A DNA stretch of 64,000 bases, taken from positions 20,770,001 through 20,834,000 of the forward strand of contig CM060731.1 in the NCBI GenBank assembly GCA_030704615.1, in the 5' to 3' direction. A program made the translations under genes and the position numbers. The DNA comes from Takakia lepidozioides. Its lineage: Eukaryota > Plantae > Bryophyta. How positions within the stretch are numbered: position 1 is the stretch's first letter; each line of letters starts with the position of its first letter. This document shows positions 1 through 64,000 of this stretch, piece by piece. Below the pieces are notes generated by a model. That model had not been told where the DNA came from. It saw only the letters and a list, made by a program, of their open reading frames with translations, and searched no databases.

Positions 1-49
1 CAAGCAGATACAGCAACAAAGTAACTCAACCAAAAAGAAGGGGGAATAC

Positions 50-2828
50 CACTGCGTAGCTTAGCTGCAGCTGCAGGGGGCTCACCGGCAACACAATCGT
101 ATCCCATATCCGCAAGATCAGTGGTATCTAAATGCAAGTCTGGAGAGGGCTTTGCAGTTCCATCCACAATCTTCATCCTTTTGGCTGGCAGCCCTCTGGC
201 AGTTCGTTGCCGTGTAAAGGCAGCTATCCCACCAAGAAAGGGTTTCTTTCCAAAGATGACATCTGGAGACAAAGCTCAGAAACAAGGTTGAATACAGGCC
301 CCCTTAGCTTGCTATATGCAAGCCTCATAGAAGTCCCACATCAACAATCACTAAGCAGCTTTGAAACTCATTGTATTATGACATCAACTTGGAAAGGCAT
401 ATAAACTGTTGCTGGGATCCCCACATGCCTCACTAATGGCCATTCCTTGTGGGGAAAATATGACGAAGCAATCCCACAGACATGACACATTCACAGGAAC
501 CGCCATCTGCATTCTTAGAGCAACCCTGCCAGATAATTCACCCATCACACAGTAAATGCATCACTGCATGAGGGCATCTGAGTTTCAGAAAACATCCAAG
601 ACACCATATTACAAACCCTGAAAGCAGCGGTGAAAGAGTCAAGGGCAACTGTTGTCCAGAAAATTGCAATTGGTAGTCGTTATCACTTCTTACCTTCGCT
701 TGAGCCTGAATCTGTTGATTCCATGTCAGTGTGCTTGCGCTTGGACCTCATGCCTGAGACCCGGCTGCGCTTCACCACTTTGGCAATCTTGCAGGCTTTC
801 ATTCCCTTGCTGTGTGAATCCTTCAACTTTATCGTCATTGTCTCTGGCAAAAGGCGCTGTGAAGACCGATTCCCCTTGATCTTCTCCTTCCTAGAAAACT
901 TGCCATCCCGCTTACTTGGTGTCTCCAACATAGGCATGGTGGTTTCAATCTCCACCGCCCCTGGAGAGGCAACCTTGGAGCTTCCTGATATAATGCCCAT
1001 AGGCGAGTCTTTTGTATCAACAATTATGCTCTGTTCTTCAGCATCCATCCCTGCACTGTTTTCTTCCTTTGTCTCAGCCATATCCAGGGGAATTACCACT
1101 TTTGTGTCCTCACTACTCTCTGTGATGTAACCATACCCTCTCAACTCCGATATTGGGCTGAATGGTTCATTTACGAGAAATCTGGTTGTTGCTTCTTGCA
1201 CAGGGCTCCATCCATCGGTCAACTCTCCTAGTGCTCTAGAATATTCCATCTTTGCTTTTGAGGTATCATTCGATGCACTTTTCTGGCCTGTTAAGAGCAT
1301 TGACTTCTCTTGTCCAACAAATAGCCCATCAACCTCCATCTCATTTGCGGGCTCATCCACCATGGAGCTCAAGGCTGCTTGGATTTTATCATCCACCACC
1401 TGCTCCAATACGACCTCTTTAGTGTAAGACTCTTCACTTTCATTTGCAGGGCACTGCTCCATATCTGCGCTTCCCCCCCATGATCCTGGGATAGAGTCTT
1501 GCACTTTAAATTTGCCGGAAGGAGACCCCGAGAAGCGATCAGAGTTGGCACTTGGCCGATTGGCATCACAAATCAGAGCTATTTCCTGCGTACAATTCTG
1601 CCACCAAATTAGAAATAATAGATGGTACTTGAGCAGAACTGAAACATTTTCACTGGAGAGGACACCATATGGCTCCAGAACAAGTCTGCCACAGTGCGTC
1701 AGCACTGTAGAGTGTGCTGTGCTTCTTGATTTTCGCTACAGAAGCTTTACAATCAAAAGCATTCATGTAAAGCATTATTTTATACTTCTCCTTTCTACCA
1801 CAATCTGAACGTGAAACCATCACCAATAAAAATGCATGTTCCCATTTTAGGATCACAAATTCATCATTTAACCTGGAAAGCAGGAAAGATTACTCGATGG
1901 GAATGGACCATATAGGACAACCGAGGAACAAAAATTAAAATCGAAAAAATTAACAATTACACCAAGATACACTTCAACTAGTGAAACCTGGCATTACCCG
2001 ATCTCCAAGTATTGGAGGAGTTTTCTGGACAGGTATACTATTGCCTTCATCCACTGGGATATCCTTGACAACAGCCTTAATTGGTTCCTGCTGCGATGCC
2101 ACAAGGTGTTTGAAATCATTGTTGTCTTTAACTGCATAACCCTTGTCTCCACCCTCATCATCAATCCGCAAACCCTCTTCATTTTTGCTTGCATTATCCA
2201 AGTCATCCAAACATGGGACAAGTGAAGAAATTGAAGCAGGCTGTCCTTTGTCTGGCAAGCCCTGGTTTGCCAGGTTTCCTATGCCTGATGTTTGCAAGTC
2301 CATCTCCAACGAGAACATTCCTTTAACTGTCCCTGGGTCACCCAGCTTGGCCTCATCCTGCTCCTCTCCAACAGCATCATCGTTTAGAAACTGGCCAGCC
2401 ACAGTAGCCAGCAACTCAAAGAATCCAGAGCGACCCCCAAAATTGGATTGGCGTCGTGCAGCTTCTCCTCGCCCCTGCCAAAGAGTGAACAATGTCCATT
2501 TATCAACAAACTAGTACATGCAGTGTTCTACTGAGCATAGGAGGGACAACCAGTTGCTAGAGCATTCTTCCTGCCCCATATCATTCCCTATCAAGGTATA
2601 TCAAAGTTAAGTGGCTACCTGAGGCGCTGTGCTACAGCAACCTCCAGCTTCGGCACCTATATCTTAAATCCAATAGAGAAGAAACCACTTGACACATAAT
2701 GGAACAGAGGAAGGGACAGAGAGAATGCAGGCAGAAGACCATACTCGAGAAGAGCGCATAGCTCGAGGTAGGGCAGGTCCATTGTAACCAGGAAAACCCC
2801 CTCCTACTCTCCGACCTCGGGCCTCCAT
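50..2828 (-). CDS. TRP/TRFL-type telomere repeat-binding protein, paralogue A (5' part; continues off the left edge). Exons about 2828-2745, 2474-~1998, ~1585-694, 262-50
   Basis: N-terminus MEARGRRVGGGFPGYNGPALPRAMRSSR|GRGEAARR...FFELLATVAGQFL matches plant TRP/TRFL N-terminal motifs. It is exon-for-exon colinear with the complete copy at 56256-63485, with GT-AG boundaries. The exon 2 donor and exon 3 acceptor are uncertain. Confidence 0.85.
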
Positions 2829-5800
2829 CCTTCCTCACACTACGCACATGCATACCATTTCCAGTTCCACCTTGAACTGACTTAAGTTATAAGCCATCCT
2901 CCACCAGAATCCCTGCAATCGGTTGATGTTGCAATCCTCTCGCAGAGCTTCTGCAAAACCCTTCAGACACCTCTCAGCATTTACTGATGAAATGCTGGAA
3001 GCCTGCCATCACCACAGGGGACACAGCCTGGTACAATACAACATTCCAGATTAGTATGTAGTCAATCCACCATGTTCTTTACACATCAAAAGGCCTCAGG
3101 TTGATGACAACATGAGTACTGCTTCTATAATGCAGACTGTTGCTGTTCTTGTTGGTCCATTAGTTGCAATTGACATGATTTTCAATTCACCATAATATAC
3201 TGTCTTGAGATATCTGACCAAGACATACGAAGTAATAAGGATCAATAGAAGAATCAGATACACCCAGGGTTGACATATTCATTGTCAAGAAAGTCCCTGT
3301 GTGCATGAGACCAATCATAACAGCAGCCTATACCTTCAAATCAATCCTCAAACTAGTAATCAAGATGTCTCATGCTGGAATGTTTCCTCTGCATATGGTT
3401 CCGCAGTCTTAGCAATCAAGTCCCAATGTCACCAGGTTTAGGAGCAGTCTAGACACAACGTGCAAACATGTTAAGGTCTTCACGACTTCAGTTGGACAAC
3501 CGGCGACGAGTAATCCCGAGAAAGAACCAAAACCCCTGGATACATCCTCGTTGCGACACTGTTATCCAACACCAGAAGACCTACACGTGCACTTCTTGGT
3601 CGCATAACAGAGCCTTTGACAACGGTCTAAATTTCAATCTTGAAAACCAGTCAAAACATCAGTCCATCGGAGCCTGCCTGATGGACTGAACCTTAGGCAA
3701 TTCGCGATGGAATGTCTGAAATACCCGTGATAACGTCCCCATGGCCATCAACCACGGACCCACAACCTACGATTCTGACACTCTGTAGACACCCAGATTG
3801 CTGCCACTAACTCTCGATTAAACCCTGCCTACCAGCTATCCATCCCAATATCTATGACAGAGGCTGCACTCTTCGCTTTTTGACATCACATGATGAAACG
3901 AAAATCCAGCGAAGGTAGTTCATTACCGACATGGACGACACACATCTCACGTGCTCATCTTCGCCTGCAACTAAACCACTGATCCAAGTGCCAGACAGAT
4001 CAAGGCTCAACGAGCATAAACAGTTCTTATATTGAATTCCTCATCTTTAAGTGAGATAGCTGTAAGTATCGACCAACCGGCTGAAATAATCAGCACACTC
4101 AGACCTCACATTTTCCAAATACCAAGGATGCCAAAACCTTGTCACTGCAATCAAGACATGTTGCAAGTTTGCATAGCCAAGAGGTAATTCTGTACCTTGA
4201 TCTGATAATCTACCGCGAGTAATCTAGAAAGTTCCTAAAGCGATAACTTCCCACGACCTTCATTGGCGTCATCACATCAATCAAACCACTTCTGTGTCCT
4301 GGATCTGCAGCTTTCAAACAATGGTCCCAGGGGCAGCAGACATGGAAACCACAGACTCAAGGTAAAACCCTGTAACAAATGAGCTATTTCCCTGGTCAAG
4401 ACAAAACATAACACTCAAAGAACGACCATTGCAAGCCCGCAACCAAGTTCAGGTCCGTCCTCACAAACCTTACCAAGCATCACCCTCGCCAAGCGCCCAC
4501 GATACACCACCAATTGATCAAGATGTCGGACATGAAACTTAGGACGCTCAGACATCACACAAGAAGTACTACAGCAGTCGACAATACAGGGACGAATTTC
4601 CTGCACCATCCCCATTTTCCACCAGAAGAATGCCTCACACTCACCAAAGACCCCAGACGACTCCACTTCTCCACTGCAAGTCTAATTCTACAAGCCCCGA
4701 ATGCCATACCCTTCGGATTCGCTAAACCCCTGTTGAAGAATCCCCACTAAACCCCCACTGGCAGTACAACTACAAATCCACACCCTCTAAAACCGCGCCT
4801 TTCCACACGCACTATCCACAGCGGAAAGGAGGAAGATTCCCACACTATAAAATTAACACAAAACCATCCTACAATTTCCGTCAGATCCCATAACTACCCA
4901 AACTCAAACACACCAATCGAACCCCACAGAGCTCAGTCCAGTGCCAGATCCGTCACCCCCACGGCAACCTGCTCACTCCACTCGACCAAATCAGCACTCC
5001 CGATCCGCACCGAGCGAGTACGAGGAGTGCAGACCAAAAGCGGAGAAGAGAAGAAACCGTGTCAGAAGAGCAGACAGCAGACCAACCTCTCTACCCCCGG
5101 TTTACCCCCCTCGTAACCACCACTCACCCTCCCACGCACCCGCGTAACCGGACTGGTTGGCGACTTTAAGTAATTACTCAAACTTGGGCTAAGTCGGAGC
5201 GATTTACTTGAAGGCGCACCAGCGGCCAATCGCAGCGCGTGCTGCGTTTTGGCAGAAGGGCAGCAGTGGCTGGCCCGCTCGCAAGATAAGATGGCGCTGC
5301 CTTCCACCCAAGTGTTCACTGTTTACCGCCTCTAAACCCCGACCAAACCCCGAGGTGCAAAGTCAGCCGTTGACAGCAGCCCACACTGTCCCCGTGTCCC
5401 GCGCACTCATTCATGAGGCGCTGTTCGGATTCGCTGCACTAGTTTTTGTATGTAAGAGAGAGTCATGGATTAGGTGGGTGGGTCAGGGTGGGTGGGTGAG
5501 AGTAGCTTCATCCATGTGGCTTCTGTAATATCATACAGAAATCAGCAACATAATGTTACTTAAATACAGTTTTAACTTTGAAACTGAGGCTACTAGTAGT
5601 AAAGGTCTGCTTCATCGAAGAAGCCAATGCCTCCTCCAGCCCAAGCCAGCATAACTAAGAGTCACTTCGCATTGCGACTACTATCCCTTTCGTTTCGTAT
5701 ATGAGTAAGTCAGATACTCATAAACAGATGCAATTTGCGGTAAGCGGGATGCAATTTCAAGGAAGGTAGTACAAGAGGATGAAACTGGTTTTAGGCCTAC

Positions 5801-7339
5801 TTGTAGTGAGTGCTGTCCACCTGGACCACTTACTTTATGGGAGGGTTCTGAAAGCGCACGTTTTTGTAGACAGATCCTGATGTTGAGGCACATTGAGTGA
5901 TGGTGGTTTGTTGATGTGTATTCTACGTTAGGACTGAACACTGACGAACCCAAGGTTGTTGTGTTGCAGGCCTCTCCCTTTGTGCCAGGCATTATGTGAG
6001 TGCCAAAAATAGATTTGATCCTGTTTGACCTGTCTTAGGTAGCACCTGCAATGTGAGGTAAAGCTCGCCTTATCAGCTAAATGCATGGATTGCAATCAAA
6101 CAAGACGGAGTCAAGATTGCCAAAGTGACAAAAAGAAAGATGAAACCCTCCCTGAGGAGGGTTGCACAAAATAGAAAGTGTTGAAGAAAGAAATGTGAGC
6201 ATTGTAGAAGGATGAGGTTTTACAAGGTTTTGTTGGGCGATCCTCTGCATTGGCCCCCTAAGATTTCGCCTGCAGTTCGCTGCCAGTGGAAGAGCGTCAT
6301 GGAAGAGCGTCCTACCATGTGGGAGGAGCCCGGCCCGCAAAAGAAGGAGTTTGCCGAGCGCTTGGAGAAATCAGAAAGGGGGTCAAACTTCATTTCTCAG
6401 CAATGCGATGAACATGCTGACAATTCCTCACATTTCGAGATTTTGTCAGAGTCAACAATTTACCATTGTTGTGTCGCAATTAGGAGAAATTTCCAACAGA
6501 AACTGTAGGAGGCCTGTTACTAGTTACCGGGAGATTATTTGATTTTTATGGTAATCTCTGGTTCCGGTTTCTTCAAGCTATGGAAAACGAATAGCCTCCG
6601 GTTCCGGATAATATCATAATTTATGCGAAGATATAACCACAAGTTCGGATTACTACTAGCCAAAATCTCAGAAGAATGGCGATTTTTACGTTATTTCCAA
6701 ACTAGATAGCAGCGACTCCATACCCAAAGATAAGGGGTCAAAGATAAGGGGTCAAACTCGGAACCTCCGGGTCTCTGTTCAACGAACAACCGAGTCCCTA
6801 CTAGTTACCAGTTACTACCTCCCCCACGCCTCACACACATACATTCCTTATTTAAGTCTGTACTCATTCTTCATCTCTGCCGCAGACTAAAGTATTGTTT
6901 TGGCTTTGATACCTCCAAGATAATTAATTGTTCATGTGCACAAGACAGGGGACATGAAACAGATTAGTACATACCGAGGCAACTGAAGTGCATTAAAGGG
7001 TCGGATCCATGCCCACGCTCAACAACTACAAACAGGTCACAAGTCTCTTCAGGAGTGAATTAGTAATTAAGTTAAGCTCGAGGACGTCCATGCAAGTCTC
7101 TAATTCTAGGCAGAGAATTCCAAGCGAATTTCAGGAGGTTTCTGTAACTTAGTTCTGTTTTGTATCCATACAATAGAACATATCCTAGAATCTCCGATCT
7201 GCATTAAGAAATTACGATTCTGCAAGTGGCGTATTCGTGAGTTTGGATGACTGATTTGCATGGAAACACATCAGCTTGGGTTGACTAAATATCATGGGTA
7301 GCACCTACCATCACACAGAGGAGCAAGAAACAGAATCTA

Positions 7340-8261
7340 CGTATCTTTCCCGTTAATAGTTGACTCGTTCGTTGCTGAAGAAACTGGAGCTGCTTTGGGT
7401 TTGATTACGAACTGCACCACCGGCTTCGGCCTTATTATGGCAAACAAGGTCCGAGTCTTTCCAGCCCCATTGTAACCTGCCCTTTATGCTTCTGCTCTTG
7501 GGTCATACATAGTTTAGAAAGGTGTCAGCTGCTGCGCTGGTCCTCTACCAGGGCCGTTTTCCGATTCAATTTTTATTCTCTTTGAGGAATCCATCTTGGT
7601 AGGCTTGGCCTGACTCTTGCCGTCAAGTTCATCCTCCTCATCATCATCCAGACGACGCACATTTGATTTGTGGAATATAATTGAGCGCAATACATCCTCA
7701 TTCTCTGCCAGCTCCGGCTTCTCCTCTCCTTCTCCTTCTCTGCAGCACTAGAGCAACAAATAGCTCTCATCATGTTTTCCACATACACCGTTGCTTGCCG
7801 CCACCGCGTGGACTTCAGTTCCAGCGTTGCAAGACTATCCATTTGTTGCTTGGAATCCGTAGTCCTATTATCCAGCGCCTTCATTGCATCGCCCACCTCC
7901 TCTGCTCCTCTTTTTTCTTTTGCCTCATCTGTAACCATCCGCAGCGCGCCAGGTCTCATATGTACGCGTCGCTCCAGTTTCCATACTGTAGTCACTATTC
8001 TGTGGGTCGGTCTTCATAGCTGAGCATCCACTGCACTTGAACTAGAATCGAAATACTTGAATTCCCCCAAGTATGTCTTGCCTTCACAGACCTCCTTTTG
8101 AACTTGGTTCCCTTGGAGTTGTAATGCCCGCAAGTAGTGCACTGGATGCTCATAGGAACCATCATACGGACTTTCATCTTCTTCGGCTGCTTTCTCCGAG
8201 GAATCTTCGCTGAATTGAAATCCGAAGGGTAGTACTTGTTCAATACTTCGCGTTCGCCAAT
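7340..8261 (-). pseudogene. YJU2: YJU2/CWC16 (CCDC94-like) splicing factor pseudogene
   Basis: GEREVLNKYYPSDF..KIPRRKQPK..KVRMMVPMSIQCTTCGHY..KGTKF, then AMKALDNRTTDSKQQMD..ATLEL in another frame. The start codon reads ATT and there are several frameshifts and deletions. The 3' end is approximate. Confidence 0.85.
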
Positions 8262-8468
8262 TCTACTGCCCTCCTTGCAGTAGAAAAATACTTTGGCGAT
8301 CTGTAATAACAGAGAGACGCTATACCCAACCACAGACGCCTTCTACCCAATACCCGTACTTTACTGTGGTCGGACTATTTAGCGTTGATGCACTTCGTAA
8401 GCTATTATTCCTTCCTTGCAAACAGAAGAAAAGCAATCATCCTCGAGAGAACATCAAACCTGCATACC

Positions 8469-9776
8469 TAGGGAATAGCAAAAAGGCCGTGTTGCGGGAC
8501 GCCATAAAAATGAGAGTTTTGGGCTGGCCTGGGGCGCTGCCCGGGGTCTAGACCATGGACCAAGCCAGGTCCTGACCAGTGTTGGCCGGGTACCATGTTT
8601 TGAGCCCTCTCCCCGTCCCGGTTATGGCGTACTCTTTGAAAAAAATGGATGGCCGGGGCAGGGTATACCAATAGGTTTGAAAAACATCTCGGTTACAGGT
8701 TCTCAATAAACACATGGATTTTTTGTTGTCCGGTTCTCAATCTATCGGTTGTGCCATCTTAAAAAAGTGCTTGTTCCATGGTACGGGTTATGGGATTCAT
8801 CCACTTTTATTTATTTTTACTTTTTCTAGCATTTTTGTGTATGTGTGTAAAACTATACACAAAAGGGCTCTGGCCTGGTGATAAGCCACTCGAGTATTGG
8901 CTTGTGGGTCTCTAGGTTCAAAGTTCGAACGTTCAACCTTGCCATCTACCTTGGCATCTACCTCTGCCTTCAGGCTTGGGGCTCTGCCCCTCTAATACAC
9001 TAAGCTTACAACTTACAACTATTGTCTTAGCCAGATGCCAAATGCCCAACTAATTAATTTCCTACTTGGACATTCTCATTAATGTTGTGCACCTAATCTC
9101 CCCAACATCTGTAATTTCTTAACTACCATCACTAACCCTTACACTTGTATTATCTAGAACCGCCTCTACGCCATCCACATTTGCTCCGTTTCTTGCTCCG
9201 GGTATAACACCCTTACAATCAGCATGCCGGTTCTCTAGCCGGTTAGGAAGCTCGATTTTTTTTCCTGTTCCCTTCCATAGCCGGTTCCTGCGGGGGCTGC
9301 ACTTTCCGGTTATGCACATGTGCATAACCGGCAAATAACCGCCGGATATGCATGTCAAGATGCCATACCCGGCCAACACTGGTCCTGACCCCAGTCCATA
9401 CAGGGAACTCATTGGGAACAAATTTTGGCTGCCGCCCGTCTTTTCCTGCTGTCCCGGGGTTGCAGTGGTCCGGGCTTAGAAAGCCCGAGAAAGATTCGCT
9501 AGCACTGGGTAAATATTCCCTGGGAGAGATTCTTTACCCTGGGATATGAAGACACCCAAGAAATATTCCAGACGAATATTCCTTGACCCCTTTAACCCTG
9601 GGTTTACATAAGGCAGTTTTCATCCGTCGACCATGTATTCTACATCGCGTATTTTCTAGGTGTCTCGCGTACGAGAGCATTGCCTCTCTCGCCAAACAAC
9701 AAAGGCGTCGTTTTTACTGAGCATCCATTTTCCTTCCTATTTGTTGGATCTCGTAAAATGTCTCTTACGAAACGAG
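8469..9776 (+). repeat. Left long TIR (interrupted by the hAT MITE at 8577-9381)
   Basis: 8469-8570 plus ~9395-9776 is the reverse complement of 20953-21474, with scattered substitutions. Confidence 0.92.
8577..9381. mobile_element. Non-autonomous hAT-type element (MITE), 805 bp
   Basis: TIR CAGTGTTGGCCGGGTA...TACCCGGCCAACACTG. Perfect 8-bp TSD GTCCTGAC (8569-8576, 9382-9389). Subterminal CCGGTT/AACCGG motifs. Confidence 0.9.
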
Positions 9777-10475
9777 GAGTATTTGGTTAACATAACAGCT
9801 GCTACGAGTTGCATTGCATTGAATTCCTCGACAAAACTGAAAGAGAACTCATTTCACCTCTCATCAAAGACCAACAACTGAAAGTGTTATAAGCAGAATC
9901 TTTCTCAGAGAATTTTCAAGGCGATTGTGGGACAGGTGGATATGACGAAGCGAATTCAAGGAAACAAGGGCTACTAACCATCACTGTAGATCCTTTGTTC
10001 ATGATGCTATGGGTTTGGAAGGTGTACATATTGCACAACGACGTGTAGTATAGTGGTGATTAGACAGAAGCTTCAGAGACTGTGGCTAGATGGGGGATGT
10101 CTTGCCAAAATCGGACTAGCTGAACAAAGGGAAGAATGTTTTCTCTTCATAATCACATTTTGGATGTGCTATAGAGAGTATTTGCATGGCAAAGGTGCAG
10201 CTATTCGATGTTGTGCTGATGGAATAGTTGCAGAAAGTGGTGGCCCTAAAATCCACTGTGAGACGGGGTAGGACCATGGCACTGCAATTCAGTGATTACT
10301 TGAAGACTGGGTGCTAACAAGTTGTATGTTGTACGCACCCATCTCTATATATAATGCCCTTCTCTCTCTGTCCCTTTTCTCTATATGCAGATAGTCTTTC
10401 ATGGACATATTGGTTAGTAAATTAGCTTGCACCCTTGTGGTCGGAGGTTCAACCCCCCTTGGCCGCAACCCTGTA

Positions 10476-10680
10476 GTTTGTTTTGATTGTGTTCTTTTTA
10501 ATTTTCAGATCCTGGTGGCAGCTTTATAAATAATTCAATAGTCCAAGTTTTTCAAGATATTGTTATGGACTTACTGGTTTGTTTTGATTGTGTTCTTTTT
10601 AATTTTCAGATCCTGGTGGCAGCTTTATAAATAATTCAATAGTCCAAGTTTTTCAAGAGATTGTTATGGACTTACTGGTT
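10476..10680. repeat. Tandem duplication, 2 x ~101 bp
   Basis: gtttgttttgattgtgttctttttaattttcagatcctggtggcagc...gttatggacttactgg occurs twice head-to-tail; one visible mismatch. Confidence 0.9.
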
Positions 10681-13161
10681 ACAAACATAGAGTTGGGGGT
10701 TCAAATCCTCTTCCTGCAGTTCTTCTTGTAGTTAGTTTTGCTTTTCTAAGAATGTTACTTGGTTGAATATAAACTCACCTAAATTAATTGGGATTAATAA
10801 AAACTACGTAAATAAATATTTCTATCTTTTAAACTTAAATATGTATAAATACAAATATTCACAAAAAATAAACATTAAAATTGGTGAGCTAAAATTAAAT
10901 TTTGTTGGTTGCCTAATAAATAATATTTACACTAAAATATCTCTCTTTATCGTGCGAAGGGTTTGCTTGTGGAGAATCCCAAGTGATTAATTGGATGCAC
11001 CAAAACTACATAGAATAGACAGGGATATGAGTCACAAGTGTTGGATCTCAAACATAAAGAAACAAGAAGAAAGTTCTCATGTGAGGCCATATATTTCCAT
11101 AGATGCTCTCATACATGTGCTACATCGGCCAAAACTTGCAAAGCCTCTCTACTAACATCAGAGTCATCTATCAACTCAAGTTCATCGATGTACACATGTC
11201 GTGTCATCGCCTCGTAACAATACCGTGAAAGGTACAAATGGAATGAGAAGCAGACCACCGAATGCGGCAGCCTTCCTACCTGGGTTGCATAGGCCCGATC
11301 TCTCAAGAGGGTGAGATCACGAGTTAATTCTGCCCCAGTAGTTGGTAAATCATCCAACACAGGCGTGCTTCGCCATTGTTGATCACCACCTCGTGGACCT
11401 GGGTCCTGTGTGCCAATGGCATCAGGGTGCTCAAGGCTTGCATAAGGATCCTCGAGGAGATGGTCTGTCCACCTACACAACCAAAAAACACCATCAACAT
11501 CCATCATGTGTTCTACCACACATGCTTCATCTTCAGCTTTTGTAGAGTGAAAACAAGGGGCTCTGCATATCATTCCCACTAATTAGTTACTTGATCAGAG
11601 ATACACACTAACCCAACCCACGCCGCAACGGAAGGGAAGACGTAGATAGGGTTTATGTTTACACGTCCTTGGCCGGCCTTCACATGTGATCGCACATCGT
11701 TGCCCAACATTCCAAACAATCACAGGATATCTTGCCAGCCCATGAGTTGTATCAATTACTAGTACCGGGGTTCAAAACTGAACTGGTGATGCAGCCCTTG
11801 TCTTCATCACAACCCTTGATCAAACTTTCCCATACACGTCACCGAAATCAGGTGTCTACAAAGCATCAGCCTCAAAATACTCTCATCACTGTGTTCCGTC
11901 GTTAGGATACAAAGGGCAAGTATCCATTTATAGACAACAAAAACCGCATGACTATGGCTTAGGAGTAAGACATGGTCGAGAGACACAAGAAGATGTCTTC
12001 GCTGCACTACACTCGCTGCAATGGACTTCATTGCTCATGAAGATTGAGAGACCCCCTACATCACATTCACAGACAGGTCCACTCCTTGAAGAGCACACAC
12101 AAGTGACAGGTAAACAATGGAATCACAATAGTCCACTTGCCATCAACCCTGACAGGTTGTGGACTCCATTGGCCTGCAGAGGGAATCCATCTTTTTGGGT
12201 TTGGGGCAGACAATGAGGTTCACTTCTAGAAAGAGCATGCAAGTGGGCAGGTGTTTATTGGCGCACTACCATTGTCTGCCAGCCATGAACCCAGAACGTC
12301 ATTTACTTGAAATTCAGACAGGAGGCAGGTGTGCTACGGGCTGCATCCGAAATGGAGTGATGTCCTTGCACAACTTCAAAACTTGACGTGTGCAGTAATA
12401 GACAGAAAAGAACAAACCGGGACAGCCCATGTGTACACACTACAGACATAACAAAGGGCTGGTTGAAGGAGAGCAGAGGTAAAGACGAAATGTAGAAGCC
12501 AAATTATAAATTTTATTTCCAGCTAACATATACTCAGTAGCAGCCCTCTACTACAAGAGAGGGCATACCATAATATCACACCCAAGGTCTCTCTTTCTCT
12601 CCCTCTCTTCCGAGAATCGGAGAAAAAATGTAGAAAGAATTGAGTATAAATCAATGACACTAGCTTGAACTAATGATTGGCTCTGATTCTACAATATATT
12701 GCATTTACTATGCTGCTAATCCTGCATGTTGGTGTCCCTCTCTACTATGAAAGAGGATCAAAAACCCAGTAGTCGGGCGTACCGTGGCAGGCACCAACAC
12801 TCGCGTGATCACAGAGAAATTACAAAACTTCGGTGGCACTATACCAAGAGAGGCCCCTAGACAGGCTTCTGAAAGATTAACTAATTTACCTCATGTCCCG
12901 GCCACTTAGGGAACATCTCTACACCTTTCCGATGAGTCATCTCTCATAGTTTCAGATCCCCCAATATCATTGCTCCACCTTCCACTAATCACCAACAATC
13001 CAGCAGTCAATCGCCATCTTCCCCCTTTATCGCAGCCTGAAAGACTGCCCACCTCACTCTGCCATATCCAGTGGCTTCCCAGCCCAAAATAATGGACAAG
13101 AATTCACCCTACACTTTGTCTAATGTTCTAATGTGAAAATTTGATCTAGGGATGGGCTTGT

Positions 13162-14274
13162 TCATAACAATAATAGCAAATGAACACATGCTTCTCTGGA
13201 GGGTAAGGTATTACACCCGTGCAGGCGGTCGTACTCCCGGAAGTAACGCGCGGGGACATGAGAATCTCGATAACGATTGTTCTCATTGATTCGTCGCACT
13301 CGGTGATGGTTCCATGTCTCAACGTATTCATCAACGGCTGCCTGGACAATCGGGATGTACACAAACAGAAATGATTCCCGCTGCCATGGGTCATCCATGT
13401 TCAGAATGCCATCAACCTCCATTTGTTGGAAACAGTTCTTGTAGAAGAAAACCACTCGTTCCCATAAGTGCCTCCACCAGTGCTCTATTCGCTACATGTC
13501 AAAACAGTCATGGAAAGCCTTGTCAATTTTTAACTATCAAACTAACTTCCACGGACAACCTTACCATGGTGCTAACCCCCACGGTGCTGACCTTGTTGAC
13601 TGCTGGGGTACTCACCTCACCCCTCGGCAGACATTATTCTTATGCAATGCGGGACATATATGTCACTCTACAAAGCTGCGAATATCTCAGGTTGTCAAGC
13701 TGCAGTGCTTTCATCTTCTTTATGCCCCACAAGAGCCCTCCAAACATCAAGGCCCTCTTGAAGTATACCAACTACAGTCAATTTGATGGACTACCAGTGG
13801 AATGCACATCCATTTTTCTCACATCTCAAGATAACCTTACAGCCCTTCACTTGCTCTCGTCATTCAATGTGCACATTTCTCCTCATTAGGGACTTCATCA
13901 TCATAGCACCTGATTATGCGTGGATGCTCCTGCTAAAAATGGACTTCTAATATTGGCTCGAGCTCCCTCAATATACTCTTTGATCAAGTTGTGTTCTGAT
14001 GCGAAATCTGATCGAATCCTCAAAGGTACATTGTACTTGGAGACTGCCTCCCTGTAAGCTGTCCACAAATACGAAAACTCACCAATCTCTGACAAAACAT
14101 GAGGTGGACCTCCCGCAATGCCAGGAGGCATCGATGATGTCTACATGTATCCAGATGATCGATTCTTGCGTGTTCGAGCATCTTCCAATCAAAGAGCTCG
14201 ATTGTCTTCGTCACTTCCCTCCTCTGATGAAAGACCTTCTCAAACTTCGCGCACGGATACCTCCTCCTATCCAA
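13162..14274 (-). pseudogene. Integrase-core (DDE) transposase of IS3EU-like type, intron-containing, frameshifted
   Basis: WKMLEHARID ... AYREAVSKYNVPLRIRSDFASEH ... AGASTHNQ | GT-AG intron 13909-13492 | RIEHWWRHLW..FYKNCFQQME.DG.L...VYIPIVQAAVDEYVETWNHHRVR. This matches the P.RVRxDxG.EN / S.HNQRIERLW / WNxH signature. Confidence 0.8.
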
Positions 14275-14541
14275 GTTCTCACATCACATACACATCTATT
14301 ATATATTAGTATCTGTTTTAGAAATCCAAATCCAAATGCAATTGATCAAATATGGAAGCGAGAAACTGCTGCTAACCATTCCTGATTCCTGATTTATGAA
14401 TCGGAATGACTGGCCCGATCCAATATGGGGAGAACTTAGCAAAGCACCTGATGTAACTACAATAGAAACATGAGAAGTCCTTGAGGGCTGTATCTGTAAA
14501 AGACAAGGGGCTGCCATGGTGAATATAGTTAGTGTACTGGC

Positions 14542-17160
14542 GTGACCTATATGTACAAGGTGCTACTTGCCAAAAGACAATATGTGCTAAATTCCTCAAA
14601 ACTTTGTACAGGTCCCCCGTCATTCCCCTATGTACAACTGAATCTCAATGCTTCCACAAGCGACCAGTCACCCACATGGCCAACATCTCTCTCCCCCTCT
14701 GAAAATCCTAATGATGGGTTTGATCACTTGGAGGACGTGGTCCAAGATGGACCTATGAACCAGCCTCTCATCATCAGTGACTTCAATGATGACTTCAAGC
14801 TAGAATCCTTGTCAAAGTTGTGGATCTGTTCGTGCAAAGCTTACTTTGACGCCTTGGAGGAACGTCACATCAAGGTTGGTTGCTTGCAAAGTGACAGCAA
14901 TGTTTCTGAAAAAAGAAGATCTAAAACATTTTGGATGGCCTTCAAGTCATTCGAAGATAAGGTTAGGGGAGATTTATCTCTGGAGGAGGGGCTAAGACAA
15001 ATTGGTCTGGAGCTATGCAATCGCAAAGACACCAAGAGAGGGGTGGGATGTACCGAGCTTGAATTGGCAAAGGTGATCAGAGCTGAGACCTTAGCCATGT
15101 TTGCACCAAGCGACATTCGAAGGGAATTCGAATTTGTTGCTCTACCATATTGGAAAAAATCGGATGAGTTTGAGGCATGTGTTGCCTAAACTGAAGAGTG
15201 CGATGCCTTACAAGCAGCAAAGGCTCTTGTAGAAGCTTATGGCAAGGGCCTAGAAAGAGGACCATCATCAGATCTTGAAGATGTGGACAAAATCTTGGAG
15301 ATGCCCACATTCAGCTCTTTTACAAGATCCCAATTGGACATTATGTGCCATCAAGCACATCAGCTCACCGAAGAAGACGAGTCAATCTTATTGGAAGCCC
15401 GTACACAGGTGGAAGAGGCACTCTTCACCTATCAACACTTCTATGTAGAGAGGAAAGTGTTCAAGACCTACAACGACCACCTAAGCTCCTCCAGGCTCCA
15501 GGAGACTCGAATTAAGGTATAACAGAAAAAACCGCCACCCTGTTACCAGAATTGTGAAAGCCCAACATTGTTATTTACTGTAAAAAAAGATTTACTATCA
15601 CAAAGATTTGTTGTCATGGAGATTAAAATTACACATGCATATGACTACAAGCATATGCATATGATTTAACAAACTCTCATAAAAAAGCATTGGAATTTTG
15701 TAGGTGCACCAAGGAAAAGATTTGCAGGCTTTTACAGAACAATGGTGCAGAATCTTGTTATCCAAAGAAGCTTGGTACAAACCTAAGGTGGATTTCATAC
15801 ACGCAAGTGGGATCGCAGAAACAAACACATATGACGCTGACGGGTTGCGAGATGCGTGGCTTACCAATACATGGAAACAATTCTGGTCAATCCACTACGT
15901 GAGATTCCCTTTCACCTGTAATATATGCCCAGCAGAGCGCCGAATTACAACCAGATATTTGAATATGTTTACAATATGCAAGGACAACTTTTACATGTCA
16001 AGCTCGATACCGAGGTCGTGCGTCCTGATATGCAACTAGACACTGTAAATCCTCTTTCCTTGCTCAAATCCAACACTCTAATTAACCACTCTCACATGTT
16101 GGCCAGACTTCTCGGGGCCACCTTGCCAATTGAAGGAAATCTACTAATTGTGTTTACTGAAAAACAGACCAGTTTTCGAAGAGGAAGATGTGGGCGAAGT
16201 GTGAGGCACACCTAGAGACGCCTGTAGCAGATCAGACTGCTGCAATGCTGCTACAGGCGAGATGCTTGCCCCCTCGAGATTGGGGAGTGCCTATTGATTC
16301 CACCTCTCTTTCTCTCTAATAGTCGAAAATTCTTAAACGCAGGCCCGCATGCTCGGACATCTAATCTTCAAGCTGGCCTCTTATATGATTGAGGTCCCAC
16401 GCTTCTTTTCGTATGCAACCCTACTCATAATGTTGAACCAGGTGCCAACGTCTCAAAACCTAGAGAAAGGGGTTGACCAGAAACTACGCACAGATTTAGA
16501 GAGAGATTTTAGGCTCGGATGGCCAAGCAAGTGGGCACTTCTTACGCGATTGACCAGATCTAAAGACCTGGTCAAGGAGCTGTCTACAGAGCAGATTGAT
16601 GAAGGTCTTGGGTGGACATTCCGAAATTTTGAAGTGAAGGAGGAGAGTTGGGAGAGGGATGTGAAATCCAAAGTTGGAGCAATAATATACAGCCACCTAT
16701 TTGAGGGTCGAAGGGAAATAGGCCTTGCCATGCATGAAGGGTTTGTTCTGGGTATCGAGCATGCAAATGCATCTCCCCAAAAAAATCAGAAATGCGAGCT
16801 TGCTTGGATCTACTCACTCCAGAGACGCTAAGGGTGTTGTTCAACGGGACCTGTGCTATTGAGGCGGCAGATTTCCTACGACACTGCGACTTCCACCACT
16901 CCATTGACCCCGTGCAATGCCATTGGTTCACGAGGTGTGTGAACAGGATGACCTATGCAGAAAGAACTCATCTTGTCGTGTTTACGACAGGTCTGGAGTA
17001 TTTTGGAGCGCGACGCATGAGCATCATGCTCCTAGACCGAAAAGATAACCCTTGCATTCAGTCCTCTACCTGCCTTTATCTACCACCCTACAAAGACGAG
17101 CAGATGATGTTTCAAAGGATACAATACTCAATAATGGACACAAGTTATGGGAGACCATGA
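14542..17160 (+). pseudogene. HECT-domain E3 ubiquitin ligase-like gene (multi-exon, degenerate)
   Basis: The C-terminus LLTPETLRVLFNG...WFTRCVNRMTYAERTHLVVFTTG...QSSTC-LYLPPYKDEQMMFQRIQYSIMDTSYG fits a HECT C-lobe with the catalytic Cys. Upstream + strand ORF fragments are presumed to belong to the same gene. Confidence 0.75.
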
Positions 17161-17724
17161 CAATATATGTGTACCTAGCTAGGAGACTGCGCGGAAGGAC
17201 CTTGCATGTTGTAGACATGTCGGCATAGACATTGAGGAGTGGAATCTGCAAGCAACCAACAAATCCTTTCAGCAGAAAATTGAAGGTGAGGTGCAAACCA
17301 ATTCAGATGTATATCTAGGGACATCATCAGTGAGATTGACATCCTGAAAGAGACCATCAATTGACTATGTGAACAGAATAGTGAACAATTGAACAGACTG
17401 TGTGAACAATTGACTGTGTACAATTTGACTGTGTGAACAGAACAGTTCATGCCTCTATGCCACTGAGCAATACATATACAATGGAAGTCACATGTGCTGG
17501 GACACATAACTGTTCTTGTGGGAGATGGGCCCAAAGTTGGGTACAAACCAAAGCCCTTGGAAGAGCTGGGAGTGAGGCCATGTGGTTGCCCCTTAGCAAC
17601 AGATGGGTGCAGGGTCCGCACTTTGGCGAAGGCCTCAGCCCCTGCCTGTGATGTTAGACCCACAGCACGCCCAGCCCCTAATGCCATAGCAGCCTTAGCA
17701 CTCGTAGCCCTATTTGGTACATTC

Positions 17725-18105
17725 TCATTCCCTGTAGTGGCTGGTGGAGGCAGCCGCTGACCTCGGCCTACTCCCTGGCCAACAGCAAGCGAATCTTTCA
17801 AGACCTGCAGTATTTGAACTTGGCAACTCTCCAAAAAAATCCGAGCAATAGTTCCTTTCCAATGAATCATCGAGGGGATATTGTAACCAGGACACCATTT
17901 CATCATCTTGGATATTTGTTGTTAGAGTGTGCTGGGGCTCCAGCAGCTGTCTCATTCACTACTGCTTCCAACATGGAATCCTTGACAGGGGTGGGTGGCT
18001 TTGGCGGAACCACCACTTCTTCAGTTTCTTGCCCATTGGTCCAATGAGGGAGTAGGTCAGCTGCCACTGTGATTTACTCCCTTTGCTGCTTTGGCCCTGC
18101 ATGTA
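17725..18105 (-). pseudogene. Captured fragment of a PHYTOCHROME INTERACTING FACTOR (PIF)-like gene, N-terminal region only
   Basis: MQGQSSK... and NIQDDEMVSWLQYPLDDSLERNYCSDFFGELP resemble conserved PIF N-terminal motifs. The fragment is frameshifted and no bHLH domain is seen. Confidence 0.7.
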
Positions 18106-18217
18106 AGGAAGGGACGCCAAACCCACATTGGCTGGTTTGGAGCATGCTGACATGCCCTCCTTAAGCACCCCCACTTGAATGGATTCTAGAGACTTAGCCT
18201 GGTTGGAGTTATCAACC

Positions 18218-18219
<2 letters not shown>

Positions 18220-18251
<32 letters not shown>
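18220..18251. repeat. (TG)n(AG)n microsatellite
   Basis: tgtgtgtgtgtgtgagagagagagagagagag. Confidence 0.9.
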
Positions 18252-20952
18252 GGAGGGGAAGGGGTAGCAACAGCAGGCATGACTCCCAAGTTTCTAGAAA
18301 AAATTGGTCTAAAGGCATAAATGATGACAGTAACAGAGCATTCACGACCTGGTTGGAAGGCACAACCAAAGCAAGTTTAAGTCAGGGGCAGTGGCTTCAA
18401 CCATCTGTAGTTTAAACAGAGCAGAAGGTACAGAAACTCATACGGAACGTTTCTCCTTGCGGCGATGTTGTTCACTTGGATCCGCCCACACCTGGTATGC
18501 AATATAGCAGAGTTGGTTGAGATTTGTCCAATCCAAGCACCAGTATATGTGAACAAAAAGAGAATGAGTTACATGCCCATCCTCAGTGCAGGATAATTTT
18601 GTGCAGGCATGCTCCGGCCTGAAAAAATCACCGGAAGTGCAAAAATAAGAGCCCATGTGCACTTCAGGCATCCTCTATTGAAACTATTCAACAGAAGTAT
18701 ACTTCTTGGCATAAATTCAAGCAATCCATCTAAAAAAGACACAGAGAAGCAAGACTTACACGAAGGCCAAGTGCAAAAGATGGTCTCTTTTCTGATGGAT
18801 AGAATTCCCTTTTTTCTTTCACCGCAGAAAAAAAACAGTTTGTTGGAGTGACCGCATCTAGTACTTTGCCACTTCTATCCCACTCTGGAGCACAAAGACT
18901 CATAATCTGCCAAAATTTCACCAAAAACTCATCAAACCCCTCCCGGGCATGGAGCTCTGGAATGAAACACTAATTCAAGCATCTACTTGACAAACATGTC
19001 CATAGAAAAATAACTTAGTTGGTGAGGCCAGTCAATGCAAGTCGACCCCCTCCAAAAGTTCCCAACCCAAGAGACATGACCAGATCTTCGAATAACTGGT
19101 AAAGAAGGTCACTTGCACTCAAGCCACAGACTGGTATCAAGTACAAGACACTGAACCTGTGATGTGCATGTAAAAATACATCTGCCTGGCCGGTGAATCT
19201 TCGTGAAACACAAGGTCTGACATAAAGCAAAGCTGTCCCAACCTAGCTGAACAAAATCTTCTTGAAAAATGGATTATAATGAATCAGACACTCCAACATG
19301 GCAGTTGTTTTTCCTTTTACAGCCGTACCTCTTCAAACGTCGTATTTGTTTAAAACAGCTTGAGTGTTTGAAAGCATCTAAAAACCATCGGAGCACCAAA
19401 TAAGGGACGCATATCCAGCAAAGAGGGGCCCTGACACTGGGATTTGGATCGTCGTCTTGAGATTCTTCCCAGAGCAAAGACAAGAACAACCTGCAGACAG
19501 TCCTGCTAACACTTAGGATCTCCAGAGGTAGATTTGAGTGCCAATGTGTATCTTGAGTATCTCCTCTGCACTGATGCAGTTGCACAGAGCAGGCCTCCAG
19601 GCTTTCATTATGCAGAAAAGGCATGGAAGCAAGGCACAGTGTGGAACTGAAGAAGGTGCTAAGAAACTTTTAAGTAATATCTTCTCAAGGAAGACAAACT
19701 GACACAATGCCAGCCAATAAGAACCACAAGTCACACAAATAAATGAGACAAGCACAGTCTATCTGCAAGCTAGTCAGCTAGTCCTTCGTTGCTGACATTT
19801 ATTGATGTCAAAATTCTGAACTTTGGCCCTCAATTAAGATCCTCTGAGCACATAAAATCCTCCTTCGGAAACTAAGATGTACTTTGTGAGTCCATGCATG
19901 CACATAACACCAAGCACAGTCGTCCAGACCAAGAACTCAGAAGGAACTCATAAAATCCAAATCAGACAACTTTTGGATAGGCCAAGAAAGTTACCCCAAA
20001 TGTGGATGAGGGAGCTCAGTTGTAGGACAAACTGTCCCCTAGATGATACTCCATCTCTAAACTTTCTCCAAACCGAACATAGCCCTATATGCAACTTAAC
20101 GTACAGTTTCTGTATAGGGAGTGGCAACTCTTCACAGCTTTGACAAATGTTCAGAAGCGGGTTCCTAGAGTGTTAGAGTCCAGTGTCAACCAATGACGGA
20201 CAACCGCAGACTTTCCTAATCTGAAGATATAAAAGATACGCATATATGCAGATGTGAATTTTCATTGTCATGACTGCCAAGGAGTACCTCGTCAGGCATT
20301 AATGGACAGAGGCCCTTGTGGCTCTGCCTATCAAAATCCACTTCCAGTTCACCTTTGATCTATCCCGTCCGAATGAACTGTGCTCTTTTTGACAGTATAC
20401 TCTCTGTCTGGAAATCCTAAACCCCCACACACACAGCACATGACAATTGCTGCCATACACAAATACATACTCTTCCTCTCCTCCATGTCGGTTACAAATA
20501 TCTTTTCTTCACTTCTTTTTCTTTACTTCTTATTTAGAAAGATATTGTGTACCCCTTTTAAAAAAAAACAAAAAAAAATTGTGTGCGCCATAACTTCATG
20601 TAGGCAAATCTTGTGTGGTAGCTTTGCCAACTGCCATATGCAAATAACAATTTGCAGAATACACAAACAAGTCTTAGAGAGGTCATATTTGCCTAAAATA
20701 TGAGACGCAACAACACATGCTAGAGCTTTTCTTTGCACCTACCTCCTTGACCTCTGCCCTCCCTTCTGCATTCCCAGAAGTTGGAGGGATCTTGCGACTA
20801 TCTCCTGTTGCCGCTGCTTTCCCCTTTTCCACATAAACATTCCAGCAACAGCTTTAATGTTTGAGTTTTTCCCTCCGCCTATCTCCTTGACCTCTGCCGA
20901 ACTGCTTGGGGGTATTTTTCAAGTATCTTTGGAGTCCTCAAGAGAGTCTGTT

Positions 20953-21474
20953 CTCGTTTCGTAAGAGACATTTTATGAGATCCAACAAACAGGAAGGAAA
21001 ATGGATGCTCGGTAAAAACGACGCCTTTGTTGTCTGGCGAGAGAGGCAGTGCTCTCGTATGCGAGACACCTAGAAAATACGCAATGTAGAATACATGGTC
21101 GACGGATGAAAACTGCCTTATGTAAACCCAGAGTTAAAGGGGTCAAGGAATATTCGTCTGGAATATTTCTTAGGTGTCTTCATATCCTAGGGTAAAGAAT
21201 CTTTCCCTGGGTCCAGGGAATATTACCCATGGCTAGCGAATCTTTCCCGGGCTTTCTAAGCCCGGGCCACTGCAACCCCAGGACAGAAGGAAAAGACGGG
21301 CAGCAGCCGAAATTTGTTCCCAATGAGTTCCCTGTATGGACGGGGGTGCAGGACGTCCAGTCCCAGGCCCAGACCTGGCTTGGTCCATAGTCTAGACCCC
21401 GGGCAGTGCCCCAGGCCAGCCCAAAACTCTCATTTTTATGGCGTCCCGCAACACGGCCTTTTTGCTATTCCCTA
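20953..21474 (-). repeat. Right long TIR of the IS3EU-like element (~520 bp)
   Basis: Reverse complement of the left TIR. Confidence 0.92.
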
Positions 21475-22299
21475 GCATACCACCACTCTTCCAATCCACT
21501 AATGGACTGACCTGCTGTCCTTCCACCAATGGCCTCCATGTTGGCCAATTGCATGGATAATCCTCGTGCGGAAAGACCACAAAGTTCAATATATACAACA
21601 CAACATCCTACATTCATGCATGGAGTCAGAAGTAGACATACACCACCTCCAAGGAAGAAACATGGTTGATAGGTAGCCCTACAGCTCTAGTAGTTTACAT
21701 GTCACGCCATGAGGTAAGATGCTAGATGGAAAACAACACGACCATCCTTCAAATGTAGTGCCAGACTTCATTCTTTCACATCCACAAGTTGTCCAGAAGA
21801 TATAGGCTGAAATAGAAAGACCACTGTGTACAAGATCAATGGAATAAATCATAACATGGTGGGGTTTTACCCCTATAACACTATTTTAATTAATTCTGGA
21901 CTTTTGGCTTAAATCCGGACTAAACTTAATATATATTTGAATTAAAACTAATTGAAATATTAATAATATCATGGTGTAATGTGTGATTGAACTTTGTGAA
22001 ATTACATGTGATGTCATACTTGTTCAAAATGTGTCATATAAGAGGTCCATTTGACATTGAAGTGCTCAATGTGAAGTAGCAGTATTGAACAATTCATTGA
22101 ACGTCCACTTGGAAGTCGAATAATGTAATATTCCATTGTTGGATCACGATAAACAAATGGGTCGCATCGAACATGGGCGAGACTCCTACTCTACCATACT
22201 TGATACAACTTGCTAGTAATTTTATTGATTGAATCTTCATATCAAGCACAATGTTCACATACCACGCCATTGGAATGAATCATGTTTTGGATGTGACAA

Positions 22300-23560
22300 A
22301 GGCAGTAAAATATTAGAATAGCATGAAACATTCGGAAGAGGTACTAGGGTAGTGCAATATGGTTTGGGGTGTAACTAGAGAGAAGTGCAATAAGATTTGG
22401 GTTTACAGTAAGGGTAAGGGTTTAGGGTTTGTTAGGGTACAAAAGGACAAACAAATATGATGGACTCACACTCGGTAGAATTAAGAAATGGTTGAGGAAT
22501 TTGATATCCCTATAATCATTCTATTATACCTTATCCAACAAAAGAAAATATTAAAAGAGCATGAAACATTGAGAAGAGGTAACATGGTAGTACAATAAGG
22601 TTTGGAGTGTAACTAGGGTAGTACACTAAAGTTATTGGTTTATGGTAAGATTAATGGTTTAGGGGTGATGGTAAAGGTAGGGTTTTCAGTTTGGGTTTAA
22701 GGTACAAATGGACAAACAAATATAGTAGACTCATGCTCGCTAGAACTTGGTGTGTGTTAGTAGGATAAAAAATAAGAATAAAAATAGAGAAAATATTATG
22801 GAAGAGTCATTGGGCTGGAGAAGTATTTAAATTGAGGATTCGTCCTTGGAACCTGGTATTAAGATACATATGGTTATGGTATGGATACTTCATTCCCATT
22901 TGCAGGAGAAGGGTAAGGGTTTAGACATAACTGGCGTAGGGTTTTGTTTAGGGTTTCCGACGAGGGTTTAGGGTTTGGGTTGAAGGCAGAAATGGTCAGC
23001 ATACATGCCGGAAGACTCGCACTCGCTAAACCTTAGTGTGTGTTAGTATGGTACAAAATGAGAATTTGGATGTAACATTGAAGTGATTTTGATAACCATA
23101 ATGGTTATGGTTATGGTATGGATAGTTGATTCCCATTTGCAAAGGCAAGGGTAAGGGTTCTGGGGTCATGGGTTAAGGGTAAATGTTTAGTGTTTTATAG
23201 TAAGCCTGGTTTAGGGTAGGGATTTAGGGTTTTTGTTTAAGTTACAAAATAGACAAACACTTATGGAAGACTCCAGTCGCTAGAACTTAGTGTTGTTAGT
23301 AGGGTACTAGTAAGCAAAATAAAAATGAAGAACCTAATATTATGGACAAGTATTTAAATGAAAGACTCGTCCTTGGAACCTGGTATTAAGATGTAACATA
23401 GAAAGCAAATTGTAACATGCCTAAGTGCATGTCAATCCAAAACAAAGGAAAAACCTAGCGCAAATGCGAAGGGAGAAGACATTTCAATAACCATAATGGT
23501 TATGGTTATGGTATGAATAGTTCATGGGCCATTTGCAAAAAAAGGTAAGGGGGGTAATGC
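22300..23560 (+). repeat. Degenerate subterminal repeats rich in telomere-like TTTAGGG/TAAGGG units
   Basis: For example gtttagggtttgttagggt (~22420), gttagggtttccgacgagggtttagggtttggg (~22947) and tttagggtagggatttagggtt (~23210), within imperfect 200-300-bp repeated blocks. Confidence 0.7.
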
Positions 23561-24083
23561 TAACATAAAAAGCAAGGTATAAAAAAGGTATGTCAATCCT
23601 AAATCCTAAATTGCCAAAAAAAAAGCTGAAAGTACACCCTATGAGATTTGGAAAGAAAATGGCGTTATATAACGACTTTGGGAATAAAATGGATCCGAAG
23701 AAAACATGAGAGAGGATAAAAAGTCAGACCACCAAATAAAAACTATGAGAAATAAAAATTGCTTAAAATTTGAACAACGGAAAAGGACATGTGAAATTCC
23801 CTCTTAAACCAGGGCCAAAGATGAGAAGTATGAAAATGAAATGAAATGAAAATTTGGTGCAGAAAAGTCGTATAAATCCGACGAACTGCAACCATCGAAA
23901 AATTGAAAGGTTAGGCTTTCTTTTGAGACAACTGGCAAACACACCAAACTCCCGAATAACAAACACCCAAAACACCCATAACTCCCATAACATGAACCTC
24001 CACTGTCCAGTAGAGGTTCACAATAGCAGAAAACAGACACTGGTTAAACATCCTATTCCGACAACGTAGAAAAAATAGGAGAG

Positions 24084-27000
24084 TTAAATCCGGGAAACTG
24101 CAACCACAGAAAATTCCAAAACGAAGCACAATCCATTTACAAGCATAACGTATGTCATTGACACTCCTCCAAAAACGTTCACACAAGACATCCTATCCCT
24201 GCAAAAAAAAAAATCCAGGTAATCGTAGATGTTCGCCCTCAGCTCATGAGTGTAAGTCCTGCACTCCTTCTCCTGCGAGGTCAGGTCTACATCTGGTCCT
24301 TGGATAACGGGATTAATTGGGTCCGGCGTTAACAAAACAGTTTGAATGTTATCGTCTGGATTCACCATCTTCTCAGCTGTTGCCGGAAATACGTAGTCGA
24401 GGCAGAGGACCGTCCAGGAGAATATAGTCGTGCAGCTCTTGTAAGGTGATTCAAACTCGCCGGGAATGTAATAACCCTGTCGGATAATAAACGACTTTGA
24501 TCCAGGACCATTCCGGATGTATGACACAATATTTCCCGATGATTTTTGTGTCAAGAAAAACACAAAAGCACTGGACATGAGCCTCCGAGTCACAAAAGCA
24601 TCCAGGATATTGGAGTAGTCATTTGCCTCGAAGACAACAGAGTCATCATCACAAATTGTATTGACGAACATCATCGATATATCGTCAAACCATTTCTTCG
24701 ATGCAAGTCCCAACCGTGATCTGGCATCAATAAATTTTTGGTTTCCCCCCAACTGTGTGTAATGGGACCTGAAGCTCGTACATAGAATCGCCAGGGCATT
24801 CTGGTTATCCTCAAAGGTATGCTTGCACGACAAGACATACTTTTTGAGGATAGCAATCATTGGCTGCGTCTCCATATTCATCTTCTGTTTGCTTACAATG
24901 TAGTCGTTCCCGAGCCGATCTCGAAAAGTTTTAAACTCAGCTTTGTTGAAGTTGTATTTTTTTTTCACATCACGCCACTCCAGTTTGGTGTACGGTTCCG
25001 GGTTTTGTTTGCTCCTCCGAGGCCACCCTAAGACTTCCATTACATCGTCGATAATAATCCGTCGCAATTTCATTTGGTCAATATACGCGCTCATTGTATT
25101 TTTGGATTTGTCCGTGCCCTTGAATTTCGTTCCCCGAATGCAAATGTCCATGTTGAGGATTTTCTCCGCCACTCTTTTCAACTGCCTGCTATTAAGTCCT
25201 TGCAGTTTCGCGATAGCGGTTTTATTCAGCGGTAGCTGTTCACCCTTGCACTGAATCCCGAAAATATCAATAAGCTTTATTTGTTCCCACTATTTGAACA
25301 CTTCCTCCCAGAGGTTCCATATGTCTTCGTCACAGAGAACCAGAACCATGGCCTCCTTCACGCTACTCATCTCCAGTATGAGTTGACATGCTTGCATAAA
25401 TTCCTGCGAAAATGATCAGGGCCAAAATTAGATATTTCATTCGATATTTGATATTTGATTTTTGAGATGAAACAAAAGTTACAACTATCATGTCAATTAT
25501 ACTATACTCCAAAGGATGATTCGATTGTCAATTCATTTCCGTCCATCCTGTCGTGCCTTGTAATTTGAAGCTCTTTCTGTAGTGTCTCTTGCTTTGTAAT
25601 GCGGTGCTCCTCCAAGTCAAATTTATCCAATCTGTTCATATTCTCCACTAGGAACAGTTCCACAAATGTGCCTACAAAATCTGTGAAATACCAGAAGACA
25701 ATGAAATCTTTTGCAAGCATCATCCGCAACATCAAATTTTCATGGTCATATGGTTTTTGCAAGTATTTTATCGGCATATTTGCGAAATTGTTCCAAGTGG
25801 AGAACATAAACCGATTGGAAAAACAAGAGTTGGAGAAGCACATCATTACGAAACAAGAGACATTTCAGAAGACCTCAGAATGTCGAATTTCAGAATTCCG
25901 AACCATTCCGTTTGTTGATTGAAGCACCTTCCCTTTTGAAGCTCTTTTTGTAGTGTCTCTTGCTTCGTAATGCGGCGCTCCTCCATGTCTATTTTTTTCA
26001 ATGTTCATGGTATCCAGAAGGAACAGTTTCAAAAATGTTCCGAGGAAATCCTTGAGATACGAACTGACAATTTCTTGGATTTTCTCGGCACATTCGCGAA
26101 ACTGTTCCAGGTGGAGAACATAAACATTGGAAAAATAATAGGTGGAGAAGCACCTCATTACGAAACAACAGACATTATATAAGACTTCAGCAAATCGAAT
26201 ATTTGAATGATGGAATTTTCCGTTCGTCACATTAAATCCGAGCTTGAAAATGTTTTGGTTTTCGAGCAAAAGGAACAAAAAACACAATGAATCATTTATC
26301 TTCCATTGTCTAGTCTCCGATTTTGTTGTGTGATCGTTGTACTTTTTCGGCCTCCCCCTTAGCTCGAAGAAATTCCGGGCATGTGCAACTTTCTCGGGGA
26401 ATGTTGTGTCAAATTTTTGCGCCTTATTCGGGTCGTTTAGGAGCTTAGATAGCTTCACGAGCCTCATCAAATCCTTTGACCATATAATCTTTGAGGGCCA
26501 GTCAGAGTAGTACTTCTTAAGATTGTCGTCGTCCATGTCTTGCACAAGTTCATGCGATAGAATTGAATAAGGTCAGAAATGATAGCGACCTAACAAGCAT
26601 GTTGTTTAAAGTTCATGAACCTCCACTGTCCAGTGGAGGTTTATGTTGTTACCAAAATTGGATTTTGTGGAGAAATTTACCTTGGCAGCAACGATTGTGT
26701 ATTGTCCACCGATGACGAAGAATCTGGACTTTTCCACCTCCTTCTAGATTCGAGGTTTCGAACTAGAAACCTCCATAGGCTTCTCGGGGTTTGTGGGAAT
26801 CAAATAAACTGGATGTTTGGAGTCGAACACCCGGAGCTGGTAAAGACGCGCTTTGACTTCGTCTTTGTGCTTAACATTTAGGGGCCTGTACACCATATCC
26901 CTGGGAGCAAGCTCCATCATGGAAACTTAGACGTCCTGGGTCGCCTCAAACCCAAAAGGAAACATGTCCTTGTAGTCTTGCTCCAGCCTCTCTTGCATCT

Positions 27001-27480
27001 TCTCACACTTCTCTTTGTCGAAGATGTCTGCAGCCTTGGGTTTCTTGTTATCTGTCATGAAAGCGGGATCCATCTCCTCCTTTTGTTTCTTCTTTCCCCC
27101 CTGATGTCCCGGCTTCATTCTCATCACCACCGGCGTCAGTGGATTTCCGTTTTCCCTTCCTTGGCCGCGCTCTCGCAGCCTCCTCCTGCGTCTTTGCAAT
27201 CTCCTTACCCTTTAAGTAAAGCACATCCAGGAAAATACCCCAAGCCATGCACCTTCATCTGTAAATTGAGTACCCTCGTCGCAATATGTGAACCCCGCCC
27301 GAATGGACTCTCTCATCATGGCCTTCCTTAGAAGTCGTATCTCCATTTTGAAGCCAAACGTTCTGGGAAATCTACCATCTTCCATCATGAAAATGACCAA
27401 CATCAGAAATTCCACCTCCATCTCCAGCTCTACGTCGACCACATCTGCATATTTGAGCTCGGCGACCTCTGCACCAATTT
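24084..27480 (-). pseudogene. Second gene of the Sola-like element: ParB/Srx-like N-terminal motif plus possible degenerate methyltransferase-like C-terminus
   Basis: Exon fragments: acidic/basic N-terminus (26927-27199), KSRFFVIGGQYTIVAAK|gt (26681-26740), 26545-~26340, and the 365-aa ORF 24084-25181 ending ...YLDFFFCRDRMSCVNVFGGVSMTY. Stops and frameshifts are present. Confidence 0.5.
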
Positions 27481-27630
27481 TGTAGTGGAACCGGAACTTA
27501 TGGTCCAGAGGTGTTCCAACGGGGACAATGCCTCATTCTGTGATTTCCGGGTTGAGCTCAAAAATTGCCAAATGATCATTCTTGAAATTCGGAGATTTTC
27601 GAGAAAACAAATGAACCACAGATAGGTTTG

Positions 27631-28607
27631 TGTCGAGCGGCTTTTACTCACCCATCCCTTCACTATCCAAGGTGGAAACTCCAAGATAGAAGAATTGGAT
27701 ATCTCTAAGCACTCAGCCCGCTCAGAACAATCAGTCATGACCTATAGCTACTGTATCATGGGGGTACTTCCTATTTGTATTCCTTCTCACATTCATATTA
27801 GCAAGTTACCTTACTGTCTATGTTTAAATATCAGATTGCTTCAGCAATCTACCAGGTTCTAATCACTCATCCATTCATTCCACAGCTTCACTCAGGTCTC
27901 TCTACACAATGTGAGTATGGAATATGTATCAGATTAATATCTATCAAGTATCAAACCAAAGCCATGGTGTCTCTAGTCTGCTCTACAGTACAACTCTACA
28001 GCTTGCATGAATCAAGCATCAACAGTCTGTTTCTCCTCCTTCACTGCGCTCTCCATCCCTCAGCTCCAGATCGTCCTTCTCTTCCCCGATGACCAAGTCG
28101 TGATCCCCAAGAAGTGTCTCTCCCTGTTGTTACTCTGCCTATTCTACCTGCAAGCTGTTCTAACTGCCTAACTAACTAACTGTCATCCAGACAGAATGCA
28201 CGTTCCCTCTGCAAATGTCGTTCCCTACCGCTAATAACCGTCCCTGTGAATGCTGTGATGGGCTGTGCCAAACTGTGTCGGGCTGTGACTGTGCCAAGCT
28301 GTTATTGGCTGTGTCAGACTGTGTCGGGCCGTGATAGACTGCGATAGGCTGTGACAAGCTGTGTCCGACTGTGTAAGGCTGTGTCAGGCTGTGACAAGCT
28401 GTGTCCGACTGTGTAAGGTTGTGTCAGACTGTGACAAGCTGTGTCAAGCTGTGTCTAACTGTGTAAGGCTGTGACTGACTGTGTAAGCCTGTCTACCACC
28501 CCTAAGGCCTGTGTTGGTCTAAGTCTATTATCCATAAGTCTGCGCAAAACATAAGGGTACCCCACAGAACCCGTAAAATTGTCTAAGTCCTAGACAACCC
28601 TCTAACA
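27631..28607 (-). repeat. 3' LTR of host element (977 bp)
   Basis: On the minus strand it begins TGTTAG, 3 nt after the PPT, and ends CGACA. It contains a low-complexity CTGTG/GTC tandem tract at 28250-28490. Confidence 0.9.
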
Positions 28608-28610
28608 TTA

Positions 28611-28624
28611 TCCCTCCTCCTCTC
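28611..28624 (-). promoter_or_regulatory. Polypurine tract of host element
   Basis: GAGAGGAGGAGGGA just upstream of the 3' LTR. Confidence 0.85.
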
Positions 28625-28831
28625 AAAAAGCCGTGTCTTCACGGTTTACTGTTTAGGATCAGCAAACCTTTGTGAACGAGGACCCTTCTGTCGGTGAGAG
28701 TCTCGTGGAGGACTCTGTGTGTGAGCCCGAGCCCTGTCACTGGCTGGTGGAGATGACTGTCCACCAAATACAAATGATTGCCCTTCCTTTGCTTGATAAG
28801 GAGGTAACTTCTCAGGCATAGGAGATCCCCG

Positions 28832-31800
28832 TCATTTCTTCTCCGCCATTTGTACTGCATAGTCCTCAGCCATGTCAAAAGGTTCCTCCATAGAACCAGT
28901 AGTATCAGAATCATCTCCCCCCCGGTTGCCTTTCAGTGCTCTGACCTTCTGTGGCATCTCAGGAATCCTGCGTGGCATACAGTGTTTGCCCACCATGTCT
29001 GGAAGGTTAAACTTTAAAACTTGCATCAATCTCTTGCGAGCAAAATTAGTGTACTCCTACAGCTCCTTGTCTGTATAGGTGAGGGGTGTGCCAATGACAT
29101 TAGAACAGTGTAACCATTTCCTGGCTTCATGTCCCTTAGAAAAAATGTGGTCAAGACCCAAGTTTTCTTTGGCCAAGTTGTCCAAAGCAAAATTGAACCA
29201 AGAACGAAGTTGGGGATCCTTCTGCAGCATGATCTTCACATCATACAGATATGTATGGGATGGAACTGAAGGTAACACCCAATGATCCTCAGACTTGGAA
29301 TAAGTCTGAAATCTGCATCTTTTGCTGCTCAACGTGATAGCGTGAAATGAAACAAGCAGCATAGTAGAGTCCACAACCCATGGCCAAACTAGGTACCTCC
29401 TTGGTCTTGGTGTAGATGTACCCATGAACAATCTGGAAGGCAATTAATTCCTTCAGCATGGTGCCTGCCTCAGACCAGTACCTTGCAAAATGGTGATCTT
29501 CAATGGGTCGGTTGGTCGGAAGAACCTTAGTCCGAGTTGCCACTGGCAACCAAATGCGCATGATCTGGTAATAGTGTGCCAAAGACTCTAGAGGACTGAA
29601 TTCTTTCCAAGCCAAATCCATAACAATGGGAATTTGGTTGAAGGGCATAATCATAGCCCGATTGTACTCAAGTGCAGCAGGAGTCTTAGGTGGGTTAAAA
29701 GAAGCATCCCCCCACTTCAGATTGCTGCAATGCCATGGTATCAACAGTGTGGACCTATTGTGGTTGTTGTGATATTGGCGCCACTGTCCCTCCTGTTGTT
29801 GGCAAGTCATGTACCTCCTGTGATGAAGATTGGAAAATCAGAGTCCGCGCATGCAAATAAGCAGCCACCAGCTGTCCCTCAGGAACAAAGGCTCTTTTGT
29901 CAATGTTGGAGCTCAAGTCATCCACTTCAGTCTGCAGCCCCTCTACATCGTCCTGCAACTCAGCTATCCGACTATAGACATTATCTATAGTGGTTTTGGC
30001 AATGTTCTGGACCTGTAGCCTGAGATCATTCATCTCATCTTGGGTGAGCTTTCTTGGTGCCTTCCCTTCCACTGGCCCTTGTGTTAACCATTTTTGCAAA
30101 AGATGATTATCTACCAAGTCCTGTGTAGCACCACGGAGATTCTGCTCCTCCTTGAGTCTATATGTTTCCAACTGCTGCTGTAAACTCTCCATGCGCTTCG
30201 CATGAGGTTCAACCAAAGCTGCATAGGCAGCAGACATATTATTGGCTTCCTTCCAGGCTTTGTTAGTCACTGAGAACTCATTCTTTCGTGCTGTGAGTGT
30301 TTGCTGCAACTCAAGGATGTACCTATCTTTCTGAGCTTCAACCTGATTGTACTGTTGAAAGGTATCCCCATTGCGACGGATAGTAGCCTTCAAGTCAGCA
30401 ATGAGTTTTGCCTGCTCCACTGACTCAGCCTCCACCATTAAACATCTCTCAGCTTGATTCTTAACTTCTAATGCAGTCAGCTCCAGAGTAGTTGTTAGTG
30501 TGGCATATTGGATGGTCATTTTCTGATGAACTGCCTCCAACTCTGTATGAAGCAACTTCACTTCCTGCAATTTTCCCTCATGCTTCACCTACAACTGGTA
30601 TAGCTGTTGCTTGTGTACTTCATGCAACTTCTCCTGCCCCAGACCTGCTTCAATCAGGTTTTCCTTCGCAAGCTATAGAGCAGATTGAGTGTCCTCCAAC
30701 TCTTTCTGCAACTTAAGGTTGTCCTCCATATCCACTTTATTTGCACACTCAGTGGCAATTCTTGCCTCAAACTCTTGCTTGAGCTCCTCCCTCAATGCTG
30801 CCAATTGTGTGGAAGGAACATGAGATTTCACATAGGTGCCCAACAAATTAAGTGTCCTGCTTATGGAACTCATAAGCATGGCCTGCTGTGGGTCTTCATG
30901 GAGAACTTGTTGCTGTTCTCCCTGATCCTCCACAGTTTGATGTTTCACAAACCAGTCAGGCCATGATCCCACATGATCTTCTTCTTGAGCAACCTCATCC
31001 TCCACAGGTGCTGTAGTGCCCTTGCACTCTACCCCTTTAACCTTTGCCACAGGTTTGGGCATAACTTGCACAACAGGGATTTCCTTGGGCAGACTCTGCA
31101 TCGTTGGTACTATTGGTTCTCCGACCATGCCAAAGTTTTCATAGAGAAGGTCACCCTTCTCAATCTCTGTCACTACCTGCTCTGTAGTGGGGATGTCTAA
31201 CCCCTCTCCCTCCACAGCAAGAGGCTCCGGTGTGACAACATGTACAATCTGAGTTACCCCTGGGGCAACCGGGTCAACTGGCTATGGTGGCTGTGGTATT
31301 AAGGTAACTTCTTCCTCCCTCTCCAAAGACCGTGCTTCCAGCCCCCTGTGTTGTTGCTCCTCATCCTGCACAAGAGCTATGGAAACATCATCTTTGTGGT
31401 TTCCTTGTAGCTAGTGGATCTGCCACTACAGTCGTATCCTGCTTCTGTCTCTTGGACTGGTGCTGCCCCTCCAATCCCCCTTCACCTTGTGAAGAGCCCT
31501 GCTCCTCAACTGCAGTTGTGGCTGTCTCAAACACTCCCATCACCTTGCGTTCTCGCGCATTAAGCAAACAAGAGTCAAAGATAATTTGCGCAATTATTGG
31601 GCCAGACACAATGATCGGGGACTTAGCAGTAGTATTTTGTAACCGCTTCATCTCCTCCACCAAACCATTGTATATCATCTCTGCACAAGCTACATCCTGT
31701 CCTCTCAAGGCTTTCAGTACCTCCTCCATGAAAGATCTGCTAAGGTACTGTTGGTTCTGTTTCATGGCAAACAGAATGTTCAGTATTTGGCCAATTTCCC

Positions 31801-32602
31801 TCAACTCTGGATACTCGGCCTTAGTGCAGATGAATCTCTGGTTCCTAAAGAAACTCGTTTATTGGAACAGATCCCCTATTTGCAATCTTGTCTTGTGCTC
31901 ATCCACATTTACATGACCAGATGGCAATTCAAACAGTTGTTGCAAGTACTGCGGAGTAATCTCTATATCTACTCCCTTCACCTGAGTAACTCCTGTCTGA
32001 GGCTCAAAGTTTTGAATGAATTGGATTATCAACCCCCGATGATGCAAAGACCACTCTTTGCGTAACAACCCTTCCAAACGCAGCTCCCTCAGCAGCTGCA
32101 CTGCATGTGGCGTAGCAATTGTCTGCTTCTGTAGAATCGTGGTGCTCTTCACCGTGAGATCCTCCATCCCTCTAATTCTCTTCATCCCAGACAGACAAGA
32201 GGGCATTGTTTGAAATAGCTGTAGGAAAGCTTGCAGGGCGTAAAGCATGAAAGTATGGTTGGCACAAAATGGAACGGGTAAGTGAGTGTAAGCCTGTGGG
32301 GCTTGCAAATAGTGAGTGAGAGAGAATGTACTTTCAACCCGTCCGTCCTTGCGCCACTGCGTAAGAAGTAAAGCTAGCATATAGTTTGTGATATCCGCCA
32401 TAGCTACAAAGCTATAGCTTTGATTGCCCCTCCCGTCGAGACGCTGGTTATCCGGAGCAACCCCTACTCTTCCGCTCATAACTTTTTTAATTTCTTGTTC
32501 TTGTTTCTTGAATGGAATCACTTGCATAAAATTCACGTTCCTGATTGGTCGTTTCCTCAATGGGTAATTTCTCAATTTTACCCTCATCTGTTCACATTCC
32601 AA
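28832..32602 (-). pseudogene. Long additional sense ORF between pol and the 3' LTR (fragmented; coiled-coil-rich)
   Basis: Chain of same-strand ORFs 31859-32602, 31388-31804, 30673-31215, 29755-30588, 29289-29810 and 29057-29443. The segment LIIQFIQNF...QVKGVDIEITPQYLQQLFELP resembles plant retroelement extra-ORF domains. Confidence 0.65.
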
Positions 32603-33169
32603 GTTGGAATGCCCACTCCTTCTTTGCCGAACGCGGAAAGGGTTCCGTTACCTGTCCCTTGGATTGATTAATGGGCCCGTAATTAGTTTCGGCTGAGGTA
32701 CCGAGTAGGTTCTTTGACGGCCCTGTTTGTCTTCTTGCATGATGGCACCCGCTATTGCAGTACATGCAATGTGGAGTGCTTTGCCTCTTAGGCCACGTGT
32801 TTGAATTCAAACACTCTCCCGTCTCCTCTGTCCGCGTGGCATATTCTCCGAGTTTGACTTCCAAGCTGCCTTTACACTCACCGGCCACTTTTCTGACGTT
32901 AACCCGCGTCCACCTGTCACTGACCCTATGGACTGTGCAACCTGTGTGGGCTGTGTTGGGTTGTGACAGGCTGTGTCAAACTGTGGTGAGCTGTGATATG
33001 TTGTGTCAAACTGTGGTGGGTTGTGATGGCTGTGTAAACACCCGTGTTTCCTGCTAAGGCCATACACATTCGGCTTTACGACAAGTGCTTCATGCTCCGT
33101 TGGTGTTACCGGTGTAATCTGTGACTGCATCTGTGTTTCAAGATGCAAATCATGCTGCAATGGTTTATC

Positions 33170-33510
33170 ATGGATACCACTGTATCCCTTCAACTTATTG
33201 GCATTAACTCTACCAAACCTCTTTGTTCATGGTTTGTAACATGGCTGTGTTGTTATCATACATCTTCTGTATGACATAAGGCCCTTTCCATGGTGACTTA
33301 AGCTTAGAAGCTTTAATCTTTCCCTTCTTCTGCAACCACAGTACCAAATCACCCGTCTTAAAAGTCTTCAATTTACCTTCATCAAACTGATCCTTCATCT
33401 TCATCTGAATTTTGGTCATGTTATCTGCTGCATCAGCACGTACTTCTTCCACATGATATAATTCATGTTTCCTTACTTTAATTGAATCCTCCAATTCCAT
33501 TCTCCTTCCC
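33170..33510 (-). pseudogene. Host integrase C-terminus (GPY motif)
   Basis: FKTGDLVLW...KLKSPWKGPYVI...NN...RVNANKLKGY. Confidence 0.88.
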
Positions 33511-33513
33511 CAT

Positions 33514-36500
33514 TCAGCAGTGTTGCTAGATGCAGCTGCAGTGGGGTCACGGGCTCATCGCCCACGACTATGGTGGACCAACTTGATACCACATGCATTG
33601 CTCAAGCGTGCATTTGATGGGGTGCAGCGGCCACCAAACATGACGGTGGATAGCATTTTGGACATAGGGAGGCAGTTTCAGCGTGTGAGACACGATGACC
33701 GATCATCTTTGGCAGTGGTCAATAAGGTGGGTCACCCACAAGCAGCATTGCCTACACTACTCAGCTTTCCAGGATCTCGTGCTTTCCGGGATGGTGGACC
33801 TGGCCTCTTGTGGGATAGCCAGTTGCAGCAGTTAGTGGAGCCCAATGCTGACGAGCGTGAGCGGGCAATGGGTTTTACCACTGGTACCACGGCGGTGCCA
33901 TCTCTTTCTGAGGCATCACATCGTCAGGTGTTGGGGCAAGCCATGGATCTCAATTGCTTGACCTGGATTATCAGCTTGGCTATGGCTGAGCAGCGCAGAG
34001 TATGGAGTACACTTCCCTTGATAGTCTCTCTACCTACCGAGACAGTACAGGCAGCGAGTGGGGGCGAACAGGTGAGGACCACGAGGTGCAGGCCGCATCC
34101 ATGGCACACGTGGGAGGTGCTCGAGGTTCAGAAGGAGTTGGCAGCCAAGGCGGCGGTGATGGATGAGGTTGGGGATTTTTCTCGGGTTGAGGAGGTCCTT
34201 AAGGATGGGATGATGGGGCAGGATGAGACATTGTCACTGACAGAGCAGGTAGTGGTCACTGCTCAAGAGGTTGCAGCATAGCAACCACGAGACGCGTCTT
34301 CTACCTCTAAGTCTACTGGACTCAAGGTTGCAGTCATGGAGGACAACTGGGAGCCTGATATTGGACTCATAGTCACCGGAGGAGAGAGACGACGTATATG
34401 GCGGTTCTTGAGGGCTTATAGGAACTGCTTTGCCTTCAGTTTGAAGGACTTGGGAGCACTGAAGGGTCAAGAGATTCACTGACACGCCAATCTTTCGGAG
34501 ACCCTATAGATACAGTGACATGGAAAGGTCCTTGATTCAGATGAGGACTCAGGACCTCTGGGAGGCTGGTTTGGTGGAACTATCTGGTGGAGAGTATGCT
34601 TCAGCCACAGCGATGCCAGCCAAGAAGGATGTCTATGGCAATTGGACAGAGAGACGTATGTGCGGTGATTACCGGCCTGTAAATCATCAGACCAAGTCCG
34701 ATAGGTATGCCATGCCAACACCAGAGGAGATCTTTGATGCCATTGGGCATGCCAAGGTCTTTAGCACTTTGGATTTATGATCCGGATATCACCAGTTGCT
34801 GATCAAGGAGGCGGATAAGCAGAAGACGACATTCTGGGGGATCAATGAGCACGGGAAGGATTGCCTATACCAGTGGCGGTTCTTACCATTTGGGCTTAAG
34901 AACGCTCCTACAGAGTTTCAGAGAGTCATGGACAGGATTCTAGCAGGGGTGGAGTTTGTTCGGTGCTACATAGATGACATCATCATCTTTAGTGCTATGG
35001 TGGAGGAGCATGAGAGACACCTTCAGGTGGTATTTGAGCGCTTGAGGGCGCACGGATTGAAGTTACATCCGGAGAAATGCAAGTTTTTCCACAACCAGAT
35101 TGAGTATCTGGGTCACATGATATATCCTGGAGGATTGGGGGTACATCAGACTAAGGTAGAGGACATTGCACAGATTCCACGCCCCACGGATGTGAGCCGA
35201 GTTCGAGCTTTCATGGGGTTGGCAAACTATTATAGACGGTTTGTCAAGGGATTTAGTGCCATTGCAAAGGCTCTAACCAAGCTGACCAAGGTGGACCAGA
35301 AGTGGCAGTGGGAAGATGAGCAAGAACGAGCTTTCCAAGAGCTCAAGACGAGCTTGACCTCGGCGCCCATCTTGAGACGACCTATCAGGGGGCGTCCCTT
35401 TCAGCTGTATACAGATTGGAGCATGCTGGGGCTTGGAGCGGTGCTCACATAGGTGGATGATGAGGGAAGAGAGTTTGTAGTGGCTTATGCCAGTCGCTCG
35501 AACAACGCTGCAGAGGCTAAGTATAGCTCATATGAGGGAGAGTGCTTAGCTGCAGTGTGGGCCGTGGCACACTTCAGGTGCTATCTATATGGCAATCTCT
35601 TCACCCTTGTCACGGATCACTAGCCACTCAAGTGGTTGATGGAATCAGACAAGCTTACGGGGAAGCTTGCACGGTGGGTACTCATACTTCAAGAGTATGA
35701 CTTTTAGGTTGTGCATCGACCGGGTTTGGTCAATCGGGATGCGGATGGGTTGCAGTCGCAATCCATGCACGAGCCAACAGGATGACACTGGAGCTCGGTG
35801 GCATGGTGAGACGGACGAGGAGATGGTGCCCGTTTGGCATGCATCTGCATTTCTGTGTATCTTGGCAGCGGAAGGCCAGGTTGGACCTACAACAGGGATG
35901 ACTGTAGACCGAGTGTCGGAGGACCCTGAGGCCAGCAATGAGCAAGGTGGCGCCAAAGATATACATGAGGATTCAGCTGTGTTGGACTATCTCTGCACTG
36001 GGGGCACGGCAGCCACTGTGACTGCCAAGGAGAGGGATCGGATCCTACAACGAGCCAAGAGGTTCAAGTGGGAGGGGACACACCTACTCCAAGTGTGGGA
36101 AGATGGTCGAGTGAGGATTGTGCCTCACCCAACCCAGCGGGCACGGTTAGTGCGGTATGCCCATGAGGAGTTGGGGCATTTTGGGGTGCAACGCACTCAT
36201 AGTCTACTGCAGGGATAGTATTGGTGGCGTGGTATGCACACAGAGGTGCAACAATTTGTGGTTAGGTGCATGGTGTGTGACAGGGTGCGTGCTTCATTCA
36301 ACGCCCCTACACCACAATTGCACCCTCTTCCGATCATGGGATTAGGCTATAGGTGGAGTCTTGACTTTGCAGGGCCGTTGCCATTGACCATGCGCCACAA
36401 CAAGTACGTGTTGGTGATGGTGGAGCACTTTTCCAAGTAGATCGAGTTGGTTCCATTGCCTGATAAGGCTAGTGAGGGAGCTGCGTATGCATTCTTGGAT

Positions 36501-37393
36501 TGTGTACTTAGCCGATTCGGTGCTCCAGCTGAGGTACTCACGGACCAAGGGAGAGAGTTCTTGGGGGAGTTTCAGGCGTTGTGTGACAAGGCCTTGGTAG
36601 ACCACCGCACCACTTCTCGGGATCATCATGAGGCCGATGGCTTGGCAGAGAGGGTTGTTCAGACAGTGAAGAGGGGTTTGCGCAAGTATGGCTTGCAGAA
36701 GGGACACCTAGGAGATTGGGACCTTCAGTTACCTTGGTTAGCCATGGGCTACAGGTTCAGCAAGCAAGCATCACTTGTCTCCTTCTCACCATACTTTCTT
36801 CTCTTTGGCCGAGAGCCGGATTTGCTTGCATCCATTTGTAGAGAAGTTGCTACAGTTCTCAACCTTAACGATCCGAACATGTGGGCACGTGCATGTGATC
36901 AGCGTGCAGAGTTGTTCAAAAAAGTCATGCCCATGGCTTTCGAGAACCTTGCCATTGCACAACATCGTGATACGTTGAGGTATGCTACCATACATGGTGG
37001 GGGCTATCGTCCTGGGGTTCGGAGATTTAACCCTGGTGACTATGTTTATCTGCAGCAGACTCCTCCTACGACCTTGGATGTGACTGCAGGACGTACTATT
37101 TTGAGGGTTCGAGAGGTGTTGCCATCAGGAGTCCTGATCTTGGAGGGTCGGGATGGCATGATTTGGAAGGACCATGTGCGTAATTGCGCGCCATGTCACC
37201 TTTCAAATGCTGATGGAAGGGTTGACCCAAACCTGGCAGTGGTACCTGCAAGTTTGAGGTGCGGTCTGCTAGAGGGGCAGCCACCATGCTGGTGTGTGAT
37301 CAATGCTCTAGAGGTTGGCATATGGGATATTTGACTCCACCTCTTGAGATGGTTCCTGATGGGGATTGGTTATGTCCGCATTGCATTGGATAG
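33514..37393 (+). pseudogene. Nested element pol, 3' part (inverted): C5-MTase motifs VIII-X, RT, RNase H, integrase, PHD finger
   Basis: MTase: AHRPRLWWTNL, ERERAMGF, RQVLGQAM. RT: MCGDYR, LPFGLKNAP, YIDD. RNase H: LYTDWS. Integrase: HEELGH...CMVC, LDFAGP, TDQGREF, GLAER. PHD: MLVCDQCSRGWHMGYLTPPL..VP.GDWLCPHC*. Multiple stops and frameshifts. Confidence 0.92.
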
Positions 37394-37642
37394 TGGGAGT
37401 GGATACAACCATGGAAGGCTAACAAGAAATGCAAGGCCAAGCTACTAGGAGACCTTGAACATACAAGATCCTGGCTCAAGTTCATAGATTGCAAGACGAC
37501 GACTAACGATGGGGCTACTCTTGTACCCGGCCTCTTAGTCTATAGAGTTTGAGTACAATAGGGACAGTGATAGAGGACTTAGTACGGCTGTGGCTATTAC
37601 ATCTTGTAGCTATCTGGAGTTAGAGGGACCTATCCACCAACT

Positions 37643-37649
37643 AGGGGGG
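37643..37649 (+). promoter_or_regulatory. Short polypurine tract of the nested element
   Basis: AGGGGGG 4 nt before the TGTGG start of repeat B1. Confidence 0.6.
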
Positions 37650-37653
37650 CGAT

Positions 37654-37738
37654 TGTGGTAGACTACTTTATTGTCCATATATGTGTGGTGTAGTTTGGAC
37701 AGTGATGTAGTTGTGTAGCGATACGTATGCGCACGACA
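37654..37738 (+). repeat. Repeat B1 (85 bp) of nested element
   Basis: TGTGG...GCACGACA; matches 38093-38177 with 4 visible substitutions. Confidence 0.92.
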
Positions 37739-37740
37739 GC

Positions 37741-38089
37741 TGTCAAGTTAAATAAACACAGTGTGAAACTAACTAGAATAAAGCTAGTTATTTGTATTTA
37801 ACACTTGAATTTAGTTCAAGTGTTAAGTCAGGTGTCAAGTTTAGCTTGACACCTGAACCATCTTATATTCACGAGAGTGTCAGTCGTGCGGCTCATCTCT
37901 CTCGAGTTGAGCCTGCACGACCGAGCTCCTTCTCTGCTTAGAATCTGAGTGTGCTTATGAAGGGAGAATATGATGTTGTGGGGTGGAGTCCCCATAGCTT
38001 GGGGTGCCCTTGGCTCGACTCTTAGTTTTAATGAGTGATTGTGTTGTATTGAGTGTTTCTGTGTCAACAGTGTGAATATAGTTTCAATC
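37741..38089 (+). repeat. Repeat A2 (~350 bp) of nested element
   Basis: TGTCAAGTTAAATAAAC...GTTTCAATC; reverse complement of 47336-47685. Confidence 0.92.
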
Positions 38090-38092
38090 TAT

Positions 38093-38177
38093 TGTGGCAA
38101 ACTACTTTATTGTCCATATATGTGTGGTGTAGTTTGGATAGCGATGTAGTTGTGTAGCGATACGTATGCGCACGACA
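38093..38177 (+). repeat. Repeat B2, the 3' terminus of the nested element
   Basis: Ends GACA and is followed by TSD CTAA (38178-38181), after which host RT resumes (KFIYLIEYTTWLSPIVIVPKKNGKLRVC). Confidence 0.92.
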
Positions 38178-38181
38178 CTAA

Positions 38182-40271
38182 GTTCATATACCTGATAGAG
38201 TATACAACTTGGCTATCACCCATTGTGATAGTTCCTAAGAAGAATGGCAAACTGAGAGTGTGTGAACTATAAGAAGTTGAATGCATGTACAAAGAAAGAT
38301 CCCTTTCCTTTGCCATTCACAGAAGCTGTACTGGACACTGTGGCAGGCCATGAGATGTACTCATTCATGGATGGCTTCAGTGGGTATAACCAAGTGCAAG
38401 TAGCGGAAGAAGACCAGGGAAAGACAGCTTTCATCACAAAATGGGGTGCTTATGCATACAAAGTCATGTCTTTTGGACTTTGTAATGCACCAGCAACTTT
38501 CCAGAGAGTGATAAGTGAATCTTTCCATGAGTATTTGGATGATTTCATGCAAGTGTTCTTAGATGACTTCAGTGTGTACAGCTCTAAGAATGAGCACTTG
38601 CAGAAGTTGGAGTTATGTTTGGCCAGATGCAGGATGAGAGGTCTTGGTCTGAATCCAGAAAAAGTGTACTTTCTGTGTGAACTCAGGGGTTACTGGGACA
38701 TATTGTGTGTAAGAAGGGACTGCTTGTGGATCCTAGAAAGACAGAGGCTATTAAAGCCTCACCACCACCAAGTAACGTTAAGGGTCTAAGGAGGTTCCTC
38801 GGACAAACTACTTATTATAGAAGGTTTGTCAGACGGTATGCACAGATGGCAGCTCCATTGAGCAAGCTTCTGAAGAAGGATGCAGTGTTTGCATGGACAG
38901 GTGAATGTCAACAGACATTTGAAGCACTTGCATTGTCAGTAACAACTACACCTGTGCTGATTAACCCTCGCTGGCATGTAGTATTTTATGTATACTGTGA
39001 TGCCTCAGGAGAAGCATTGGGAGCCGTGTTAGCCCAAAATGTCATAGAAAACATAGATTCACCTGTGTATTATGCTAGCAGATTGTTGAACAGTGCTGAG
39101 AGGAACTATAGCACTACTGAAAGAGAAGCTCTGGCAATGATTTATGCAGTCAAGAAATTCAAGCATTACCTATTGGGAAGGAAGTTTATGTTTTACGTGG
39201 ATCATCAAGCTTTGATTTATCTGGTGAACAAGCCTTTGATAAGTGGCAGGATAGCAAGATGGATGATAATCTTGCACGAGTTTGAATTTAAAGTTGTTTA
39301 CAAGCCTGGCCGTTTGCATCTTGTGGCAGATCACTTGTCACGGCTATCAACAGGAGAGGCTGCCACGGGAGTAGACGACCAACTGCCTGATGCGAGTTTA
39401 TTTGCGGTGGAAGTGCAGGGAAATGCAGGGAAGTGCAGATGATTGGTTAGATTGGCAGTGGCCAATCAGATACTACCTTACTCATGGTCAGTGCCCACCC
39501 AATTATGGGAAGGAACAAAGAAAACAAATAGCTATCAAGGCTTTACCATACACTATGATAGGGGGAAGATTGTATAAGCTAGGACCCGATGGAGTTCTTA
39601 AATGATGCTTGTACCACCATGAAGTAAATAAAGTTTTGGAAGAAGTTCATAAAGGAGTGGCTGGAGGTTATTTTGGAGAGGAGACTACCAGTAGAAAAAT
39701 ACTATTTGCAGGTTACTGGTGGCCTACTTTGTTCAAGGATGTACAAAAGTATTGCAAGAGTTGTGATGAGTGTCAAAGGCTAGGACCTTTGCCAAGATCT
39801 GGGAAGATGGCTTTGCATCCTACGATGCCTACTGAACCATTTCAGAAATGGGGACTAGACTTTGTTGGACCAATTAATCCACCAGCCAGGAATACACAGA
39901 ACAAGTGTATAATCACAGCCACTGATTATACTACAAAGTGGGTGGAAGCTAAGGCTCTGAGGGACAACACAGCTAAGTCCACAACAAGGTTCCTATATGA
40001 GAACATACTCACAAGATTCAACTGTCCCCTGGAATTTATCAGTGACCAGGGAGTTCATTTCATCAATGAGACCATAAAACTATTGACTAAAGAGTTCATG
40101 ATTGTGCACAGGAAGAGTACAACCTATTACCCACAGGGCAATGGATAGGCAGAGGCCACCAACAAAATATTATGCACTATCTTGGCTAAGATAGTCAATG
40201 CAAACAGAACAGACTAGGATACAAAGCTGTTGACAACTTTGTGGTCATACAAGACTTCATATAAAGTCACC
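38182..40271 (+). pseudogene. Host RT-RNase H-integrase core (inverted)
   Basis: RT: FLDD. RNase H: YCDASG, YYASR, NYSTTERE. Integrase: WGLDFVGP, SDQGVHF, YYPQGNG*AE. It ends ...WSYKTSYKVT at the breakpoint. Confidence 0.93.
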
Positions 40272-43200
40272 ATATGTACACTAGTCATCACCTTGGCCCG
40301 AGAATCACCCATCAATGGCACATTCTCCAAGATATATGCCGGAGAGTCTGTCTGCTGAAGCTGTAAATAGCGCAGGACCCTCAACATCTCCCAAAACAGG
40401 CGTGACCTTGAGTCTTGTAACCCATTGCCATACCCAGCTGATGAAAGCCCTTGGTAGGGCCAATCTGCCACTACTAAATGAATAGGGCCAACCCGCTCCA
40501 AATCATGCGCCCCCAACAAAGAGATGTCTGCTGGCAAGGCTTGTTGGTATCCACGAACTGCAGACACTAGCAACAAATCAGGGTACTGCTGCACCAACTG
40601 AGCAACATGGCGCAGTGAGATGCGTCGTGCAGTCTCATCCCTCTCCACATATAGGTAACGTCGAACTCGTACACCTGCCTGCAGCACTGCAACTAATCCA
40701 GTGCTAATCCCGCCAAATAAGTCCAGAAGGCATATACCTTCATCCGGGCACTGCCACACAAGAGGTGTGGTGTCCAATGGCGACAACTGAGGTGGTCCTG
40801 GTGCAATCACCGCACTCTCCTCCTCTCCTGATGGTACAAAGGCCTCTACCCAGGCTTGTTGCACCCGTCTATCAGCAGCCTGCTGCAAATCCTTGCTCGT
40901 ACCCCACAATGGAGTATGAGCAACCATGGCAGGCAACTCCGTTGTACCATGCATGTCATCCTGCTCTGCTAGAGGTGGCACATCCTCTGCATGGGCATTG
41001 CCCTCCAGCAACTCTCCAGGCCAACTAACTGCAGCTATGAAGGCTACTAGTGTTGGCATCTTGTCCCGTTGGGCAGCAGCAACACCCCCAATGAACGTCA
41101 CATGGAGCTGTACACGACGACCATCCCCTGACTGCCATCTAGGCCTGTAGGATGCTGACTCATCCCAAAAATCCAGGGTGAAGCCCATGGGATACAACAC
41201 TGCCCCACCAACGAGGACATCGTAAGAGACAACATCTGTCACAATGGCCTTAGCTTGCATCACTGAGCCATCTATAGGATGATCCGGCTGTAGTCTAATG
41301 GTCAACTCACGCCGTGTCATGCCCTGAGCCTGCTCTGATCCTCCCAGAAATATCTGTATCTGGAAAGGACAAGGCTCCATATCCGCCTCCATGAGGCCCA
41401 AACCTTCAATAGCAGCTCTGCCCAACATCAGTGGCTGAGCTTCCGAGTCCAACAAGACCCGCAGTGGCCGGTACCTCTTGCCTGTCGGTCCACTCAAAGA
41501 GAAAATGCCATCCTGGTTGTCTAACAAGACAACTCCAGGTGTCACCATGGCGCGCTCAAAGGCTGGCCTAGCTGGCAGCTCTGTCAACCTGGCAGCTGCA
41601 GCTTGCCATGTCGCAGCCGAGGCAGTCTTGACCCTCAAATCCGAGGATCCCTCTGCCACTACACCTTCCACTAACTCCGCAGAAGATGAAGTGACCTCCC
41701 CACTATCACAGAGTGTTGCTGCTAGTTTGAACACTGCAGCTGGTCTTACCCCCGGCGTCGCGATCATGGTTGCCGAGAACAGTGGGGCCTGACACACAGA
41801 GGTGGCTGCCCCCAACAACACACTGGCTGCACTAGCCTTGGCAGCAGGTGTCAGTGCTGCACGTGTAGCTCTCCCCAATGACACAATAACGGCCTCTATA
41901 TCTGTCGGGCGAGAACTAGGTGCCATGGATGTCGTCGACACTATCTCTCCCAAGGTGAATGATTGAGGCAACCTAGTTTGACAGCTTGCCTCCCCACGCT
42001 GTGGATCTAACTCCACCTCTGCACCTCGTGGCTCAGGAACTCGTGCTGCTCCTCGAGTGACGGCTGCAGCAGACTCCACCTGCACTAGTGGTAGTGCTGC
42101 CCCACACATAAATCCCATGCCTCCCATGTCTCCTCCGTCAGGATGATGCTGCTGAGGAAGAACATGAGGTGAACCCTCAGGTCTTGGAGCTGGTACCACC
42201 TGAGCTGTGGCCATGGCAGCAAGCCTTTGCTCCAGTTGCTGAAGCCGGTTGGCCATGCCTTGGTCAACGCCCTGGCCTCCACGTCCTTGGCCATACTGTG
42301 CTTGCCCTCGTCCTACACCTTGTGCCTGACCACCTCGTCCTCTTTGAGGTGCTCCACCTTGCCCTCGGGCACCATTGTTCCCTTGGAACTGGCCTTGCCG
42401 CAACTCAGGGTGCAAGTCATAACACTGGGCATCTCCATGCCCATACTTGCCACAATGCCCACATTGCAACTGTGCGGGCTGTGCTAGTGCCGACCTTTTG
42501 CCACTCTCTGGGCAATCTTTCTTGATATGAGGACCTCCACATGTCCAACATACCACCCCTGGTTGCTGTTGGCCTGCAAAAGATGCTACTAGCCTCTGCA
42601 CCTGAGGTCCCCTATAAGCTCCATGAAATTTGGGTTGGGGAACCTTGCCCCCCTGACCACGCTGTTGGGCAGTCCCTTGTGCCTGTAGGCTGGTAGCTGC
42701 GCCTCGGTCAGGCATGTCCTTGCCAAATCCAATGGTAACAACTCGCTCCTCCACCATGTTGAGCTCAATCCGCTCAGCCAGCAGAAACACATCTGCTAAT
42801 GTGGGTTGGGCTGCTTGTAACAGGGTTGCATCCCGCACCCTTCTTGTCCAAAATTCCATACCAGAATTGGATTGCCTGAGCTTCAGTAACCCCTTGGGTC
42901 ACACTTATCAAGCGCCTCATACGAGTGTAGGCCTCTCGTAGGCTCTCATTGGATTTGCGCTGGAAGTCTTGCAAACTTCGCAGCTTCTCTGTCCGTACGC
43001 CTTGGTAGTTCGTCCGTAATTCCTGGAAGAACTCCACCACCGGGTTGAATCTAGGCACATGTGTTGTAGTCGTGGCAGGAGGAGTAGTATCACCTTTTGA
43101 ACTGGTACCACCTGCAGAAGTACCGGCACTACTTGTTCCACTACTAGTGCTGGCAGTGGGACATATTGGTGCTGATGCAGCTACTGGTCGCGTCGTGCCT

Positions 43201-43694
43201 CGAGTAATGGAGACGTAGTCAGGTGACCAATACATCCTCCACTCCTCAATCTCTGCTTCATGTCCTCGCCTAAACTTGTGGTAATCGTCCATAGGCGGGC
43301 CTTCCAAATGTTGGAACAGTTCCTTCCACGCCATGAATGGGGTGAACAGCTGTGGATTGCGCATCTGCTGCAAATCACACCAACTGTCGAACTCCTAGAT
43401 AAAGTCATCCAGCTCGATTGTGTCCATAGCTCTAGAGTACCTACGAGGCCCCTTGGTAGCTCCATACATCTCCTCCATGTCGTCCCACAACAATGGCGAA
43501 TGAAACTGCACACATGTTGATGAAGCCTCCGAGTCCGTGTCTGACTCTGCACTAGTTGATGGTGGAGGTGAAGGTAGTCTGAAACGAACACCTCGTCTAG
43601 TGAACCCACTCTCACTGCTACTGCCTGTAGCCGTACTCCCCTCAAAACCCTTGGGTAACTCCGTGATGACATTCACAACCCGCACCTCCCCCAC
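40272..43694 (-). pseudogene. Nested element gag-protease-C5-MTase (motifs I-VI)
   Basis: Gag: FQRKSNESLREAYTR and two CCHC knuckles (CWTCGGPHIKKDC, CGHCGKYGHGDAQC). Protease: VLLDSEAQ...DVLVG. MTase: LLDLFGG (I), YVERD (II), DI (III), VVADWPYQG (IV, degenerate), SRLF (V), YILENV (VI). Confidence 0.9.
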
Positions 43695-44214
43695 GTGACA
43701 CTATAAGGCTCTAGTACTAATTCTAATAGTGACACGGGTGAGCATCTGTTGCAGATTAAGGGTCATATCCCAGTGGCTAAGGGCACCTGCACCTGCATCC
43801 ACCGCAAGAACTCATATGGTTGGCTGGTCATCAATCCAACCTCACCATAGAAGAAACACTGGTGGTCTTGCTGGTCATCACTCCAGCCTCACCACCGACA
43901 GCATACTCTAGGATTGACCGGTGATCAAATCCGGCCTAATCCCTATGAAAGCAAGCGCCCATACAAAACCATCATGGCACACAGTCAAGCATGCAGGCGT
44001 TGGGGGGGATCCAAACACAAAAAATCAAAACATCAACACTCCCACACCAAAATCCATCTGCAGTGCTGATCCTGCAGAACATCCTAGCCCAAAAGCCCGG
44101 ACTGACTGGCCTCCACCAAGAGAGGCTTTGGCAACTACAAGTACAAAGTAATAAAAATAGTAAAAAGAGGGAGGGGAAGAATAGAGGCCCGACCAAGCAA
44201 GATCTAATCCTGAT

Positions 44215-45048
44215 CTATGCTATCAACTGCCAGACTTCTCTCAAAGTGCCTCGCTCTGCATGATGGTAAGGTGTAGGAGGTATATCTATGTCCAGAAACC
44301 TGTTACTAACCTTATCCCAAGCTACAGTAGCTCGCTCTAACCAACCCTCCTCCTCTTTCTGCCAGGTAGAGACAAAGCAATACTCCCCTATCTCCCGCTC
44401 ACTGAATACTAAGGAAAATAAAGGTAGGGTCTGACAGTCTCTCAACTCGAAAGCTTTGAGACGGTTGTGGGTGTCCCCATTGCGAATGACTGCATCTCGT
44501 TCAAGCAGAACAAACTTGTCATTGCTAACGAACCCCCGCTCGTGGTTGCCTTGTGCAGAGCGTGTCCGACTGCAACCATGTTTGATTGCAAAAATTTGTG
44601 TAGCTCCTGCTCCTCTGCTCCAGTACACCACGGCCTTGTGGCTGAACACCTTGGTCCCCGGGGCTGTCTTTGGCTGTGTTCCAAACCTAGCTTCCACCCA
44701 CTTTGGTATTTCACCTACACTTGCAGAACTGCTTGCTCCAACAGAGTTCTCACTGTCCAAAGCAATATTGAGGCCCTCAACGCCAAGTACTGCAGTTTGT
44801 TGTCTATTGCTAATGTCTGACTCCCAGTATGCAATCAACTCGTCCAACTGCTCTCCACTCAAATTAGTCTGAGTTCCTTGAGAAACATAAATCTTGTCCC
44901 CTTGTATGCACAGGCTAAGAGAAGAGACCTGCCCTTCAATTACGTCCTCATTTCCCCCAGCCATACAAGGAGGACATCCCCCAGATTTGTCTCTCATGTA
45001 GACCACAACAGGTTCTAGAAGCAGAATTGTGGATCTTTCATAGCACAC
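44215..45048 (-). CDS. Uninterrupted 277-aa ORF of unknown function upstream of gag in the nested element
   Basis: Open frame in the element's sense orientation; no recognisable domain. Confidence 0.5.
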   Translation of the reverse strand: MCYERSTILLLEPVVVYMRDKSGGCPPCMAGGNEDVIEGQVSSLSLCIQGDKIYVSQGTQTNLSGEQLDELIAYWESDISNRQQTAVLGVEGLNIALDSENSVGASSSASVGEIPKWVEARFGTQPKTAPGTKVFSHKAVVYWSRGAGATQIFAIKHGCSRTRSAQGNHERGFVSNDKFVLLERDAVIRNGDTHNRLKAFELRDCQTLPLFSLVFSEREIGEYCFVSTWQKEEEGWLERATVAWDKVSNRFLDIDIPPTPYHHAERGTLREVWQLIA

Positions 45049-45316
45049 TCACACTCAAAAAATTCCATAGATTTTTAGCAGAGTCCAAAAAACTAAAACC
45101 AGATAGGTAGATTTCCCCTTTCTACAGCTATCCCCCCAAAAACTGAGTCAAACGGAGTCCATTTGACAAAGATATGACCAATTAGGCTCTAAACCATTTA
45201 AATTAGATCAAAAGGGGTTCTCGCCATTAAAAACTGCTCCCAAGTCATCTACGAGTTCCCATGTAGTTCTCACATATTCCCTGGATTTCACCTACAGGTG
45301 TTTCAAACATACACTG

Positions 45317-47140
45317 GTGAACTGCTCTGCATCTCGCAAGCTGGCTGCTCAAGTCCATGGCCCACCTTGGATTAAAATTCGTAATGATTCCTCCCATGCA
45401 GCCAACGCTACTTCTATGGATGCTCCCGAAGAAGAAGATGCCGACGTCAGCGATATGCATCTGTCTGACAAGCAGTTCTTTGCAACAGAACAGGCATACC
45501 AAACCCGCTCGACATAGAATATGGCAATGGACAGGGTGGGCCACGACCCAAACACTCCTGCCGCACAATCTCCATTGGCGTCCAATCTGCACGTTCACCG
45601 GATGACCCTCCGCAATACCACGACCACACCACCTGCTGCTCCCCTGGCTGGTAGCTGCCCGAATAACAAACGTGCTTCTAGCACGATCAACAGTGATACG
45701 GGCAGCTCCCACTCTGACCCCATGAAGTAACAAGGAGTTGCTCCAGATCTATCACATATGCACCTCCAACTCATTTTCTACGCGCCAACTGTGGATGGGC
45801 TATCCTGCCCTCGAAAAACATGCCCATGATGCGCAATTGCCCTTCTTCACGGAAACAAGAACAACGGCAGAACTTCAGAAGTTGGGCCTTCGGGCCTCAG
45901 AAATTCACGAAATGCGCCACTGCCTCAAGGCCTTCCCTCACGTCCCACAACTATTCTTCCTTGTTGTGCGTCCTGATGGACACGAGGGACAATTTCTTCC
46001 GCTTACTCAACTACCAAAGGGCACTCCAATTGACCCGAACTCAGACCTATCTGCTACTCTATGTCACATCTTGATAAGGTTCGATAGCGATACTGACATG
46101 CCAAAAGAGGAAGCCCTTTATCGCGCCAAGAAGAGACTCGAAGAAATGCAAATCCCCCTGGGAACTGTCTTGTACAATCCAATCACGGCATTCACAAAAC
46201 ATGGAAACAAGATGTGGTATGGGTCAAAATCGAACTGCTATACCCTGCGACTGATGGCATCACGCTCTTGAAAGGCGACATGGCGTTCATCATGGAGATG
46301 GCCTCCGGGACCCCGGTGCAAGGAAAAGTAAAGAAAGCATACAACCTCCTCGCCACTACCGACTACCTCTCCCTGTACATGACGAGCGAGTCTCCAATGG
46401 TGCAATAAGCCTCCATCCCTTGTCATTGATCGATTGGTCAAGTTCGACCCGCACATCCACAGTCTGAACGGACCTGCTCCACCTGCCAAGGAGATTTTGG
46501 ATCGCTTGCGCGTAGCTAATATCAATGAGGCACTCGCCGACACCGTGAACTCTATCAGCATCAACGCAAATCCAAGCTCGAAACACGGCCAGGACCTGCT
46601 TATGCTTGAATCGACAAAAAATTAGCTCCACATGCCATTTCAATCAAAACCGACATATGGGGGGACTTAGCAGCTCTGGACAATAGGGTCGCCACCACCA
46701 TGGTGGCTCAGAAGGAGGAGTAGCACGCCTACCTAGTCTCTCTAAAGGACTCCATTACCGAGAACCTTGGCGCTAACCTCGCCAACTTCTACAATCACGC
46801 CAATGTGGTTCTCGCTAAGCTTCCCCCTCCCAACAGCTCGGCCACTCATCCCTTAGTGTTGGGAGATGCAAGCATGACACCGGAAGCAACGACGGGTGGA
46901 TACAGCCCACTTGCCCTGCTGGAATTCCATCACGCTGATCCCCTCGTCTGGGAATCACGAGCTCTGCGGCAAAACCATCCGCCACGGCCACGCTGACCCT
47001 CCTACCACCGCAACAGCCTGGTTTTGACACCAGAGACCCCACCACAACAGGATTACCTGCAGCGCACACTCCAAATGAGAATGTGTAGGCAACCCCTGCG
47101 AATGCTTCCACCAGCCTGAAACAAACGGGCATCCCTGGGG
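45317..47140 (+). pseudogene. Degenerate antisense ORF of unknown function in the nested element's 5' region
   Basis: Chain of protein-like fragments 45317-45730, 45738-46271, 46214-46625 and 46805-46996, linked by single stops or frameshifts. Confidence 0.5.
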
Positions 47141-47335
47141 CAATTATTGTTGGCTTTGAACTGCTGCAGCAACACTTCAAATGGTTTCCGCCTTCCTGTT
47201 CTGCTCCACTCGGCACACATAGCCAGTCTAACTTGCAGGCTCCCCGTGACCAAGCTATATTCTAATAGTGCTTAAAAACAAAAACATCATATCTAGCTTA
47301 GCACTAGAAAACTAGATAGATGATCTCTCTCGAGT

Positions 47336-47685
47336 GATTGAAACTAGATTCACACTGTTGACACAGAAACACTCAATACAACACAATCACTCATTAAAAC
47401 TAAGAGTTGAGCCAGGGGCACCCCAAGCTATGGGGACTCCACCCCACAACATCCTATTCTCCCTTCATAAGCACACTCAGATTCTAAGCAGAGAAGGAGC
47501 TCGGTCGTGCAGGCTCAACTCGAGAGAGATGAGCCGCACGACTGACGCTCTCGTGAAGATAAGATGGTTCAGGTGTCAAGCTAAACTTGACACCGGACTT
47601 AACACTTGAACTAAATCCAAGTGTTAAATACAAATAACTAGCTTTATTTCTAGTTAGTTTCACATTGTGTTTATTTAACTTGACA
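47336..47685 (-). repeat. Repeat A1, the 5' terminus of the nested element
   Basis: The minus strand begins TGTCAAGTTAAAT directly after host ...GAGGCTAA (TSD 47686-47689). It is not followed by B. Confidence 0.92.
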
Positions 47686-47689
47686 TTAG

Positions 47690-50600
47690 CCTCAACCAAC
47701 TTCTTGATCTCTTCCCCAACCTTCTGTGCATAGTTAGGATTCATCATGTACCTTGCCTGTTTAATTGGTACTGACCCTGGTTCCAGTTCAATCTTATGCT
47801 GGCAGATCTCAGGTGGTATCCCTTTCAGATCCTCATAGCTCCAAGCAAATACATCTTTGTATTTGATAAACAGACTCCTAGCTTCCTCAAAGAATTTTGG
47901 CTCCAAGTCAGCCCCTACTTTCACCATTCTTGGTTCCTCCTCAGTTCCCACATTCACTTCTCTCACCTGCTCTTCAGCTGTGATTGCCCATCCAGCTACT
48001 ACTTCATCCTGTAAATTCACAGTGGCTGGTTCTTCTAGGATTTCTATTTCTCCCTCTCTTTCCTCATAGAAATGTGGTGGGAAACTACTTGTTTCCCCCT
48101 CAATTAGTGTTGCTGTTACTGCACCACAGCAGATACATTTAAAACAACTCAGACCTCTCAGTTGCATTTCTGCAACCTGCTCCCATTCTGGGTGTGCAAC
48201 AAACATGGTAGCTTCCTGCACCTCATCAAGTCCTCCCCTCCAGTCGTACTCTCTGACTCCACGAGGTCTTCTGGTAGCAGATAGCATACTAGATTTCTTA
48301 GTGGTGACCTGTATCTTGTGCTTCCCATCATGCACAGTCAGTAATTGGGAATTCCAGTCATGGAATACCCTGGCCTGTTTCAACCTGGTCGACCCAGCAA
48401 TAAGGAGTAAGCTTCCATGACATCATCCATTTTCAACATAGTCACTGTGATCTTAAAGATCATCTTCTGAATCTGTATCTTAACTCCTCTTATCAAGCCT
48501 AATGGTTGTACACTCCTTTGATCTGCCATTGTTACTGTGAATGGGGTTGGTTTCATGTTACTTAGACCAAGCTTCTGCCTTAATTGGTCTTTCATAATAT
48601 TCACTCCTGAACCTCCATCTATCAGTACATCAGTCAAGTCTGTGCTTCCAATTCTCAATTGGATTACTGGCATAAAATCATCAAAGTCCATGACTGTTTC
48701 TCGCCCTTCAGGCTTCACATTATAACTTGTCACCTTGCTGCTCAGGTCTGTGTTCTCTGTCACATGAGTAATCTGATTGATTGCTTAAGACAGCCTGTGC
48801 CTACAATGAGGTGCCACAGCCAATAGCTGTCCAATGGTAATCTCAGCTTTGGACTGGCATATTACTTCAGCCAAAGTCCCTTCATTATCCTGCACCTGTG
48901 AAGCCTCTTGCTTCACTTCCTCTTCACCTTCTTCATCTTCTCTTTCAAAGTCAGAAGAATCTGCCATAGGGATATCAGTATTCTTCTGCATTTCCCTTAT
49001 GGTATCAGCCACATCCTTGTGCAGTTCCTTCTCATCTCTCCAAGCCTCATCATCTTCAGGCACATCACTGCCATCTTCATTAACATCTTCTTCCTCATCC
49101 ACTGGAGGTATTAGTTTAGCTTTGCTTCTGGTCACTATCATTGTACTTACTTCTGGTACAAAACATGGCCTAACCATGTGAACTGCCACCACTGGGCCTT
49201 CATTCATCTTCTTCCTCATCCACTGGAGGTATTAGTTTAGCTTTGCTTCTGGTCACTATCATTGTACTTACTTCTGGTACAAAACATGGCCTAACCATGT
49301 GAACTGCCACCACTGGGCCTTCATTCATCTTCTTCCTCATCCACTGGAGGTATTAGTTTAGCTTTGCTTCTGGTCACTATCATTGTACTTACTTCTGGTA
49401 CAAAACATGGCCTAACCATGTGAACTGCCACCACTGGGCCTTCATTCATCTTCTTCCTCATCCACTGGAGGTATTAGTTTAGCTTTGCTTCTGGTCACTA
49501 TCATTGTACTTACTTCTGGTACAAAACATGGCCTAACCATGTGAGCTGCCACCACTGGGCCTTCATTCACAGAAGCTCTCATCTCATTTTGGTGTCTGAT
49601 CCAGAATGGACAAGCTGCTTTGCGATGTCCTGCCTGGTTACAACAGTAACACAATTCTTCACCATTGGGTCCTTGCCCTTGGTCTGTTATGGGATTATTT
49701 CTATAATCTTGATTCCCTGGCTGGTAATTCCCCCTTGGATTACCCTGATAGTTGCCTCTGGGATTGCCTTGGTAATTCCCTCTTGGATTACCTCTCCCTG
49801 CCATACCATTATTATATCCACCAGGCCTACCATAGTGGTCTTGATCATTGTTTTTTCTTGGTTGGGGCTGCACTTGATGCACCCTCACTTGCCTAGGTTC
49901 TTTTGCAACTGTCCTTCTGTTGTAATAACAATTCTCAGTAGAATGGTTATCCATTTTACAGATAGTACAATGTTTCTCTTTCATGTGGCATTCAGCTGTG
50001 GTATGGCCTTCGTTCTGGCATTTTACACACCAAACACCTTTCCTCCAATGTGTTGCAGCCTCTCTGGCATATTTTTTCAAGATTTCTTCCAATCTTTTCT
50101 CATAGTTGTCCCTCTTCAACTTTTTCTTCTTCTTGCTCTTCCTCTTGAGCTCTTGCTCTTCTTCCTCCTCTGACTCATCTTCAGAGTCCTGAGCATTCCC
50201 AGTTGCTCAATTCTATTGGCTGTTTTGAATGCCTCTTCCACTATATTATGGGGTAGCATATCCACTTTCTTTTGTAATTTTGGTCTTAGTCCACTCACAA
50301 ACCAGGTCTTCTGTAACCCTGGTGTTGGTACAGCAGCCAGTTTTTTCATCATTAACTCCATCTTTTTCATGTACTCTTCAACAGTTTCATGCTTCTTTTG
50401 CCTTAACTGTTGTAAACTCCCATACACTTCATCCTCAGTTTTGCTTGTCCTGAACCTGTTTTGGAATGTCGTATTAAGGCCATTCCAGGTTAGGAAATGA
50501 TTATTAGGAAACCTTGCATACCATTCACTTGTTTTCTTGATAAGTGAACAAGGAAACAGTCTCATCTTGGCATCATTGCCATTCTCATAGTTCACAATAC

Positions 50601-51471
50601 ACATGTGCTCAAATTGGCTGATGTGTACATCAGGATCCCCTTTTCCTGCATATATTGGAAAATGTGGGTTTGCCCGTGTTGGAGGTACTGCCATCTGTGG
50701 CCCTACACCCTGCCCACTGACAGGTGCTGGTCCTCCTGTTGGTGCTGGTCCTTGAGGACCTGCTATTGTAGTGGTGGAACTCCCACCAAGTGTTGGCCCC
50801 TGAGCACTCCCTGCTACTGGCCCCTCTATACTTACAGTATCCCCAGCTCCAGTTGCACTACTTCCCATACTCCCTGTCCCCCCAAAGCCAGATCCAAGCT
50901 GCCCGCCTGATCCCCCTGAGTCGACACCTTTGTTGGCCTGTGATTCAAGTGCTCCACTTGATCCAGGTCCAACAGGTTGGGATGTCCTGGTTGTAGTCTT
51001 AACCTCAACTGTTGGGTCTACTTCTTCATACTCTTCATCTTCCAAATTCTTCTCTTTGTTTTCATCTTCCAAGTTCTTCTCTTGGATTTCCTCTTCTTCA
51101 CTCATATAACTCAACTGAAGTGGTGTTGGAGAGTCTGAACTCTCCGTTGGCTCTGCCACATTTTCCTCTCCTTCTTTGTCTTGTGATTCAGAAACTGGAG
51201 TTCCTGCTTTTGGTGTCCCATGCCAACTCTGATCAAAGATTTCTGTCAAATCTTTAATCCAGGGATGTACCTTAGATCTTTCCCCTCGTGGCTGATCTTC
51301 TTCCTGTATCAAATCCCTTAATCTTTCTTGTAAAGAATAAGAATGAGTGGCATCCAACTCTGGTTCTTCCGGTATGGGTGATGTACTCTTTGGTCTTAAT
51401 GGTGTGAGAGGTCCAGATGATTCCCCTATGTCTATTCCTCTCTCCCAAAGATATGGATAATTAGCTTTCAA
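47690..51471 (-). pseudogene. Host gag-protease-start of RT
   Basis: Gag: YAGKGDPDVHI, LRQKKHETVEEY and CCHC knuckles. Protease: VLIDGGSGVNI...LLLGRP. Pre-RT: YKDVFAWSYEDLKGI...HKIEL. Frameshifted. Confidence 0.92.
49084..49569. repeat. Tandem array, 4 x 121 bp, in host gag-PR region
   Basis: Units start at 49084, 49205, 49326 and 49447 and are nearly identical. Confidence 0.95.
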
Positions 51472-52101
51472 ATAACTTTATCTTTTCGCTGAATATCTGT
51501 GGAGTCTAGCTTCTCTTTCATCACTCATGTCCCATGAGGCAATAACCGAAACTCTTTTCTGTAGTATCTCTCGTATATGCCTGGATTTCTTTCAAGTTTT
51601 AATGCACCCTTGGCTATACTAGAAGACTCCGTTACCATATAACCATATGGCAAGCACGTCTAGAAAGTTGTTCTTGGTGTAAGTTTGATCCATAGGATAT
51701 CCTTAGGAATCCAATTCTTTACCAGTACAAGTTCTTCATGCATATGAGTGTAAACATTCACTTTCCGTTCCTCCCAGCTTTCAAACTCCACTCGTTTAAT
51801 GGATAACAATGCTATCACATAAACCAGTGTTGGTAACCAACTTGCTCTCCCTCCACAGGCCACTTGACAAATCTTTATCACTCCCTTCTCCAGACCCCAC
51901 TCAGGATCAGCATCATGCACTCTCTTAAGAATGTTTTCTTTGCAACCGTCTGGCAATTCCAAGAACCTCTGAAAGAATTGTTTGGACAATCTTTCTTTCT
52001 CAGTTCCACAGGGAATTTGATTCACATCAAATTCTTTGATTCTCCAACCACCATGATCCCACCAGATGCCTGTTACATCTGGTTGTTCTCGACTCAGTTC
52101 C

Positions 52102-52119
52102 TCCCCAGTATGGTCGCCA
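52102..52119 (-). promoter_or_regulatory. Primer-binding site (tRNA-Arg-like)
   Basis: TGGCGACCATACTGGGGA, 2 nt downstream of the 5' LTR; typical of Athila/Tat-group PBSs. Confidence 0.8.
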
Positions 52120-52121
52120 AA

Positions 52122-52677
52122 TGTCGAGCGGCTTTTACTCACCCATCCCTTCGCTATCCGAGGTGGAAACTCCAAGATAGAAGAGTTGGATATCTCTAAG
52201 CACTCAGCCCGCTCAGAACAATCAGTCATGACCTATAGCTAATGTATCATGGGGGTACTTCCTATTTGTATTCCTTCTCATATTCATATTAGCAAGTTAT
52301 CTTACTATCTATGTTTAAATATCAGATTGCTTCATCAATCTACCAGGTTCCAATCACTCATCCATTCATTCCACAGCTTCACTCAGGTCTCTCTACACAA
52401 TGTGAGTATGGAATATGTATCAGATTAATATCTATCAAGTATCAAGCCGAAGCCATGGTGTCTCTAGTCTGCTCTACAGTACAACTCTACAGCTTGCATG
52501 AATCAAGCATCAATAGTTCGTTTCTCCTCCTCCACTGCGCTCTCCATCCCTCAGCTCCAGATCGTCCTTCTCTTCCCCGATGACCAAGTTGTGATCCCCA
52601 AGAAGCGTCTCTCCCTATTGCTACTCTGCCTATTCTACCTGCAAGCTATTCTAACTGCCTAACTAACTAACTGTCAT
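52122..52677 (-). repeat. 5' LTR of host element, missing its first ~420 bp
   Basis: Matches 27631-28186 (roughly 20 substitutions by eye, mostly transitions), then identity stops abruptly. Confidence 0.9.
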
Positions 52678-53038
52678 CATCAATGCTCACATTCATCTGT
52701 CATTACAATTATTCATCCACGTAACCATATTCATCCACTAATATTCATCCGTCCGACTTTTTTCATCTGTATCTCATCCAACCTCCACCGTACAGTGGAG
52801 ATTATATAATTAGACTCCATCTTCACATTACATGTTCCAGATCAAACAATAATTCCATTTCTATTCTACTTCTCTGAAATGTTCTTACGCGAGGGTATTT
52901 TTTTTTTTTGTATTGATTCATCTCTGAATAGAATTTTAACTTATACTGAAAATTTCTGTGAGTAAGGTTGTTACGGAGGGGTTTTGAGTTTCTTGAACCT
53001 CGCGTGTGCAGTGGAGGTTCCGGTGATCATGAGCTTAG

Positions 53039-55025
53039 AGATGGGTCAAAGAGTGTTTCTTACTCTTCCTGGGTCTTCATCTTCAGTAGCAACTGGGGAT
53101 TGTCTTAATGTCTCCGGGGTTGGGACCTGTCATGGACACCAATTATCTTCCTCAACCATTTCAGTGGTTCTCATCTCCTGTGATGAAGCACACTCATTAT
53201 GTCATCTTCCTTATGGACATATGGATGCTGACACCTTGAAGGAGGCCATTGGGACCCCGGTGGTGTGGAATATTGGCGAAGTTCATGCAGAGAATAACGA
53301 GTATCAAGGAGGGCATGACATGAATCGGCCTGATTTTACGCCGGAGACAAGGTATACTGCCAAAAATTCTGACGTCGACGAGGATGAATCAAACCACAGA
53401 CCATCGAAGAGTTCCGAGAATCCGAGCAGAAGACTTGGAAGAAACAACTGGAGAAACTTGCAGTGCGTACTGTTGGGTGATGATGGGGGTGCACTGTTCG
53501 AGGAGAAGATTCAAGCTTGTATTCTGGACGAGGTGATCCTCAATGACAAACTGGGAGAGGACGATGTTGGAGTTCTTGTCACCAGAATACTTACAGGAGG
53601 ATCTGGATCTTTGATGTCTCTTGTAAAATGGCTTTTAATAAAAACATGACTTTTGGAAAGTGGGAGACTACTCTCAAATGATCTGGAGAATTTTATTAGA
53701 TCTTCTGACAGTATCTTGTACGAAGATCACGAGGCAGATGTGAAGAAAGCGGCATATCGGCATTTTACGAGAAAGAAGAGGGATTGAGATTTGGAACACT
53801 CAAAAAAAAAAATGAAGAATCTTACTCTGGAGGAAGTCCGGTCCGTGAGCAGCAAACCTTGCTGCAGACTTCACTGCTGTCAATATTTCGATTGGCGAAA
53901 AACCTTGGCTATCCGTACTTCGTTTTGGGGATCCACTTTCGATGAGAGGAGAGAACATGGACTAAATGTTTCAAAACGATTTCACATGCTGGAAGGGACC
54001 TCTCGCAGGGCATACGTTATGATTGAGGGTGTAGATGTTTGTGAGACTGCGTGGTGGACAATTCATGGAATTGGTATGTCCACATACATGGAGTACAAAA
54101 AGTTGAGTAAACAGGGTTGGTTGTCAAGTCTCCATGGGAACCGCGGAGTGAAGAGGCCACGTCCACGGACGCTTCAGGCATAGGGTAACATTATGTCCAT
54201 TATCAACGGAAATATTGACCTCATGCCCCATACGACAAGATGCATTGGGGAGGGAAGGAGGGATACTTTGAGAGTCTTACCACCTGAAATGAACTGGAAG
54301 CGAATACGAGAAGAGTCCAACGAGGTATGAAATCTCCATCCTTCAATTTCATCCCTGGAAGTTTTTTCTGATTCAATGTGGATGACCCTCCCTTCGAATT
54401 TGTCTCTTTCGACTGTGGTTATAGTTTCATGAACCTCCACTGTCCAGTGGACGTTCCTTTCCTGACCCTTCCTTATTGTAACAGACTTTTCGGGTTAAAA
54501 GGAGTCTCGCAGTCGGCTGTTAGCCGCATCCGGAGTCGGATATTTTCTAATGTGGAGGTTCGTAAAACTGGGAGCACATTTGCGAAGTGCACGGAGTGTG
54601 AGATGTTAAAGGATCTGATCAAAAAGTCTGTCAAGAGAAGTGCGGAATATGTGACACACAAACGAGCGCTTGATAAACATTTGAGGCACCAAGAGTCGTG
54701 CAGAAGACTGTACCATAGCTAGAGAAATGAGTCTGTTCTGATCCCGGAGGAGTTTCTCTGTATTATTCACGACAAAATGGATCATAAGAAAACAGCTACT
54801 CCAAGGCTCCAGACTACAAACAAGATGATTTGTGGATTGGGTCAGCTTCCAGTTTCACTAACGGGAATGGCCACGCATGGATACGGTGATGGAGCTTACG
54901 GTCAGTATTCTCTTGAGTTCTGGAAGGGAAATTCAACTTTACAATTGGTTCTTTGGCACGTTGTTTGCGCCAGCTGGAGAAGCCAACCTGTCGCGAGTCC
55001 AGAAACATTTTTAAGACAAACGTGA
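53039..55025 (+). pseudogene. Sola-like DDD transposase, degenerate and 3'-truncated
   Basis: CCRLHCC, VCETAWWTIHGIG, HGN, FAKCTEC, IIHDKMDHKK..P, LTGMATHG. Internal stops, an intron near 54325-54500, and the C-terminal catalytic region is not seen. Confidence 0.75.
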
Positions 55026-56255
55026 TGCTCGTCCACTTCTGAGAAGACTGTACTTGCACGTTGTATGGCTTTGAGCCGATGGATAACATTAAGTCCAACG
55101 GATGTGAACGGATGTACAGTTGCTGGTACATTATGTCTGACTGCAACGCCAAAGTTGCAATCTCTAATAAAATATGAATGTTTATCATCTGTGTACGCGG
55201 ACTCATTCTTTCATGTCATCCTCTTCATCACATGCCATGATTGTTCTATGTTTGGTTTTGTATGTCATCTGATATGGCAACCATTTTGTGCAAAAAGTTT
55301 TACATATTTGACCTCACATCATGGTGTAATTTATTGCATCTTCCCATTTTTTCGTGAACGTCAACTTGGCATTGGATGTTCTTCTAAAACCACAATACAT
55401 ACTTATATTGTCTCCAAAAAATGTTTGGAGGATTATTGTTCATGGTTATATTGTGCATAAAATAGTCAAATAATCATATATATCGCTTTATTTCAATAAT
55501 AAATTTTGTTTATTCATATTTCTCATATTATTTCTGGACCAAACAAAAGTCCAGAAATAGTTAAAATAGTGTTCTATACAGAGCATGACCATGTTGCAGG
55601 CCATGGACCAAAGCTCTCTCTCCTTCAGATCTCTCCTCCGAGGTTTTCACCTACAGGAGTTTGCAAAGTGCAGTCATGTCGGCAAATTGTTTGTATTGTC
55701 TCTAAGATACAAACTTGTAACTTAACTAAGCTATTGGGGTCGTTGGATGCACGACTTCAAGAGGAAATACGGGGCCCATCTAAGTCAATATTCTAGCCGT
55801 ACTTTTGTGCATAAAATCGGATAAGCTCGAAGACTTACTCCAGCGTGTCACAGTGTGGACAAAAGGGAAGGTGGAGAAATGAGCACCAGCTTGCCACTGT
55901 TCCCCAGCATTTGGCCATTACAACTGCCAGAAGTCCCCGTCTTCTCTGGGACCTGGAAACTGCCCCACAAACTCATGAAATGTCACAAGCTTGCAAAGCC
56001 TTCATTCCATCTGGACCGATTGTCCCCAGGAGGATTAATTGATGGTACAACTAGCAAATGGCCCAAAACAATCTAAGGGTTAAAAAGGGCCAGCACCAAA
56101 CAACCAAATGAAACTTGAAGCCAAGAATTACACTTTACAGCTTATCCAGTGGGGGTGGCAGGGCCTCCGTTGATCCTCAGAATGATTCTGTGCCACTGAC
56201 TGCAACATCAGAGAAGCGCGCATGCCCGCTTACAAAGAATTTAGTTGCTGCATCG

Positions 56256-59200
56256 TTAGTAGTCCAACTCTGTTTGCTGCTCAGCTGCTTGGGCTTTCCA
56301 ATAAGAATGTGCCTGTGTCACCCTCTCCAGTAGCTCTTCAGGCACTGGCTCCCCCCTGCGCTGATGTGGTGCGATTCGAGCGGTGTGTACAAGTGTCTTC
56401 CATTTGTCCTGTACCATAAAACCTATACATTAGCTCTTGAAAGGGGGTAAATCTGGGTATCCAGTTTCAATCACAGGTGACCTTGGCAAACCTAAGGCCA
56501 CTCGGTAACGAGTCTCGGAAGCAGTTGAGAGGGGTAAAGTACCAAACCAGAATGTTTTGCCTGGTACAAGGGTGTCTTTGTGTGTCTCATCTCAAGTTGC
56601 AAACTTTTAAGATTGCAATGAGTGCCCTTATGCCTGCTGAAAACCGAAGTTCCAGCCATTAATCAAGACATTAACCAAAGACTTCAGCAACAAGCCCCAC
56701 ACACAAACCACAAACTACCAATAGGAGGTCAATCCTCCATTGGGCAAGGCATCCATGAGGGTAGACCTGAAGGGTTGGAAGCCGACACTCGTCCCTCAGG
56801 TGTGCACATCCTGTGTGATATACCTAGCAGTGCTGCCAATCCAGCAGTGACCTTCGTTTCAAAAGTCTCCATGTCCTACATATCCTTGCTGGGTCATGTA
56901 CCAGCCACTCCGGCAGGAGGGAGTGGATAGCCATGGGAAAAGGGAGAGGAGAGAGAGAGAGAATGAATAAGTCTTCAATGCTCATGGAAAGCCCAAAGAG
57001 CAGCGAAAGTCTACACCTGCAGCAGTGTCAAAAGATGCAAATACATCTCACATACATCAGCATGTACGTCAACTAAAACATATGTCAGTGGGCTGAAACC
57101 CTGCAGAAATGTGCAGTTCTCATGACTGTTCTTTGAGATTACATATTCAAGGACATCAGTCATGGTCAGGCATCAGCTGAAAGGTTTCCCTATTGACGTG
57201 ATTCTTAATCAAGCAAGACTCTTGAACACCACAAACATGAGCTTTTAAAGTTCTGCAGACCATTGATCACAAAGTGACACATGCTTTCAAATGCTTGAGC
57301 TTCTGGCATTTAACTGAGGGTAATCACAACCAAGGGTATTGAAGCCATTCAGCCAGCTCCTTCTCTGACAGTAAAATAGACTTACTCAACTCATGTCCAT
57401 GACTCGATGCACGTGGCCAGCTCCATGTACCAACCAGGCTCACATAGTAACCATATTGTAAAGCCTATACCCCAGACACAGCGTAGAGGATAGGGGCTTT
57501 CTCAGTGAAGAATCATTAATTGTCGAGTTCAACTACAAGAGGAAAACAGCTTCTAATGCAGGAGAACCAGTCAGGGCGCAAAGTGCTGGTGGTATGTTCA
57601 GTGATCTTCACCAGTGACATCCTAACTATATGCGGTTGGTACAAACATTCTGGATATGTACCAACTCTGTTAGCCTTTCACAGGGAGCAAAGGGAGAAAA
57701 ATGGCATTAAAAGGACACCTTCAGATCAACGTAGGTCCGATGCTTGGCCTGATCAAATGCCCGCAACTTCACATCACGCCACCTGAACACACATGCCAGT
57801 AGCTGCTAAGAAATTGACCCAAGCCTTACACATAAGGTATCATAACAGCATCACAACACACACAGGAAAGTCAACTTCACTGGAGAGAGGGAGAGCCATA
57901 CATGCCATTGCCTTATGACCAAGCACGTGAATCCCAGTTCACTGGTGGCGAGGAGACTAAGGTGGGAAATAGAGAATTGAGGGACAGAGGCACACAAACA
58001 CACTTTCTTCACTTCTCTCTTCCTCAAGGGCAACAACAAGGACCCAGACTCGACCAAGGTATGCACTTCTCAATTTGTTTTCCTTTTATTTGTTCAGTTT
58101 CTGTGGCAGAACATGATATGTGCATGTAAAGCTACTTGGTCGAATGCATTGTGGCGCTCTGACTACTCTCTCCCTCAGCTTTAAGACTTCCTGAAACAAT
58201 CAGGATTGATTTTGTTGATGGTCAAACACAGTTGGACCAACCAGAAAAAAAATTTACCTCCCACCAACACATCCAATACCTGCCAGTACCGAGCTTCTCA
58301 ACAGCATGAACAAGCACCTCCACCTCAGCAACACTAAAAGGGCGGCGCACGCGGCGCTTGCCAATATCGAGAGCACGCGACTTCTGTCGCAAGGGCACCA
58401 GTGCCATGCCCGGTAAGTTCTCCCCACTGCCCATGCTCGGGTGCAGAATGATAGCCCCTGATCCTCCCACTATGGAGTTGTGTGCAACATTATGGGACAA
58501 AGTGGGAGGCGGCTCCAGCTCATTTTTGGCCCGGCGACTGGCATCTGCTTGTGCCCGGATTGCTGCCAAGGCCCCTGCAGCAGCCACCCGTGTAGAGTGA
58601 GGGGAGAGGGACATCTGCTCATTGAGGTGCGACTTGGGCTTCATTCCATTGCACCCTTTCAACGAGTCATCAGGTGTTACAGACAGTGCAATGCCTGACC
58701 GCTTTCCGTCAATGTACCCTTGTTGGTCCTCAGGCATAGGGGCTCCATATACCACATCAGTCTCCCCTACCATTCCGTTGCCCTTGCTGGACCGTCCTTT
58801 CCCAGGACAACTCCCTCCTACCTCGGCATCACCAGAGACTCCTGAGACCCCAAAGACCGGATACCTGCAAGCAGAATGGTCAAGAAGGGTTAAAGAACAG
58901 CCAATTGCAGAATGTCATTACTGAGTCCAATGTATCTCTGCACAACATAACACAATGGCTTTGAGACACAGCTAACAATAGCTTAACGGCCCGCCCAATT
59001 GACGTGCGTCTTCTCTCTCGTGAAATCTTCAGAGATACCCATTAATACCTATGGAGACTGCCCCAGGACCAGTGACACTACCAAAAAGGATGAGCCTCCC
59101 GGGGCAAAGCACTTACTAAGGGGGGAGGAGCAATAGAAAGACGGAAAGACAAATGAAAACAGAGACAGTGAGAAAAAGGGGATTGACACAGCAAACACAG

Positions 59201-62200
59201 CAGGTGGAAGCATACCCGGGTGCTGTCTGATTTGCGGCACGAGAGAGAACAAGCAGAGGGTCTTCAGAGGTGGCAGATGGAGAGGTGGGTACGGGACTAG
59301 GTTCCAGCATGAAGCCAAGTGACTCTGGCTTTGCACAGCGAGAGATACCCATCTGAGAGAGAGTAGCCCCCTCATCTGGAACCTTCTTGCCTTGCAGGAG
59401 CACACGCACACGCAGGCCCTCTCCAAGCAGATTCATGGCCGCATCCATCACCGCTTTCTGTGACTCAGTGAGACACAAGAGTAATCACTTTGTCCGTCTG
59501 GAAATTTGAAGCAATGTGATGAAGGAGAAACTAACAGTTAACTGTAAGGATAATGCTCCCACACATTCACGCCCAATTTTTACTTGAATTTTGGTGCTGC
59601 TGCTGTGGCATGTGGCACAACAGGCAAGCGTACTAAATGCCAACATACAATTGATAGGTCAAGTTAGACACCAACGCCCAGCAGACTAGTCTATTAGTGC
59701 CTTGAATCCAAGTTAGATCTTAAAGATGTACAGAATCCACAATCGCTCAACTGTATACTGCTATACAGAGTGATCTAATCAGAAGAACAGTCGATCCTAG
59801 TAGGAAATGTCACATTGCACAATATTCCCTATTAGTATCCTTTCTGAGAAAAACTGACTGTGATCAATGCAAAACCAGATGGACAAGAGGCAAGCTTGCC
59901 TTAAGGCTCGCAACAGTAGCTGATTCTGGTAAATCCACACAGAGCTCTGGAATAGTAAATGATTTGATGCTGAGCTTGACTGCAGCAGAACAAAGAAAAT
60001 AAATCAGCACAGACCCCTCTCCTTAGTGGGTGTGAGAGAAGCTTAAACCCACAGAAGTACATTAGACTGAAGTATAGTATAACACACCAACCAAACCAGA
60101 CAGACAGCAAAATCAATCATAAAGCAATGCACTATGAAGTTATAAAGGTGTACTACACATCTCAGCCTACGTTACCATTTTCAGGGTGGTTTTGAGGAGC
60201 CGAGTCATTCTGGAACAGCTTAAACTTCTGAAAAGAACTCATCTGGACCTTACTGTCCTCTTAAAATCGAGATTGTTAAGTATAATGAACTATAAGTTCA
60301 GGATCATGTATCTGACTAGGAAACAACTCAAACCACCTAACAGGCGTACCATTTGGTTCCATAGACTTCTTAGAGCACAGCTTTGAAGGGCCCTTCACAG
60401 TAGGAGAAGACACCACGCTAGCAGCTTTTGCTGCAAAAATATGTGAATTTGTCACCCTTCAGCTTCACAACATCGGAAGGTCCACCTTTTCTACTAGAGA
60501 GGCACACAGTTTATTCAGGCCCACATCCTTCCTAGAACTTCCACAAAACAAACTGGAACATCATGACAAATTCCAACTACACAATCACACATCCCCATGG
60601 AGGGAGCCCTAGCAACCAAAACAGAGATAGCAACATAGCAACTTCACAAAGGAGAAGATTACCACTGCGGAGCTTAGCTGCAGCTGCAGGGGGCTCATCA
60701 TCCACACAATTGTATCCCAACTCCACAAGCTTGTTGGTATTCACATGCAACATTGGAGAGGGATTTGCACTTCCATCCACAATCTTCCTTTTCTTGGCTG
60801 GCAGCCCTCTGGCAGTTCGTTGCCGTGTGAAGGCGGCTATCCCACCAAAGACAGCTTCATTTCCAGACATTGCCTCTGGAGACCAAATTCAGAAAATGTT
60901 GAATACAGACCCCCTTAGCTTGCTGTGTGCAAGCCTCCTAGAAGTCCGGTATCAACCATCAATACGCAGCTTTGGAAATCATTATTTCTAGTTGTTAACC
61001 ACAATGATAGATGCCTTGCATCATAAAAGTTTAGGTTCAGATATTTTCAGTTACAGAGAGAGTCAACAGATGGATTATTGTCCAACACAGAGTCACTTCC
61101 TACCTTCGCTTGAGCCTGAATCTGTTGACTCCATGTCAGTGTGCATGCACTTAGACCTTTTGCCTGAGCCCCGGCTATGCTTCACTGCTTTGGCAACCTT
61201 ACGGGCTTTCATACCCTTTCTGTATGAATCATTCAGCTTTCCTGTCGTTGTCTCTGGCAGACAGCGGTGGGAAGACTGATGGCTGTTGATCTTCTCCTTC
61301 CTGGAAAATTTGGCATTCCTCTTGCTCGCAGCACTCTCCAACATGTCGCTTTCACTCCCCACGGCCCCTGGAGCGGCAACCTGCGAAACTCCTGATGTCA
61401 CAACTGTAGGTGAGTTGTTTGCATTGAGAATTATGGTCTTATCTTCCAGTTCCATGCTGGCTCCATTTTCCTCCCTTATTTCGGCCACATGAACAGACAT
61501 TGCTGGTTTCAAGTCATCACTTATCCCTGTGATATTGCCATATGGTTCTGACTCTGGAACTGGGCTGCCCGATTTCTTTACCACAACTTCTTGGACAGGA
61601 CCCCATCCAGCCTTGAACTCTCCTAGCCCTCGAGAGTATTCCATCTTTGCTTCTGAGACATCACTCAATGTACTGTGCTGCCCTGGTGAGCATGGTGGGC
61701 TATCATGTGCCCCACATGGCCGGTGGACCACCATTTCACTTGATGACACATCCTCCACAGAATTCAGGGTTGCTGGCCTCTTGTCTTTCATTACTTCCTC
61801 TGACCCAACCCCTTCAATGTAAGGTTCTACACATTCACCTGCAGGGCATTGCTTGATCGCTGTGCCTCCAAGGGACTCTGCCAACGAAACAGATCCCAGC
61901 CTTGAAGCAGGATTGCCACTTAACTGACTAGTATCAGAAACAAGTGGCGTTTCCTGCATGAGATTCTCCCACCAAATTAGTTATCATGGGTCTCTGGCAT
62001 ATTTAGCCTCTGAAACTTTTTCACCAAATAGGCACTCGACATCTGGCTGCGGAAGAAGTGTGCCCCAGGCATTCAGGGCATCCAGAGGTGTCCCTCACTT
62101 TACTGAGGATTTTTATCACATGCATTCATGGCAAAATTGAACCAACTACTCTCTCACCATCTGAGTCTGACCACTTTACCTGGTAAATCAGGGAATATAT

Positions 62201-63485
62201 GTCTACATGAAAGGCTGCACAAAACAACCAGTGGCACAGATACAGAAACCTACAGGGAGCACTTACATCAAGACCCGCTTCAACTATAAAATCCGGCATC
62301 ATCTGATCCCCATGTACAGAAAGAGTTCTCTGTACAGGTGCAATATTGCCTTCATCCAATGGAATGTCTTTAACAACAGCCACATTGCTTTCCTCCTGCA
62401 ATAGACCAAGTGCAACAGGCTCACAGTTTGCAGTTCTGACATCATCATTGTCTTTTGTTGCATCAGCCTCACCTTCACCTGCCCCATCAATCTTCAAGTC
62501 CCCTTCTTTCCTACTTGCTTCATCCAGGGCATCCAGACACGGGATAAGGGAAGAAATTGTTGCAGGCTGCGTTCCATCTGGCAAAACCTGGTTTAGCAGA
62601 CCTCCTATGCCTGTTAATTGCAAGTCCATCCCTGATGAAAACTTTCCTTCAACTTTCTCTGGGTCACCCAGTGTGGCCCCATCCTGCTCCTCTCCAACGC
62701 CAGCATTGTCTAGGAACTGGCCAGCCACAGTGGCTAACAGCTCAAAGAATCCTGTGCGGTCCCCAAAGTTGGACTGTCGTTGTGCAGCTTCTCCTCGCCC
62801 CTACAAAAAAGGGAACCGCATGCAACATTTCACAGGAAGGACAACCAGCTCGTGCTCGCAATGTAACTCAAGTAACACATCTGTGTAACCGAAAATGAAG
62901 GAAGCAAACTTAAAATATCCAGCCATTTACAGAGCCCCAAGAGGAAGCAACAGCAACTCAAATCTAAACACTCCACCATCCATTGCAGGCAGTAAATGTG
63001 AAATTGCTGGAGGCAGTTACTAGGGAGAAAACATTTCTCCGATCTGTTAAACCAAAGCTTTTCCTTTCACATAGGCAAATTTGAGAAGCATGCGAGCTTG
63101 ATACGAGTAGAAACTGTGCTAAGGATGCTTCTGTGGTGAGATCACCAATCCAGATTCGCTGCAGCTCCTGCAGGAGCAAGATTTGGCATGACCTGGACCA
63201 CAATCTAGAGAAGAATTTTGCCAACACAAATTCCATGTATCAATGCAGATCCTATAGAACAAGAAAATTATGCTAGCATTTTAAGTGCACAGGCTGCCAG
63301 TTCTATGGCTCATATAATTCACCGCAATAAAAAACAGATCCCTCCATAAAAAGCAGAAATGAGAAAATATGGACAGAGAGAATGTCAGCAAAAGTCCATA
63401 CTCGAGAAGAGCGCATTGCTCGAGGCAGGGCGGGTCCATTGTAGCCAGGAAAATCACCTACTACCTTCCGACCTTGAGCATCCAT
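56256..63485 (-). CDS. TRP/TRFL-type telomere repeat-binding protein, paralogue B (complete). Exons 63485-63402, 62800-62267, ~61953-61104, 60875-60663, 59979-59900, 59457-59216, 58864-58280, 57782-57719, 56408-56256
   Basis: Ubiquitin-like domain VKLSIKSFTIPEL...GLRVRVLLQGKKV...LGFMLEP. Telobox Myb RRVRRPFSVAEVEVLVHAVEKLGTGRWRDVKLRAFDQAKHRTYVDLKDKWKTLVHTA. Myb extension PHQRRGEPVPEELLERV..AHSYW. Intron phases are consistent. Confidence 0.93.
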
Positions 63486-64000
63486 CCTTCCTCACATTAC
63501 CCTTGCATGCAACCCATATCCAATCTCCCAGCAATCTGACAAACTTTGTACCAAAATCCCTGTGCCTTAGTTGACACTAAAACAGTCTTGCCAGGTTTGC
63601 AAAAAACCTTCAGTTCCCTCTTAGCATACTGATATAATGAGGGCCTTCATTGTCCTTCAAATGAGTGCTCCCTGGCACATGCAACGCAGTCTGGGACCAA
63701 ATAACATGCCAGATTAGTATGTAGTTCAATCAAAACATTCTGAATACGTCAAAAGCCTTGCAATTGATCTCACTGAAGCTCCCAATGCTGACCCTTACCT
63801 GAGAAAATAGTAACCTCTCTAAGAACTCTCACCATGATCAGATGCAGCCTCTATACAACGAGCAAACATCAGAATGTCTACACAGATATAAATGAGAAAA
63901 TTAGAAATCACTCCTAATAAGAAAAATCGAAAACCCTGGACAAATCATAGTCATGCTTCTGAGACTCATCCAACACAAGGCTCTGGCAAAATCCTTGTTA

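Follow-up and report, generated by a model that had tools for sequence, protein, structure and literature searches.

The window, i.e., the whole 64,000-nt stretch analysed here, holds an ordinary Gypsy retrotransposon with a second element inserted into its reverse transcriptase (RT) gene (Table 1). The LTRs of the host element (52122-52678 and 27631-28187) are 96.4% identical, and its uninterrupted insertion site is present in sequencing reads. The inserted element is, with near certainty, a Gypsy copy that encodes a DNMT3-like DNA methyltransferase (MTase) and a PHD finger. This copy is dead: it carries an inversion, stops, frameshifts and a Tyr at the position of the catalytic Cys. The inverted block also takes in the host element's RT-integrase (INT) part (38178-40271). 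The only other gene noted in the window is a decayed Yju2-like one, and a tRNA gene search found none.

Table 1. Features of the MTase element and its surroundings (window positions; PR, protease; TSD, target-site duplication)
Feature	Position	Strand	Details
Host element, ordinary Gypsy, MTase element inserted into its RT	27631..52678	-	LTR pair and Pfam
Inverted block	33514..40271		6.76 kb, with a short loss at each breakpoint
MTase C-half, motifs VIII-X	33514..34005	+	AHRPRLWWTN 33553, ERAMGF 33859, LGQAMD 33931
In-frame stop TAG, then CAA CCA	34279..34287	+	likely readthrough site, Gag-PR-MTase / RT
RT and RNase H (RH)	34463..35704	+	frameshift and stops; RVT_1 E 8.6e-27, RT_RNaseH E 3e-17 (Pfam)
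DDE integrase (H2C2, rve, C-terminal part)	35943..37259	+	with stops
PHD finger	37262..37390	+	PHD E 1.8e-8 (Pfam)
Polypurine tract	37643..37653	+	directly upstream of B1; sequence
Repeat B1 (TGTGG...GACA)	37654..37738	+	95% identical to B2
Palindrome GACA-GC-TGTC at B1/A2 junction	37735..37744	+	likely integrase attachment site, predicted
Repeat A2	37741..38089	+	repeat comparison
A2/B2 junction	38090..38092	+	varies between copies; likely ligated circle junction
Repeat B2, 3' end of element	38093..38177	+	repeat comparison
TSD CTAA, right copy	38178..38181	+	sequence
MTase N-half, motifs I-VI	40274..40789	-	gag-PR frame; Tyr at catalytic Cys position
MTase N-half motifs	LDLFGG 40726-40709; VERD 40648; ADWPYQG 40468-40448; ILENV 40333	-
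Aspartic protease	41102..41560	-	LLDSEA motif 41455-41438, gag-PR frame
gag	42392..43700	-	broken by stop and frameshift; Retrotrans_gag E 5.8e-4, below cut-off (Pfam)
Two CCHC knuckles in gag	42550-42512 and 42463-42422	-	motif
Open frame upstream of gag, 277 codons	44218..45048	-	ORF list
5'-region stretch	45224..46876		~1000-fold lower summed contig depth than core
Self-priming-type primer-binding site after A1	47323..47335	-	13 nt, without tRNA-type TGG start
Repeat A1, 5' end of element	47335..47685	-	starts TGTCA, ends CA; 97% identical to A2
Likely transcript 5' end and self-primer	47518..47530	-	~30 nt below TATA-like site
TSD CTAA, left copy, in host element's RT	47686..47689	-	sequence

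Domain order and family members

An earlier sequence-only reading of this DNA had undone the inversion to obtain the order Gag-PR-MTase-RT-RH-INT-PHD, and all the motifs it named lie where it placed them. Among the Pfam profiles it pointed to, RVT_1, PHD and DNA_methylase matched, the last of these in the N-half at 27.2 bits against a cut-off of 22 (E 3.4e-6), while rve (E 2e-5) fell below its cut-off, as did Integrase_H2C2 (E 4.4e-5). Neither the protease region nor the MTase C-half alone gave a Pfam match; the protease motif is LLDSEA in the window versus LLD[ST]GA in homologues. The Gypsy order PR-RT-RH-INT, with a DDE integrase, is present in the window and in metagenome loci.

We compared the window with 52 metagenome loci chosen by their MTase motifs, many of them representing one copy recovered from more than one sample. 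Both MTase halves are adjacent on one strand in 42 of the 52, and the full PR-to-PHD order lies on a single contig in four (L002, L008, L017 and L036). In contigs of other copies (three runs, one sample), 33514 is joined to 40274 on the opposite strand. The halves thus belong together, as had been proposed, and the PR-MTase-RT-RH-INT-PHD order characterises the family instead of being a one-off chimera. No contig among those listed bridges the window's own inversion breakpoints, so the inversion itself is without independent confirmation.

Named homologues occur in Marchantia, Calypogeia and Sphagnum. The sequence-only reading knew of no land-plant case, and our literature search likewise found no report of MTase-carrying Gypsy elements in land plants; judged by sequence, these homologues extend the KnitGypsy-Dnmt3 kind (see below) to land plants. 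A homology search restricted to very long proteins gave one match. In a quick RT tree (five short rows dropped, seven angiosperm-type rows thinned by id, Tf1 and Tcn1 references left out), the element's RT falls in the same 72-row clade (SH-aLRT 97) as Klebsormidium KFL_013780010, a partial sequence of unassigned element type. In a viral-contig collection the palindrome matched 11 times and the MTase weakly at 31 loci, and this family's Gag, RT or integrase accompanied none of these.

PHD fingers that read H3K4me3 (ING/TAF3 type) typically have a cage Trp at the second position ahead of the zinc-binding His. In the family's PHDs this residue is Gly (33/34) or Ala (1/34), so they do not have the hallmark of that reader type. 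Their best solved-structure matches are CHD4, PHF21A, Lid/KDM5, ATXR5 and AIRE, whose PHDs read unmethylated H3K4, and we consider this a reasonably likely ligand on sequence grounds. The window's own PHD is frameshifted and has one Cys changed to Tyr.

Upstream of gag, the 277-codon frame has no match in Pfam, ESM Atlas or the metagenome loci, and a frame at 45726-46268 has no usable match in ESM Atlas or Pfam; a DyP match in these frames was below the recognition threshold and was rejected. The low-depth stretch may be an insertion or subfamily-specific sequence, summed contig depth not being taken here as copy number.

The methyltransferase and the conserved stop

MTase motifs I, IV, VI, VIII, IX and X occur in order, and the domain is intronless and unrearranged. 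The catalytic Cys of motif IV is replaced by Tyr in the window copy. An intact PC motif, sought in other copies, is present in 28 of 34 homologues (found using the C-half alone), and in the source sample Cys at this position makes up about 40-56% of the contig depth there. The closest solved structure is DNMT3A (E 3e-19), followed by DRM-type enzymes (1e-8) and HhaI (7e-7), and a model of the Calypogeia homologue, with pLDDT mostly 70-90 in its MTase part, matches DNMT3A/B (Foldseek E 2.5e-16). The domain is DNMT3-like, as first suspected, and is predicted to be of the C5-cytosine type. Between the window and 10 of 12 loci, dN/dS is 0.08-0.15 at dS values (1.5-3.1) near saturation; the median dN/dS among loci is 0.5, and 0.35 for RT.

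An in-frame stop separates MTase from RT in the window and in 27/27 loci examined, a conservation that rules out random decay as its origin. In 26 of the 27, it lies exactly 180 nt upstream of RT and is followed by CAA; the stop codon is TAA in seven. Marchantia proteins have their C-terminal end at the same place, and some distant relatives (P0026, P0031, P0250) have MTase and RT in one shared frame. The sequence-only reading had remarked on neither this stop nor the split terminal repeats described below. Its domain order is supported, its single continuous polyprotein is not, and the MTase it had embedded in Pol is instead placed on the Gag side.

UAG-CARYYA is a plant readthrough signal of the TMV type (PMC2754532). 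The window shares its UAG then CAA CCA, but most loci differ in having CAA CCC, and the strict context is found in only three of the 27 loci besides the window. We think it fairly likely, going by the sequence context, that RT-INT-PHD is expressed by readthrough, and the MTase is likely made in amounts like Gag. The downstream frame could instead come from reinitiation or a separate or spliced RNA, which would still leave the MTase on the Gag side. This would suit the 23 of 27 loci in which the stop is followed by CAA-C[CT]C and then by an ATG six bases past it, as well as the annotated RT proteins, which begin at that ATG. We nevertheless regard it as unlikely, because MTase and RT keep one register throughout the loci examined, and because the window, L012, L043 and L044 have no such ATG yet keep TAG-CAA-YYA.

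As to what the predicted MTase might modify, we see an even chance that it is the element's own cDNA. CpG observed/expected ratios are 0.44-0.51 in the MTase element versus 0.11-0.17 in the host element, and this weaker depletion gives no sign of extra CG methylation. Retrotransposon Dnmt3s that were assayed methylate CG, and yeast tests of the Klebsormidium enzyme were negative for methylation, a result its authors call inconclusive (PMC5890265). Otherwise the MTase might have host DNA at the insertion site as its main substrate, or do no more than bind DNA or RNA. The absence of extra CpG loss would agree with this; so would 19 of the 24 long distant relatives, whose MTase lies between RNase H and integrase and thus borders on the integration machinery. 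In the window's lineage, however, the MTase precedes the stop and is parted from integrase by RT-RH, a layout that fits an abundant particle-borne enzyme, and we hold action on host DNA or mere binding to be doubtful.

Terminal repeats and integration

The element's most unusual trait is its permuted LTR structure, A...B-GC-A-B, which is seen in both the window and L036. Nested solo LTRs were rejected as its source, as the TSD flanks A1 and B2 and the layout recurs in L036. Both ends are complete in just two elements and in a third that is rearranged. Each of the nine distinct intact 5' ends begins at A, partway through the LTR, and a whole LTR at both ends was not encountered. Insertions of Tf1/Tj1 have whole LTRs at both ends.

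The self-primer, at a putative transcript start placed by TATA spacing, is perfectly reverse-complementary to the primer-binding site that follows A1. This match is 13 nt long in the window and 17 nt in L028 and L036, with differing sequences. It exceeds all 200 shuffles in seven of ten elements and is at chance level in the other three; the longest match falls elsewhere in A for L003 and L022. Fold z values are -4.55 and -3.23. With a polypurine tract before B, a self-priming site after A and the palindrome at B/A, the reverse-transcribed LTR is likely B-GC-A. The palindrome is found in the window, L002, L036 and the distant L046. The A2/B2 junction differs among the window, L036 and L026, the last retaining 9 nt of the primer-binding site. 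Inserted copies resemble two-LTR circles opened at the palindrome, and integration from a circle is the probable route on this sequence evidence. Such a circle has two palindromes, so a mirror form, A-B-GC-A...B, would be expected, yet it is absent (0/9 intact 5' ends).

DIRS, PAT and Ngaro elements are not known to make a TSD, and PAT/Ngaro have a replication model for split direct repeats. A DIRS element was rejected here on account of the DDE integrase (rve, H2C2) in place of a tyrosine recombinase, for which the element frames scanned gave no Pfam match, and 4-bp TSDs in the window, L036 and L026 depart from the no-TSD pattern. A PAT/Ngaro-like replication with integrase in place of the recombinase, with an RNA stretching from A1 into B2 and a circle templated by the split repeats, its B/A junction supplied by B1-GC-A2, would explain the missing mirror form. 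The layout is indeed of the split-direct-repeat type, and de Mendoza et al. call the repeats of the related algal element DIRS-like (PMC5890265). We still find this improbable: the polypurine tract before B1, together with the self-priming site behind A1, marks out a conventional TG...CA LTR, B-GC-A, and the variable A2/B2 junction can hold primer-site remnants. The circle-cutting step is in any case common to this route and to the one we prefer.

Less probable again is a pairing like restriction-modification, with the MTase methylating the palindrome and thereby shielding genomic attachment sites from integrase. Each full copy retains an intact GACAGCTGTC, and MTase and palindrome occur together in two domain orders (L046 versus the window) and, going by the account of de Mendoza et al., in Klebsormidium (PMC5890265). 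The idea is pure conjecture, however, and the palindrome has no CG, the site methylated by the retrotransposon Dnmt3s assayed (PMC5890265). A one-off chimera or assembly artefact, i.e., a host MTase fragment in a Gypsy element, could draw on the unbridged breakpoints of the window but is refuted for the family by the contiguous halves in the metagenome loci, in same-organism contigs and in numerous proteins of Marchantia and Calypogeia, as well as by 821 clusters at 50% identity.

Overall reading and known systems

We favour, with some confidence, the reading of the window element as a decayed Gypsy copy with Gag-PR-DNMT3-like MTase, a stop and RT-RH-INT-PHD, likely integrated from circular cDNA at an internal palindrome. 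Transcription would start inside A1, and the RNA 5' end, which pairs with the site after A1, would serve, in the manner of Tf1, as the primer for reverse transcription. Plus-strand synthesis primed from the polypurine tract would then yield a linear cDNA with LTR B-GC-A, and ligation of its ends would give a two-LTR circle and the variable A/B junction. The DDE integrase would cut GACA|GC|TGTC with a 2-nt stagger, leaving the insertion that is seen, A...B-GC-A-B with a 4-bp duplication. Most ribosomes would halt at the stop after the MTase, so that this enzyme is made and packaged at Gag level, with RT-INT-PHD coming from readthrough. In the particle, the most likely substrate of the MTase would be the element's own cDNA, and the PHD would likely steer integration to chromatin with unmethylated H3K4. 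More tentatively, the family could be an ancient streptophyte Gypsy lineage with mid-LTR attachment sites, for which the two-LTR-circle route is normal and which, packaging DNMT3 in Gag-like amounts thanks to a leaky stop, inserts pre-methylated copies in bryophytes.

Whether a DDE integrase can use a circular precursor is a long-standing question in retrovirology. If our reading is true, inserted copies look like opened circles, the idea is testable in a tractable plant, and the ends of such elements are likely misread by standard LTR finders. DNMT-carrying retrotransposons would also be multi-copy in the model liverwort Marchantia, many of them annotated as hypothetical genes, giving methylome work there an unlisted possible source of de novo 5mC. 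One paper describes land plants such as tracheophytes as lacking them (PMC6338049).

An MTase in a Gypsy element is an already known idea, and the algal precedent mentioned in the sequence-only reading exists: KnitGypsy-Dnmt3 of Klebsormidium nitens, a Gypsy element with a Dnmt3 MTase in its Pol ORF, described by de Mendoza et al. in 2018 (PMC5890265). Both share the Gypsy domain set, an intronless, unrearranged Dnmt3-type MTase, purifying selection and, going by that paper's text description, DIRS-like split repeats (PMC5890265). Unlike in KnitGypsy-Dnmt3, a conserved stop parts MTase from RT here, and the hosts are land plants; a PHD finger is present here, whereas "PHD" is absent from the available text of that paper, which offers no mechanism for the repeats (PMC5890265). 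SymbioDIRS-Dnmt3 also bears a C5-MTase, but DIRS elements use a tyrosine recombinase (PMC5890265). EpiLTRs, like the window element, pair a retrotransposon C5-MTase with a chromatin reader, but their DNMTs, described as a distinct acquisition, form the sister group of DNMT4 and are accompanied by DAM and a chromodomain (bioRxiv 10.64898/2026.05.21.726589). Tf1/Tj1, unlike the window element, have no MTase; their primer-binding site is complementary to their own 5' RNA end, as here (PMC4600332). The foamy virus DDE integrase cuts the palindromic LTR junction of 2-LTR circles, but that palindrome is an end-to-end junction, whereas the palindrome of the window element is internal to the LTR, with a permuted inserted copy (PMC1180852).

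The methyltransferase gene and its surroundings

All of the motifs named by the sequence-only reading lie where it placed them, and its methyltransferase (MTase) assignment held up in Pfam, where DNA_methylase matches the half of the gene carrying motifs I-VI (N-half) above the cut-off (E 3.4e-6). The half carrying motifs VIII-X (C-half), taken by itself, gave no match in the Pfam scan, nor did the protease region. RVT_1, RNase H and the PHD finger (E 1.8e-8) of this MTase element are above the Pfam cut-off, and rve, H2C2 and gag match below it.

Family members carry the two halves as one gene. In one sample, contigs of three runs connect 33514 with 40274, positions on opposite strands, and a 5009-nt contig from a second organism has both the N-half and the 3' end, as far apart as they would be had no inversion occurred. 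Among 52 metagenome loci (L numbers), all selected by MTase motifs, the halves are adjacent in 42, and four have the protease-to-PHD order on a single contig. Summed depth is similar in order of magnitude for the MTase and the reverse transcriptase (RT), a figure that is not a copy number.

The MTase element has inserted into the RT of an ordinary Gypsy element (the host element), whose uninterrupted target site is present in reads. Besides the host RT-INT, the inverted block holds the MTase element's 3' part, and there are short losses at the breakpoints in both elements. Because none of the contigs listed spans the window's own breakpoints, the evidence for the inversion is the assembly. Other rearranged family copies were seen: L026:13736-14512 has an internal inversion and a deletion near its 3' end, and L043-L045 and L048 are truncated on the 5' side inside the MTase near 9998, close to the place of the window breakpoint.

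Features of the window
Feature	Position	Strand	Remarks
MTase element, A1	47685-47335		5' end
MTase element, low-depth stretch	45224-46876		5' region; antisense frames 45726-46268 and 46097-46405; no Pfam and no usable Atlas match
MTase N-half	40274-40789	minus	motifs I-VI
MTase C-half	33514-34005	plus	motifs VIII-X
MTase-RT stop	34279		TAG CAA CCA
MTase element, B2	to 38177		
Inverted block	33514-40271		
Host element LTRs	52122-52678; 27631-28187		
Host element tandem repeat	49075-49569		about 121 bp, near-perfect, gag-protease region; either a recent duplication or an assembly artefact
Host element extra open frames	29755-32647	minus	several, 3' of integrase; one coiled-coil-like; no Pfam match among those scanned
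CTGTG-type 10-bp repeat arrays	28289-28518; 32931-33030		either side of the extra frames
Yju2/Saf4-like gene copy	about 7400-8260	minus	intronless, frameshifted; Pfam E 2e-9; likely pseudogene
Inverted repeat pair	9382-9776; 20953-21354		93%, 11 kb apart; other element
Direct repeat pair	44-2843; 60657-63500		75-86%, 60 kb apart; other element

Position and properties of the methyltransferase

The MTase had been read as part of one continuous polyprotein with RT, but an in-frame stop separates them. We surveyed 27 of the 31 loci with an RT match, several being the same copy from different samples, and omitted L004, L025, L032 and L037, where the RT match began late. All 27 have a stop between MTase and RT, which in 26 lies exactly 180 nt 5' of RT and is followed by CAA; it reads TAA in seven. 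Marchantia proteins terminate at the same place as the window stop. UAG-CARYYA is a readthrough signal in plants (PMC2754532), and the strict CARYYA form occurs in only 3/27 loci and the window; an ATG lies six bases beyond the stop in 23/27. Whichever way the downstream frame is expressed, the MTase is part of the Gag-side product.

In some distant relatives, MTase and RT share one frame. A second architecture, RT-RH-MTase-INT-PHD, prevails there: the MTase lies between RNase H and integrase in 19 of the 24 long matches scanned (within homologous proteins P0240-P0351; also L046:557-3172), and P0240 also has a Tudor domain following its PHD finger. Within the polyprotein, then, the MTase has changed position.

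When ten natural homologues were combined into a profile, it matched DNMT3A at E 3e-19, a plant enzyme of the DRM type at 1e-8 and HhaI at 7e-7. The model of a Calypogeia protein (mean pLDDT 50, the MTase part mostly 70-90) matches DNMT3A/B in a structure search. Of the 34 longer proteins found with the C-half as query, 28 have the PC motif. The window copy has Tyr at its catalytic Cys position, where a Cys codon accounts for about 40-56% of depth in source-sample contigs. In 10 of 12 window-locus pairs dN/dS is 0.08-0.15, dS being close to saturation; comparisons among the loci themselves have a median of 0.5.

A Trp marks the H3K4me3 cage of PHD fingers; it is missing in 34/34 family PHDs, and their closest fingers are those of CHD4, PHF21A, KDM5, ATXR5 and AIRE. 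On both counts the family PHD is likely to read unmethylated H3K4. CpG depletion is weaker in the MTase element than in the host element and so does not speak for extra CG methylation. The MTase would most likely act on cDNA within the particle, a role that de Mendoza et al. suggested for DIRS elements (PMC5890265).

Element ends and a proposed circle route

The MTase element runs from A1 through a polypurine tract, B1, GC, A2 and a short junction to B2, with CTAA on both flanks. L036 shares this layout, and its duplicated sequence is AAGG (its coding part is about 70% identical to the window), and the rearranged L026 is flanked by duplicated CACA. What follows A1 matches, as its reverse complement, a part of A that lies about 25-30 nt below a TATA-like site. 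In the window this match spans 13 nt, and L028 and L036 have one of 17 nt made up of different bases; it exceeds all 200 shuffles in 7/10 elements but not in 3/10, and fold z-scores are -4.55 and -3.23. Tf1/Tj1 share this self-priming layout (PMC4600332). Given a tract ahead of B and a primer site behind A, the LTR made by reverse transcription is likely B-GC-A, which itself reads TG...CA.

The simplest account of the permuted ends is a two-LTR circle opened at a palindrome. The B/A junction reads GACA-GC-TGTC in the window, L002, L036 and the distant L046 (where the MTase lies ahead of integrase), and a DDE integrase cutting there would produce CA-3' ends and duplicate 4 bp of target. There is a precedent in foamy virus, whose integrase cuts circle junctions that are palindromes (PMC1180852). 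The A2/B2 junction varies between copies, as ligated cDNA ends would give, and in L026 it retains part of the primer site. L011 and L017 terminate after B1, which fits opened one-LTR circles or inter-repeat recombination; L024 is ambiguous. The weak point of the circle account is asymmetry: all nine distinct intact 5' ends are A, with no B ahead of it, and the mirror form of the insertion is absent among them. That form could be lost fast through recombination between its close A copies.

Comparison with known elements

The family's occurrence in land plants is based on named homologues of the C-half, from Calypogeia fissa, Marchantia polymorpha (one cluster has 18 members, 16 named) and Sphagnum fallax, at 56-77% identity; the full homologue scan returned 821 clusters at 50% identity. 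Among named RTs, those of liverworts come nearest (75-80%), and one run with matching contigs is labelled plant metagenome; together these point to a land plant as the source of the window, probably a bryophyte and less probably a fern or lycophyte. In a quick tree of 111 RT rows, the window groups with Calypogeia and Marchantia (support 92), within a 72-row clade (support 97) that also encloses PHD carriers and a Klebsormidium protein, with angiosperm and ant elements outside.

Our search of the openly accessible literature found, in the text available, neither a description of the family from land plants nor an explanation of permuted LTRs. The accessible parts of PMC6338049 assert absence from land plants such as tracheophytes, those of a 2026 preprint and of PMC12344493 say "streptophytes" with land plants unnamed, and those of PMC10952607, PMC11982613, PMC6453930 and a Marchantia sperm preprint do not mention the family.

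KnitGypsy-Dnmt3 of Klebsormidium is likewise a Gypsy element that encodes a Dnmt3, and its repeats are DIRS-like; the enzyme showed no activity in yeast, a result deemed inconclusive (PMC5890265). Three supplements of that paper held no relevant match. The MTase element is real and of a kind already known from KnitGypsy-Dnmt3; its interest lies in its range among land plants, an MTase placed on the Gag side and a proposed circle route that is open to testing.
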